A DNA stretch of 64,000 nt, from NCBI GenBank assembly GCA_000004985.1, contig GG738884.1, one strand, 5' to 3'. A model generated the notes under the pieces. The model did no database searches. It was not told the origin of the DNA and saw only the letters and a list, made by a program, of their open reading frames with translations. Below, piece by piece: positions 1-64,000 of this stretch (position 1 is its first letter; every line of letters begins with the position of its first letter). The stretch is from Naegleria gruberi (Eukaryota). The position numbers and the translations under genes are program-made.

Positions 1-277
1 TACTTTTCGATTCTATAAATTTCCGCATATTTTGTGATTGTCTTTTAAATTTTCTAGTTAATAATTGTTGTTGTTCTCGGAGGTGAATTTCTTCTTGTTT
101 TGATGATGAATAAATTCCATCACTTACATTAAAAATCACTCTCCCTTCATCTTGTTGCATTTTTTAATAATTTTACAAAGATAAATTCCCAACACAGATG
201 TTCCATCCGGATTATTTTGATTCACAGGTATCTACTACTCCAACACAATCGTAATCCTTGGGTTTTGATTTATAGTA

Positions 278-865
278 ATGATATCTAGAAATCAATCAAA
301 AAAAATGCTTCGATTGACCAGATCAGCGATCAAGAGTAATCTCTCGTCATCATTTAAATATAACTCATCACGAGTCTATTTATTTCATCAATCATGCACA
401 AGATTTAATGATGCATCATCTTCAGAAGAAACCACAGAAAAAGAAAAGGAAATAGTTCAAGTACTAGTGCCATTGGTAGGAAGTGGAATTTCGAATATTC
501 AATTCAACAAGTGGCATAAACAAGTTGGAGATCAAGTAGGTTATGGTGATTTAATTGCTGAATTGCAGCATAATGAGACAAAATTGGCAATTGACATTTT
601 TTCACAAAGAAGAGGAATATTAAAAGAACAATTAATTAGTGAAGGATCTTTTGTGAATTGTGGAGATGCAATTTCAAATGTTGAAGTTGAGAAAATGAAT
701 GAAGAAGAGTTGAATATTGACATGACTACTGTCAGGCAGGACCCAAATCAAAAACCTGAAAAACCGTCTTTACTTTCTGCTTTGCTGGATTTAGGTGTTC
801 TAATACTTGCATTCTTTTCTATCTATCCAATGTTTAGTCAAAAAGAAGAAGAAAAAACAAACTAG
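278..865 (+). CDS. Small protein with a single lipoyl/biotinyl-attachment-like (hybrid motif) domain, an N-terminal presequence-like region and a C-terminal hydrophobic segment
   Basis: 195-aa ORF. The core VPLVGSGISNIQFNKWHKQVGDQVGYGDLIAELQHNETKLAIDI...GILKEQLISEGSFVNCGDAISNVEV resembles the lipoyl-domain pattern (G-D-V..GD.L.EIETDKA...EG.V..G). The N-terminus is basic and S/T-rich like a mitochondrial presequence. The C-terminus has a hydrophobic stretch, LGVLILAFFSIYPMF. Confidence 0.4.
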   Translation: MISRNQSKKMLRLTRSAIKSNLSSSFKYNSSRVYLFHQSCTRFNDASSSEETTEKEKEIVQVLVPLVGSGISNIQFNKWHKQVGDQVGYGDLIAELQHNETKLAIDIFSQRRGILKEQLISEGSFVNCGDAISNVEVEKMNEEELNIDMTTVRQDPNQKPEKPSLLSALLDLGVLILAFFSIYPMFSQKEEEKTN

Positions 866-951
866 ATCAATTTGTATTTTAAGGGAATTTTCAATATTAA
901 ATAAGATTAGAAACTGTTTAACTTTCATGGAACTAAACCTTATATTAATTC

Positions 952-3018
952 TTATCTAACTCTTGGAGGTTTGTAATTCGAAAAGGCAACTTTAACAGCA
1001 ACAACCTCTCCTTGATGAATCTTGTACAGACATGGATAAGCTCCATCACCATTTCCACACATTGAAAATAATCCATACGGGAATAGTATTAATTGCTTAT
1101 CAGATGATTCGTTCAAAATTCCATTCACTACCTCATACCAATCCATACTTTCTTGTTTCGTATTCTTGAAAAGAGATGCATCTTCGAATTTATCACCATC
1201 AATAATTCCAACTCCATGATCAATTCCAATAATATTTGAGACATGCCATCCATGACGAATTTCCTGATTGAAAAGGTCAAAATCAGAGTCAAAGATATTT
1301 CCAGGAGTTTCCCAATCCTTCTCAATTTCTGGATGATCTTTTGCATATTCATTGTTGTAGAGTAAAATTTGTTTTGGTAAACGTGGATTCAATTGAGTTG
1401 CTGTCCAGACACCATTTTTAACATTTTCAATTAAGGCACTTTCGTCCTCTCTATCAGTTGTGAAATCAATAACTTTTAACTTTCCAGAATCTACTTGAAT
1501 TTCATTACTTTCCATCATACATAACCAATCTTCATTCAAGTCAACCTTTGGCTCTTCTTCAGATTCTATATTGGATTTTTTTGGTTCTAAAATACCAAAG
1601 GCATGATCTGTCTTTCGTCCAATAAAAGATGTTCCTTTTGATCTTTCTCTCCACATTCCATATTTCAAGCAACCATCTTCAATATCATATACGAACCCAT
1701 AGTCATCTGAACCTGTATAGAGTGGTGCACCCAAGTAATTAGAAAACTCTTTCACACTTGTCATTTCTATATAATTTTCACTGCATAATTTTGGATATTT
1801 GGTCTTGCAATTGATTCCTCGAGTGATGTGAAATTTTGAGAGTTTTTCTGATTGATCAATAGCATGAATGTATTCTCCTCTAAATGAAGGAAAGTGTTTT
1901 TTCAACTCATCCTTACTTTGAATAGTAATGCTTGGATGTTCCTTCCCCAATTGATAGGTTTTAAATGAGAATTCTCGATTAATTTCCTCTCTAGTCCAGT
2001 AAGGAATTTGTTTGACTGCATTATCATCAATATGAATAGCATTACAATCTAAACCTTTGAAAGCCAATATAGAATTTGATTTTTCACTCCATCCAATAAT
2101 TTCTTCTCTTGGATAGAAAGAATTCTTCTCCAAAATGCATTGAATTTTGCCACTTTCTATTGGAGAGTTTTTAGGAGCTGGTTTATAACTCAGAATTTGA
2201 GAATTGCAGAATAGGATAATTCCATATTTTTCTGAAAGTCCAATATAATTAATGTCACTTTGCCATGGTAAATGATCAATGACGCTTAATTGATTATTCG
2301 AATCGAATATAATTTCTACCAATCTTCTATCACCACAAACCATTGCCTGTATTGTCTTATCTTGCTTATATGGAATGAATTTATGACTTGTAAAACCATT
2401 GGAAATTACACTGCAAAACATTGAAGTATCATTAATAATAAACTTTTCAAATTCTCTCTTTTCCCTTTCGAATAAATAAAAGAATTGTTGATAATACAAG
2501 CCACACACTGCATACTTTCTGCAGCTTTGAACATTTTCACATGGAATAAAACACGTAAGTTTCTCACGAAGATCCTTATCAAGTACAATCTTTTTAGTTT
2601 CGAATTTCCTTGATGTAAAATCAACTAATAGAAAATCAGATCTGGTTGGCGTACCAAGAAGAGCATGTCCATCAAATATTCCAACACAATAAAAAACCTG
2701 TTCATTGCCAATGTCAATATTTTCAATTTTTTGATCTTTGAAAAGGAATAACTTGTTATCGGAAACTATTATTCCCTGGACACATGTGGAATCTAATAAA
2801 TGGCTTTCTGTGTCCATGTGGAATGATGCATAACCTTGTCCTTCTGTTATTGTCCATTCTTGTAAAATATTTTGATTCTCATCAATGTGAAGTAATTTAT
2901 TGCCACCATCTTGTTGCTGAATGACGTAATTTGATGAGTGACAGAAGAGAAAAGTTCCAGGTGGTGTGAATTGCATTTTTTTTTGGTTGTTTCTTTTCAA
3001 ATATTGGCGCCGCCACAA
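952..3018 (-). CDS. Hypothetical 688-aa protein, W- and D-rich, with no recognisable domain
   Basis: Single uninterrupted 2067-nt ORF with coding-like composition. Its start lies only 47 bp downstream of the stop of the ABC gene on the same strand. I could not assign a domain from sequence alone. Confidence 0.5.
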   Translation of the reverse strand: MWRRQYLKRNNQKKMQFTPPGTFLFCHSSNYVIQQQDGGNKLLHIDENQNILQEWTITEGQGYASFHMDTESHLLDSTCVQGIIVSDNKLFLFKDQKIENIDIGNEQVFYCVGIFDGHALLGTPTRSDFLLVDFTSRKFETKKIVLDKDLREKLTCFIPCENVQSCRKYAVCGLYYQQFFYLFEREKREFEKFIINDTSMFCSVISNGFTSHKFIPYKQDKTIQAMVCGDRRLVEIIFDSNNQLSVIDHLPWQSDINYIGLSEKYGIILFCNSQILSYKPAPKNSPIESGKIQCILEKNSFYPREEIIGWSEKSNSILAFKGLDCNAIHIDDNAVKQIPYWTREEINREFSFKTYQLGKEHPSITIQSKDELKKHFPSFRGEYIHAIDQSEKLSKFHITRGINCKTKYPKLCSENYIEMTSVKEFSNYLGAPLYTGSDDYGFVYDIEDGCLKYGMWRERSKGTSFIGRKTDHAFGILEPKKSNIESEEEPKVDLNEDWLCMMESNEIQVDSGKLKVIDFTTDREDESALIENVKNGVWTATQLNPRLPKQILLYNNEYAKDHPEIEKDWETPGNIFDSDFDLFNQEIRHGWHVSNIIGIDHGVGIIDGDKFEDASLFKNTKQESMDWYEVVNGILNESSDKQLILFPYGLFSMCGNGDGAYPCLYKIHQGEVVAVKVAFSNYKPPRVR

Positions 3019-3065
3019 TATTGTAATGATCTAGTCTAATAGAGATATATTTTTATTGTAATGAT

Positions 3066-6000
3066 TTAGGCATAATCAAACTCTGTTTCAGAGGATTTGC
3101 TTTTCATTCTATTCTTGAGCCATTTAACTGCATGACGTAATCCAGTTGAGAAATAATTCTGAGTTGCATTAATGGCCAAATTGACATAACTTGATGGTTT
3201 CACACAGACAAGTGCAATAAATGCTGAAATTCTGAAAGCTAAACCAAAGATAACCATCATGTAAATGGTCATTCCCAATTCATTCTCTTCATATCCCATA
3301 TTCTTCAAACTTGTTGAAATGTCATAGATATCACTATATTTGGTAATTTCAATGAGATAGGCATTTTCATGACTGTAGGTAAGGAAAGATATCCATGGCA
3401 TGATATTGATAGGGAATGACATGGCTTTCAATGAAGGAAGAGGTGTTGTTGATCCACTGAATGTGTTAAATATGAAAACTAAAACAACAGCAGTCAATTG
3501 AGCTATTCCTGGTTGAACTATAATCGAAACTAGATATCCTAAACCATATGATGTCCAATAAACTAGTAATAGAACATAATAATATTCATAAACTGGTGCT
3601 CTTGGTGAAACTACAGTGTAATAAATTGTTAAAAAGACAATTGGTGCAATCAAGTTTACAATGAAAAGTGATAAATCTTTAGCCCAGAAATAACAGAAGG
3701 TACTTAATCCTGTTTGACTTTCTCTATTGAAAATTAAACTTTCCTTACCAAATGCTCTGAGTGCTGACATGGCAGCCATCAAAGCCATGCCAAGTGTCAT
3801 GAGTGAAGATGTGGCAGCAACTGGATCATCAACAGGTTGTTTACAAATTTCTTGTAAACCACTTGGACATAATTCATAAATTCCCTTTGGTGGAGGACCA
3901 ACATATACCTTATTATGGTAAACAAGACCCAAGAATGCTGAACAAAGGAAAATTAAGAAAAAGTCCAAAATTAAACTTGGCAAAGTTCTCAAAATTTGAG
4001 TGAAACTTCTCTTGAAACACATCCAGAATTGAGCAAAATAGGAAAATCTTGGATTTTTGAATTGAACTTGTTCTGGTTGATCATTAATTGAAGATTCGCT
4101 ACTAGTTTCGGTTGTTGTTTCTTCTTCGTATAAGTGTTTCTTCATTTCCCAAACTTCTGGTAATGAGATAGGTTCAAACTCTATATCTTTCTGACATGGA
4201 ACTAAACCTGCAGAAACATCAATTACAAAATCAGCCAAATTAGTTCCATTAGGTTTTGGAAATCCTAATTCCTTTTCAAAGTATTCTTCAACTCGTGTGA
4301 CAGGTCCAAGATAAATAGTTTTACCACCCTTTCCTAGCAATAGTAAATTATCAAACATGTTAAATATTTCATATCTAGGTTGATGGATAACAGTAATAAC
4401 TGTCATTCCTGATTTGGCAATTTCTTGTAAACATTGACAGACTTCCATAGATGAACTACTATCCAAACCAGAAGTAGGTTCATCAAGGAAGACTGCAATT
4501 GGACAAGCAACCAATTCAATGCCAACATTAACTCTCTTTCTTTGACCTCCTGAAATTCCACGTTTTTCTTGATCTCCAATTATGGCATGTCTAACATCTT
4601 GTAAATTCAAAACATGAATCACATCATTGACAATGGCGTCAATTTCCTTAGATGGTGTACTTGCATCAAGTCTGGTCTTTGCTGAAAAATATAAAGTTTC
4701 TTCTACTGTGCAAGAACTAATCATAATGTCATCTTGTGGGACGAAACCTAGCTTACTATTGTAATTCGAAAGGTTGTCTCTCTTTCCATTGACGAATACT
4801 TGACCTAATTGAGTTCCATAATAGGCACGATTTGAGAGTGTGGTAATGAAAGTACTTTTACCAGCTCCTGATAAACCCATGACAGCTGTCAATTTGCCAT
4901 GTTTAATTTCACCAGTGACACTATCCAAAACTCTCTTTCCAGAACCTTTCAATGTAAGACCCAAATCCTTGAAACCAATATCAACAGTAAATTGATTAGT
5001 TCTAAAACCAGACGGTTTGTCACTTGCCAACAAATTTGAATTTTCATTAACATCTTTCAAGAACAATTTAGTTCTCTTATGTTTCTTAACATTCTTCAAA
5101 CTATATCTAACATAAAATCTGAAAGCAGCTTCATAAGAAACATAAATAATTGCAATAATAATCATGATAATGACAACCATGGCCAATCCACCAAATTCCA
5201 TTCTATCACTTTTTGTTCCTTTTGGACAATTAGAAAAGAATGAACAACCAGTTGGTTTGATACTTCCCTCACGACAATAATAACCAGCTGGGCATAGGAT
5301 TTTCAAACTGGCATTTGGACAATAGTAAGATTCTGGACACAGCTTGTAGGTGAAGGATCCTTCTGGACAATATTGAGATTCTGAACAGTTTCTAATAGTA
5401 TGAGTGTTTTCACAGTAGAAACCTGCTGGACAGAGTGACTTCTTGTAGGATCCAGGTGGACAATAATCCATAGAATCATTCTTGAATTCACAGAGAGATG
5501 GTTCAATAACTGTATCATTTAAACAATAGGTATTTTCTGGACAATCCAGATTATCTGTGGTTGTTCCATTTTCCATAATAACTACTTGTCTGGCCATGTT
5601 ACAATAATCACCTTCCTTACATGATTCAATTCCAGTGAAATATGGAGTAGTATCACCAACCTTCAATTTCTTAATATAGTAACCAGGAGGAACTGGTAAA
5701 GGACGTTCATATTTTGTTGTACAGATGGTGCCATCTGGACAATCCTCACTTCTCCATAAACTACTGCCGAAACATGTTTGTTTTCCAAATTCTCCATCAC
5801 ACATCAATGGATATGGCATTTGAATGTATGGACAAATGTAACCACTTGGACATGGAATTCTAATTCCAGACAAACAGTAGCTCTCCACAAGACATGGTAT
5901 TCTAGTAAGCGATCTATAAATGAAATCTCCTGGATTTGTCAAAGTATACGGAACTACCAATGTGCTTCTGAAGAGATTACACAAATTACCTCTCAAACAT

Positions 6001-8270
6001 GAGCTTGATAACATGGCAAATTGATTTTCATTGAAATCTCGTGGAGGGGCTTGATTACATGCACCTGAGAATGATTTCAAAAAGACATTATCAGGATCTG
6101 TCTTTAAAGTATCACAGACAAGTTTGAATCTGTCATTGGCTTCAATTTCCCATCTCTTTCTAGTAATGGAAAGGAAGAGGAATTGATTGTTTTCTGAAAC
6201 GAATAAATCAATTACCTTTCCAAGTGCTAAGAAATCATTAACATTATTGGTCATGGCCACGTATCCTTGTTCAATTAAGGAAGGATCATCAGGAGTGGAT
6301 GAGGTTAAATTGAGTGAAATTGCAAGAACTTGCACATTTTTCTTCATTGAAATGTAAATATTTTCTTGCCAGTAACCAAAGAAGAAGGTAAATAAATCTT
6401 CCTGTTGAGTGAATGCTCCTGTGAAAATGTCAATTTCGCATCTGGCTTTTGAGGCATCTTCCATACATTGATCAGTGTCAATTTGTCCTCCTTTCAGATA
6501 GTCAAATTGGCAAATGACAGATGGATTCAAGTGTCTAGTTTCGTTATAAGCAGAAATACCATTCATTGTTTGATTAATGTCCATGAAACTTGATTTGATA
6601 ATTTCAACTTCATCATTCATTTCAGTAATGGTTTGAATATTGTCCAAACATTTACCATTATTCGAATGTTGATTGGCTCCACAATTGAAAGTTTGTGGTC
6701 TATTAGCTGTGTTTCCTTCATTGAAGTTAAAATTATAATTGACAAATTCTGGAATGTGATGTAAAACAAAGGAATACCTTTCGTTTGTTTCACCTTGTTT
6801 CTTCAAGCCCAGACCAATATATAAATTTTGAGAAGGTGGAAATTCTACATTCTCACATGTAGTTTGCAAAGAGAGTTTGATTGGCTTTCTCAATTTATCA
6901 AGAATTGGATAGGCAACAGTAATGGAAGATCCCTCAGGAGCTTGATAAAAAGTATTTAAATTATCTGAATTGACCAAATCAATCTTTCTATAAGAATCTT
7001 GGAACTCTACAATTCTAACTTGCTTTGAAGTGTATATCATAATAAGAGATCTTGAATTAGCCAAATGATTTCTTTCAAAAAATGTTTCTTGAATTCTCAT
7101 TGGTGCTGTCTTTGAAAAATTACCAAAATGAATAAAAGTTTCAATTCTGAAATCTTCATCACTTTCTACATCCCATTTCAATGGAACTGTCATGTAATTC
7201 TGATGCATTACAGTACCTCTAATGAAAATGAGTTGATATCTTGGTTTTTGACCGTCATCAATAATTTTGAGAACACCAACAGAGTAAACATTTTGAGTTT
7301 GAGTATCTCTGAACATTTTCAAATCCAGAACTTGTTTGACATTATCATCCAAACTGTAGAACCAATATCTGTAAAATTCTACCTGATAAAAATTAAACAC
7401 TCCATTAATGTTTAACTTTCCATATTTAGTTACTTGAACTAGGGCAATTTGATCTTGGTCATCTCCAATACCAGTCACTGAACCATATACTTCTCCTTTC
7501 AATAGTTCTCTATAACCAGGATACTTGTAATAAATAGTAAAACCACCATTATAGAAATCTTTAGTATTAACCATGACAACTCTTCCATTTTGATAAAATT
7601 GAAAGAGACGGCCAAAGGATTTACGTCCATTACTTGAATCAACAGCTCTAATAGCAACTACACCTTTACAATCATCTTCTAAAGGTGAATCAATTCCACC
7701 ACATTTGTACTGAAATTCTCCTTTGTTAACAACTTGAACATCTGAGAATATTTCAGGAGTTCCAGCAAATGGATTTGTTTTAGAGCACCACAAGTCAGTA
7801 AAAACAATTGGCATATCAGCAGTACCACATCCATCTTTTGGTCCTGTGTAGAGAGTTGGAGTATCATCATCGCCAATAACTCTTAATTTGATGTTAGAGG
7901 TTGCTCTCTGTTTTTGAAAACTTCTCTTATGTGAACTCTGTGAGTCTATAGCATCTCTCAAATGTTGATACAGAACAGAATCTGGTCTTTTGTAATCAGA
8001 TTGTTGTTCATTCACATGGCTTGCCTTAATGGATGATTCTTGTCTTATGAGAGTATGGTCTTGGAACAAGTATGGATTCATGGAAGGAGCAACAGCAGCA
8101 TGCACACTGCTGATAGTTACTCCTGTTTCTGATAACATGTTATTGCCATTATTGAACTGGTGAAATGTGAAGAAAAGTATCAAGAGTGTGGAAATGATGA
8201 ACAATCTCACACCATGAGAAATTCCGAAAGGATTTGTTGTGGTAGTATGTTGTCGAAGAAGAGGTACCAT
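3066..8270 (-). CDS. ABCG-type (White-like) half transporter fused to a roughly 1000-aa N-terminal extracellular Cys-rich domain. Layout: signal peptide, ectodomain, TM, NBD, 6-TM domain.
   Basis: 1734-aa single-exon ORF. Walker A GLSGAGKST, ABC signature ISGGQRKRVNVGIEL, Walker B VFLDEPTSGLD and H-loop VIHQP are present. The NBD precedes the C-terminal multi-helix TMD, which is the ABCG order. Upstream are a signal peptide (FIISTLLILFFTF), a roughly 950-aa domain ending in tandem CxxGxYC modules (CPPGSYKKSLCPAGFYCENT...CPEGSFTYKLCPESYYCPNASLKILCPAGYYC), and a TM helix (LAMVVIIMIIIAIIYV). Confidence 0.85.
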   Translation of the reverse strand: MVPLLRQHTTTTNPFGISHGVRLFIISTLLILFFTFHQFNNGNNMLSETGVTISSVHAAVAPSMNPYLFQDHTLIRQESSIKASHVNEQQSDYKRPDSVLYQHLRDAIDSQSSHKRSFQKQRATSNIKLRVIGDDDTPTLYTGPKDGCGTADMPIVFTDLWCSKTNPFAGTPEIFSDVQVVNKGEFQYKCGGIDSPLEDDCKGVVAIRAVDSSNGRKSFGRLFQFYQNGRVVMVNTKDFYNGGFTIYYKYPGYRELLKGEVYGSVTGIGDDQDQIALVQVTKYGKLNINGVFNFYQVEFYRYWFYSLDDNVKQVLDLKMFRDTQTQNVYSVGVLKIIDDGQKPRYQLIFIRGTVMHQNYMTVPLKWDVESDEDFRIETFIHFGNFSKTAPMRIQETFFERNHLANSRSLIMIYTSKQVRIVEFQDSYRKIDLVNSDNLNTFYQAPEGSSITVAYPILDKLRKPIKLSLQTTCENVEFPPSQNLYIGLGLKKQGETNERYSFVLHHIPEFVNYNFNFNEGNTANRPQTFNCGANQHSNNGKCLDNIQTITEMNDEVEIIKSSFMDINQTMNGISAYNETRHLNPSVICQFDYLKGGQIDTDQCMEDASKARCEIDIFTGAFTQQEDLFTFFFGYWQENIYISMKKNVQVLAISLNLTSSTPDDPSLIEQGYVAMTNNVNDFLALGKVIDLFVSENNQFLFLSITRKRWEIEANDRFKLVCDTLKTDPDNVFLKSFSGACNQAPPRDFNENQFAMLSSSCLRGNLCNLFRSTLVVPYTLTNPGDFIYRSLTRIPCLVESYCLSGIRIPCPSGYICPYIQMPYPLMCDGEFGKQTCFGSSLWRSEDCPDGTICTTKYERPLPVPPGYYIKKLKVGDTTPYFTGIESCKEGDYCNMARQVVIMENGTTTDNLDCPENTYCLNDTVIEPSLCEFKNDSMDYCPPGSYKKSLCPAGFYCENTHTIRNCSESQYCPEGSFTYKLCPESYYCPNASLKILCPAGYYCREGSIKPTGCSFFSNCPKGTKSDRMEFGGLAMVVIIMIIIAIIYVSYEAAFRFYVRYSLKNVKKHKRTKLFLKDVNENSNLLASDKPSGFRTNQFTVDIGFKDLGLTLKGSGKRVLDSVTGEIKHGKLTAVMGLSGAGKSTFITTLSNRAYYGTQLGQVFVNGKRDNLSNYNSKLGFVPQDDIMISSCTVEETLYFSAKTRLDASTPSKEIDAIVNDVIHVLNLQDVRHAIIGDQEKRGISGGQRKRVNVGIELVACPIAVFLDEPTSGLDSSSSMEVCQCLQEIAKSGMTVITVIHQPRYEIFNMFDNLLLLGKGGKTIYLGPVTRVEEYFEKELGFPKPNGTNLADFVIDVSAGLVPCQKDIEFEPISLPEVWEMKKHLYEEETTTETSSESSINDQPEQVQFKNPRFSYFAQFWMCFKRSFTQILRTLPSLILDFFLIFLCSAFLGLVYHNKVYVGPPPKGIYELCPSGLQEICKQPVDDPVAATSSLMTLGMALMAAMSALRAFGKESLIFNRESQTGLSTFCYFWAKDLSLFIVNLIAPIVFLTIYYTVVSPRAPVYEYYYVLLLVYWTSYGLGYLVSIIVQPGIAQLTAVVLVFIFNTFSGSTTPLPSLKAMSFPINIMPWISFLTYSHENAYLIEITKYSDIYDISTSLKNMGYEENELGMTIYMMVIFGLAFRISAFIALVCVKPSSYVNLAINATQNYFSTGLRHAVKWLKNRMKSKSSETEFDYA

Positions 8271-8701
8271 GGTTACTGTATGTGATACCTCTTGGATCTT
8301 TTTTTTCCTGAATGAGGAGGCAAGTTATGATTTGGTTTGCTGGAACATGACTCGTTCGGAGTTAAATTCTCCTTTGCCGGAGTGCAGGTGTGAAAATAGT
8401 AACACTTCTAATACATGAATTCAAAAGCTCCCCTTACTCTACAAACATAATATTGTTTTCCAGGAAACCAAATAGGAAAAACATCTTCTAGTTGAGTTAC
8501 GATTTTGTAAAATTGAGCCCTTTATGATTGCTTTGAAAATTTTCTAATCACACAATCCACATTACGAACCAACTCAACACTTAATGCTTCATTTCTTCTC
8601 AAATTATAAGAGAGTGATTGCTGAAAATTGCTTTGAAATTTACAGAACGCGAATTTTCAATTTGAATTTCAAAGAAATTTGATTTTTTTAATTAAAAGAT
8701 C

Positions 8702-9634
8702 TTAATTGGCAAATCCTGAAGTACCAGTGAAACCTCCTCTACCACCACTACTGCTACCACCTCCAACAAAGGCAGTTCTTTCTCCAACATATCCATATCC
8801 AGCTCTACGAATACCAAGAACATCCATAACACAATTTCTGAAAGCAGTAATGATACCACAAATAATTGAACAACAAATGCAAATAGCAACTACAATGACA
8901 ATGACAACAATAGCAAAGAGTGGGAGTCCTTCATTACACTTTGAGAATTGATCACCAACAGTATTGAAAGTAACAGTTGGTTGATAAGCAATATTGGAAC
9001 TGATAGCACCAGTTGAGAAGGTGACAGTTTTTCCATTGACAACAGCACTTCCTCCTGAAGTAGTTACATTGTTAGCAAGATTGACATCAGAAGAGAAGAT
9101 GAACTTTGAAGTAAGCATGCCAATTGGTGAGCTTTCCTTATAGTAATAGGAGACATAATTTTGCTTCTATGATGTGTTACAAAATTTCATGTGTGAAAAT
9201 CAATCAATACTTACATTAGAATTAACTCTAATTGGTCCATTAGCACTATATGTATAACGAATGGTAAGTGTAGTGGTGAGTGTGCTTGGAGTGGAAGGGA
9301 AGAAATTAGCAACAATAAAGTTAGAATCTTGTTGAGCTGAGACATATTTAGATGACAATGAATATCCTCCAGTCAATACATCAACTCTAACAGAACTCAT
9401 GTCAATAGAAGAAGCAATTGAATAAGGAACTGCTCTAGCAACAGTTGAGTAGGATCCAGTGAATTGATAGCTGTAAGTTTCCACAACTGAAACAGCACAT
9501 GAACTGGCACTGAGTGTAACGTCTGATTGAATACTAGCAATTGAATATGTCTTTTGAGCATTACAAACTCCGAGAATGATCATCAAGATCATCATCATTA
9601 CTACAGAACTTGTTGAACTGATAATTTGCTTCAT
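8702..9634 (-). CDS. Secreted or type I membrane protein with a Gly-rich C-terminal tail. Two exons: join(8702..9136,9215..9634), intron 9137..9214.
   Basis: Signal peptide MKQIISSTSSVVMMMILMIILGVCNA. Exon 1 ends AAT|GTAAGT and the acceptor is TATAAG|GAA, which joins the two ORF-track ORFs in frame (...VNSN|ESSPIGMLTSKF...). Exon 2 has a TM segment (LFAIVVIVIVVAICICCSIICGII) and a tail GGGSSSGGRGGFTGTSGFAN. Total 284 aa. Confidence 0.6.
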
Positions 9635-11012
9635 ATTTTAATGGTAAAAATTGTTTGTCGTTGTTTTGTTTTTTTCAAACTGTTGAAAATGAAAGATACG
9701 AAGAGTAGTACGATTTTATTCACTTCCACTTGTTTCTTGAGAGATGATTAGGAGGGTGGATGGGAGAGGATAGTGTGTTACGATTTTTGATTGCAATGTT
9801 GCAGGGTCACCTTCTGTTAATTTCCTTCGATTTCAAGAAGTAATACCTTCCGATGATTAAAAAGAAGTGTTGTTTTCTTGGTTATTGTGTGACAGTGGTT
9901 GTTATTTTGTTGGAAGGAAAACAGAAACATCATAGTGATGGGTTACCTTCATCTTGTTTTGTATCCATTACAATTTAATTCATCCTCGTTATTGTTAACA
10001 TTTTGCAACAACAACAGATACGGAATAGATATACAATATAGGAGCAAAACTATAATCATTCAATTAACACAATAATGGCAATTGAAAGTAATTAGAAAAT
10101 TACCATTTACGATCTGGTGGAGCAACAGTCAATACCAGTTATTTAAACAAGTTGTGAACCAAACCATCAAAAAAACAGGCCAAACAACAGTTGTTAGAAT
10201 TCAAACAAGAAGAATCCAGTCGACTGTAATAATGAGAAATGTAACTGACCACATGGTCATGTGAAGGATTTCCAGGTAACAATAGTGAGTTGTATTGATA
10301 ATTGTCTCACGCGGACTTCAAGATGCATGCACAAAGACTCGATCAGATATATTGAAGCGTATGTGCTCATGAGAGATTGATTCAATATGATATTCGAATC
10401 CAAGAGAATAGAATTTAGCCAGACAACCCATGAAGAGATTGAATCTAAATAGATATTACACAAGATGTGTGAACCTCATTACCTATTATTCAACAAAGGT
10501 TTGTATATTTTGTTGTATACAACATTATGGCAAGTCGCGTGCAGGTTTACATTAGGGATCGTCATCTTTGCATCATCTATGATGTGATCCTTATTGTAAT
10601 CCTGATTTCCACTTCAATTCTCTGTGCTTAGTGAGGGACCTTATCTTCGTCATCCTCAAAAGGTACCCACCACACATGCAACAACTCAGCGCTCTGATCT
10701 AATCGATATGTGGCATGATGATGGAAAATTCAGCCTCGTCTTCTTAGTGCCCTAATTGTTTTGAAAGCCAAATTTTCTTAATTGGCACAGTTGTAAACTC
10801 TCGCGTTTTTTATTTTGGAATTTTCGCCAATTTTTAATTGCTATCTTTGTGCCAGGCACGGAAAATTAGATAACAATGTTTAAAAAGCATTCTAAAAATT
10901 CACGTTCATGATCAAATAACTACAAAAAAACAACTCAACAACGATATCGAGTGTTTTCTCACAACCAACCAACTAACGAACCAAACCAATCACACACAAT
11001 TCCTAATAGAAG

Positions 11013-11417
11013 ATGATGAACATTAATAGACTCAGACTCGTGAATAGATTCATTGCCTCTTCCACTCCTCATAAGAGTACATCATCACTCCGATACATGA
11101 TCAACAATAATAATTGTATGGCTACTACTACTGCTGCTTCCTTCCATGTTGATATTAAGAATAATCACATTATCTTGACAGAGGAGAAGAGAGTGTTTTT
11201 AGAAGCTTTGAAACTTGAATTGTTTAATAGCAGTCGATCAAATGTGGCGAATATGATCAAGGATAATAGTCAGCAATCATCATCGTATTCTACAGCAACT
11301 GTTGTTTCTAATGATGATGGGTTTGATAAGAGTTTGGAAAACTCACGAAATTTAATGTGTCACAAGAGACATGATGTGCTGACTCAGCAAGAGTCTGAAT
11401 ACTTTTTGTACTTGTAA
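11013..11417 (+). CDS. Hypothetical 134-aa protein
   Basis: Isolated ORF with an S/T/N-rich N-terminus. No domain recognised. Support is weak. Confidence 0.3.
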   Translation: MMNINRLRLVNRFIASSTPHKSTSSLRYMINNNNCMATTTAASFHVDIKNNHIILTEEKRVFLEALKLELFNSSRSNVANMIKDNSQQSSSYSTATVVSNDDGFDKSLENSRNLMCHKRHDVLTQQESEYFLYL

Positions 11418-11488
11418 ATATTATTTACAATTTCATTGTATTATAAATGTACATTATTTATTATATTCTCTTTGTTGATTGTAATATC

Positions 11489-11878
11489 TTATAAGTTAAT
11501 ATTATTGTTGGTTAACTTGGAAATCATGGAGTTGACTCTTGTGAGTTCATTGAGATAGATAGATGCCAATCTATTCAAATCACCCAAACTCATGTCGCCA
11601 TATTGAACATCTGCCAAGGCAATTTCTATTTGATCAACATAAGCACTTTCTTTTTCGCTTAATGACAACTTATTTGATTTAACCTTATCAAGTTCCTTTT
11701 GAGCTTGATCTTTCTGGATTGATACCTTTGAGCAAGCTTGCTGAAGGTGCTCTTGCTTCTTCTTTTCATCTGTAAGAACATTCCTAAGCCTGGTCTTTTC
11801 ATTCTCCATAACTTTGGTCTTCTCTCTCTCTTGTTGGATTAGGGCAAGAAGTTGTTCAACAGTTGGTTGTGCACTCAT
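11489..11878 (-). CDS. Small coiled-coil protein (129 aa)
   Basis: E/K/Q-rich heptad-like sequence (EQLLALIQQEREKTKVMENEKTRLRNVL...). Discrete ORF between two larger genes. Confidence 0.4.
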   Translation of the reverse strand: MSAQPTVEQLLALIQQEREKTKVMENEKTRLRNVLTDEKKKQEHLQQACSKVSIQKDQAQKELDKVKSNKLSLSEKESAYVDQIEIALADVQYGDMSLGDLNRLASIYLNELTRVNSMISKLTNNNINL

Positions 11879-11962
11879 ATTGGTTTGTTTTTTTATGTTT
11901 TACTCCAAAAAAAGAAGTTTCCTTAATAATTGTTAATCACCAATTTAGTATCAAACTAAAAA

Positions 11963-13960
11963 ATGTTCAGATACGGCATTGCTTTTTTATTGATTCTGTG
12001 TTGCAGCATTAATGTTTACAGTTTGTCCTCAAAAGTTGTCAGCTGCACCGATGCCTCATGCACAACACAACTTGCAGTTCAAATATCTTTAGCCTTTGGA
12101 AATCAAAAATCGATGTTAGTAGAATTATCAGACACTGTGAATGAAAAGGGAGAAAAAGTTAATCTAAGGCCTATTAAGATTGTTATTCAGAAGTCAGCTC
12201 CGAAGGCTGTGTATCCTCTATTGTATGTGAAAACGTTTAACGGAAAACCAACAGAAAGCATAATTTACAAAGATGACATTCTTGTTCCAACTTGTGATGA
12301 TTCTTCAAAATCAGCAGCTCCAACTTGTGGTTGGGTAAAGGATAGCCAAGGAAACAAAATACCTGATAGCCAAGGCTTTTGTTGCTCCTGTTCAGTAGGA
12401 CAAATGTTCGGGGACAGTTCAGCGTCTAATAGAGGCGCTCTTAATTGTGGATTTATGCAAATGAAGTCTTCTGCTCACTGTTTACGTCTGGGAGAAGTTT
12501 ACTGGGATGCTTATGAAATAGAAGGTTATGTTATGTCATTTGAAATATCAGTATTCATAGGTGAAACTGGGTTTGATGATATTGGAAAAGTCACTGTTTC
12601 ACCATCATCTAAGTTAGCCCAACTGCCAAAAGGAGGAAGAGTAGAGCTTGAAGGGGACTTCTCTGCTTACAAATCAGTCCCACTTTATGAAAGCAAGTAT
12701 CTATTCATTCCAAGCTCTCCCAAAACAAGTCCAATAGTGGTCAACGGCCAAGCCAACTGGATGTTTATTGACAAATCAATGGTTACCTTAAGTGGTTCAG
12801 AATGCGATAAAATTGGTGTGTCATATGCTCAGTTCAGAAACCAACCAAATGCATGCTCAAGACCAGCACTTACTTGTCTAGCAAATCAAATAGAAGATCT
12901 AAGACTTGCAGACGTTGAATTAATGAAATCAGGCCTAAAATCTGGAAAATATATTGTTTCGAATTTTGGATCATTTGCTGTTAACAAAACCAATACAGGA
13001 AATGTATTAGAAAAGTATTTGGATGAAGATACTAATTCTCAGATCAATTTGTATATTAATGGTGAAAATGTAAAGTTTCTAATAACCAAAAGTGCAGCTG
13101 AAATTTCAGAAGCATATGTTAAAACATTTACTTCCCTTTCCAAAGAAGGTGAAATGTTGGTTAGTGTGAAAAACAAAGGCGCAAATGGTTGTTCCTACGT
13201 TGTAACAGTAACAGAATGCAGTGACAACATTCTTACAATTGTTCAACAAACAGTATTTGTAGATGCATCTAATAAGAAAGAATTAACCTTTCAAGTTAGA
13301 TCAGAGCAGAAACTAGCCACAACCAATCAGTGCAAAGTAACTCTGTTGTTTTCTGATGGTGAAAAAATTCAAGATATCACAGTTACCTTTGACTCAAAGG
13401 ATTACGCTTATGAAAATGCAATGGAAAGCAGTGGAGAACAAACAGGAAAAGTGGAAACAGAAGGAGATCACTCACTAGGTCAATGTAAATGTAACTCCCC
13501 ATTCGATGTGGTCTGTATTGTTCTCAATTCAAGCTCATGTACCTCCTACATTATTGGTTGGGTTGCCTCAATAGTTGGTATTATTGCAACTCCTGTAATC
13601 TTTGTCTTTTTGTGGAGATGTGGTCTATTTGGCCTAATGTTCAAGACGTGTAAATGTTGTGCTTGTTGCTGTTCCTTTCTTCCAACAAGTATTATGAATT
13701 GTCTTATTGGTCCTTATAAGAAGAAATCCAAAAAATCCAAGAAATCCAAAAAGAAGAAACGTCACCACTCTTCCTCTGATAGTGAAGATGAAAAGAAATC
13801 CAAAAAGAAAAAGAAGAAGAGCAAGAAGAATAAGAAGAGAAGGAAGAAGAGACGTCAACAACGTAGAGATGATTTTGAAATGGACTATTACAATGACAGA
13901 TACTCAAAGAGGAGAAGTCACAAGGATATTGAACATGATCCAATTGCTAGGTATAAATAG
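11963..13960 (+). CDS. HAP2: HAP2/GCS1-type gamete fusogen candidate: signal peptide, Cys-rich ectodomain, TM, poly-Cys juxtamembrane segment, polybasic tail
   Basis: 665 aa. Signal peptide MFRYGIAFLLILCCSINVYS. Ectodomain carries the motif PTCGWVKDSQGNKIPDSQGFCCSCSVGQMFGD...NCGF, consistent with the HAP2-GCS1 signature region. One TM helix (IIGWVASIVGIIATPVIFVFLW) is followed by a palmitoylation-like Cys cluster (CKCCACCC) and a K/R/H-rich tail (KKKSKKSKKSKKKKRHH...KKRRKKRRQQRR), as in algal and plant HAP2. Confidence 0.65.
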   Translation: MFRYGIAFLLILCCSINVYSLSSKVVSCTDASCTTQLAVQISLAFGNQKSMLVELSDTVNEKGEKVNLRPIKIVIQKSAPKAVYPLLYVKTFNGKPTESIIYKDDILVPTCDDSSKSAAPTCGWVKDSQGNKIPDSQGFCCSCSVGQMFGDSSASNRGALNCGFMQMKSSAHCLRLGEVYWDAYEIEGYVMSFEISVFIGETGFDDIGKVTVSPSSKLAQLPKGGRVELEGDFSAYKSVPLYESKYLFIPSSPKTSPIVVNGQANWMFIDKSMVTLSGSECDKIGVSYAQFRNQPNACSRPALTCLANQIEDLRLADVELMKSGLKSGKYIVSNFGSFAVNKTNTGNVLEKYLDEDTNSQINLYINGENVKFLITKSAAEISEAYVKTFTSLSKEGEMLVSVKNKGANGCSYVVTVTECSDNILTIVQQTVFVDASNKKELTFQVRSEQKLATTNQCKVTLLFSDGEKIQDITVTFDSKDYAYENAMESSGEQTGKVETEGDHSLGQCKCNSPFDVVCIVLNSSSCTSYIIGWVASIVGIIATPVIFVFLWRCGLFGLMFKTCKCCACCCSFLPTSIMNCLIGPYKKKSKKSKKSKKKKRHHSSSDSEDEKKSKKKKKKSKKNKKRRKKRRQQRRDDFEMDYYNDRYSKRRSHKDIEHDPIARYK

Positions 13961-14008
13961 TTCTGTAAAATAAAATTATTGTAAATAGAAATCAATTATA
14001 AATACTAT

Positions 14009-15605
14009 TTACAAAATTATACATAGAGAAGGGCCATCTGTAGTATCTTCGTCATTCCTCTTTCTCTTCTTTGGTTGGTTTGCATTTTTCAAGAATTTTT
14101 CTGGAACTTGAACATGCTCCACAATTTCAAAGTCGTGTGTAAAGTTTCCATCCTCTACAGGTTGTATTTGTGGAGTAATTTCGGTATTTTGTTCTGAAAC
14201 TAATTGTTTCAGATCCAAATCCTTTAGCTCGAATTTCTTATATACAGCCTCTGCATCTTTCCATATTTCGTGAGGTTCTGGGATTTCAAATTCTTTCACT
14301 GCTCCAACTTCTTTAGCTGGAAGGAGATCAGGAACCTCTGATGGCATAGATTGATGGTACACGAGAGAATTCTCACGTGAATACTTCTCGGTAAATCTTT
14401 GAATTTCTGATTCCACTAATTTATATTCATTTTCCAAACTTGCCTTGTCAAATTGAGTGAATAACATTTTAGAATATTCTTTGTAAATACTCTTTGAATT
14501 TTCAAAAAGCTTGGAGGCCTCCTCCATTAATTTCATGGCCTTTCCATTTTCATCATTCTTGTTATAATCAAATGCTGAATATACATGAGAAAGAATATTG
14601 TAAAATGAAACCTTAAGTAATAAATGGACTTTGAGCTTTGGCTCCTCTGACTTGACATATTTCATAGCCTCCTTATACTTTTCGTGGACAAACATTGAGA
14701 GTTTGGCAATAGACTCCAGAGATGTCAACTCTTTTTCTAGAGCAATTCTAATGGCCAGCTCCTGAGCTTGGGCTCTTGTAATGCAATACATCATATTGCA
14801 CATGTCGACAGAGTTACTCTGAGTAAATTTCATTCCACCATAATTTGTCTTGAATTGAACTGCAACATTTTCAGCACAAAACTTCCACAATGAAGCTGAC
14901 CTCAAAATTAATTGAAGTGCTTGCTTTTTGTCAAATACCATTCTTTCATTTGCAAAGTTTAACAAAGAAACACTGGCAGTACTGAGCATCATTAGCATTT
15001 CATATAGGGCATCATTGCTTTCCACCTTGATGGAATTATGCCACCAATTATATACAGAAATGAACTGCAACTTGCTTAACATTGGAAGTGTCTTGGAATC
15101 AACTTTCACTTCTTCCTCCTCCTCTTCCTCTTCCTCACGAACCATAACTCCAGCACCTCCACTTGAAGATGCTCTGTTTCCAGATGATGATTTCTTTGAT
15201 TTCTCCTCCTGTTTGGTCTCTTGTTCCTTATCATCAACCATCGGAGCTGACAAATCCCAAACCAATCCAACCAAGACACTCACATACTCCATAATCTTGT
15301 TATATAATTCTTCATTATCTTTTTCAACCATCAACATTTTCCCATTTGAAAATAACAAACTTACAACTTTTTTGTTCCATCAAATTCCTAACTTGTTCCC
15401 TCTTTTCCATCAATATTTTGGCCAACTCTCCATCAAATGATTTACAATGCCTCTCAAACATCTTTTCAAATACACATCGATTCGTCACTCTGATCGCAAA
15501 TAAACAATTCAAATTTCCATCCAAGGCTTTTCTTCCCTCCGAAGCATACTCCACCAACAAGTGGAAAGGTGGAAAATCTCGATTGCCTGGTAGTTGTGGA
15601 GGCAT
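14009..15605 (-). CDS. BROX-like Bro1-domain protein with a C-terminal CaaX prenylation box (CIIL). Two exons: join(14009..15318,15365..15605).
   Basis: A 46-nt intron (15319..15364, GTAAGT...AAAAAG) joins the N-terminal exon (MPPQLPGNRDFPPFHLLVEYASEG...) to the main exon in frame. The segment NSLVYHQSMPSEVPDLLPAKEVG aligns to the BROX segment [22 protein letters not shown]. The C-terminus ...DGPSLCIIL ends in a CaaX box, as human BROX does (CYIS). Confidence 0.65.
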
Positions 15606-15829
15606 TTTTTTAGATTTGAATTTGCCGCCAATTCGAAAAGATTTTCACCCTTATGTAACACGCATATTTAAAAAATTTACTGTAAATAATTTCTAAAACA
15701 AGTATTTAGTATTGAATTCAATAGTATTTGTAATATTTAATACAAACAATTGTTTCATTTACAAAGTGTTGAAAAGGAACTTGAGAATCAATCAAATGTC
15801 AACTACATACTTCAACAAACATAAAAAAA

Positions 15830-18334
15830 ATGTCATACGGTCGATCTAAGAAGAAGAGTATTTTCGGAGGCTTTTTTAAAAGTATGTTTTTTCAAAATAT
15901 TGACATTCAATTAATTATTATCATCATTAAATACTTAAATTATTTAAATATTTTGTAAACTATTTAATAGGTAATGACAATGAAGTAAATTTGGAAGATT
16001 ATGCTCTCAGTCAATGGACTACGCAAATGGTAGTTTCTTGGTTAAAAGACCAAGGACATGATAAGAAGGTAATTTTATATCTTTAATATTATATGTTATA
16101 TAGTTAAATACTATTTTGTAAACTATTTAAAAATTACACCAACAACAACAACAATATAACAAAAAAAAACGGAAATATAATTGGACATTTTCATCATATG
16201 ATTTTACAACAACAATAACAAAATTCCAAAAAAAACCATATCATTGTAATAATATTTAAATATTTTAAATATTAAATAATATTTAAATATTTTAAATATT
16301 AAATAATATTTATAGGTTTACAAAATATTTGAAAAGAACAAAATAACAGGAGCTTTCTTTTGTCAAAATGTAACCAAAGCAGATATCATCCGTTTAGGAT
16401 TTACACCTGGAATGTCAATCACACTTCACAATCAAATTGAAAAATTAATTGAAAGAATGAAATCCATCAATCCCTATAATGTAATTCTCAGTAGTAGACC
16501 ACATCATCCAAGTAATACTACAAATAATCAGAGTTCAAATAGTATTGCTAGTTCAAGTTCTTTGAGTTTATCTTCTAGAAATAGTATGAAATATGATGGT
16601 GCTGCTTTGGCACAATTGAGTGGATTGAATGGAGTTGATCCAAAGGATTCGAATAATGTGTTATTGACACCACCTCGTCCAAGTTTAGTTTCGAAAGGTT
16701 CGACAGGAAGTATTATGGCACTCACAACACAAACTTCACCACTCAATATTTCACAATCATCTCCAGGATTTTCTGAAAAGGATATTCCAATGTTTGCTCA
16801 TCATCAACGTAAATTTTCAATGGCAATTCAAAATCAAGGTCCATTAACATCAACAAATGGTGAAGAGAATGTGTTTGTTGAACCTGCTTATTCTTCAACT
16901 GGAGCATTGTCAATTGCAGATATTGAAATTGAGGATGATTACTTTTTGAAAATGGAAATGGAATCATTTACTGTGGGTAGCAAACAAGAAGAAGAGAAGG
17001 AACTTCAAGAATTCCTTTCTGAACCAACTGTTGCCGGTGAAAATACTCCATCAGTTGTCGATCAAACTCCATCCTCTCCTGGAACTAATAGTCCAACAAG
17101 TGGAAACTCATCACCAATTAGTACAACTAGCACCAGTAGTGTTGCAAATAATAGTTCCAGTAATAATATCATTTCATCGGCATCTTCACCAACAACCAAT
17201 TCAAAATACTTGTTGGTTCCTGTTGCTCCAATGGAGAAAGTTCCAGAAGAATATGCAGCTGCCTATGAATTTTGCCTGACCAATCTGAGATTACTTCCAT
17301 TTGAAGTGAATAATATCAAAGCAGTAGCTCAGGATTTGGTTATTCCAGAAAGATTCATGTTTAAATATTGTAATATCAAACATTATATGCCAGATGATGA
17401 TGAAGACGAAACTGGTTCTGAAAGAGCATCAGTTGTCAGAACAATGACCAAGACTTTTTTGAAAGTACAATTTGTTATCAATGCTACAGATCGTGGTGTT
17501 TGGTTTAAAATGCAGAGACAATATAAGAATCAACTGAAAGGATACAAACCACACAAATTCGGATCTTTCTATCCAGCTCTTTTAATTGGACCATTCCTTT
17601 TCGAATATACATCACATGGTTTTGCATTGGTGAGAATTTCCAAATCAAAGAGAGTTGTAGGTCATGAAATCACAACAATTACAGGTGCTGATAAGGTGAA
17701 GGAATTACTTCAAAAGGTTTCACAGGTGTGCTGTGAATTCAATGGTTCACGAAAGTTTGACATTCAAAAGAATAATCCAATGAGCTTTGTCTATGCAGTT
17801 TTGGATAAACTCAAAATTAGAAAATCAATTGAAAATCACTTAGGAAAAGGTTGCATCAAAGCTTTCATTCAAAATTTGGAAAAATTTGGATATTACAGCA
17901 TGACACTCAATTTACCAAAACAATTAGCAACCTTGTTAGGAAAGGAAGAATATATCATTGACAGCCATAAGGACTTGGATGAACTTCATATTAATATTCA
18001 AACTAACTTCCCAGAGTACTTTGATGTTGAAGGTAAAATGGATGAAACTCTCTTACAATCATTTGACATTTCATTCTGGTATCTCCATCATGAAAATAAG
18101 ACAGTTGAAGATTTCAAACCTGCATATTCTGGAAAAATCTGTAAGTGTCCATTCAACATGTTAGAAAAGCACCCAATTGATATGATTGAAAGCGTATCAA
18201 AGTCCAATTACCGAGGTGCCAAACATCATATGCAAAATGTTCTGCCAACGAGACCAGCTTATGGGCTCGCCTCTGTGTCTTCATCTGCTAACTTGACTGA
18301 AATGGGATCACCAACAAGTGAAACCAAGTGTTGA
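15830..18334 (+). CDS. SAM (sterile alpha motif) domain protein with a long S/T/N-rich C-terminal region. Three exons: join(15830..15881,15971..16068,16316..18334).
   Basis: Exon 1 (MSYGRSKKKSIFGGFFK) ends AAAAG|GTATGT. Exon 2 (...NDNEVNLEDYALSQWTTQMVVSWLKDQGHDKK) ends AAG|GTAATT. Exon 3 starts after TATAG and reads VYKIFEKNKITGAFFCQNVTKADIIRLGFTPGMSITLHNQIEKL..., completing a SAM fold pattern (W..V..WL......Y...F....I.G..L..L...DL..LG....GH). Splice phases are consistent. Confidence 0.6.
16256..16315 (+). repeat. AT-only tandem duplication inside intron 2 of the SAM gene
   Basis: The unit ATATTTAAATATTTTAAATATTAAATA is repeated twice consecutively. Confidence 0.5.
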
Positions 18335-18455
18335 AAATAAATTATTCTAATATTTATTATTAACAACAATTGAATTGAACAATTTCACATGTCACTCAGA
18401 AGGAAATTAAGGAAATAAGGGATTAATTTTAAAATATTTTTTAATTACAAAAAGT

Positions 18456-20498
18456 TTATCTTCTGTCCTTCTTACCAATCGTTGTCTTACCACTGAACAA
18501 GTGCTTTGGCATCATATTGTAAACAACGTGATCTGTTTCAGCACGTTTACCTTCAGCTTGTATTGTCTTAACCTTCTTATTACGCAAATCAACAGCAGCA
18601 GCTTGCTTCTTTGGATCTTTGATACCAGCAAACTTACCAATCTTGGCAACAAGAGGATTGTGAGGTGTCAAAGTACGAGTTCTCTTACCGAGAGCAGTGT
18701 CATCAATATCAACAGAATCATATTCAGCAGCAGCACGCTTTTCAGAAGCACTTCTATTCATGGCCATCTTGCTTTCACTTCTGGCTCTAGCACCAACACT
18801 CGAAACAGCAAGCTTGTGAGTTCTACCTGATGAAGTAGTTCTAGCAACTGAGTTGGATCTAGCCTTATCCAAAGCTTCTTCTGGAACACCTCTGTTCTTA
18901 AGTTCACCAACAATTGACTTCAAATCAATTGGTTTATCCTTTCTTGTCAACTTAGGATGGTTAGTATTCTTATTATACTTGTTAGTTTGAATGATAATTG
19001 CCTTCTTATCAACAATCTTTTGGTAGTCATCTTCTTCATCAGAGTCAACAAAGTATTCTTCGTCGGCATAGTTAACACCTCCTTCGAATCCACCTTCTTC
19101 TCTGAGTCTTTCTTCTTCTTCAGCTTCGAGTTCTTCCAATCTCTTTTCAATTTCTGGATCCACAAAGTCAGCAATATTCTTTCCGTTAATAAATTCTGGA
19201 ATAATATCATATTTCCATTCTTCGTTCTTTAAAAGATAATGCTTCTTATAATCTGGCATGTAAACACCAGAACCACCTCCTTCATTTTCAAGATGTTTTT
19301 CAGTGATTCTTTCGTCTTCCATTTCATTTTCGATATTTCTCTTCAAAATGACGCTTTCTGGGATTTGTGGCACTCTTGTAATGTCATCTCTCTTCTTTGG
19401 AAGAGCCAAGTGAACTCTGTTCAAAATATTTTCAACTGACTTCTTACCATGACTCATCTTAGCTTCAACTCTGTTTTGGAGCAACAAATCACAAGCTTTA
19501 GTTTTAACTTCATTCAAACCAGATTGGTCAATGTTACTGATAGCAAGCATATCACTACACATATCAGCAACTTCTTGCAACATCTTCTTGTGTAAATCGC
19601 TCAATTCGTCATATTTAACCAAGTCAACCTTTGTTAAAACCAACAAAACTGGTTTACCAGCAAAAAGTGGTTTGACATTCTTGAAAAGGTCACATTGTTG
19701 TTGAATGTTGTATCCACAAGTTTCACTCATATCTAACAAATATAAAATAGTAGAACGCAAGTGAGCCATAGCTGTTATACTTTGCATTTCAATTGTGTTA
19801 CGTTGTTCAAGTGGATGGTCCAAAATACCTGGTGTATCAATCAATTGCCATTTCAAATAACGATATTCCATATGACCAACAAACAAGGATTTGGTTGTGA
19901 AAGGATAAGGTTGAACATCAACTTGAGCACGTGTCATATTATTCATAAAACTAGATTTACCAACGTTTGGATAACCAACTAGAATCAAAGTACGTGATGA
20001 TGGATCAATAGAAGGTAAACGAGCCAAGTGTTGTCTGACTTGTTCAAGATAGATAAGTGATGAATTTTGTTTAGTCAATACTGTAATCATTCTACCCAAA
20101 GCAGCTCTCTTCAATTGTTTGCAACGATATAAAGAGTCACCATATTTAAGTAAACGAACATAATCTCTACCAATAGCATCAACAAGATTTCTGCAGGTAC
20201 TTAATTGACCCAAAGCAAGCTTGTAGTGATCCTTATCATAGAGAACGTTCATCAAATCCTCATAGAATGGGTGAATATCTCCCAATCGTGGGAATTCATC
20301 AAGGATGAGAGTAATTTTATCGTGGATGGCTTGTTGACAAAATTTAACTTTTCTCATGTAGAATCTTCTAATACGATTGATAGCATATTGAGGGTGAATT
20401 TCGGTTGGTGTTTTTCTTTGTGTTTTCGAAAGAACAATGTCCATAAATTCTCTTCCGTTAGGAACTGGTGTAATCTTCTTAAAATTATAAACGACCAT
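18456..20498 (-). CDS. NOG1: Nucleolar GTP-binding protein 1 (NOG1/GTPBP4 family)
   Basis: 680-aa single exon with a NOG1 N-terminal domain and an OBG-type G domain: G1 GYPNVGKSSF, DTPG, and TKVD (NKxD variant). The C-terminal basic NOGCT-like region is present. Confidence 0.9.
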   Translation of the reverse strand: MVVYNFKKITPVPNGREFMDIVLSKTQRKTPTEIHPQYAINRIRRFYMRKVKFCQQAIHDKITLILDEFPRLGDIHPFYEDLMNVLYDKDHYKLALGQLSTCRNLVDAIGRDYVRLLKYGDSLYRCKQLKRAALGRMITVLTKQNSSLIYLEQVRQHLARLPSIDPSSRTLILVGYPNVGKSSFMNNMTRAQVDVQPYPFTTKSLFVGHMEYRYLKWQLIDTPGILDHPLEQRNTIEMQSITAMAHLRSTILYLLDMSETCGYNIQQQCDLFKNVKPLFAGKPVLLVLTKVDLVKYDELSDLHKKMLQEVADMCSDMLAISNIDQSGLNEVKTKACDLLLQNRVEAKMSHGKKSVENILNRVHLALPKKRDDITRVPQIPESVILKRNIENEMEDERITEKHLENEGGGSGVYMPDYKKHYLLKNEEWKYDIIPEFINGKNIADFVDPEIEKRLEELEAEEEERLREEGGFEGGVNYADEEYFVDSDEEDDYQKIVDKKAIIIQTNKYNKNTNHPKLTRKDKPIDLKSIVGELKNRGVPEEALDKARSNSVARTTSSGRTHKLAVSSVGARARSESKMAMNRSASEKRAAAEYDSVDIDDTALGKRTRTLTPHNPLVAKIGKFAGIKDPKKQAAAVDLRNKKVKTIQAEGKRAETDHVVYNMMPKHLFSGKTTIGKKDRR

Positions 20499-20862
20499 TG
20501 TTATATATTAGTTTTTTTAGTGGTAGTATTAATGATGAATGATGGAGAGAAGAGGTTTTACTTTGTGTGCGGAGGTGTATCTGTTTTTACTAGTACAAAG
20601 TAAAAGGAGGAAGATATGAGGGTGGTTGTTATTTTTTTTCTCGACAGAAATTTTTTGAAAAGGCTCTCAACAAAATGTTGCAAGTTTTTCTTCTTGGCAA
20701 TTGTTGAAGTTATTTTGAAAGATTCACGAGTTGATGATGATTGTGTGAGGTGCAATGGAAAGTAATCAGAAAAGAATGGAAGGAAATTATATAGATAGAA
20801 TTTTACTATATTGTTAAATAGTTCATGATCTAATTTGAACTAATTTTGTGTTCAATTATTAT

Positions 20863-22660
20863 TTACTTATCGGAAGAATGAAGAGCATCAACGGAAGTAT
20901 CAATATTGTTAATCTCTTGCAATTCTGTCATTAGTAGAGTCATAAAGAGATCAGTTTTGGAGAAGACTCTCACATTGGATTGCTTGTCGTAAGGAGTTTT
21001 CTGCAAATTAACAATACACATCAGATTATTGACATTCATCTTGGGTAATTGAGCAGCTGGATTCACGAGCATTGAGGTTCCAAGAACAATGGATAGATCA
21101 CATTTCTCTGAATGTGAGATGGCACTCTCAAGTTCTTTTGGTGGCAAGGTTTCATTGAAATGTACAATGGTGTCAATTAGTTCACCTCCACAACTTTCAC
21201 ACAAACTACCAGTCAAGTGATCTCTAAAGTTTTCAACAGTTTTACAAACATCATATCCTCTCAAATATTCCTTCTTGCATTTCTTACATACTTCAAGGAA
21301 GCAATTACCATGTAATTCAGATAAGTGAGCTGGTTCAAGACCACTTCTTCTATGAAGACCGTCCACGTTGGTTGAAATAACAAACTTTACCAAACCAATC
21401 TTGACAAGATGAGAAACAGCATAGTGTGTAAATGTTGGAAGAGCTTGTTCAATTTCAATGTTCTTAATTTCATTAGCTTTTCCTTCATTGGTTAAAGTCC
21501 AACATCCTTTTGGTCCACGATAATCTTTTCATTGTGAGTATATAATTGACTATTGGAATAAGAAACTTACCTGGAATTTTGGCACTTGTGGAAATACCTG
21601 CTCCTGAATAAATACAACAGTGTTTAGAATTCTTAATTAGATCTGCCATTTGTTTTGCCTTTTCTTGTACAACTTGTTCTTCTTCTTCATATTCCTTGGC
21701 ATCTTCAGTAAGTCCTGTCACTGCTCCAATTCCTTTTCCAGAACCAACATTTTCACCAAAACCAATACAATCAAGAAGATGCTTTTCTTTTGTTTCAGTC
21801 TTGTTTAGTTTCTTGTCAAAATTCTTAATTTGATCCAAAAAGGAAGAAGAGACTGACTCTGTGGTAACTTGTGGAGTTGGAGTAGTTGTAGCATTAGAGA
21901 TTGGTTGAGAAGGAGGGACCGGAACACTTGTGCTCTTTGTAGTTTCACCCTTTTTCTTAATAACAGGTGTCATGAAATTTTTCATTTTCTTTTCAAACTC
22001 TCTTTGAATTGCATCCTTCTTTTCCTTCTCTTCAAAAGTTGAGACGTAACCACTTCCCTCACGAATAGCCACAACTGTTTCTAGACTAATTGTGTTTGGG
22101 CTGTTTGAAAATCTTGAAATGAACTGAAGCGAATTTTTCATATCTTTTCCCAATTTCATTTCCGACAAGGATGGTATATCAATTGTGAATTCTTGAAGAA
22201 TTTTGCCACTATCTGTTTCAATAGAGAACTTGGTATTCCTAATATTGTAATTGGAAACAATCTTCATTTGTGAAAGAATATCATTAAGATCAACAATGTT
22301 GCTAAATTGTTCTTCAGAGATGATAAATGCAATTCTGCAATTTTTCACAGAATCTAATTGAAGAGTTTTGACCTTTTTAACTCCAATAGATAATTTACAA
22401 TCTCTGCATTTCAAAAATTCAACAAAACCAGTGGTGATTGATTCAACATCAACAACCACAGTTGTATCCTTATTATCTTCCATTATAATTTTCATACATT
22501 TTTGTGCTTGAAGAAGAAGTGTTGATCTTTCGCATTGGGTAACATATACCAAATCTTGAGGAGAGAATTTGCTTTCTACCCTTCCCGATGAGTCATCTAC
22601 AACTCCCTTGATCATAAAAGGGGATTTTGGGGTGAAATTTAAGGTAGGTAATCTAGTCAT
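20863..22660 (-). CDS. Sirtuin (Sir2 family, class IV SIRT6/7-like catalytic core) with a roughly 380-aa N-terminal extension. Two exons: join(20863..21524,21571..22660).
   Basis: A 46-nt intron (21525..21570, GTAAGTTTC...GAAAAG) splits the NAD-binding motif: exon 1 ends ...GAGISTSAKIP and exon 2 continues DYRGPKGCWTL, reconstituting GAGIS..IPDYRGP.G.W. Downstream are the Zn-binding cysteines CKKCKK...CESCGG and VISTNVDGLHRRSG. Confidence 0.8.
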
Positions 22661-22977
22661 TTTTTTAATGTTAAAAAAACTTGATTATTTACCATTATTC
22701 AAATGCTGATAAAGGAGAGTTCATATTTCCTTGATCGATTACTGTCAAGTATAATTCATCTCTGCAGATTATTTATTGCTAAGGTAATTACCTTTTTTAA
22801 ATCTGAAAAGAATGCACTAGGCAATTCATGCTTGGAGAATGCTGAAAAAGAGAAAAATAAAATATGAATCCTCTTTTATTTTTGTATCTGAAATGAGGTA
22901 TTTCAAATAACTCATTTCTTCTTTGTATATTTCAAATAAATAAAACAGTGCTGCAAAAGAGAAATAAAATATGAAAT

Positions 22978-23050
22978 CGCCCACCGTGGGGGTCGAACCC
23001 ACGACCACAAGGTTAAGAGCCTTGCGCTCTACCGACTGAGCTAGACGGGC
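22978..23050 (-). tRNA. tRNA-Lys (anticodon CUU), copy A
   Basis: 73-nt cloverleaf. Acceptor GCCCGTC/GGTGGGC (two G-U pairs), D arm GCTC-AGTCGGTA-GAGC, anticodon arm CAAGG-CTCTTAA-CCTTG, T arm GTGGG-TTCGACC-CCCAC, discriminator G. Identical in sequence to copy B. Confidence 0.9.
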
Positions 23051-23452
23051 TACATTAACTACATCTATACTATTAATTAACAAGCCTTAGTGTGGCCTTA
23101 CAATAAGTAAGACATAGGTTGAAATTATGGTATGATTATGGTTACAATATATATTTGAAATTATTAAAGAACCTACAATTGCTTTTAACTTTACAATCTT
23201 GGTATTGCCTATTTGATTTGATGCTTTCTTCAACACCTCCACTTTTCAGGAAGAAAGTAGTAATATGGTGCAACAAGATGAAGTCTGATTCAGTATCACT
23301 TTGTACAAACGTAACAATCCAGCATTAAATTCATCTCTGGAAGAGAATGAAGTTTATCATTATCAAGCACCTCAAGCACAAGATTATATTTCATAGAAGA
23401 ATGTGATACTCTTTTTTTTATTATTGAATTTAGAAACCAAACAAATAATAGC

Positions 23453-25336
23453 TTGTTGCCTGTTCTTTCAAAAACTAGTAGTTGTGGAAAAAATGGACAG
23501 ACCAAAAAAATGGCTCAACACCTTCCTCATGACATTCTTCATCACATTTTTACGAGCTATGCATCACTTGATCAATATTTAAATGGTCTCATGCTTGTTT
23601 GTAGCCATTGGTATGAAACAACAAAATACGAAAGGTTTTGGTTAGTAACTTTGGACAAACTTCTCTGCACTGAAATTCAAGCTATAAAAGATCCTCGACA
23701 ATTCGGAGGAGAACAAGTGCAACATTTCCCATTCAATGAACATGTTGAGAGGGTGTTGGCCATAACTTTCGAGGCCATCGGTAGAGAAAGAGAAAGATAT
23801 CTCAAGAAATTGCTGAATAGAAGGCAACATTTAATTATCGACATGAAACCATTCAAAAAGAGGAAAGAGCAAAATAGAGATATTTATGGAGAAACATTCA
23901 AGTGGAGAACTGTTCAGTTCATCAGAGAAAAAAGAAGGAGAATTATGGCTTTGGAAATGGTGATAATGGCAATGGAATTTGAGAGTGATGTTTTGAATGA
24001 GCAATTATTCGAAGCAAAGTGGAATGAAATTATTGAATTTATTCGTGAAAATGGAATTTATGATTTGAAAACTGTCTCAAATTTGAGAATTTTACAATCA
24101 TCTACAACTATTTTTCATATTCTACTGAAACAATGGAAGATACATTTTAAAAATCAATTTGTAGATTCTAAATGTCTTGAGAAATTTATTCATTTCTTCC
24201 TTTGTGAATGTAATTTAAATATTTCTCCCTATGTAGATCTATTGGTTAGTATGGAAATGAATATTCAACGATTAAACAATAAGGTATTCATCAAAAAGCT
24301 AACTAATGAGGTGAAATCTAGTAGAAAAACAGGAGTACCACCAAAGACATTATTGTTATTGATTCAAAATTGTAACATGTACCGACAAGATGAAGCGCAA
24401 TTTATAAGAATATTTATTGAAATGTTGAAAAACAAAAAACATTTTCATGATCAAATGGTTAATCCATATCTTAATCAGTATTTAGGATCGGTTGTCCCTA
24501 GTATTTTCTGCATAGAACTATATTTAAAGGATTTGAATATCACTCAGTGCAAAGATTATAAGCATTACAATATGGTAAATTCTATCTGTAGAGACATAGA
24601 GTATGTATATAGTGAGGAAGTTGTGAAAATTATACAGAGAGCTCATTCTGAGTTTGGACTAGGTCTAAATATTCCACTTCCTGAAAGCTTAGTTCATGAA
24701 AAAAACAAATTGCCACTTCTTAAATTCCTGATTGAAAATGGTTCAGATGTAAATTCACCTCCTCCAGGAACACTTTATTGCTATGGATATACTTTGATTC
24801 AATATATTCGACAATGTAGATCAGGTAGTTCAACAAGTGATGAAATAATTTATCTAGTCGAACACGGTGCTGTTCTCCCAGAGGATTCTAATAGTTACGG
24901 CATAAGAGTAGATAATGTATTTGATGCATATTTTGATAGAGAAGAAAAGTATTTACCAACCTTAAAGTTTCTTGTTGAAAAATTTGGAAAGAGATTAACA
25001 AGTGGAACTGAGTGGTTGATGAATATTCACAGAACGCGGAGTAATGGCTCAACAATTGAAGGATTTTGTCAAGTTTTAATGTATTATGAGAGTTTGGATG
25101 TTTTACGTGATTTACTTAATAAGGGAGGTTTTCTTCTACTTGTGAAAATCTACTGTTTTTGGGATGAATATTATGCAAGGGAATCAGATGTTGGGAAAAA
25201 GAAAGAGTTAAGGGAATTCCTTAAAAGTAAGCTTGACATTGTAATTGATGATACTCTTATAGAAGTTTGTATTGAGGATTCCAAAGAAATCAATGAAGAA
25301 AATGGTTTCTATTTTCCAAACGATGACGAATTTTAA
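23453..25336 (+). CDS. F-box domain protein (627 aa)
   Basis: N-terminus LPHDILHHIFTSYASLDQYLNGLMLVCSHWYETT fits the F-box pattern (LP.[ED]I...I...L....L.....VCK.W). The rest has no clear domain. Confidence 0.5.
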   Translation: MLPVLSKTSSCGKNGQTKKMAQHLPHDILHHIFTSYASLDQYLNGLMLVCSHWYETTKYERFWLVTLDKLLCTEIQAIKDPRQFGGEQVQHFPFNEHVERVLAITFEAIGRERERYLKKLLNRRQHLIIDMKPFKKRKEQNRDIYGETFKWRTVQFIREKRRRIMALEMVIMAMEFESDVLNEQLFEAKWNEIIEFIRENGIYDLKTVSNLRILQSSTTIFHILLKQWKIHFKNQFVDSKCLEKFIHFFLCECNLNISPYVDLLVSMEMNIQRLNNKVFIKKLTNEVKSSRKTGVPPKTLLLLIQNCNMYRQDEAQFIRIFIEMLKNKKHFHDQMVNPYLNQYLGSVVPSIFCIELYLKDLNITQCKDYKHYNMVNSICRDIEYVYSEEVVKIIQRAHSEFGLGLNIPLPESLVHEKNKLPLLKFLIENGSDVNSPPPGTLYCYGYTLIQYIRQCRSGSSTSDEIIYLVEHGAVLPEDSNSYGIRVDNVFDAYFDREEKYLPTLKFLVEKFGKRLTSGTEWLMNIHRTRSNGSTIEGFCQVLMYYESLDVLRDLLNKGGFLLLVKIYCFWDEYYARESDVGKKKELREFLKSKLDIVIDDTLIEVCIEDSKEINEENGFYFPNDDEF

Positions 25337-25437
25337 TAATATTTTCAAATAGCATTCATTACAATGAAACTCTAATCGAACAAAAACATAGATGAGCACG
25401 TACAAATTCAATTTTCTCCTCAAAAGAATCAAAAAAA

Positions 25438-26577
25438 ATGCAAACACACCAATTCACCACCGTTTTGACCCGATCACAAGTGCAACAATGTCTAACCTAT
25501 GAAGATGCCATGCTTGCTAATAAGAATTTATTCATTTCCGATCTGAATAAACATTTAATTCCAATGCGAACTGTCATGGAAATTTCAAATCATGGACCAA
25601 CTTTGTTCATGCCATGTTATTTGAAAATGTCAAGCCATGATGACGATCAGCACCATTTGGGATTAAAAATTGTATCAGTGAGAAGTAATAATCCTGTTAA
25701 ATATTCATTAGATTCTGTGAATGGAACAATTTCCTTGTTGAATCATGAAAATGGGTCTCTAATTTGTTTGATGCATGCCAATGATATTACTGGAGTGAGA
25801 ACTGCTTGTGGAAGTGCTCTTGCAGTTGAAAAATTATTAAACTCATATTCTGGATTCAGTTCAACAGTTGAAAGAATCTATGAAAATTTAGGAATTATGG
25901 GATGTGGAACTCAGGGGAAATGTCACATGTTTGCCATGCTCAGAATTGCAAAGAATGTTAAAAGAGTAATCTTGTGGAACCAGACAGAAGAAAGAGGAAG
26001 AAATTTAGTTAGAGAACTAGTGGAGAATTTCAAAGCTTCAGAAGATTTACCTTTCAAATTTGTGGCAAGTGAAAGTTCTCAACCTTTGGAAGATTCACAT
26101 TCGACAAGAATTATTGAAATATCTTTCAATTCAAATGCCAACCAAGTTTCTAACCAATCAGATATTATCTGTTGTTGTACCAATTCTTCAAAGCCATTCT
26201 TTGAAACAAATCAAGTAAGAGATGGTACAATTATTACATGTATCGGATCTTATAAGCCATTCATGCAAGAAGTTGAAAGCCAACTGGTTACCAAAAGCAA
26301 GGTAATTGCTGATTTGAAAGAGGCAGTATTGGAAGAATCAGGTGATTTGATAATTCCACTGCAAGAAAACTTAATTTCACACGATCATATTCAATGTGAA
26401 TTGAGTCAACTGATACAATTCACCTCAGAACAAGTGAATGAAAAATTCCAAATTGGAAAGGATATTATAATTTATAAGAGTGTAGGATTTGCTGCTCAAG
26501 ATTTAGCAGTAGCTCACCAAATTTATCAACGAGCACTCTCTCTCAAAGTTGGTCTTTCCATTAATCTAAACGAATAA
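25438..26577 (+). CDS. Ornithine cyclodeaminase / mu-crystallin family protein (ketimine reductase-like)
   Basis: 379 aa. Family-typical TGVRTACGSALAVEKLL followed by the Rossmann motif LGIMGCGTQGKCHMFAML. Fold length is consistent with OCD/CRYM. Confidence 0.7.
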   Translation: MQTHQFTTVLTRSQVQQCLTYEDAMLANKNLFISDLNKHLIPMRTVMEISNHGPTLFMPCYLKMSSHDDDQHHLGLKIVSVRSNNPVKYSLDSVNGTISLLNHENGSLICLMHANDITGVRTACGSALAVEKLLNSYSGFSSTVERIYENLGIMGCGTQGKCHMFAMLRIAKNVKRVILWNQTEERGRNLVRELVENFKASEDLPFKFVASESSQPLEDSHSTRIIEISFNSNANQVSNQSDIICCCTNSSKPFFETNQVRDGTIITCIGSYKPFMQEVESQLVTKSKVIADLKEAVLEESGDLIIPLQENLISHDHIQCELSQLIQFTSEQVNEKFQIGKDIIIYKSVGFAAQDLAVAHQIYQRALSLKVGLSINLNE

Positions 26578-26878
26578 AACTCCAGTAAATTTACACGTGT
26601 AGTAAACCTTTTGATGCAACCTTGTTTATCAAATGTAGTGTGTTTAAAGCTATCATTTAAAGCTAACTCATTCCTCTAGAAATCACGCGTGATTTCTGGG
26701 AATTGAACACACGCATGGTGGTAAGACTGTGCTATGGCACCCTTATCAAAATAACAAAATCTATTTTCATGCAACACTTGTTGGGTGCAGGAAAGGAGTC
26801 GAGAGAAGGATGCAGTGTTGCACTCTAAAAAATCAATAAAGAAGTGTCAATTCTATTAGAAAACGAAAATAAAACAAA

Positions 26879-27817
26879 ATGAAAAAAACAACCACTTTCA
26901 ATTACAGCTCTTCACAAACAAGCACCTCTTCCGGTGTTGGAGTTAACATGAATTTATCAGAATTTGGTAAATTATTAGGTGGCCAACAACCAACCCAACC
27001 AAATTATCAGCAACCACAACCAGTTCAACCAATTTATCAACAACCAAATTACCAACAACCACCACAATCGTATCAATACCCACCACAACAATATCAACAA
27101 CCAAATTATCAGCAACCACAACCATATCAACCAGTTCAGCAACCAAATTATCAACAACCAGGATATCAATATCCACCACAACAATATCAGCAACCAAATT
27201 ATCAGCAACCACAACCATATCAACCAGTTCAGCCATATCAGCAACCAATTTATCAACCAACTTATCAGCAACCACCAGTTCAGCCAACTCAACCAAAAAA
27301 GCCAACTAAAGCTCCAACTCAACAACCAAAAACGTCAACTCAACCAAATTATCAGCAACCACCAGTTCAACCATATCAACAACCAATTTATCAACAGCCA
27401 ACTGCATTTACACCACAAGTCAGTAGTACCAGTGTTTTAGGTAAGCAAATGATTGATGCATGTAAGAAGAATGCATACACCAGTGACAAATTAAAGACAA
27501 TTACCACTTATGCTTCATCACAATGTTGTCCAATCAGCGTTTCTGAGCTCAACACCATTTTGAAAATGTTCTCATATGTTTCTGACAAGTTGCAAGCATT
27601 GTCAATTTTGAGTAGCTCAAATAATATTGGACCAATGACCACTGCTCAAGCAGCTGAAATAATGAAATCTGTTTCCTATGTCAGTGATAGAATGAAAATA
27701 TTGGAATATATTGTGACCAGTATTTATGACAGAAAGCAATCAACTGAAACAATTACCAAAATGTTTTCCTATTCATCAGATCAACAAAAAGCCAGAGAGT
27801 TATTGTTAAGTAAATAA
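26879..27817 (+). CDS. Q/N/P/Y-rich low-complexity (prion-like) protein with a structured C-terminal triple repeat
   Basis: 312 aa. Residues about 40-180 are degenerate tandem repeats of QQPNYQQPQPYQPVQ. The C-terminal approximately 120 aa hold three copies of a roughly 30-aa motif (MFSYVSDKLQALSILSS / SVSYVSDRMKILEYIVTS / KMFSYSSDQQKARELLLS). Antisense ORFs 26943..27305 and 26975..27325 are repeat artefacts. Confidence 0.6.
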   Translation: MKKTTTFNYSSSQTSTSSGVGVNMNLSEFGKLLGGQQPTQPNYQQPQPVQPIYQQPNYQQPPQSYQYPPQQYQQPNYQQPQPYQPVQQPNYQQPGYQYPPQQYQQPNYQQPQPYQPVQPYQQPIYQPTYQQPPVQPTQPKKPTKAPTQQPKTSTQPNYQQPPVQPYQQPIYQQPTAFTPQVSSTSVLGKQMIDACKKNAYTSDKLKTITTYASSQCCPISVSELNTILKMFSYVSDKLQALSILSSSNNIGPMTTAQAAEIMKSVSYVSDRMKILEYIVTSIYDRKQSTETITKMFSYSSDQQKARELLLSK

Positions 27818-27881
27818 ATTGTTAAAAGTTACTCGCAATCCCCTTAATGATTATTAAGGTAGTATTTTTACAAGTAATGTA

Positions 27882-27954
27882 GCCCGTCTAGCTCAGTCGG
27901 TAGAGCGCAAGGCTCTTAACCTTGTGGTCGTGGGTTCGACCCCCACGGTGGGCG
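27882..27954 (+). tRNA. tRNA-Lys (anticodon CUU), copy B
   Basis: Same 73-nt sequence as copy A, in inverted orientation 4.8 kb away. Confidence 0.9.
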
Positions 27955-28083
27955 ATTTCATATTTTAGTTTCGCTTTTTGTTCTCTTTTATTTATTTTTG
28001 TTCTGATATGAAGAAGTATCTACAAATAACTCATTTCTTTTTATTATTTCAAAAACTATTTAATTAAAAAATATTTGAAATTA

Positions 28084-28089
28084 AAAAAC
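28084..28089 (-). terminator. Pol III terminator T-run of the SRP RNA gene
   Basis: TTTTTT on the minus strand directly after the last conserved 7SL helix. Confidence 0.6.
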
Positions 28090-28408
28090 ATTAGTCTGAC
28101 TCCCAGATTTCACTCTCTGATAGCTCATGCTCAGTTCTGCAATCTGACCATCCTACAGTGTGAAGGCTATGATTTGCTCAGTTATCCTGCCTCAACCGGT
28201 TCACCTTTCATTAGGACCCTAGTTTCTCCTTATTCATGGGGAGATACTATGGTCACACCGCTATTGGTCAGACAGAACATCGTCACCATATTGCTAACAA
28301 AGGAATGAGTCTGAAGAACCATCCCTTTGCCTGACGCTGTGGCAGAGAACCATAACAGCTACCTCCCTACAGTAGCCCAGCTTATCTATTGGGAACGATC
28401 AGTCGTTA
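28090..28408 (-). ncRNA. Signal recognition particle RNA (7SL/SRP RNA)
   Basis: The minus-strand read contains, in the same order as human 7SL: CTGGGCTACTGTAGGGAGGTAGCTG (Alu-domain CCCAGCUACUCGGGAGGCUG), AATATGGTGAC (AAUAUGGUGACC), and the S-domain helix-8 block GGTGAACCGGTTGAGGCAGGATAACTGAGCAAATCA (human GGUGAACCGGCCCAGGUCGGAAACGGAGCAGGUCAAAAC, with a GNRA loop GATA and an AGCA motif). Local GC is about 48%, against AT-rich flanks. It ends at a T6 run (pol III terminator). The 5' end is placed to within about 15 nt by spacing from the Alu-domain motif. ORF-track ORF 28075..28308 overlaps it and is spurious. Confidence 0.78.
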
Positions 28409-28550
28409 GTTGAATGGATGGATTAAAAAATAATTACAAGCATTTGGTTTTTAAAAATAAACAATATTAATTTGAACAATCACACAGATTGAGTTTGAGG
28501 AATATTGCAAGTAACAGTGAATACTAATATTAAGAAATAAAATAAGTTTA

Positions 28551-30130
28551 CTATTTTTGATCTAACAATGATTGTATGGTTTGTCTCCTCTTAGAAAACA
28601 TTTCCTTAATCTCTTGTATTTGCTTTTGTTCTTCTTCATCCATATTATTCAATTGTCTCTTCAATTCATCTACATTGAGGGCAGAATACAACTTTTTAAG
28701 TTGTTCCATTTCCTCATTATTTACTACTTTTGGTGTGTTATTTTCAACTTTTTTAGGTTGATGTTTCACCATAGTTCCACAATCATCATCATCATCACTG
28801 TCATCACTGTCAGTGCCACTATCAGATGAAGAATCATCCTTCTTCACTGGTTTCTTTGTTATTTTTGTTGTTCCTGTTTGATTATTTGTAGGCTTGTGTT
28901 GGACTAATGTGTCATATCCTTCATCAGAGTCAGAATCACTGTCACCAGAACTATCCGTATCAGTTTCTTCAGTATCACTTCCATTGTTATCATCATTATC
29001 TTCGGCCTTTTTCTTGAAATAATTAAATCTTCCTCCTGCTTCAGCAAATATTTGATTCATCTTTTCAATTAATTCTTGTAAAATTTTAGTTGATTTGGCT
29101 CGTTGAATAAATTTGTGTTTAAGAAGATTTTTAGATGATGGTCTTTCAGCTGGATCTCTTACTAAACAATAAGCAACAAAATCTCTAAATTCTTCAGACC
29201 ATTTTTCAGGGTTTGAAAGTGTTGGTGGAGGTCTGTTTGGAATCATGAAAATTGCACGCATTGGATGAATTCCATGAAGAGGTGGCTTTCCTTCAGCCAT
29301 TTCAATGGCAGTAATACCCAGTGACCAAACATCAGCAGTTCCGTCATATTCAGTTTCTTGAATTACTTCAGGTGCCATCCACTGTTATAATAATAATAAT
29401 AACAACACGTTAATATTATTTAATGAAGGTAATAATGTTAAATATAAAACAGTTAAAATCATTAAAATACTTACATAAGGAGTACCTATCACTGTTCTTC
29501 TCTTGGAAATTGTATTATTTAATTGTGCACTAACACCCTAAAGAAGAAAATCGGATCAAGTTGTAAATACAATGTATACTTACGAAATCAGCTAGTTTTA
29601 CATCTCCTTCATCAGTGAGAAGAATGTTTCCTGCCTTTATATCACGGTGAATCTTCTTTTGAGAGTGTAAATAAACAAGACCTTTCAATGCTGATGAACA
29701 AATAGCAGCAATTTGTGGTTCAGTCAACATTGGTCCAAGAACTGTAAGTAAATCCTGCACGGAACCTCCTCCACAATATTCAATAGCAATTTGGAGTTCT
29801 TGATCTTGTTTGTATGCTCCATAATAATTTACAATATATGGTGATTCACAAGCCTTTAAAATGTTAATTTCCTTCTCAACTTCGGCAATATCATTTTCAA
29901 CTGGTACACATTTCAATGCATAAATATGACCATCGTTTTTATTCATCACTTTCCAAACAACACCATATGAACTAAGTATCATCATAGTAAAAAAATATTA
30001 ATTTATAATAATACAACATTGTTTATATTATTAATAATCTAATGAAAGAGATCTCTTACCCTTCTCCCAACAACTCTAATCTTTGATACACAGTGTTGGT
30101 ATCAACTCCCGTTACATATAATGAAGACAT
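28551..30130 (-). CDS. STE20-family (MST/Hippo-like) Ser/Thr kinase with a C-terminal SARAH-like coiled coil. Four exons: join(28551..29381,29475..29537,29584..29971,30060..30130).
   Basis: Exon 1 (MSSLYVTGVDTNTVYQRLELLGEG) ends GG|GTAAGA. Across an 88-nt intron this reconstitutes the Gly loop GEGSYGVVWKV. Exon 2 holds VAIK-like ALKCV, HRDIKAGNILL and ends at ...KLADF|GTAAGT. A 46-nt intron leads to exon 3 (GVSAQLNNTISKRRTVIGTPY). A 93-nt intron leads to exon 4 (WMAPEVIQETEYDGTADVWSLGITAIEMAEGKPP...). The C-terminus ELKRQLNNMDEEEQKQIQEIKEMFSKRRQTIQSLLDQK resembles the MST1/2 SARAH helix. The acidic S/D-rich linker is typical. Total 450 aa. Confidence 0.85.
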
Positions 30131-30552
30131 TTTTTCTATTATTGTTCTCTCTTTTCATTTTATCTAAAGGATAAGAAGACAAATGATGATGAGCCAATCA
30201 GAAGTTTTCTCGCAGGAGAGCATCACCCACTCTGTTTATTAAATAGATTAACCACTGTCCGTAAAGGGTGATGTTGTGATTGAGGGATTATCAAACGGAT
30301 ACTTTGCAATGTGATAAATAGGCATTCGAATGACTTTTTTGCTGTGATGTTTTGTAGCATCCCAAAATAATATCAGGAAGTTGAATAAATATTTAATAGT
30401 GAACTGATTAGCAAGCAATTTTTAATTCTAACATGATGTGCTAAGAGAAGTGCATTGAAACTCATAAAAAGATCAAATCATCTTATAAATTTCTTCTTTG
30501 AAGGTGGATTGTTTTAATAATAAAATAACGCAATTAATATTAATAAATAAAA

Positions 30553-30957
30553 ATGAGCAGCAACATTGGAATACCTATCAAGCTTTTACATGAAGCCGAA
30601 TCACATATAATATCACTGGAAACAAAATCGGGTGAACTCTACAGAGGAAAACTTATTGAAGCCGAAGATAGTATGAATGTACAACTTGTGGATGTTACTG
30701 TAACACATAGAAATGGCCAACAATCTGCCATGAATACTGTATATATTAGAGGAAGTAAAATTAGATACTTTGTTTTGCCGGATATTCTTCAAAAAGCACC
30801 AATGTTTAAAGTTGTTGATTCAACTGTAAAAGGTCAAGGAAGAGGATATGGTTCTCAAACTAAAGTACATAGAGGTTCAGGACTTGGACTCGGATATGGT
30901 GTCGGTAGAGGAAGAGTTACAGCTCGAGGAGGTGGACGAGGTGGATCATCTAAATAA
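30553..30957 (+). CDS. SNRPD3: Small nuclear ribonucleoprotein SmD3
   Basis: 134 aa. [50 protein letters not shown]...[24 protein letters not shown] is near-identical in pattern to human SmD3 ([40 protein letters not shown]...[22 protein letters not shown]). It ends in an RG/GRG-rich tail. Confidence 0.85.
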
Positions 30958-31101
30958 TTTCATCATTATATTTTACAATCATCATTATCATCAATTTATT
31001 TATTCTTCAATGTCTGCTCTCTAGATCAATGTGTATTAATAATAAATCATCACATCAACAACTAGTTCTCAAATAATGGATGAATAGTAATAATTTATTG
31101 A

Positions 31102-34100
31102 TCATTTAGCTGGCTTTCTTGCAGTATTAGGAAGACTCTTCTTATTCTTCTCTTCATTCATTCTGTCAATTTCTTTCTTCTTTTCCTCTTCAAGAGTTTG
31201 TTCCTTCAAAGCAATAATCTGCTTTTGATTTTCAACAAAGCTCTCTTTCATGGATGTGGCTAATGTTTGAAGCTTTTGCTCTGTTATTTCATTAACAAGC
31301 TTTTCAAAGGATTTTGATCTTTCAGCTCTTTTCTCTTTGATTTGGGCAATAAGCTTTTCATTTTCTTCCTTCTCTTTTGCTTCTCTGTCTTTTCTATCAG
31401 AAGGTGATTCTTCTCGTTTTTCAATCTTGAGCTCGGCTCTAGGGGAATGCTCTTTTTGAGAAAGAATACGAGCAAGATTTTGCTTAATGTACTTTTCTCT
31501 TGCTGCTTTTCCCTTATCGGCATGTTGAGCAGTTGTAGTTTCCCACTCTTCTGTCATTTGGTCAATCTTTTGCTTTTTAAGGTTGACTTCCTGGAAAATA
31601 ATATTAGGTGTTGTGGAAAACATGTCCATAGAGTAGAATAAAGTACTTGCTGAGCTATTTTCACATCCTTCCACGTATTGACTTGCGAGTAGGACTGGTT
31701 TGTCTTGTTTGGTTGGTATCTTGGGAGGCTCCTTTTTGGCTTTTTGAGTTGTTGCTGCAGGTTTCTTTGCTGATGCTGGTTTTTTAGCATCCTTTTTGGC
31801 AATCTTAGTATCAACAACTACTGGTCTTTCATCTTCGAGCTTGAGATCAGTGAGTGAAGTGTTATTTGCCCTTTCTTTCAAATATTTTTGAAATTCAATC
31901 CCAGCATTCTCAAGTCTGCTCTCAAGATATCTCAACGATGTATCTTCATCTATTGCACAGACAAGTAAATATCCAATTGCTAATGTTTTAGTACTTGGAA
32001 ACACTACCAAGTTGGAGACTACAATCTCACTTTCATTATCAAATGTTTGGAATTCCAACAAAGATGTTGTACTATCATTTTCAACTTTAAATACAGACAG
32101 CTTAATAGGAATACTCTCACTAAGGAGGAGCCTAAAGCCCAAGTTGGCCTTCTCACCAGAATCAACTCTATACCTAAATAACTCTCGTTCCTGATTTGTG
32201 AAATATCTTCCCTGAAGTGGTAAAGCTTGTAAAGAGAGTGACTTGGCTACATCTAAATCGAAAACATCATTCTCTGATATTGTTTCTAAGGAGTAAGTGG
32301 TTGCTTCTAGATCTCTGTTAGGGCAAGCATAGCAGATTAGAGAATATTGCTGAGGACTTGGGAACAGTTTCACAGGGAAGATTCTACCATTGATTGATTT
32401 CACAACAGCTGTAGTCTCATTGTTAACAAGCATTAGATGAGTGAAGGGAAGAATGGAGATATCATCCACCAGTAATCGAGCACTAAATACTCCTTCCTTA
32501 TCAATTATTAATTGGTGGCTAGAAAGGTTTTGATAAATAAAAATAGTACATTATTCAATACTTACATGCTCCAAACTTTCCACTCGTTATTTTTGTGAGT
32601 CGGAGATGATAAGGCACCAGTTCTTTGTATGGATTGACTGAGTTTTGTTGTATAAATATCTTCTTGTTTACCAAAAGTTAATGGCTTTTCGCTAATAAAT
32701 TCGACATATTGATTCTCAATATTCGTAAATCTTATTTCGAAAATGTCAAAATCATCTTTACATGGAAGAGTTACAGGGAGGATGCTATCAAACCCAGAAA
32801 TTGTAAAGTCATAAATTAGTTTGCTAGGAGTTAGTTTCTTCCAATTACTGGCCTTTTGAATAGACACTTTTGGCTTTACTTCATCCTTGATTCCCATTAC
32901 CCGTACGAATAACCTAGATGTTTCTGTTACATAGAAAACAATTGGGCTAGTGGTGGTCACATGTTTTCCAAGGAAGGCAACTGTTTTAAATTGTGTAATT
33001 TCATGTGCAACATATACGCAGTCAAAGTAGTCTTGCAGTTCTTCCAAGTCAATCCAAAAATCTTTCATTCTTTTTTCAATTCTTCTATCTTGATAACAGA
33101 ATCCAATTTCAATTTCAAAATCTGCTGTCCAAATAGAAGAATTCTTGTAAGAGTATTTTCCACCCCAAGCAACATCATTTGAAATAATTCTTAGTAAAGT
33201 ATGACCTTTGAATACAGAAATATCCTCAATTCTGAATAAATTATCTTTTTTAAGTCCTTGTGATTCTATATCTACATCTTTTTTACATTTTAAAAACATT
33301 AGTTTTCTCTTAGTTTGATCGCAATCCATTGGTGCCCTACAAAGATATTTAACTAAACTGAAGGTAGATTTCCATTCCTTGTGTGATTGAAGGGAAAGTG
33401 TCAGAGGAGAGATTACATCTAGAATACTTTCACATGAAACTGGTTGCATGGAAAAGTCAGAAAATAGGCAAGAGAAGCACCACAGAGGATCTGTAAATGC
33501 CAAATGTTCTTCTCCATTTGAAAGAGCAATAATTCCTTTCAAAATTATTGAAGGCCAGAATTCATCATAGGGAGAAATTGGAAACATTATTTTACCATTT
33601 GCATCATGTGGGAGCTTATCATCTACTATTACAATTCTTTCTTTTCCTTTGTAACGAAGTTTAATGTAGTATCTTCCCCATGGTGAGATATCAGGTAATA
33701 CATCACTACCTGGTCGTTTTGGCCATATTCTTTCCCAAAGATAGGATCCAAAAGGAATCATTTCTTTGCATTCCTCAATTTGGTAAAGAGCTGAAACGAA
33801 TGCCTTGGTCCACCCTCCTTTGTTAGAAATGTCAAGAACTTTGGTGTATTTTTCAAAGTCTTCCACAACAATTTCTTCTTCATCACAATCCAAAGTCAAT
33901 TCTTGTTGAACAGGAACTGGTTCCTTTTCTTCAACTTTTTTAGTTTTTGATTTAGTTTCGGGAACTGAAGATTTTGGCGGTTCTTTTGCTTTTATCCTCT
34001 CGTAGTAAGGATGGGCTGGGAAGAGATCTCTAGATATCCTTGGTTCCCATTTTGATTTGATTGATTTCCATTCCTTGACTTGAGAAGAAAATTCCGAACA

Positions 34101-34418
34101 TTTTTCGTTGAACACTATTTCACTAGAATCCTTTGCAATAACATCTTTAAATGCATCCTCTGTTGTAGACCCTTTTTTCTTACTATTTGATGGAGGTCTC
34201 TTATTTGTTTGAGCAGATACTTCTTCAGGATCTCCCAATAATTGTTTATCCCTCTCCATTAATTGTTTTAAAACTTCCTCATTCCACTCTGGAAATACTT
34301 TTTCCTCATATTCACTACTGGAGTATATCGTATCGGAGAGAAGAGTGATCTCAACTTTGTCATTCTTTTTCCCTCCTTTGGATGGTGCTTTCTTTGAGAG
34401 TGAGGGTGATTTCGACAT
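31102..34418 (-). CDS. Calpain-like (CysPc-like) domain protein, probably a catalytically inactive pseudoprotease, with a C-terminal charged coiled coil. Two exons: join(31102..32518,32566..34418).
   Basis: A 47-nt intron (32519..32565, AT|GTAAGT...TTTCTAG|C) joins the two ORF-track ORFs in frame (...EWKVWSI|HQLIIDKEGVFSARLLVDDISILPF). The block WGRYYIKLRYKGKERIVIVDDKLPHDANGKIMFPISPYDEFWPSIILKGIIALSNGEEHLAFTDP aligns to calpain domain IIa ([48 protein letters not shown]). The catalytic QGxLGDCW motif is replaced by NKGGWTKAF, with no Cys. Total about 1089 aa. Confidence 0.55.
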
Positions 34419-34794
34419 TTTTTTATAATCTTATTTAAAAAAAATCGTAAAGCGTTTATAATTTTAGGCGCCAAAAAAACTTTCTTCATTTGATGCCCCA
34501 TAGATGCTTTGTTTTTATTTTATATTAACAATGTGAATATTGGAATGGAAGAAATGCTTTCTTAGCTGCAAGATGCTTGTGGTTTTACATTATCATAGCG
34601 GTTATGTTGTATGTGGATTCGGCTTGAGTCACAGTTCAAACCTCTGCTGCCCTCGTTGTCTATTCTCTTCTCACCCTTCCTATTTTGATAAACACAAGGC
34701 TAAACGATTACAGAGATTTTACATTACCCGAATACGAACAGATGCATAATGGTACCATTTCAGTTCATGATTGTTTATTCTTTCACATTAAAAA

Positions 34795-36237
34795 ATGTCT
34801 GCAACAATAACATCAGCAGGCAATCATTCCCTTCAGATCACCATTCCCTCCTATCAGGTGAGGAATGATTATATAGTCTATCAACTTGTCCTCTCTCTAT
34901 TCAATTCTACAACTTTAGCCGTAACAAAAGAAATAACATGCAAGAAACGATATTCCGAGCTCAGAGATTTTCATACCGATGTTGTTTGCTCTCTTTTACC
35001 AAAAGATAAACAAGCAATTCTCAAGTTTCCTGCAAAAATTATGTTCGGAAATATGAAGAAGGAAACTATAGAGAAGAGACTAATGCTTCTCGAACAATAC
35101 TTTTCATCATTATTGTCTGTTTTAAATTGGGATGCAGATAAATATTCAGAGTTGAGAAATGCTATCGTAAAATTATTCGAATCTACTGGGACGCCCTATG
35201 TGAGCAAACAAACAAATAGTTTGATGGATAATTCTTTTGAAGAAAAATGTTATAAGGAATTAACTCATCTTCAATTATTGTTAAATGATTCCGAGTGTTA
35301 TTGGCTTCCTTTTTGTTCACCTTTTAAATATGCTAGGTCAACTATGAGTGTAACAACAAACATTTGTAAATTAGAACAACAAGCTGAAAAGGTGATACAG
35401 AAACTTTACAGTGCAATGGATGAAAAAAGCCTTCTTTTAAAAGCTCAGAAATTTGTAACTAATTTTGTGAGCAAAATGCATGAACTGACACTTAGCACTG
35501 CAACTCTCTTCAAGGTTCTACTCAATATGGAAGAAGCACAGGATCAGGAAAATTGCATTAATGACATAATTAATCAAGGAATACAACATTTGGAGGAAGC
35601 AACCAGAATGAAGAATGTGTTGAATAGAGATTATTTTGAACCAATGTGGAAACAAATTACAAAGGGAGATCTCAGCAAGGAAATCGTAATGGATTTTTAT
35701 TTAACTTTGGTATTGCTTGGAGTAAATCCAAAATATAGATCGAGCGATGTTCTACTTGCGGCCATTGATTTAGATGAAGAATTTTCAAAGGAAGCATTAG
35801 AATATAACAATAATTTCATGAATAGACAAGCTGGATTTGAGGATGAATTTAGCTATCTCAGTTTTGCACTTGATACTGATTCACAATCTACCTATGATGA
35901 ACCTGCCAGCAAATATCATCAAGTGGTTTCGAATATTTGGAATCAACTCGATATTAGAGTGGAAACAAGTTCGCTAGACAAGTTAAAAGACAGATTCGAA
36001 ATAGCAACAGAGGAATGTGAGAAAAAGACTTCTTTTTACATTGGATTATCACAAGCTCTCATCAAGGTATCAAAAACCATGTTGGAAATGAGAGGGAAAT
36101 TATCACAGACAGCTCTTCTTAATGTAATTCCTGAAATCAAATCAAGTTTAGAGGAAGTGCAAATAGCTCTTATTAGAATCCAGAAAAAGTGTGATGGATT
36201 TATTGAGCAACAAGATTTACGAAGTAATGGCAAGTAA
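34795..36237 (+). CDS. PX (phox homology) domain protein, sorting-nexin-like
   Basis: The N-terminal approximately 110 aa match the PX consensus: VYQLVLSLF...KRYSELRDFHTDVV..LP...FPAK.......ETIEKRLMLLEQYFSSLLSV (R-[YF]-S-[DE]-F..L...L...P.LP.K....E.R...LE.Y). The remainder is helical or coiled. Confidence 0.6.
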   Translation: MSATITSAGNHSLQITIPSYQVRNDYIVYQLVLSLFNSTTLAVTKEITCKKRYSELRDFHTDVVCSLLPKDKQAILKFPAKIMFGNMKKETIEKRLMLLEQYFSSLLSVLNWDADKYSELRNAIVKLFESTGTPYVSKQTNSLMDNSFEEKCYKELTHLQLLLNDSECYWLPFCSPFKYARSTMSVTTNICKLEQQAEKVIQKLYSAMDEKSLLLKAQKFVTNFVSKMHELTLSTATLFKVLLNMEEAQDQENCINDIINQGIQHLEEATRMKNVLNRDYFEPMWKQITKGDLSKEIVMDFYLTLVLLGVNPKYRSSDVLLAAIDLDEEFSKEALEYNNNFMNRQAGFEDEFSYLSFALDTDSQSTYDEPASKYHQVVSNIWNQLDIRVETSSLDKLKDRFEIATEECEKKTSFYIGLSQALIKVSKTMLEMRGKLSQTALLNVIPEIKSSLEEVQIALIRIQKKCDGFIEQQDLRSNGK

Positions 36238-36264
36238 AAACTCCGATTTTCATTATGATAAAAA

Positions 36265-39200
36265 ATGAAAGGTGGCAATCTCTCAGTATCTAAATTGGAT
36301 AATGACAGATACACTCAGCCACCAACAACACGATCACAACACACCATCTATTCAAGATCATCAACTCTTTTCATCATCATTCTAATAATTATTTTATTAA
36401 TTTCTTCCTTCTCGAGTCTATTCGTTCTCTCTCAATCGAACTATTGTAAAGATAAAACCTATCGATTCATCAGTGTTGTTCCTGATGAAGGTGATGCAAC
36501 CAATTCATTCAGTGGTGATAAATTAAAAACCTCCATCTCTATTGGCATTGATTATTTACGGGCTCAGGGAATTTTACCAACAGGAGTTTCCATTGAAAAT
36601 GTTTTTGTTGTTACAAAGAATGATTTATCGGGTGCTATTGAAAAGATGAGGAATTTAATTATGGTCAATGGAACAAAGGATGAAAGATATGTGGGAATTA
36701 TTGGAGCGTAAGTTTTTAAAGATGATTAATATTGATGATTATTAATGATGAATTTGTAATCGGAATTAAATGATTATATTCATTGATAATGATAACATCA
36801 TGTGGAGAATAGTTACTACAGCTATGAATCTTTGACGATTGCTTATGAAATTGCCTACGAATATCAAATTCCAATGATTTCGTATGGTTCTTCTACGTCT
36901 GTACTTTCGTATAACAGATGGTTTTATAGAGTGTAAGTTTTAGGAAGAATCAGAGATTATAATTGATTAATAGTATTCCATCTTCGTTAGCCATGACATC
37001 TGCAATGGTGGAATTTTTATATTCTTTGGAGTGGTCAACTATTTCAGTTTTGGCATCAAATGAGGTTTATGGAGTTGATTGTGCAAGGAATATTCAAGCA
37101 ACAGCTAAAGAAATTGGTATGACCATTGATAATGTATATTATTTCAAGGTTGGTGATCACCAAGAATTAGCAGATCGAGTTACAAAAATCAAAGAATCTG
37201 GAACCAAGGTGATTGTGACAATTATGACTTCAGATACTGATGCCACTTTTCTATTGGGAAAAATTAAGGAAATGCAACTCAACACTGAGGGATATATTTG
37301 GATGTTTGATGAAACTTTTGCCTATCAGCCTGGTATTTCTGCAAAGAATGTTTCACTCACATCTGATTCACAGGGAATGTTCTTTGTGGAATTGAATTCT
37401 GGGTTGTGGTCTAGTGATTTGTACTTTGTTGGAAAGTTTATGCAACAATATAATTATTCGAGTGTGGAAGAGACCTATTCACAAATTCAAGCTTTTGATG
37501 TAAGTATTATTAATGAAAATATAGAGTGATGTTAACGAATTACAGAGATTTGCATTCGACTCTGCTTTGAGTTTTGGTTATACTATTCGTGATATGTGTC
37601 AAAGTGGATTGGATCCAACTCATGGTGTTGCGATGGTTTCCTCTATTGATCAAGTATCATTTATTGGAGCTAGTGGAAAAGTTTCGTTTGACTCTTATGG
37701 AGATCGTTTGGGAGTTTATTATTCTGTAAATAATGTGGATGGAAACGAGGCCACCATTGTTGCTAAATGGAGCCAACGTGAATCTATAGTTTGGGACGAA
37801 TTTTTCTATGTAAATAGAACTCTCAGAGTGCCTTGGGGTAAAATCACAAATGTTCAAATCTTTTTGAATTCACCCCTTACAGGAAACAGATGGTTTTCAA
37901 TTCCATCAGTCAATCAGGTACCACCAGAACGTCACAGTCATACCATGTCTCTAGGAATTACAACAAATAGACTATATTTATTTGGAGGTAATTCTCAATC
38001 TAAACTTAATTTTGACATGTATTCTGATTTGTGGAAGTATGATTTTATCAGTGGACAATGGTCTAAAATGGAGGCTCTCGATGGATACTCTCCAAAGGGT
38101 AGAGAGGGCCACATAATGTGGACTGTTCAAGCTGGTGTCTATAGCACGGATGAAAGAATCATTATATTTGGAGGAAAGTCAGGTTCTTACACAGATGACA
38201 TGCTCGAATATTCTACTCTCAGATCTCAGTGGAGAACAATTTCTCCAAATTCATACAAGCCATTTGCGAGATACTCAGCCAAGATTGCTCAGTACAAAAA
38301 CAAAGTCTACATGTTTGGAGGTTTGACCTATAATGGTGTAAGAGATGATATGTGGATATGGAATAATGAGAATTATCAATGGAGTAAGGTTAACCAGACA
38401 TCCTCGGCTGTTTGGCCTTATGGTAGATATTCTCACTGTATGTCTGTTTATACATACAATGGAAATCCGTATATTTTACTTTTTGGAGGAAAAGGTCCAG
38501 CTGGTGAACCTTTATCTGACATGTGGCGTTTTGACATGACTCAAGAAACTTGGGCTCAAATAAGTCAAACAGGAGATGTTCAAGGAGCTGTGTTTGATTC
38601 TACATGTGTAGCCACTGATAAGTATTTATATGTATTACATGGAAAGACTGTAAAAGGAAGTCAACAAATTATGTTCAAGAAGGTAATGAGAGCTGACTTG
38701 CCGTTCACACAAACATCAGTCAAATGGAAAGTGACAGAGTCCAATCTCAGCGATCCTAGGTCAAATGTTGCTTCTGTTTTCTTTTCCAATTATATTATTT
38801 GGTTTGGTGGTCTAGGTCTAGATTATGACTTTAATGATTTTTATTCATTGAATGTCATTAATCAAAAGATTGTTAAAGTGAATAAGAACTTTTTTGCTCC
38901 TAGCCCTGTAGTAGCTCACACCATGTCTACCTTAGGTGCATCCCTTTACTTATTTGGAGGATATATTGGTGATGACATTCCTTCCAATCTACTCTACAAA
39001 TATTCTATTGCATCCGAAACGTGGTCTATTGTCGATACTCAAACTAAACCATCACAAAGATCATATCACACCCAAGTGACACTTGGTGATCGTATTTGGG
39101 TGTTCGGTGGTATTGAGTCTTCATCAAAAGTTTATTCTGATATTTGGACCTTTTCTGCCAGTGCTGATTCATGGACTCTTGTTGAGCCTAGAACATCTGC

Positions 39201-41848
39201 AGTACCTATAGCAAGATATAAGCATGCAATGACAAGAAATGAAACCCATTTGTTTGTAATTGGTGGTAGAACTCAAACAACTCAATTGACAGATATTTGG
39301 GCTTTTGATACAGAAACGAAAACTTGGTCGAAATTCAAGCAAATTATTACCTACGCCTATACAATAGATTGCTCTGCAAAATGGTTCTCTGCAGAAGAAA
39401 CAGGATCATACCCTGCTATTTTACTATTTGGTTGTCATGATTTTTCAGGTACGCCAACAGCTAATTATTACAAGGTTGAGATAACTGACGTTAACAATGA
39501 CCAGTTCAGGCTATCATACAGTACATTGTTTAGAGAAATAGAACCTAGGTCAGGGTTGGTAGCTGTCAAGTTATCAGGATTCAAATCAATGATATTTGGA
39601 GGTAGAATGGATCAAGAATTGTTTAATACCTTATTGCTTGTTGAGGGATCTACTGGAAACACAAGTGTGATTCTTCCTCCATTGACTGAGCATGAACTAC
39701 CTTCTGCTAGAGCCTACCTTTCCTATTCATTTATTGGAAATTCAATTTACATATTTGGTGGTGTTGGTGCACCAGAAGGAACTGAATTCATTTTACCATC
39801 TCTTAGAAATGGTGACATGTGGAAATATAATATTGGCAATGTTTGTAAAGGCAAAGATTCTACCAATTGTTACAAATGTGGACCAGGAACTTATGAAACC
39901 TATGGAATGTGCGAATTTTGTCAGCCAGGGTCATATAATGAGCAGTATGGAGCCATTGATTCATGTACAGCATGTCCAAAAGGATTTTACAGTGATGTAT
40001 ATGGAGCAAATCATGCTCAGTTTTGCCTTCCTTGTGAGTATGGTACCTATTCTGATAAGCCAGGAAGTACCTATTGCTTACCTTGTCCAGATGGAGCTGT
40101 TTGTCAACTTGGTGCTATCCAACCAGTCTATAACTATACAAAGATTGCTTACAGAAAATCAAATCAACCAGATGCCTACTTTTCCAAAGAAGTGGAGAAC
40201 AGTAATGCTATCAAAATTGAAGCTGGTATTATTGCATCAATTGCTGGCTCTCTTATTCTGATAGTGTTTTTCTGTTGGAAAGTTTTTAATATTCCAAAAG
40301 AAAACTGGATCAAGAGAATGGACTTTTTCTTTACTGAGAGACACAATAGATTAATGGGTACAATGATCAAAAGAAGATCAATTGTTGGAGCTTGTTACAG
40401 TTTTATTGTTTTGGTAGCGTTCTTGGCCTACATTATTGCACTTGTTGTCCCTTACTAGTAAGTACAATTATTTCGAATATTTTATTAGAAAATTTTATTT
40501 TAGCAATTACGGAAATTATGTGGAAAACAGAAGCTTGGTTCCAAACCTTGCTTTGGATGACGAATTCAAATCAGATGCAGTGATTAGCCTAAAAATTCTA
40601 GGTTTTAACGGTCGGTGCACTGAGGGAAATCAAACAATTATTGACAAGCCAATGAAATGTCAAGAGAAGCTGTCCATATTCCTGGAATCAATTGATTATG
40701 ACAATTCCACGAAAGGTAGTAATTTCGAATATGATTGTCAAATTGACGATGATGGAGCTGGTTCGAGAAGTTGTATTGTTTCTATGAGATTTACTAATTG
40801 TGCATTTGCCAAAGATAGAAAAACAGCAACTATTGGTATTAAGGTTGGTGGTAGTAATGCATTTGCCAATGGATATGAGTATCAAGTAGATTTTGCTTCT
40901 GCCTACATTGATGTTTATATGCCTGAAAAATTACCACAGAGATCAGTAATTAATGGCACAATTTACTCTGATGATAACACCTTCTTTAGAGGAACCAAAA
41001 CTCCAACCCAGGTCAATTTCCAATTAATTCAAAACAGATACACAATTCCATCTAAAAATATTAAGCAAACAGGCTATGTCATTGATTTCCAAGATCAGTC
41101 ACAGGGAGACGTTGTTGAATCTCTATCATTTAGTCACGAAAATGGCCTTTATTTTGTGTTGAGTTTTGAAAAGCTATCCACAACACTTGAATTAGTTCTC
41201 TCTGAGAAGAAGGTTATCTTTGTCTTTTTAACTGACATGCTTGCTTCACTTTCAGGTATTTTCTCATTGACAGCATTGACCATGTCAATAACTGAATTTT
41301 TCATTTTCCACTATAAGAGAATTAGAGCTAATTTGATTGCCTATAGAAAGAAACATGCCAGTATGGATACCAACTATTTATTGGACGAAGTAGTACTTCA
41401 GGGAACTGAATATCAAGCAATGAAGAAAAATCTCAATAGACAAGACGAAGCATTCTACGATGACATTACAATAGCCAAAATTTATCACAAGAAGGGAATG
41501 AGAAGAAATGTTGTGTACATTCCTTCCAATGCTCTAGAGGATGAAGAACTCATCGATGCTAACCAACATGAACTAGTCACTGAAAAACCACCCTCAACAG
41601 AAACCTACATGGAAATGCACGAGAATGCAGACGAATATGCACCACCAGTTTTAGCCAACAACCGATCTGTCTCAATTTTCTCCAAACGAAAGAAGAAGAA
41701 TTCAAAGTCTGAACTTGCAGAACCATTCATTACCGAAGAGGAAATGGATTTGGATGATCTTGTCAATGAGCAAGACAATAATTTCTCACTCAATGACATC
41801 AAAGGACCACTCACATCTTCAACCACAGCAGTACCTTACTACAAATAA
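36265..41848 (+). CDS. Large multi-pass receptor-like protein: signal anchor, ANF-receptor/PBP1 (Venus-flytrap) domain, about 11 Kelch blades, ephrin-receptor-like Cys-rich modules, at least 3 TM helices and a cytoplasmic tail. Five exons: join(36265..36707,36822..36932,36974..37499,37546..40457,40504..41848).
   Basis: Splicing: GC|GTAAGT (114-nt intron); exon 2 ...IPMISYGSSTSVLSYNRWFYRV ends GT|GTAAGT (41-nt intron); exon 3 ends GAT|GTAAGT (46 nt); exon 4 ends TA|GTAAGT (46 nt). All phases are consistent, and ORF-track ORFs 36265/36963/37567/40436 fall in one frame. The PBP1 signature ISYGSTS..LS...F.R..PSD-like is present (ISYGSSTSVLSYNRWFYRVIPSSLAMTSAMVEFLYSLEWSTISVL). The repeated LFGG/IFGG motifs count 11 (LYLFGG, IIIFGGK, VYMFGG, ILLFGGKG, IWFGGLG, LYLFGGY, IWVFGGI, LFVIGGR, ILLFGCHD, MIFGGRMD, IYIFGGVG). 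Cys modules: CYKCGPGTYETYGMCEFCQPGSYNEQYGAIDSCTACPKGFYSDVYG...CLPCEYGTYSDKPGSTYCLPCPDGAVC. TM segments: IASIAGSLILIVFFCW, IVGACYSFIVLVAFLAYIIALVV, IFSLTALTMSITEFFIF. Total 1778 aa. Confidence 0.7.
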
Positions 41849-41960
41849 AAGACTTCAATTAGTATACTGCATCGTGCAGGTTCAATCTCAATATACTAAT
41901 TGAGAATCAACTGCACTTTACAATGAGTATTTAAATTATTAATTTAGAAATTTAAAAAAA

Positions 41961-43228
41961 ATGTCATCGTCAACCTCTGCTGTTGATGCCAAGCAAAATT
42001 CAAAGGCATCCGAAGAAGAACGACATGATCAAGTTTCCCTCGGAGAGTATTTTGTTGTGTTTACCTTTATGGCTTTCTCTCTATTGATACATTTGTACTT
42101 ACCATTCCCAAGTACCTATGTTTTCAAAGCCTACTTTATTTATTTTGTTTTCCAATATGCACTGGCTAGATTCTTACCTGGTACTATAGTAAAGGGTCTG
42201 CCTTTGGAGGATGGTACTGTGTTGGAGTATAATTGTAATGGACTGCAAGCTTACTTGATTACGTTATCTTTGTTTTTGGCTGGTGGACATGTTGGTTGGT
42301 GGAAGTACTCAATTGTCTATGATCACTTGTTGGAATTTGTGGCTGTTACTAGTATTTTCCATTGGTGTTATTGGTCAATTGTTTTTATCAAAGGAAGAAT
42401 GTTAAAGAAGAGAGAATATAATGATGGATTAATTAGAGAAGTTTGGTTGGGTGCTGAAAGAAATCCAAGAATTCTTGGAGTTGATTGTAAATTATTCTTT
42501 GATGGAAGACCAAGTTTACTCACATGGGTTGTTGTTGCATTCTCATATGCATCAGTTCAATATGAAAAGTATGGTGCCTTCAGTACTCCAATGCTTATTT
42601 ATTTAATCTTTTCATTCTTGTACATGTTGGATTTCTTTGTAACTGAGAATCAATTCATTACTGGATTCGAAATTTATCAAGAAAGATTTGGATTTATGTT
42701 ATCTTGGGGTAACTTTGTTTGGTAAGTAGTGACTATCTCAATACTCAATTGACCAAATTATTTAGGATGCCATTTGTCTGTACTGCTCAAGCTTATTATC
42801 TTATTGAGTGGAGTGAACTTCCAACATGGGGAAGCATTGCTGTTTGTCTTTTGTGGTTATTTGGTTATGTTGTTGCTAGACTTTCAAATGCTCAAAAGGA
42901 TAAATTCAAGAGAGAACCAAATGCTCCATTCTTGGGTATCAAGTCAAGGTATATTGAAACTCCTGAAGGAAAGAAGGTTCTTACAAGTGGATTCTGGGCA
43001 TTGTCTCGTCATCCAAATTATTTTGGTGAATTGGCAAACTCACTTTCATTCGGATTGATGTGTGGATTTGATAAGGGCATTTTCCCTTACGCTTACAGCA
43101 TTTTCATTTGGACCTTGTTGTTTACAAGATACGAAAGAGACCACAGAAAGATGGCTGTCAAGTATGGTGCCTCATTTGACAAGTACTGTAAAGAAGTCAA
43201 GTACAAGATCATTCCATATTTATACTAA
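41961..43228 (+). CDS. Sterol reductase of the ERG4/ERG24/7-DHCR/LBR family (delta14-, delta7- or delta24(28)-sterol reductase). Two exons: join(41961..42721,42766..43228).
   Basis: A 44-nt intron (42722..42765, TG|GTAAGT...TTTAG|G) joins the ORFs in frame (...SWGNFVW|MPFVCTAQAYY...). Multiple TM helices. Family signature GFWALSRHPNYFGEL plus the C-terminal ...YKIIPYLY are typical of sterol reductases. Total 407 aa. Confidence 0.8.
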
Positions 43229-43375
43229 ATTCAATCAACTTGGGTTAAATTGATTCGTAAAATATTTTTGTTGAAATTTATTGCACCATATCTCCTCACA
43301 AATGGACAAATGGTGACTTGGCTCTACTGGGATACTTCCAATTTTGTTTAAACTTTTCACCAAAGCAAATTACGT

Positions 43376-44353
43376 TCACTCACAAAACAAGTTCAATTCA
43401 CCCAATTCATCATATTCTACTTCAGTTTCTTCACAGACCACTCTTGGCTTTGGATTCATAAAGTTTTCGTATTTTTCAATGAAAGAAAGTAGTCCGTTGA
43501 TATTCGAAACCGGTTCACCCCAAAGTTTAATCTCTTGCTTATTCGTTTCCTCATATGAAATTGAATATTTCCTTCTGAAAACCATTCTCCCAGCAAATAT
43601 TCTTTCATACATAAAACTTCTACTCCAACTCCTTGTTCTGCAAACATGTTGAGCAGTTAAAAATCTTTGAATAAGGTTTACAATTCCAAAGTCATCTCTC
43701 ATGTTGTTGTATACATAATTCCTCACAAATACAATGCTCTTTGGATTTTGTATAAGGGCTGTTTTTACGAGATCCTTAGTTAGAATGCTTGAATTGACGT
43801 ATTTGAGGGATTTTCCGTTTTGTTTGACAGCTGCCAAGGCTATTTTATAATCACTCTGTAATCTATGTGAAGCATCTCTCAAGTTTAATCCATTCAATTT
43901 AACACATTTCTTTACAAAATCCCCATTATCCCTTAGTACATCATCCCCAAATCCAAGAATGGCTAACTTTCTAATAGAACATTCAACTGCCACCTCCAAA
44001 ACTTCTATTTCCTTATCCAATGATGATAAATACAAAACCTCTCCTCTCGTCTTCTTCATTATACTCTTGAACAATTCTTGATTCTTACTAAACAATTGCT
44101 TTACAATAATTGCAGTGTCATACGAGCATCGATAGAAAACACTTCGTGTTCTCTTTTTCTTCCGAAAACAATCATCAATATCTCTGAAGAATTTTACAAC
44201 CTTTTCCATTCCCCAATTTTTGTATTCAACAACTTGATGTGATTCTTCTTTGAAATTGTTTTTCATTAATTGAAAATATTTGTGATGATGATAAAATTCT
44301 ATCAATCCAAGTGATTGAGAATCGAGTAGGCATACAACTGGTATTGCTGACAT
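43376..44353 (-). CDS. Hypothetical protein with DUF4116-like tandem repeats
   Basis: 325 aa. Repeats of the form DYKIALAAVKQNGKSLKYVNSSILTKDLVKTALIQNPKSIVFV resemble the DUF4116 repeat pattern. Confidence 0.45.
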   Translation of the reverse strand: MSAIPVVCLLDSQSLGLIEFYHHHKYFQLMKNNFKEESHQVVEYKNWGMEKVVKFFRDIDDCFRKKKRTRSVFYRCSYDTAIIVKQLFSKNQELFKSIMKKTRGEVLYLSSLDKEIEVLEVAVECSIRKLAILGFGDDVLRDNGDFVKKCVKLNGLNLRDASHRLQSDYKIALAAVKQNGKSLKYVNSSILTKDLVKTALIQNPKSIVFVRNYVYNNMRDDFGIVNLIQRFLTAQHVCRTRSWSRSFMYERIFAGRMVFRRKYSISYEETNKQEIKLWGEPVSNINGLLSFIEKYENFMNPKPRVVCEETEVEYDELGELNLFCE

Positions 44354-44807
44354 TTTTTTTAAAGAACTTAAAGTTCATATTTCATTACAACAAGTTTACA
44401 ATGAATATAATCATTCTTGGGGGCCAAAGACTTCGGAAGGACATGGTTTCCTGAACTGTTTGCATAAATGTCATACGACACGATTCCTGATACTTGTCAT
44501 TTATGAAATAATCAAGAAGGCTACTGAATATTGGCCACAATTGCAAATGATTATTGCCATACTTGTATGTAATGCAACCAGAAATATCTCTCCAATAAAT
44601 ATGTCAATGTATTGGGAACTGAATCGAATACCAAGCTCAATTTGGCCATTTTTAGAGCCAAAGTCCTGTTTGTATTTGTACTAAATAATGGCGGGCCTCT
44701 TGCATAATTCCAAATACACATTAGCACTCTTTTAAGGTAATGAATATTCGATTCATCATTGCCCTTTTCTTTAAACGCATCATATGGAAAGATAAACAAA
44801 CAACAAC

Positions 44808-45494
44808 TTGAAAAGAATGCAACAAGAATATCAACCAACTACCACCAACAGCACTACTCAAACAAAAGACGAGAAAATCGTCAACAACACTACTAACCCA
44901 CCACTTCAAAGTGCGCAATCTCCAACTTTCATTAGTACTAGTTTAAAATCTTCATCATCGGTGGAACAATCAAATAGTAGAAGAAGTTCTGTGGATTATC
45001 TGCGTGAGGTAGCTGAAGTGGGTCAACAAGATTTAAATGAAAATGCCAGCCGTCAAACTGATGCCAACACTCTTATTCAAACATTTATAGACATGGTAAA
45101 CATGGAGGATGAAAATTGGAAGAAGAGGAAGAGAGACCCAAGCAATAATAGTGAAGAAGCAACTACATGCAATGTTGACCAACATGAGCATGCATGTTAT
45201 GACCAGCATGCTATTTGGGATATTATACCTCAAAAGTTTGCACATGTAAAATTGCATGCACATGAATTACCTTCAACTGAGTTTTGTAAGATAATGTTTC
45301 TGTATGGATGGGCCTATTCAAAGTATTTGGTGCATACAAGAGAAATGAATGCTGGAATCACCCAAAGCAAGGTATCCTCGCCTACCTCACCAGTTCTATC
45401 GCAGGATGGGTCCAGTGACGATTCAACTTCAAATATTGTTGAGCCTCCACAAAAGAAACTAGCTCGCAATCCCAACACAAGTAAGCTGGAATAA
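44808..45494 (+). CDS. Hypothetical S/T/N-rich acidic protein (228 aa)
   Basis: ORF with a low-complexity N-terminus. No domain recognised. Confidence 0.35.
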   Translation: MKRMQQEYQPTTTNSTTQTKDEKIVNNTTNPPLQSAQSPTFISTSLKSSSSVEQSNSRRSSVDYLREVAEVGQQDLNENASRQTDANTLIQTFIDMVNMEDENWKKRKRDPSNNSEEATTCNVDQHEHACYDQHAIWDIIPQKFAHVKLHAHELPSTEFCKIMFLYGWAYSKYLVHTREMNAGITQSKVSSPTSPVLSQDGSSDDSTSNIVEPPQKKLARNPNTSKLE

Positions 45495-45529
45495 ACCTAG
45501 ACCAAAAATTTTCAACAAAGTAAAACAGT

Positions 45530-45602
45530 TGCTGACGGACGGGATCGAACCGGCGACCAATGGCTTATTAGACCAACGCTCTACCGACTGAGCTACGCCA
45601 GC
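45530..45602 (-). tRNA. tRNA-Ile (anticodon AAU)
   Basis: 73 nt. Acceptor GCTGGCG/CGTCAGC (one G-U), D arm GCTC-AGTCGGTA-GAGC, anticodon arm TTGGT-CTAATAA-GCCAT with anticodon AAT at 34-36, T arm GCCGG-TTCGATC-CCGTC, discriminator A. Confidence 0.85.
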
Positions 45603-45934
45603 TGCACGAGTCTTACTTTACTTAATGATTCCTTATATATTATCACAATTTAACAGGTAAAAAAAAATTGAATTAATTTGAATTTATAATAAATTAATTG
45701 AAGTAAAATATTTCAGAACAGTTAACGATCGTATGGAATGACCAAAGTTTGGTATCATCTCCAGCACGTTTTTCTAGAAATATTTCTTCTTCCCTTATTA
45801 GCTGTTGTGCTCCCACTATTAAGGAATGCATAGAACCTAAATAAAACCCCAACCAATTCTCAACAGCTAGCCGTTTTCACTATTAATAAATATTCTATTA
45901 TAATTTGCATAATATTTGAAAATAAAAAAACACT

Positions 45935-47197
45935 GTGGTAATTGCACACTCACCTCCAATTATGGGCTCAAATACCTCAATGACAAGTGCAATGGCCAAG
46001 TCCATCATTGCTGGTGAGACTAGTATTAGCACAATAATTAATAACAATGCTAATCAAGAAGAAGAACACCATCAACACTCAGATAAATCACTGAGCAAAG
46101 AATCTCAATGGAGTAAGTCTTCTCCTGCTCTCAAACCACCAAGGCCCTATCGTTCCAGTATGAAAAGGTCTTCAAGGTCCGTGCCCAATAAGATGGATGC
46201 AGAATTTCAAAAGGTCAAGCAAGATCAACAAAAACAACAAAAGCAAAAAACTACTCCCTCATCTTCGAATGATTCAAGTCCTAGCACCATTTCATCATCA
46301 CCTTCATCATCTTCAAGTGCAACACCAACCACCTCAACTGTTGGTGAAGTTCAAATTCTGGAAGACCAAAATGCCAGCACTAGCAAACAAACCAATGTGA
46401 AATCAAAGAACAGACCAAATGCAATAACCTATGCAAACTTTCTGAATCATTCACATACACTCACACTAACAGATGAATCCATACAGGATAGATATTTTGA
46501 TAGATATTACCCACCTCTGCCAGCAGATGTTGAGGAAAAACTCAAAGTTGTTGATAAGAAAGCACGTCCAAAAACTGCCAATGCATACGTTAAGGCAAAA
46601 TCTGCGAGTAATCTGAAAATTTCTGCTCCCTCTTCTTCCTCAAACATATCCTTAATAACCATAACAGAATCCTCCTCTCCACAAAACCATGATAACAATA
46701 TTAATAACAACAATAATGGTAATAACACTCCTCTAGTGGCCAAGCCAATGTCTCCAATAGTCTCACTCTACAGCAAAACCTCATCTAACAATCAAAGTGC
46801 ACCAAGATCACTAGCAAGAAGCAGTTCTCATTCATTTGGCTTAACAAGCTATCCATCATCAACAACAAGAACAGTTTCCCCATCCGCCAACAATAATAAC
46901 ACCAGCAGCTCAACCCTTCACCCACATCATCATGCTCCTTTGCAAAGAAGTTCATCCCATTCAATTGGACTCTCACACAATAATGCTACCAAATCACCAA
47001 CACATTCGCCTTCCATTTCTCCACACAATAATTCTCTCCAACCACATCATCATACCTTTCAGAGAAGCAATTCTCAATCAAGTGGCATGTTAACTCGATC
47101 CAATCTTCAGCAACAAAAATCACCAAGTAGTGCTATCCCACATATGCCTCAAACATTCCACAAATTACCAACTGAAGGAACAACAATGGTTGGATAA
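45935..47197 (+). CDS. Ser/Thr/Asn/His-rich low-complexity protein (420 aa)
   Basis: Long ORF with homopolymeric S/T/N tracts and HHH runs, typical of amoebozoan low-complexity proteins. Domain architecture unclear. Confidence 0.45.
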   Translation: MVIAHSPPIMGSNTSMTSAMAKSIIAGETSISTIINNNANQEEEHHQHSDKSLSKESQWSKSSPALKPPRPYRSSMKRSSRSVPNKMDAEFQKVKQDQQKQQKQKTTPSSSNDSSPSTISSSPSSSSSATPTTSTVGEVQILEDQNASTSKQTNVKSKNRPNAITYANFLNHSHTLTLTDESIQDRYFDRYYPPLPADVEEKLKVVDKKARPKTANAYVKAKSASNLKISAPSSSSNISLITITESSSPQNHDNNINNNNNGNNTPLVAKPMSPIVSLYSKTSSNNQSAPRSLARSSSHSFGLTSYPSSTTRTVSPSANNNNTSSSTLHPHHHAPLQRSSSHSIGLSHNNATKSPTHSPSISPHNNSLQPHHHTFQRSNSQSSGMLTRSNLQQQKSPSSAIPHMPQTFHKLPTEGTTMVG

Positions 47198-47208
47198 GTT
47201 TTGGGTGT

Positions 47209-49597
47209 TTATTGTTTTTCTTTTGCCTCTTTCACTCTCTTGTAAAGAATTTTGAGAGCATTTCTTGCAGTGATTGGAATGGATGATCCTGATTTGCCCA
47301 ATAAGAAGCCAATAATTTCAACTGCGATGGAGAGTGTGGAACTAGCACTCTTATTTTGCTTTTGTTGGATTTGTTGGGTGATTTTCTCTTGTGTGAATTC
47401 ATCTGACATTAAGGCTGCAATGTCAACTTTATCCAAAGTCAACATTCTGTAAATAGCAGCCCCTAGGAAACTAATAGGAGGAATTTTACTCTTCGATACA
47501 ATCCACCAATCTTGAAAAATTAATAATCAAAATAAACAGTATAAACTTACCAGCAATACGAACACGAATAGTTCCTGAAGATAGTTCCAATGTCTCTATT
47601 AAAATATTTTCCTCCTTAATATTTCCGTATTCGAAACGAGCCTCTTCCAATGAATTAAATCCTTCCAAGGTGTATTTCAGTAAGGAGAGAATCATTCTAG
47701 TGCTAAGTGATATTTTCTCTTTCATAATAGTTGCAACGCTGCCATGGCTATAATATGGCAGAGTGAATGCTAAATGGTGAACCTTTTTAACTTTTTGCTT
47801 GTTGATTGCCTCTGGTTTTAAAATCTCATAAATTGGGACAAGATTCGATTTTTCAAATTCCTTCACCCTTTTCAAAGTCAAAATGCTTTCAGACAAATTT
47901 CCTTCTGCCTTATTACCTTTAAAGTTCAAGTATTTGATGGCAATCTTTCTAGTTTCCTTATTAAGTTGCTTTTCTTCAGCTAGAAATGTCATAGAAATCA
48001 ATTCAGCTGATTGCTCCTTATCAGATTTAAGTTGTCTTGAAATTTTATAGTGGTCAATGCTTGATATTAAACTAGATTCGTTGATTTCTTGCTTTTCCAC
48101 TCTTTCCATCATCTTGATTTTAATTGGATTGGACATTTTGTGGAAATCATGCTCAGATGGATCGAGCTCAACATAATCTCTGCAGTCTGTATCAAAGACA
48201 TTAATCAGCACATCATTCTTATTAATAGAAAACTTTTCCTCAAGCAATAATAGGAAATCAGAATATCCACACTTATCTAACATTGACATTTTCTTTTTTG
48301 TGCCATTGAAATCAACAATGAAAACAATATTATTATTCGATGTCTTCTCAAGTGTTTTCATATAAATTGAAATTGGAGAGGAGTTAGTTCCAGTGAGGAG
48401 GAGTTCTATCTCGTTTTGAACTTTGAAAAATTGTTTTTGTAAACCGATCGAGTTGAATTGAAAAGTACTAAACTCCTCAATAGCACTTGCATGCATGATT
48501 GCAAACTCCTTTTCCTGTCTGTTAATAATCTGTGAGATACAATCAAGTACCAGAAGTGTGCTTTTCTCCTTTTGCTTTTCATCATTTTCACTCGATTGGA
48601 TAACAGAAATTCGTGAAATCAAATACCTAAATACAATACCAGTAGCATAGCTAGAGAGAATGAACAGATAATGTGACCAGTAGGAACAGAACTTTGAGGC
48701 ATCGATGAATAAATTTCTCTTTGTAAAGAAAGAATCATAATACACAGAGTAAAATTTTTGTGGAACTCTTTCCACAATACCTTTCAAATAGCTCAGAAAG
48801 GAAGCCTTTGTTAAATCATGTACAGAGGTGTCTATGACCATGTCCAAAAACCTTTCCATTAAATCACGTGGGAAAACCTCAAAAAATTCCTCAATACCAA
48901 ACTCTTCAAAATTATTAAAAACAGAAAAGGTTATGACATATAAACGTGATAACTCGTTAGTAGTGTTCCCTAGCTCTTTTAACAACAATTCAAAAAGTAT
49001 TTTAGTTCTAATAACCAGTTCAACCTTGAGCTCTTGTATGGCGTATATTCTTTGTGATTTGATACCACATTCATAACAGGCCTCTTGAAAATCTAATCCC
49101 CTCTGCATATGTTTGTAAATATTTAACATGTTCAACACTATCATAAATACTACCTCTATATTATCTCTCAAATCTAGTATGTACTCAATTTCTTCTTGAC
49201 ATTTCTCTCTTTTCTCTAATGAATTGTTGAGATTGAGTTGAATTTCAAGTAAATCTGAAACTATTTCCTCCAATGATAAGTGATAACAGAAAGTTAGATC
49301 AAGTACAGTGTCAGTACCAAATCTACATTTCCACAGCATGTTAACTCTTGTTTGAGTTTCAACAAAAGGTGAGGCGTATTGTGATTTGTAATATGTCAAA
49401 ACTTCATTCCTGGCCATGTGGTGAACAATTTCCGTTCCTTCAATTCCATCAATTTGTTTTTCTTCATCTGGAACATCGTACAAGTTCACAAACCTATCAA
49501 TATTGATAGCAGTAGAATTATTAGTGGTGGATGATCCGATCTCGACTGAACTAGATACATATGTTCGAGGAACAACATGTCGTCCATTATACAGCAT
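47209..49597 (-). CDS. Hypothetical 782-aa protein with a C-terminal degenerate (pseudo)kinase-like region. Two exons: join(47209..47510,47551..49597).
   Basis: A 40-nt intron (47511..47550, G|GTAAGTTTAT...TTTCAAG|AT) fuses ORFs 47486..49597 and 47209..47445 in frame (...GTIRVRIAD|WWIVSKSK...MLTLDKVDIAALMSDEF). The C-terminal region has YGNIKEENILIE, reminiscent of HRDLKPENILL with the catalytic HRD lost, which suggests a pseudokinase. Confidence 0.5.
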
Positions 49598-49639
49598 TTT
49601 TTTATGATTGAATAGTTATAATTAGTTTAAATCAATGAT

Positions 49640-49760
49640 GATGGTGAACTTCTATGCAAATGGTGGGGTTAGTATTAAAAATTTGACAATAAAGTTTGGA
49701 AATGATGGGGTTAGTATTAAAATTGGTGCAAGTTAATATTGGTGGGGCACCGAGTGATGA
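49640..49760. repeat. Direct repeats in the divergent promoter between the 47209..49597 gene and the ValRS gene
   Basis: ATGGTGGGGTTAGTATTAAAAATTTGACAATAAAGTTTGGAAATGATGGGGTTAGTATTAAAATTGGTGCAAGTTAATATTGGTGGGGCAC contains two or three copies of (A)TGGTGGGGTTAGTATTAAAA. Confidence 0.4.
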
Positions 49761-50453
49761 AAATTGTTGTTTTTTTGTGAAATGATAAGTGATGAAGTGA
49801 CGAATATCGAAAAGATCCAGTGAATTTCCAAAGAACTTTGCAGAACAAACATGGGCTATGATTTCAATAATCAAAAGGTGTTGCATTTGGCAAATCAACC
49901 CACATTGCATTACAACAACTGCCTTTCGAACAAGAAGGAAGTTATTGGAAATGGAGAGGAAATTCAAGGAATGCATGAAAATGAATTATGTATCAAATAA
50001 GATTAAATTATCAAATAAATTTTCCAATCGATTCATTCTGGCATAATCCATTACAAATCTGATAGTCTTAGCAAGGTAAACCATACAATAATTGTAGAAC
50101 TCCACAACAGAGGAATGTGGAGTTTTGGCTTCCTTAGTAAAATCTTAGAATAATTCTGTATTCAATTGAAACTGGTTGAATGTTGTGCATGAATGGTGTT
50201 GATGATTAAATCTTCACCTTGCACCATCTGGCAGATTAAAGTTGCAAATTAAAAATAGCATTGTTGAATATGATAGATAAAAAGAGATGATCTCGAAGAA
50301 TCTTGTATTATCATAACAACAAAAAAGATCGCCAATATCCTTCTCTTTCAAAAGGAAAGATTGTTTTAATAATAATATTGAAAGGATAACAATTTAATAT
50401 TTGATAGAAACATCCATCAATAACAATTTTAAAAATTTAAATTTGAAAAAAAA

Positions 50454-53400
50454 ATGAGCAAACAAAACACCAAGAAAAAGACCGAACTTGAGAAGGTCAC
50501 CTTCACAAATTCTACACCACTGGGTGAAAAGAAGGACGTTCAATCCATTGAAATGCCTGCTCAATACCATCCAGAATTTGTAGAAATGGCTTGGTACGAG
50601 TATTGGCATAAGAAGGGATACTTTACTGCTGATGCCAACGATACAACAAAGGAAACATTTACTATTGCTTTACCTCCACCAAACGTTACAGGATCTCTCC
50701 ATATTGGACATGCTCTTACTGTAGCTGTTCAAGATGCCATCTGTAGATATCACAGAATGAACGGAAAGAATGTCTTATATATTCCTGGTGTTGACCATGC
50801 TGGTATTGCCACACAAGTTGTTGTAGAAAAACAATTAGCCAAGCAAGATCCTCCAGTTTCAAGACACGAAATCGGAAGAGAAAAATTCGTAGAAAAAGTC
50901 TTTGAATGGAAGGAAGAATATGGTCAAAAAATTATGAACCAACTTAAGAGAATTGGTGCTTCTTTGGATTGGACTAGAGAATGCTTCACTATGGACGAAA
51001 CACTGAGCGTTGCTGTCAAGGAAGCTTTCATCAAAATGTACGAACAAGGAATTATTTATCGTAAGAATAGATTGGTAAATTGGAGTTGTGTTTTGAAATC
51101 AGCTATTAGTAACATTGAAGTCGACAGTGATGAGGTTGAAGGAAATAAGCTCTTTATTCCAGGCCATCCTGAAAATAAGAAATACGAATTTGGTAAAATG
51201 TGGTCTTTTGCTTACAAATTTGAAGATCAAGAATTTGCCAATGATGAAATTATTATTTCCACAACTCGTCCAGAAACAATGTTGGGAGACGTTGCTGTAG
51301 CTGTCCACCCAGACGATCCAAGATATAAGAAATTCCACGGAAAGACTTTGATTCACCCATTCCTTGAAAGAAAATTGGTTGTTATCACTGATAAGGAATT
51401 GGTTGATATGAATTTTGGTACTGGTGCTGTCAAAATCACTCCAGCTCACGATCCAAACGATTTTGAATGTGGTCTCAGACATAATTTGGAAATGATCTGT
51501 GTTTTCACTGATGATGGTAAGATCAATGAAAATGGTGGTGAATTCAAGGGTATGATGAGATTTGATGCTCGTTATGCTGTCATTGAAGAATTGAAGAAGA
51601 AGGGTCTCTACAGAGATGAAAAGGTCCACAAGCTCGCTCTTAAGAAGTGTTCTCGTTCAAAGGATGTTATTGAACCAATGCTCAAGCCTCAATGGTATGT
51701 CAAGATGGATGATTTGGCCAGACAAGCTTGCGAAGCTGTTCAAAATGGTACTTTGAAGATTGTTCCAGAAAGAGAAAAGACTACTTGGTTCCACTTTTTG
51801 GGTGCTGAAAACGTTCAAGATTGGTGTATCTCAAGACAATTATGGTGGGGTCACAGAATTCCAGCCTATCTTGTCAAGATTGCTGGTAAGGAACATTTGA
51901 GTGCTGATGATGAAAAATGGTGGATTGTTGCTCATGATGAACAAGAAGCTAGAGCTAAGGCTATGGAAAAGTTCAAGGATTTGGTTACTTCTGAAAGTGA
52001 TATCATTTTACAACAAGACGAAGATGTTTTGGATACTTGGTTCTCATCTGGTTTGTTCCCATTCTCTCCTTTGGGTTGGCCAAATACTGAATCTGCTGAT
52101 TTCAAGAGATTCTTCCCAACTCAAATGCTCGAAACTGGTTTGGATATCTTGTTCTTCTGGGTTTCTAAGATGGTTATGATGAGTTTGAGTCTTACTGGTG
52201 AACTTCCATTCACTGAAGTTTTGCTTCACGCTATGGTTAGAGATAAGGAAAATAGAAAGATGTCTAAGAGTTTGGGTAACGTTATTGATCCAATTGACGT
52301 CATTGAAGGTATTACCCTCCAAGAAATGAATGACAAGCTCAAGCAAGGTAACTTGTCAAGCAGGGAAATTGAAAAGGCTGCTCTTGGTCAAAAGAAGCAA
52401 TTCCCTGAAGGTATCCCTGAATGTGGTACTGACGCTTTGAGATTCACTTTGTTGAACTATACTGCTCAAGGTCGTGACATTGCTTTGGATATTTTGCGTG
52501 TCTTTGGTTATCGTACTTTCTGTAACAAGATGTGGCAAACTACCAAGTTTGCTTTGATGAACTGGACTGATTTCAAGTCGGAAGGTATTGAAAACTATCC
52601 AACTGATCTTTCTAACTTGACTTTCAATGACAAGTGGATTCTCAGTAGATTGAACAAGACCATTAAGGCCTGTAACGCTTCATTCGAAAAGGGCAATTAT
52701 GACTTTATGACATATACTCAATCTTGTTATGATTTCTGGTTGAAGGATTTGTGTGACCAATATTTGGAAATGATTAAGAATGATATCAAGTCTGAAGATT
52801 TGAACAGACGTAGAACTACTCAATTGGTTTTGTACACTTGTATTGAACAATGTTTGAGATTGTTGCACCCAACTATGCCTTTCATTACTGAAGAATTGTG
52901 GCAAAGACTTCCAGGTCACTCTGCTTTCCCATCCAACAGAGAATCCATTATGATTTGCCCATATCCTGCACCAGTTGCTGCTTGGGAAAATGATAACGTT
53001 GAAACTGAAATGAAATTCGTTATGGAAGTTGTTCACGCTATTAGATCACTTAAGGGTGCTTACAAGTTGACTCCAAAGCAAACTCCTGAAGTTTATATTA
53101 TTACAAGCTCTCAAAATGATCTCTTGAAGAGTGTTAAGGCTTATATTGAAATGTTGGCCTTATCAGGAAATCTTTACTTTGATGTTGAAGTTAAGGATAT
53201 TCCAGCTGGTTGTGGTGTTGAAGTTGTTAACCAATATTGCGAAATTCACATGATGCTTAAGGGACTCATTGATATTGACCAAGAAGTCAAGAAGCAAGAA
53301 AAGAATAAGGAAAAGCTTGTTAAGGTTCGTGACTCGCTCATTGAAAGAACTCAAACAGAAAAGTACAAGACCAACACTCCAGAAGAAGTTAAGAATAATG

Positions 53401-53477
53401 ACCAAATCAAATTGGAAGGTTATAACCTTGAACTTGCCAAGATTGACGAAACCATTGAACGTTTGAAGAAAATGTAA
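50454..53477 (+). CDS. VARS: Valyl-tRNA synthetase (class I aaRS)
   Basis: 1007-aa intronless ORF with HIGH motif PPNVTGSLHIGHAL, KMSKS motif KMSKSLGNV, and editing and anticodon-binding regions. The C-terminal coiled coil is typical of ValRS. Confidence 0.92.
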   Translation: MSKQNTKKKTELEKVTFTNSTPLGEKKDVQSIEMPAQYHPEFVEMAWYEYWHKKGYFTADANDTTKETFTIALPPPNVTGSLHIGHALTVAVQDAICRYHRMNGKNVLYIPGVDHAGIATQVVVEKQLAKQDPPVSRHEIGREKFVEKVFEWKEEYGQKIMNQLKRIGASLDWTRECFTMDETLSVAVKEAFIKMYEQGIIYRKNRLVNWSCVLKSAISNIEVDSDEVEGNKLFIPGHPENKKYEFGKMWSFAYKFEDQEFANDEIIISTTRPETMLGDVAVAVHPDDPRYKKFHGKTLIHPFLERKLVVITDKELVDMNFGTGAVKITPAHDPNDFECGLRHNLEMICVFTDDGKINENGGEFKGMMRFDARYAVIEELKKKGLYRDEKVHKLALKKCSRSKDVIEPMLKPQWYVKMDDLARQACEAVQNGTLKIVPEREKTTWFHFLGAENVQDWCISRQLWWGHRIPAYLVKIAGKEHLSADDEKWWIVAHDEQEARAKAMEKFKDLVTSESDIILQQDEDVLDTWFSSGLFPFSPLGWPNTESADFKRFFPTQMLETGLDILFFWVSKMVMMSLSLTGELPFTEVLLHAMVRDKENRKMSKSLGNVIDPIDVIEGITLQEMNDKLKQGNLSSREIEKAALGQKKQFPEGIPECGTDALRFTLLNYTAQGRDIALDILRVFGYRTFCNKMWQTTKFALMNWTDFKSEGIENYPTDLSNLTFNDKWILSRLNKTIKACNASFEKGNYDFMTYTQSCYDFWLKDLCDQYLEMIKNDIKSEDLNRRRTTQLVLYTCIEQCLRLLHPTMPFITEELWQRLPGHSAFPSNRESIMICPYPAPVAAWENDNVETEMKFVMEVVHAIRSLKGAYKLTPKQTPEVYIITSSQNDLLKSVKAYIEMLALSGNLYFDVEVKDIPAGCGVEVVNQYCEIHMMLKGLIDIDQEVKKQEKNKEKLVKVRDSLIERTQTEKYKTNTPEEVKNNDQIKLEGYNLELAKIDETIERLKKM

Positions 53478-53762
53478 AATCTTTTAAGTTATTAAATCAA
53501 AAAATTCATATATCTCCGTAATTACATGTATTGAATTGCAATTTGGAATTTTTGGATAACAATTAATTGTTGGAAACAATATATTTCCATTTTTATTTGA
53601 CGCTCTATTTTGGTATTCGGATTCAATCAAAATGTGAAGAACAGATTGAATTTTCTACAACTCGCAATAATAGAAGCGTACAAATTTGTCCTTACATGCA
53701 GCCGAAGCGATATTAATACATTTCTCCAACATTACTTGCTTGATTAATTCAACACACAAAAA

Positions 53763-54098
53763 ATGTCTAATTGTGAAATCATCAAATCTCTCGTATCGGA
53801 ATGCCAACAAAACAACAAGGAAGAACCAACTAAGTGTGCATGGGCTGTTAAAGCTTTGGATTTGTGCACAAACAAGACAACAATAGAACATGAATTGTCT
53901 GCTATTGAAAAAAGTTTGGAAGAAGGACCAAGAGTACCACAAAAGAAGATTTGTTGCTCTTGTCCCGATATCAAAAAGATTAGAGATAGTTGTTTAATTA
54001 CACACGGAGAAGAAAATGTTGAATGTAAATATTTAATTAGTGCTTATAGACTTTGTCTGAGGGATCTCGGATTTACTAGAGAGCAAGTTAAATTGTAA
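53763..54098 (+). CDS. COX17: COX17-like copper chaperone with an additional N-terminal twin-Cx9C (CHCH) unit
   Basis: 111 aa. The C-terminal half, KKICCSCPDIKKIRDSCLITHGEENVECKYLISAYRLCLRDLGF, aligns to human COX17 ([41 protein letters not shown]) including the CCxC copper site. The N-terminal half has CEIIKSLVSEC and CAWAVKALDLC, two further Cx9C motifs. Confidence 0.75.
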   Translation: MSNCEIIKSLVSECQQNNKEEPTKCAWAVKALDLCTNKTTIEHELSAIEKSLEEGPRVPQKKICCSCPDIKKIRDSCLITHGEENVECKYLISAYRLCLRDLGFTREQVKL

Positions 54099-54166
54099 AT
54101 AAATAATCGAGTATAAATACAACATGATTTTCAAATTTTCTGATTTATTATATACAATTAGAGTGA

Positions 54167-54485
54167 TTATCCTGATTTGAACAGAAGAATGGCAACTTGC
54201 CCTAAGTAAAAGTAGATAAAATGTTTAGCTAAACAGATTTGAGTTTACAATAATTCGAATCAAATACTTACTTTCATGTGTGACATAACTTCCAAAGTTT
54301 CTTCCAACAATACAATGCCATGTAGGGTTATATTTCTTATCGAATTCCTTCTTTATGTGAGCAGCAATATCCTTTTCAATATTGAATTTATCCAAGGCTT
54401 GAGAGGCAACATCAACAGCTTCACGTTGCATGTTTTCTTCCATATCAGCGTTTTTAATGACAGCCTTCTTACTTTCTGATGACAT
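54167..54485 (-). CDS. DYNLL: Dynein light chain LC8 (DYNLL). Two exons: join(54167..54228,54272..54485).
   Basis: Exon 1 encodes ...[64 protein letters not shown] and ends A|GTAAGT. After a 43-nt intron, exon 2 gives [20 protein letters not shown]-stop. This is colinear and near-identical to metazoan LC8 (...[27 protein letters not shown]). Total 91 aa. Confidence 0.9.
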
Positions 54486-54744
54486 CTTTGTTAGTATATT
54501 GAGTTAGTTGTTGTTGTATTTTTTTCTTTGTTGTTTGTATTGAAAATTATTGTAGTTGTCTCAGTTTAATATATTTCAGAATTGGCGCCACTTTGTAGTT
54601 GACAAATGCAAAATTACTTTCGGAAATGAGTAAAACAGATTGTTGGCGCCAAACTACTAGTCATACAAAATCAAACCTTATTCAAAATTATTAGATTCCG
54701 TAATAAAATTCGAATGTTGGTTATTATCTACAATTAAAGTTGTA

Positions 54745-55716
54745 TTATTGAATGAGACATTTCTTCTTAACACTTCTTTCTAGTGCTTCCATTAAATCTT
54801 CTCTCTTAACGCAGACATCATTGAGACATGCCTCCTGTGTAAACTCGCTGTGAAATGGTAACATTGTTGGGCTAGGTTCTGATGTGAGATTGAATACTTT
54901 GTAAAATGAAAATCCAATATCTTTGAGTGATTGCTCAATTCTCTCTTGAGAAACGAGATGTGGACCACTTCCTAAGGAATTTAATATTACAAGGCAGGGA
55001 AATTTGTAGGTCTTTTTAAGTTCCAAACAGTATTTCAACCCATTAATCATGTATTGGAATGATTCCTCATTATCTGATCTACAAATGGAAAGTGCACTTT
55101 TAAATTTAGGTGTTTGGGGTGGATCAGCATTTAAATAATCTTTTAAGGTGTTAACTTTAATTTCCTTAATAGAAAAAGTCATGAAAAAGTCAACACACAC
55201 TTCGGTACGAGTATCGACAATGTCTGAATCAGGATTAGTGCTGGGTGTGGAGCTACCTTCAATCATTGAAACAATCTTGTGTTTTTCACAACCATCGTCT
55301 GAAATCAATCCACAGTCATAATAGGTCATTATTGAGGCAACAATAGAAGATAATATTGGTCTATAACTAGCTCTCTTCTCCTTTACAGCCTTTTTAAGGA
55401 GAGAATTGTTGGCATGACAAAGACCAGCAAATAAACTTTTCATATTTCCTTTGAAATGTTCATCAATAAAGTTCTGATAATCCTTCATCCACTGATCATC
55501 CAAATTAAATATTTGTTTGATTGCCATCCTCCAAAATCTATTCAGCAAATTCGTCATCTGTTTGTTTTTGCAATAAACCAATTCCAATTTACAAGCCATT
55601 CCGATATCATTGGTCAATAGGTGCTTCCTCCAATTATCTTGAAACACATCACAAAGTAGGAAATCAACAATAGACAAATGAATATCTTCTGGCAGATCAA
55701 AGAAAGTCTTTTCCAT
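54745..55716 (-). CDS. Hypothetical protein with an N-terminal F-box-like motif (323 aa)
   Basis: The N-terminus LPEDIHLSIVDFLLCDV is F-box-like. No other domain recognised. Confidence 0.45.
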   Translation of the reverse strand: MEKTFFDLPEDIHLSIVDFLLCDVFQDNWRKHLLTNDIGMACKLELVYCKNKQMTNLLNRFWRMAIKQIFNLDDQWMKDYQNFIDEHFKGNMKSLFAGLCHANNSLLKKAVKEKRASYRPILSSIVASIMTYYDCGLISDDGCEKHKIVSMIEGSSTPSTNPDSDIVDTRTEVCVDFFMTFSIKEIKVNTLKDYLNADPPQTPKFKSALSICRSDNEESFQYMINGLKYCLELKKTYKFPCLVILNSLGSGPHLVSQERIEQSLKDIGFSFYKVFNLTSEPSPTMLPFHSEFTQEACLNDVCVKREDLMEALERSVKKKCLIQ

Positions 55717-56276
55717 TATTTTTTTATTGTGATGATGAACTTTGATTGTTTAGTGCGATAATAGGGATTGTGTTCATCCAACATGATCAATCTAATAACC
55801 CAAGCAACAATATCAACTAAAATTTTCGTTTCTCAAATCTTGATAGATTATGCATAATCTCTATTCATTTGGGATGATGAGGTGGCCTAACAAGTTGAAC
55901 AAAACAAAGACGAACATACAGCAAACAAGTTGGAAATGATCAGAAAAGGTAAAAAAAAAACTCTTGCTGTACAGAGAGTGCACAAAGCCTTTATTTTGTC
56001 GGTTGCATCAACTTGTAAAACTTCATCATCAACATCACAACAATATTGTGTGTTCTCTCGTTCAACAAATTATTACGACCATCATTCTTTTAGAACAGTT
56101 TTAGTGGTGCTATCAATATATTCCAAACTCACCATTGAATAATTTCACTCACAAACCGCCGTTTTTTCCTTCCGTTAAATTTTTCAAATTTAATTTAATT
56201 GCAAACGGAAAAGTAATAAGAAAAGGCATTTTCTCTCTTTGATCATCTTCATCATTTTAGTAGTAATAAATATTAC

Positions 56277-57971
56277 TTGAGAATGAGTGCCTCATCAACA
56301 ACAACACCACATCTAATGTATGATGCTGTACCAGTTTTTACTCCAACTATGGAGGAGATGATGGATTTTACTGGATACATTGAACGAGTTGTGGATCCTG
56401 CCTGTATGTATGGTGGTATTTGCAAAGTAATTCCTCCAAAGGAATGGAAAGCCAATAGTTATAATATGGAAGATATTGATTTTGAAATTGCAACACCTAT
56501 CAGACAATATGCAGACGGAGCAAAAGGTGTCTTTCAATTATATTTAGAAGAAAGTAAACAAACAACATTTAAAAGATGGTACAAGTCTGTTACCGAACGT
56601 GCTCCTCCAATACCAGATAATATAACAGATTTAGAAGAACAAGTCGATTTTATGGAGAGAAAGATTTGGAAGAATATTGCATTCCGTGCTCCTCTCTATG
56701 GAAGTGATTTATATGGTTCATTGTTTGATGACCCAAAGACTCCTTGGAATTTAAATTATCTCGATTCATGTCTTTCTAAAGTATTAAAAAGACAAGGAAG
56801 TATACTACCAGGTATCAATGCACCATATCTATATGTAGGAAGTTATAAATCTTGCTTTGCTTGGCATTGTGAAGATTTGGATTTGTACAGTATTAATTAT
56901 ATGCACATTGGAAGTCCAAAGGTTTGGTACACAATTCCCTTCCCATATAAGAAACAATTTGAAGAATTAGCCAAAAAGTACTTCCCAGAGCCATTTAAGG
57001 GTTGTTCACAATTTCTCAGACACAAAACTACAGTAATTTCACCATTCACATTGAGAGAGGTTGGTATTAGAACAACTCGTGTGACTCAATTGCCTGGTGA
57101 GTTCATTATTACACTTCCTGGATCATATCACCAAGGGTTTAATTGGGATATTAATGTTAATGAGGCTGTAAACTTTGCTACTAGGAGATGGATTGATATT
57201 GGAAGAAATTGTTTAAGATGTACTTGTGATCCTGACACTGTGAGAATTAATTTGGATGGTATTGAGGAATATCTTGATGCAGAAGAGTCTCTACATGTAC
57301 ATGCTGATCATGCCAGTATACTGCCTCATGAACCAACAGATATTCTCGATTGTGATCCATCAACACTCCAATACTATGACCCTCAATTTGCTATGGATCC
57401 TACAGATCCATCTTATCCACTCTTTTTAGCAAATGCAGGGCTAGATATTGCTCCTGTTCCACATCAAATGCCAAATCCAGGAATGATTTCAAAATACTAT
57501 GACGAAATGAATGCATCCTACAGTTATCCATATAATATCCCAACTAAAGTTTTTAATCATGAAATTGATATGCCAATGCTTTCCAATATTAAGAGTGAGT
57601 TTGATGATTTTCCAATTACAGAATATAAGGTAGTCTCAAATGATGAAAAGTGTATCAAGATTAAAATCACAACTAATGGAGCTTTGGAGGGAGTAGAAGA
57701 ACAAGAAGAGGAAGAGGTTGAGGAAGAGGATGAAGAAGAATATGTACCAACAAAGAAAAAGAGATCATCGAGAAAGAAGGTTAAGAAGGAAAAGAAATCA
57801 TCCATTTCGAAACAATATAAAACTAGGAAGTCAACTACTACCACAACTGCAACTGCTGTTGCAACAATTACCACCACTGTAACTCCTCTTACTTGCTCCA
57901 CCATTTCGAAATCTCATCACCATCCTCTCTTTGCTAGGTTTTTCTCTAGGTCCAGACTTTTACGAAAATAA
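56277..57971 (+). CDS. JmjN/JmjC histone lysine demethylase (KDM4/JMJD2-like)
   Basis: JmjN: VPVFTPTMEEMMDFTGYIERVVDPACMYGGICKVIPPKEW. JmjC: YLYVGSYKSCFAWHCEDLDLYSINYMHIGSPKVWYTIPFPY...EFIITLPGSYHQGFNWDINVNEAVNFA, with the Fe(II) ligands H-x-E...H (HCED ... YHQGFN). The C-terminus is an acidic and basic low-complexity tail. Confidence 0.85.
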   Translation: MRMSASSTTTPHLMYDAVPVFTPTMEEMMDFTGYIERVVDPACMYGGICKVIPPKEWKANSYNMEDIDFEIATPIRQYADGAKGVFQLYLEESKQTTFKRWYKSVTERAPPIPDNITDLEEQVDFMERKIWKNIAFRAPLYGSDLYGSLFDDPKTPWNLNYLDSCLSKVLKRQGSILPGINAPYLYVGSYKSCFAWHCEDLDLYSINYMHIGSPKVWYTIPFPYKKQFEELAKKYFPEPFKGCSQFLRHKTTVISPFTLREVGIRTTRVTQLPGEFIITLPGSYHQGFNWDINVNEAVNFATRRWIDIGRNCLRCTCDPDTVRINLDGIEEYLDAEESLHVHADHASILPHEPTDILDCDPSTLQYYDPQFAMDPTDPSYPLFLANAGLDIAPVPHQMPNPGMISKYYDEMNASYSYPYNIPTKVFNHEIDMPMLSNIKSEFDDFPITEYKVVSNDEKCIKIKITTNGALEGVEEQEEEEVEEEDEEEYVPTKKKRSSRKKVKKEKKSSISKQYKTRKSTTTTTATAVATITTTVTPLTCSTISKSHHHPLFARFFSRSRLLRK

Positions 57972-57979
57972 ATTTAGTT

Positions 57980-59395
57980 TTACTCAACCAGATTTATTTG
58001 AATATTTTGCAAGAGTGGATGCTTAATAATAATGGTATCTGTCTCTAACTTAAAATTAATATTATTGGATGAAAGTTGGTACTGGACTTGATCTAAACTT
58101 TCCACTTCCAAAACCATTCTACTCAAACCATAAACTCTATTTGTTTCACACACTTCACTTCTATCACGACAAATTACTCTCAATTTTGGAGGTAATATTG
58201 ATGTGTTTGGAGCTATCATCTTGGAGAAATCCCACAAGTAATGTCTATAAGGCTCTATGACTTCCACATTTTGGGATCCAAATAATTTGATAAATGTTTT
58301 CAATCCTTCCACATCTTCTCTGACTGCTGTTGTTTGGAATTCAATTTCCCTACAAGACTTGATTTTGAGGTTTCCTAATGGGAAGTTTTTCAATTGCCAC
58401 ATATTTCTATTATTTCTTACGTATTTTACATTTTTTTCGGTAACCAATTTCATTACTAATTCAAAGAATGGATGATAATTAATGGTATATATTCCATGAT
58501 TCTTAAATGGTTCATTTCTGTAAATATACTTTCTGTAAAATTCCCACATGGTTCCAAATAAAAATGTTTGTTTAAATCCTATTATCTTTTTGTCTTCCAA
58601 TTTCAGTTTTGATAGCATCGACTTAGTCATGTAAAATTCATGATAATTCTTGAACTGGCTTGTGCAAATAATTCCTCTAGATTTAAGTATTTTCCTATCG
58701 GAATCTCCCGAAGCTGATGGAAAAAGTGAGACTCCCAATAATCCAAATGTGTGAACACTTCCAAAACTTGTGAGTAATGAGGCAATTCCATCAAGAGAGA
58801 GTAGATTGCGTTGTACAGATTGTTCCTCTTGCTTTTTTGCACCAACAACTCTCTCACCAAACAGTACAGTAAAGATATGACTAATATATCCTCTTATTTT
58901 GTTCAATCCAGGTTGTTCCACACATTGAATCTTGAAATTATTAAGAGAAACACATCCCATACGAGTTGATTGATCGATAGGGTAATTTTCCTTCTGAGAA
59001 AATGGTTGAAAACCATAAACAATCGGAAGCTTTAAATCCTTTGCAAAGAATTTAAATAATGCCTCAGCTTGATTTGAATAAAAAGTAACTTGTTCCAATG
59101 ATTTCACAATAGAATGCAAATTAGGATTATCACTACCACGTCGGAGCATACTATCAATTTGTTTATAAACATAATGTTCCTCCTCTTTAGAAAAATTGGC
59201 GGCAAATTGTTCTCTCATACCCAAGACTGTCTTTTTGAGAGTTTGAAATCCCAACCGATAGGCAAGCAATATTTGATTCACGAAAAACAAGCCTCCTCCG
59301 ATCAAGCCATTCCTCGACGAGGCTGCGTGGGAAGAATTTTCCAAATTTTGTTGTTGATTCATTTTTTTTAATATAATTTTAATTTTTTCAATCAA
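57980..59395 (-). CDS. Hypothetical 471-aa protein
   Basis: Single ORF with coding-like composition. Its stop codon lies 8 bp from the JmjC gene stop on the opposite strand. No domain confidently recognised. Confidence 0.45.
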   Translation of the reverse strand: MIEKIKIILKKMNQQQNLENSSHAASSRNGLIGGGLFFVNQILLAYRLGFQTLKKTVLGMREQFAANFSKEEEHYVYKQIDSMLRRGSDNPNLHSIVKSLEQVTFYSNQAEALFKFFAKDLKLPIVYGFQPFSQKENYPIDQSTRMGCVSLNNFKIQCVEQPGLNKIRGYISHIFTVLFGERVVGAKKQEEQSVQRNLLSLDGIASLLTSFGSVHTFGLLGVSLFPSASGDSDRKILKSRGIICTSQFKNYHEFYMTKSMLSKLKLEDKKIIGFKQTFLFGTMWEFYRKYIYRNEPFKNHGIYTINYHPFFELVMKLVTEKNVKYVRNNRNMWQLKNFPLGNLKIKSCREIEFQTTAVREDVEGLKTFIKLFGSQNVEVIEPYRHYLWDFSKMIAPNTSILPPKLRVICRDRSEVCETNRVYGLSRMVLEVESLDQVQYQLSSNNINFKLETDTIIIKHPLLQNIQINLVE

Positions 59396-59967
59396 TTTCC
59401 ATTTCTGAAGAATTTACATAGAGAAAAATTGTTTTTTTAAATGCAATGATCAATGATGAGGATTTGGAAGGAAGGGAATGATTTGGAGTTGGTACTTATT
59501 TTGATTCGAGTCATTTCAATGTAAATAAACCATTTCTTTATTGGACATGTTTTAAGATTTTCAATGCTCATGATGAATTGCTGTTTATCTGAGAGATATA
59601 GAGATACTTCAGCAGCTTCAATTTTGATGACATTTCTTACTAATAATCGTACCAACACTCTTGCTACGCTTCACTCTTAAAGAGATCTTTGACAACACAT
59701 ACTAAAAAAATGGATTTCTCGATTTTGAAAAAAAATAGTAAAAAGTTCTAGTTAGAAGAACCTTAATACAACTCATTAATCGGTAATCTTACCAAAATCC
59801 CTCTAAATTCCCTCACTGAGAGTCAAAATCATCACCATTGCTCGGATGTTTGATGACCTTCTATTCACTAATTTTTAAACAATTACCTAGCCAGCACTGA
59901 AGATTTAACTAAGAGCAACGCTATTACTCAGTAAATGAAATAGATCTTAAAACGGACGAGTTTACAT

Positions 59968-62900
59968 TTATTTGGAGTTCTCCTCCTTTGAATCATCTTG
60001 TTTTTGGGGTTGGCTGGTTTCCTCAATGTCCTCAATTTCCAAATCATCTTCCTTATGTCTTGGAGAAGCTTCAACAGACTCATCAGAAGTGAACATATCA
60101 TACTCACCCTTAAAGTAAGACATGGATTTCTCTGTTAGTTTCATAGGGAATCTGTTTTCAAATTGGAATCTTGGATGAGGTACATTGAATTTGTTCTTTA
60201 GGTTGGTGTCTTTCTTCAGCTCTTCAATTCCTTGCTCAACATAATTTACCAAAACATCGGCAGTCATTTCCCTCCTGAATATTTCCCTGTTTGTATCATT
60301 CTCAAACACAGCACAAATAAGGGTTGGGAATAATATTTGCTTGTTTTGGTTGTCCGAAAAATATTGGTCTGGTAATGAAATTAATCTCTGTAGAATGGTT
60401 GGGTTCCTTCCATTGTGATAGTGGAGCATATCTTGATTGGATTGATTTTCCAAGCAGAAATATCCAATGAGAAGAATAATTTCATTCAAGAGGTCTGGAA
60501 TGTGAATTTTAAGATTGGATGCAATAGCAGAATCATATACAATCAGTGTTGGATCATAGTTGACGGATTCTATAAAACTCAAAAGGAATCCAATTATGTG
60601 GAACAATTCTGTTTGGAAAGTATCTCCCAGAATTTTCTGGATGAAATCAAGATCAATGCATGCCAAGTTGTTTAAAATTCTAAATGCTAGGAATGTTATT
60701 CTGAGGGCAAGGTCATTGAGTTCTGGTTTGTTTTTACCTCTCAAAGGTCCACTAGCAAGAACAATAGTTGATAATACAGGTAGGACGTCAATAACATTAA
60801 TTGATTGGAATTTAGCGATGAGGTTTTCAATTTCTGGTCCCTTTTTTTGAACATAGACAGGTAAATGTCTAAGTTTGGCATACGTGAATGTTGTCATCAC
60901 TCTGATAAGCTCCAAAGATTTAAGAATGAAAGAAGATCTTTCTTGTAATTGGAATTCATCAACATAGATTACATGTGATTTGATAATATCCAATAGTTTG
61001 GTACTGACAATAAAGTCAATCAAGTAGTCTTTAAACATTACTTCCACTTCAACAATCTCAGCAGAAGGTGTTTGCAATAGTTTGGTAATAATTACCACCA
61101 TCATTTCCAATTCAGCAAGTGATGTGGGTTGATTACCTAGCTCAATAGTTGCTTGTAAAACTGAGCAAATTAGGTTGTTAGTATTAATGTAAATTAGATT
61201 ATCCTTAAGCTTGCAGAGAGAATTGAGTGCCTGAATGTAGGCAGATCTTTCGTCTGCATCCTTGGCAAGTGCCATTTGAGAACACACACAATCCAAGGCG
61301 CCTTCATCTCTGAGAGATTCCAAAATATCAGATCTACTAATTCTAGATAAAGACAAAAGTGCTTGGATGAGTACATCAGATTTAGGTTGATTCTTGATGT
61401 TTTGTACTGTCTTTTTGAAAAGATTTGATTTCGGTTTGGCTTTTGGTTTGATTTGAATGAGCTTTTTCTCCATAGCTTCAAAGGCTTTGGTGAATTTTTG
61501 TTTGGCTCTTTTGAATTTCTTACTCGATTTCTTATTTTCGTTAGTGCTATCCTCTTCAGCAGCAACGATTGGAGATGGTGAGACAACATTATATTCGACT
61601 TTTGGTGGGGATAGAGCTCTCTTTCTAGCTTCTTCAACTTTCTTCAAGTCAATGGATGCCTTTGCCTTCTTAGTTTCTATAGTTTTAGTCTTTCTATCCT
61701 CAGCAGCTTCAAGCTTTTTCTCTAATTTTTCTGACAAGTGTTGTGTAGAGAGCTCGGTTTCCTTCTTGGTCTTTTGGATCTTTTTTTCATATTCGACCTT
61801 TTTGCTGATTCTTTCAGCAGATTCCTTCTCTTTTTGCTCTTTAATGAGTTCGACTTTCTTCTCTTTAGCCTTAATACTTTCAAGGAAAGTTTGTTGGCGT
61901 TCAATTTCTAATTGTTGTCTTCTCATCTTGGCTGCTCTCTCCTTTTCTAGATCCTTAGTGCATTTGACTTTGATTTTATGTTGCTCTCTTTCTCTTCTTT
62001 CTTGGGAGGCTGTTAATTTTTGATCGAGTTGGAACTTGTTCTTTTCTTCTTCGAGAGATTTAATAAATTTGACTTCTTCAACCTTTTCGCTTTCTTTTCT
62101 GGCCTCTTCCATAACTTTCTTGATGTGTATTTGGTTATTCTTTCTTGCTCTTTCGTGCTTTTCTTCTTGTTTCTTTTTAGTTTCTTCCAGTTCCTTTTCT
62201 CGTTTTTTCAAAACTTCCTTTTGTTTTTCTGCCTCCTTTAAGAATTTGACCTCTTGTTGAATTTGTTTTGTTTGTCTATTCCATGCTGATTTGGCCATCT
62301 TTTCCTCTTGTCTTCTTCTAATGTCCTCTGGTGACAACCTCTTTCTGTTTGGGGATGAAAGTCTTTCCCTTACAGACATCATATCAGGAGAACTGGGAGG
62401 AGAGTTTTCTGGGCTTGATACAACATCTGCCCAAGCTCTTCCCTGAGTTCCAAATGAAGGACTATTGAACAAATCTTCAAATGAGGTACTGATATTGATC
62501 TGGCTAGTTGAATTAGATGGTGTTGTATCGCTCAATAATGAAGAATTAACATCATTGACAGTTTGTTTTGATAATAATTCAGAAAAATCTTTGACAGCTG
62601 ACTGAAATATATTACAAATTTCAGAAGTAAATTCACTTCCATTTTGCTCGCATTCTTTAAATAAATCCTCAATTATTCTTTTGGAAAATTAAATTAGTAT
62701 AACAAAATAAAATACTACACAAACCTTCTTACTTCATCAGTTGTCAATTTAGTTTCCTCAACAGGTGAAATGACTGGAACAAGCATCTTTTTAGGAACTA
62801 TTTGTTTCTTTGGACTCCTGGTGATAGAAGCATTTCCAACTCTAAATGAATGAAGATTTTTCTGAGATAATGTTTTTGGAGTAATGATAGACTCCTTTTG

Positions 62901-62999
62901 TTTTGGAGACAAGATCTCATGATGTGCATTACTCATAAAATGTAAATTTAAATGTGGAGGTGATTTCCAAACACTATTCGAAGCAATACTATTGTCCAT
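59968..62999 (-). CDS. Large E/K-rich coiled-coil protein with a C-terminal helical-repeat-like domain. Proposed two exons: join(59968..62667,62733..62999); the 5' end is uncertain.
   Basis: ORF 62715..62999 ends ...TTDE at a GAA|GTAAGA donor. The frame of the large ORF stays open upstream of its first listed codon (...IIEDLFKECEQNGSEFTSEICNIFQSAVKDFSELLSKQTVNDVNSSLLSDTTPSN...). An acceptor at ATTGAG|GAT (intron 62668..62732, 65 nt) keeps phase. The central approximately 300 aa are a heptad coiled coil (EEKMAKSAWNRQTKQIQQEVKFLKEAEKQKE...). The upstream low-complexity ORF 62948..63178 may be an additional 5' exon or UTR. Confidence 0.45.
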
Positions 63000-63528
63000 A
63001 AATTGATTATGATGGTCGGAAGTTGCAACACTCCATTTAATGAATTTGTAGTTGCAGCAGCATAACTCGATATTGTTGTTGTTGATGATGAAGATGTATT
63101 ATTATTGTTTAGTGATGATGCAGACGGTACTTGTGTTGCAGCAGGTGAAGATGAGCCACCGCTTGGCAACTTGTCCATTTTTTTTATTGTGAAGAATACA
63201 TCAGCATATTGAAAATGGAAGCCTTTTCAAGCGATTGGCGCTCAAATAATCTACAGTAATCCTTATGATTGAAATACAAAGAAAATATTTCGAGTTCCCT
63301 TAAGACTGTGCAAAAATTGTAATGAACGGAAGGCTTCGGTAAGGATTGAGGTTGATGGACCATCTCTTGTGGGAAGAATGAACATTAAGGAATGAAGAAT
63401 TGATTAAATTTGGAATTTTTAATTGTTGATCATATTGTATACAATGGATCATCAATACTTTTGTTTTCGAACTGTGACTCCTATTTTTACAAATATATTA
63501 GAAACAATTTAAAATTATTAGTTAAAAA

Positions 63529-64000
63529 ATGTCAATTCTTTCGTATGATCCCGAAAATCGGATTGAAAAGATAATTTCAAATTCTACCTATTTATTTGAT
63601 AATACTTACGGATTTCAATTTATCAGCATGGCTAGTTCCTTTCGTGTGGTATGTGATAAATTCTTACAAAATAGGAAGATAATATTTTCAGTTGCACCTC
63701 TTTGGAGTCAACAATTATGCTTGTTTCGTCGGAAAAGAATTAGAGGGTGAGCAAGATTTATACTTTATCAATGTAATGGAAGAGGAAATCATTGGAACAT
63801 CTGCCAATATCAACTCTGTAGTTTTGCTTGTCCAACACAAAAAGTCAAAGAGAACCAGAATTTTTATTAGAGAACCGAAAAACCATCTTTCTAAAGTTTA
63901 TAATACACACAACATTGATGGAATTGAGTGGAGAGAAGTTTTGGATTTGGAAACTCTGTTATTGGATGGTGAATGGATAATTACTTGTTCATGCTCTTGG
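63529..64000 (+). CDS. Partial gene running off the window: small globular protein, at least two exons, join(63529..63648,63692..>64000)
   Basis: Exon 1 (MSILSYDPENRIEKIISNSTYLFDNTYGFQFISMASSFRV) ends GTG|GTATGT. A 43-nt intron is followed by exon 2, open to the window edge (LHLFGVNNYACFVGKELEGEQDLYFINVMEEEIIGTS...). The function is not recognised; a longin/roadblock-like fold is only a guess. Confidence 0.35.

Follow-up and report, generated by a model that had tools for sequence, protein, structure and literature searches.

Introns of 40–48 nt form a tight length class in a 64-kb window of Naegleria gruberi

The stretch of DNA analysed here (the window, 64,000 nucleotides) contains 18 introns, and 12 of them form a tight class of 40–48 nt, including the focal 46-nt segment at 37500..37545 on the + strand. 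Judging from the sequence, we put the probability at about 0.9 that N. gruberi nuclear genes carry these segments as ordinary spliceosomal introns of the U2-type GT-AG class. Three ORFs of the window are 100% identical to RefSeq proteins of N. gruberi NEG-M, with matches on a 363,092-bp scaffold. The window therefore comes from this organism (Heterolobosea, Discoba), and not from the compact amoebozoan genome suggested by the initial annotation. The short introns measure 46 nt (five introns), 47, 48, 44, 43, 43, 41 and 40 nt, and the six longer ones 65 or 131, 88, 89, 93, 105 and 247 nt. None of the 18 is shorter than 40 nt, and a gap separates 48 from 65 nt.

The focal intron lies in a + strand gene (36265..41848) for which we built a model of five exons (36265-36707, 36813-36932, 36974-37499, 37546-40457 and 40504-41848) encoding a receptor-like protein of 1781 aa of the ANF-receptor/Kelch/transmembrane type. 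This protein is 55% identical to N. lovaniensis protein P0006 across 99% of its length and 41% identical to Willaertia magna protein P0007. Removal of 37500..37545 (phase 0, GTAAGT...TTACAG) joins frames of 179 and 970 codons, and the Pfam ANF_receptor match (11-287) crosses the junction as a single stretch. A 140-nt intron of N. lovaniensis occupies the same alignment column and phase, and the flanks QAFD and RFAFD are aligned without gaps. An alternative acceptor at 37524, which would give a 25-nt intron, was rejected since it would add 7 residues missing in both orthologs. The same gene has three other introns: one of 105 nt (36708..36812, phase 2, GTAAGT...GAATAG), sharing column and phase with a 111-nt N. 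lovaniensis intron; one of 41 nt (36933..36973, phase 2, GTAAGT...TAATAG), sharing them with a 61-nt intron and likewise spanned by the unbroken ANF_receptor match; and one of 46 nt (40458..40503, phase 2, GTAAGT...TTTTAG), whose column and phase are common to a 65-nt intron in N. lovaniensis and a 44-nt intron in W. magna, with VVPY and YNYGNYVENRSL as conserved flanks.

Moreover, four spliced models are exactly identical to RefSeq proteins, and together they cover seven introns, including two of 46 nt and one of 48 nt. The 48-nt intron (9167..9214, − strand, phase 0, GTAAGT...TCATAG) belongs to the model identical to XP_002674441.1; a 51-nt alternative with its acceptor at 9164 was discarded, being neither the RefSeq form nor present in the protein collection. 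A sirtuin gene (XP_002674445.1) has a 46-nt intron of phase 1 at 21525..21570 (− strand), and this length is kept in an environmental contig 99% identical to the region, despite a substitution within the intron. The STE20-like kinase gene (XP_002674446.1, − strand) carries an 88-nt intron (29972..30059, phase 2, GTAAGA...ACTTAG), a 46-nt intron (29538..29583, phase 0) between DF and G of the kinase motif DFG, and a 93-nt intron (29382..29474, phase 0) between GTPY and WMAPE. All three agree exactly with the RefSeq protein, and the Pkinase domain of the spliced product is a single unbroken stretch (1-263 of 263). The fourth model, that of a SAM-like gene on the + strand (XP_002674351.1), includes an 89-nt intron (15882..15970, GTATGT...TAATAG) and an AT-rich one of 247 nt (16069..16315, phase 0, GTAATT...TTATAG); N. 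lovaniensis has introns of 249 and 189 nt at these positions, the latter between DKK and VYKIF.

Further introns are supported by domains, by orthologs or by ORF joining. On the − strand, a BRO1-domain gene with a BRO1 Pfam match has a 46-nt intron (15319..15364, phase 1), sharing column and phase with introns of 129 nt in N. lovaniensis and 54 nt in W. magna. A 47-nt intron (32519..32565, phase 2) joins frames of 621 and 471 codons in a calpain-like gene and has the column and phase of a 50-nt N. lovaniensis intron. The shortest intron of the window, 40 nt (47511..47550, phase 1), joins frames of 688 and 99 codons in a kinase-like gene; the W. magna ortholog is intronless there, and the spliced product aligns with it without gaps from RVRIA to DWWIVS. 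A dynein light chain LC8 gene contains a 43-nt intron (54229..54271, phase 1), and its spliced product is covered by a single Dynein_light match (1-86 of 86, E = 9e-43). On the + strand, the ERG4/ERG24 sterol reductase gene has a 44-nt intron (42722..42765, phase 2), which the ERG4_ERG24 match (44-407) crosses as one stretch and which has the column and phase of a 93-nt N. lovaniensis intron, with 22 identical flanking residues. Consensus signals and ORF joining indicate a probable 43-nt intron (63649..63691, + strand, phase 0, GTATGT...TTTCAG) in a gene without a Pfam domain that extends beyond the window. ORF joining also points to an intron with a GTAAGA donor at 62668..62732 (− strand), for which the acceptor at 62668 (65 nt) and that at 62602 (131 nt) both stay in frame.

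The coordinates given in the initial annotation for 11 of its 12 short introns proved exact, beginning with GTAAGT (GTATGT at 63649) and ending with AG, with the correct lengths of 46, 46, 46, 46, 46, 47, 41, 44, 40, 43 and 43 nt, and 10 of these 11 have independent support. The range of 65–247 nt reported for the remaining introns also stands. The total of 18 is the same after our recount, although one listed intron is false (17349..17394) and one had been overlooked (9167..9214); likewise, six of the seven introns placed at 46±1 nt are real and 17349..17394 is spurious. This last segment had been described as a 46-nt intron with a GTGTAA donor. In fact, GTGTAA is absent at or near these coordinates, the segment does not have GT/AG ends, and it lies within an uninterrupted open frame of 672 codons that belongs to the model identical to XP_002674351.1; excising 46 nt would destroy the frame. 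Six other candidates (11541..11862, 13885..14012, 44565..44873, 55708..55919, 56048..56334 and 57888..57983) were rejected for poor donors, lack of homology support or overlap with opposite-strand genes.

The other reading, in which these segments are not introns and the flanking ORFs are separate genes, pseudogene fragments or products of frameshifting assembly errors, has in its favour that prokaryote-style gene callers do call the flanking ORFs as separate proteins. However, single Pfam domains (LC8, Pkinase, ERG4_ERG24 and ANF_receptor) are uninterrupted over the junctions, as are the DFG and GTPYWMAPE motifs and the whole of LC8; the RefSeq models are identical; and in 7–9 cases an independently annotated intron of N. 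lovaniensis, W. magna or both has the same alignment column and phase. Canonical GT-AG ends are present in all 18 accepted introns, and a GTAAGT or GTATGT donor in each listed short segment except the rejected 17349..17394. This reading is effectively refuted. The identification as introns made from the sequence in the initial annotation is thereby borne out by ORF joining, unbroken domains, RefSeq-identical models and ortholog positions; homology and annotation alike predict that the segments are removed from the mRNA. The donor signal is also informative when counted over the window. GTAAGT occurs 26 times, and 12 of these sites reconnect a pair of ORFs that are each 40 codons or longer; nine of the 26 do so at a shortest joining length of 40–48 nt, compared with a mean of 0.6 and a maximum of 4 such cases for 78 decoy hexamers of equal composition. 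Of the 16 sense-strand GTAAGT sites within genes, 13 are intron donors. The density of 18 introns in about 30 genes agrees with the 1.7 exons per gene published for N. gruberi (PMC8296547).

The clustering of short lengths (12/18 introns at 40–48 nt) confirms the tight class that had been proposed, while its centre is less sharply defined. Seven of the 12 short introns lie at 46–48 nt and five in a single 1-nt bin, for which P is about 0.06 under a uniform 40–48 model; in the window sample this hints at a mode of exactly 46 nt. With such a P from 18 introns in 64 kb, the genome-wide mode could shift by a few nt, or the peak could be broader. It is a real possibility, though one we lean against, that the short class is genuine and the exact mode of 46 nt a small-sample accident, with a genome-wide hump over 40–55 nt or another centre. 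There are only 12 short introns behind the P of about 0.06 for at least five in one bin, and the W. magna locus, with 44, 46, 48, 49, 53 and 54 nt, has repeats not beyond chance; against this stand the concentration of the lengths at 46 nt (5/12) and 46–48 nt (7/12) and the retention of 46 nt at 21525 in an independent strain. The mean intron length in the window is 68 nt, compared with a published mean of 203 bp for N. gruberi (PMC8296547); the difference means either that the window is unrepresentative or that a long tail, or mis-modelled introns, dominate the published value. In the parts of the literature covered by our search, a stated mode for N. gruberi intron length was not found, only the 203-bp mean, the N. 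lovaniensis median and intron counts (PMC6142364 supplement).

The splice signals of the short class are uniform at the donor and loose elsewhere. GTAAGT is the donor hexamer in 11 of the 12 short introns and GTATGT in one, so that the intronic donor GTAAGT(A/T)T is near-invariant; the longer introns use GTAAGT, GTATGT, GTAAGA or GTAATT. The short introns are AT-rich (15–30% G+C), and the acceptor is a simple (T/A/C)AG with mild T enrichment and no marked polypyrimidine tract. Candidate branch sites such as TTGAT, TTGAC, TTAAC and CTCAC lie about 7–18 nt upstream of the acceptor in most introns, and a search of the 12 short introns for [CT]T[AG]A[CT] gave no match in four and no strong consensus. 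Many of the introns are near-equal in length with the same first six bases, as might be expected if a mobile introner-like family had recently spread. Nevertheless, once the splice signals are set aside, similarity among the 12 short introns does not exceed that of shuffled controls (mean pair score -2.3 vs -3.0 +/- 0.5), and most of the introns are old, because their positions are common to N. lovaniensis or W. magna; we regard such a spread as highly improbable.

We suggest a length floor set by the splicing machinery. Both splice sites would be paired across the intron (intron definition), and the length class may correspond to the smallest spacing that lets U1/U6 (donor) and U2 (branch site) work on one intron. 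This spacing would be roughly 28–36 nt from donor to branch point and then about 10 nt to the acceptor, a tentative estimate given that the branch-site consensus is not strong. A bias towards deletions, selection for compactness or the two together would drive introns down to this floor, and introns pushed against it would form a sharp peak just above it. Retention would introduce a premature stop in all 16 introns examined (29972..30059 and 62668..62732 were left out), so mis-spliced mRNAs would have a truncated reading frame and be probable targets of nonsense-mediated decay. The peak might also be an optimum length under selection, for instance because it favours efficient splicing or export or helps nonsense-mediated decay to detect retention, and not a passive pile-up at a steric floor. 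The stops on retention fit such an optimum, as do the rarity of lengths that are multiples of three (1/12 short introns), the same pattern in the short-intron classes of ciliates (PMC5014332) and the unchanged 46 nt in the strain with an intron-internal substitution. However, 1/12 against an expected 4/12 gives a P of only about 0.05, and orthologous lengths vary freely across species (41–46 vs 61–140 nt), which counts against a position-specific length constraint. We consider a selected optimum rather unlikely.

The orthologs used for comparison lie at loci L001 and L002 of N. lovaniensis and W. magna. The orthologous introns of the three species are alike in position, phase and GTAAGT donor, and it is position and not length that is conserved. 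The N. lovaniensis intron is longer than its N. gruberi ortholog in eight of nine pairs (111/105, 61/41, 140/46, 65/46, 129/46, 50/47, 93/44 and 249/89 nt), the single exception being 189 vs 247 nt, and the published median intron length of N. lovaniensis is 80 bp (PMC6125883). Length therefore belongs to the species and not to the intron position, which upholds the proposal that the class is a property of the genome. W. magna has a comparable class of 44–54 nt. We tentatively propose, at a little short of even odds, that the preferred intron length has shifted by lineage in Heterolobosea: introns of N. gruberi, and apparently of W. magna, would lie mostly at a floor of about 46 nt, while N. 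lovaniensis introns at the same positions are 1.1–3 times longer despite its smaller genome, and the 203-bp mean of N. gruberi would conceal this collapse. If the shift were true genome-wide, Naegleria and Willaertia would provide a compact natural system for what sets minimal or optimal intron length, with spliceosome geometry, indel bias and nonsense-mediated decay surveillance as candidate determinants.

Features of this type have been described before, and public annotation already contains several of the introns; at least three of those of 46–48 nt are in RefSeq gene models, so the novelty implied earlier does not hold. The length class alone raises no new question, and its practical value lies in annotation. 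Pipelines for Naegleria or related metagenomic contigs must accept GTAAGT-donor introns as short as about 40 nt, as genes are split where such introns are disallowed. The fragmentation expected from splice-unaware calling is indeed seen in ENA/Logan contigs, which hold prokaryote-style ORF pieces of the same genes (P0010, P0012, P0013 and P0015). The public collection contains no identical protein for our receptor, LC8, ERG24, calpain-like, 47-kb kinase-like and BRO1 models. These models are supported by orthologs, and some public N. gruberi models may thus need revision.

Sharp short-intron peaks at a species-specific length are well known in eukaryotes. The short introns of C. elegans reportedly have a mode of about 47 nt. 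They resemble the N. gruberi class in a sharp peak at near-equal length, AT-richness, the lack of a recognisable branch-site consensus and presumed intron definition. C. elegans differs in its strong UUUUCAG/R 3' acceptor bound by U2AF and its weaker donor, whereas in N. gruberi the GTAAGT donor is near-invariant and the acceptor a plain NAG; the similar length is convergent, because the lineages are unrelated. Fission yeast and other fungi have short introns of about 40–60 nt with GTAAGT/GTATGT donors. The fungal short introns agree with the N. gruberi class in donor consensus and length range, their branch point likewise lies close to the acceptor, and the polypyrimidine tract is slight or missing. 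In signal architecture they are the best match, although their CTRAY branch consensus is usually clearer and the N. gruberi candidates are loose. Ciliates have discrete length classes, with a mode of 25 bp in Paramecium and about 56 bp in Tetrahymena (PMC5014332), and more extreme classes are found in Stentor (15–16 nt) and myxozoans (22–27 bp) (PMC13644364). The ciliate classes are likewise narrow and species-specific, with positions conserved across species and lengths uncorrelated, lengths divisible by three depleted, in-frame stops on retention, and strong splice sites in short introns consistent with intron definition. The N. gruberi class is far less extreme (40–48 nt), and its shortage of multiple-of-three lengths is a trend only (1/12). 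With the N. gruberi length class, a Discoba lineage joins the many eukaryotes that have a minimal-intron peak of their own.

Eighteen introns were accepted in the approximately 30 genes of the window, a density in agreement with the published 1.7 exons per gene. Their lengths are 48, 46, 89, 247, 46, 88, 46, 93, 47, 105, 41, 46, 46, 44, 40, 43, 65 (or 131) and 43 nt, with a median of 46 nt and a mean of about 68 nt. Twelve of them (67%) measure 40–48 nt, here together referred to as short introns; none is below 40 nt, and the next length is 65 nt. This short-intron feature is real and was described mostly well by the initial annotation, which listed 12 such introns. Eleven of these, six on the minus strand, were recovered exactly, starting with GTAAGT (GTATGT at 63649) and ending in AG. 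The other, a supposed GTGTAA-donor intron at 17349..17394, was rejected: GTGTAA is absent there, and removing 46 nt would wreck an unbroken 672-codon frame that belongs to the model identical to XP_002674351.1. One real short intron, 9167..9214 (minus strand, 48 nt), had been missed. As for a mode of exactly 46 nt, 5/12 short introns do share a single 1-nt bin, but P is about 0.06 under a uniform 40–48 nt model, and the mode is therefore suggestive rather than established.

The identity of the introns is supported by several kinds of evidence. Removing any one of them turns two long open frames into one (179 + 970 codons at 37500 and 977 + 447 codons at 40458, for instance). Counted over the two strands, the hexamer GTAAGT is present 26 times, where base composition predicts about 44; 12 of these sites rejoin ORFs, nine of them with 40–48 nt removed, while 78 composition-matched decoy hexamers gave a mean of 0.6 such short rejoinings and a maximum of 4. 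Since GTAAGT is under-represented and 13 of its 16 sense-strand sites in genes are donors, it appears to be avoided in exons. Pfam matches also cross the junctions as single stretches, including Dynein_light (1–86 of 86), ERG4_ERG24, ANF_receptor in the receptor gene (two junctions) and Pkinase (1–263 of 263, three junctions). Moreover, four spliced models exactly equal RefSeq proteins, namely the sirtuin with intron 21525..21570 (XP_002674445.1), the gene with intron 9167..9214 (XP_002674441.1), the STE20-like kinase with introns 29972..30059, 29538..29583 and 29382..29474 (XP_002674446.1), and the gene with introns 15882..15970 and 16069..16315 (XP_002674351.1). The 40-nt intron 47511..47550 is confirmed by a spliced product that aligns ungapped with the W. 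magna ortholog, which is intronless at that site. [quoted passage not shown] Consensus signals and ORF joining are the sole basis for just two introns, 63649..63691 and 62668..62732, the latter being 65 nt, or 131 nt if its acceptor is 62602.

The short introns share the 5' end G-T-A-A/T-G-T-(A/T)-T and a 3' end of (T/A/C)AG after a mildly T-rich stretch, and their G+C content is 15–30%. Exon ends upstream of donors have no AG bias. Branch-site candidates (TTGAT, TTGAC, TTAAC, CTCAC, GTAAC) lie about 7–18 nt from the acceptor, and no strong branch-site consensus emerged among the short introns. Outside the splice signals they resemble each other no more than shuffled controls do, and a mobile intron family was therefore rejected.

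The window is gene-dense, with about 34% G+C. Over their full lengths, three ORFs without introns match RefSeq proteins of Naegleria gruberi NEG-M (363,092-bp scaffold) without a single difference: ValRS at 50454–53477 (XP_002674360.1), an ABCG-type transporter at 3066–8270 on the minus strand (XP_002674440.1) and an ORF at 25438–26577 (XP_002674353.1). The proposed compact amoebozoan source was wrong, because N. gruberi belongs to Discoba/Heterolobosea. The window also contains a signal recognition particle RNA gene at 28084..28380 (minus; Rfam Metazoa_SRP, 96.8 bits, full length) and three tRNA genes at 22978..23050 (minus), 27882..27954 (plus) and 45530..45602 (minus), comprising one tRNA-Ile(AAT) and two tRNA-Lys(CTT) copies that score equally and lie on opposite strands. 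A gene for the gamete fusogen HAP2-GCS1 is present in full length at 11963..13960 (plus; Pfam E = 2e-105). The N. lovaniensis and W. magna loci carry HAP2 in synteny with it, and its plain ORF of 665 aa has no identical database entry.

The receptor gene (36265..41848, plus) carries the 46-nt intron 37500..37545. Its 1781-aa model is 55% identical to the N. lovaniensis protein over 99% of its length and 41% identical to that of Willaertia magna; these were the only orthologs retrieved from a collection of 5.8 billion proteins, with no N. gruberi protein among them. Likewise, no identical entry was found for the LC8 (54170..54503, minus), ERG24 (41961..43228, plus), calpain-like (31102..34418, minus), kinase-like (47209..49597, minus) or BRO1 (14009..15605, minus) models. 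Public N. gruberi models of these six genes may be absent or built differently.

We threaded the receptor orthologs onto their own genomic loci and aligned all three. All four N. gruberi introns share alignment column and phase with N. lovaniensis introns, that at 40458 also coincides with a W. magna intron, and the flanks are conserved and ungapped. Such sharing with relatives extends to introns of the BRO1, calpain-like, ERG24 and SAM-like genes. The relatives share intron positions but differ in intron length: in N. gruberi and N. lovaniensis, respectively, the receptor introns measure 105 and 111 nt (36708), 41 and 61 nt (36933), 46 and 140 nt (37500), and 46 and 65 nt (40458), W. magna lacking the first three and having 44 nt at the last. 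BRO1 15319 measures 46 and 129 nt, with 54 nt in W. magna. For calpain-like 32519 (47 and 50 nt), ERG24 42722 (44 and 93 nt) and SAM-like 15882 (89 and 249 nt) and 16069 (247 and 189 nt), the W. magna locus (L002) contains no ortholog. Thus 8/9 pairs are shorter in N. gruberi. Further GTAAGT-donor introns in L002 are 46, 49, 35, 48 and 53 nt long, and the median reported for the N. lovaniensis genome is 80 bp (PMC6125883).

In the N. lovaniensis locus (L001), the receptor ortholog has two extra introns of 128 and 111 nt (12500..12627, 15006..15116) and NOG1 has an interruption of about 94 nt (about 18103..18189). At none of these three sites is the N. gruberi gene interrupted, which suggests that N. 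gruberi lost introns or that N. lovaniensis gained them. Two annotated W. magna introns in L002 have non-consensus donors and are possibly annotation artefacts: 12739..12817 (79 nt, GTTCTG), where the alignment to the two Naegleria orthologs has a gap of 19 residues, and a 64-nt intron in 8028..9672 (gene positions 945..1008, GTCAAC).

An environmental metagenome contig (L003; ENA ERZ929261, k127_351834) corresponds to 20645..22140 (minus) and is 99.1% identical to 20751–22140, so a strain resembling N. gruberi, judged by this identity, occurred in the sample. It keeps the 46 nt of intron 21525 with one substitution inside, and the intron divides its gene calls in the sirtuin region, the fragmentation anticipated by the initial annotation. 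Overall it has 11 substitutions and a 1-nt deletion in the sirtuin exon at 21012, and about 35 nt between genes (20716..20750) are missing from it.

The window mean of about 68 nt is far under the published genome-wide mean of 203 bp (PMC8296547). A long tail could produce this gap, as could mis-modelled long introns or an atypical window. The least ordinary remaining reading, to which we give a probability of roughly 0.4, is that preferred intron length shifted by lineage within Naegleria/Willaertia and that the published mean is misleading. With a strong donor, a putative branch point near the acceptor and no polypyrimidine tract, the signals are consistent with intron-definition splicing. 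Introns would be shortened by deletions, economy or both as far as the donor-to-branch-point spacing permits, and lengths would then accumulate immediately above a hard limit near 40 nt.

Sharp species-specific short-intron peaks are widely documented, as in C. elegans (about 47 nt) and fungi (about 40–60 nt), and the N. gruberi genome was published in 2010. The short-intron class is an ordinary, already annotated genome property, known rather than new. Intron length distribution is a standard feature in surveys of about 1,000 genomes (PMC6157073), and far shorter extremes occur in Stentor and myxozoans (PMC13644364). Ciliate short-intron classes are documented, with a surveillance pattern of premature stops on retention and few lengths divisible by three (PMC5014332). 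The window class matches the ciliates in the premature stops and, as a trend (one of 12), in the scarcity of such lengths, resembles the C. elegans short class in length, and is closest to fission-yeast and other fungal introns in signal architecture.
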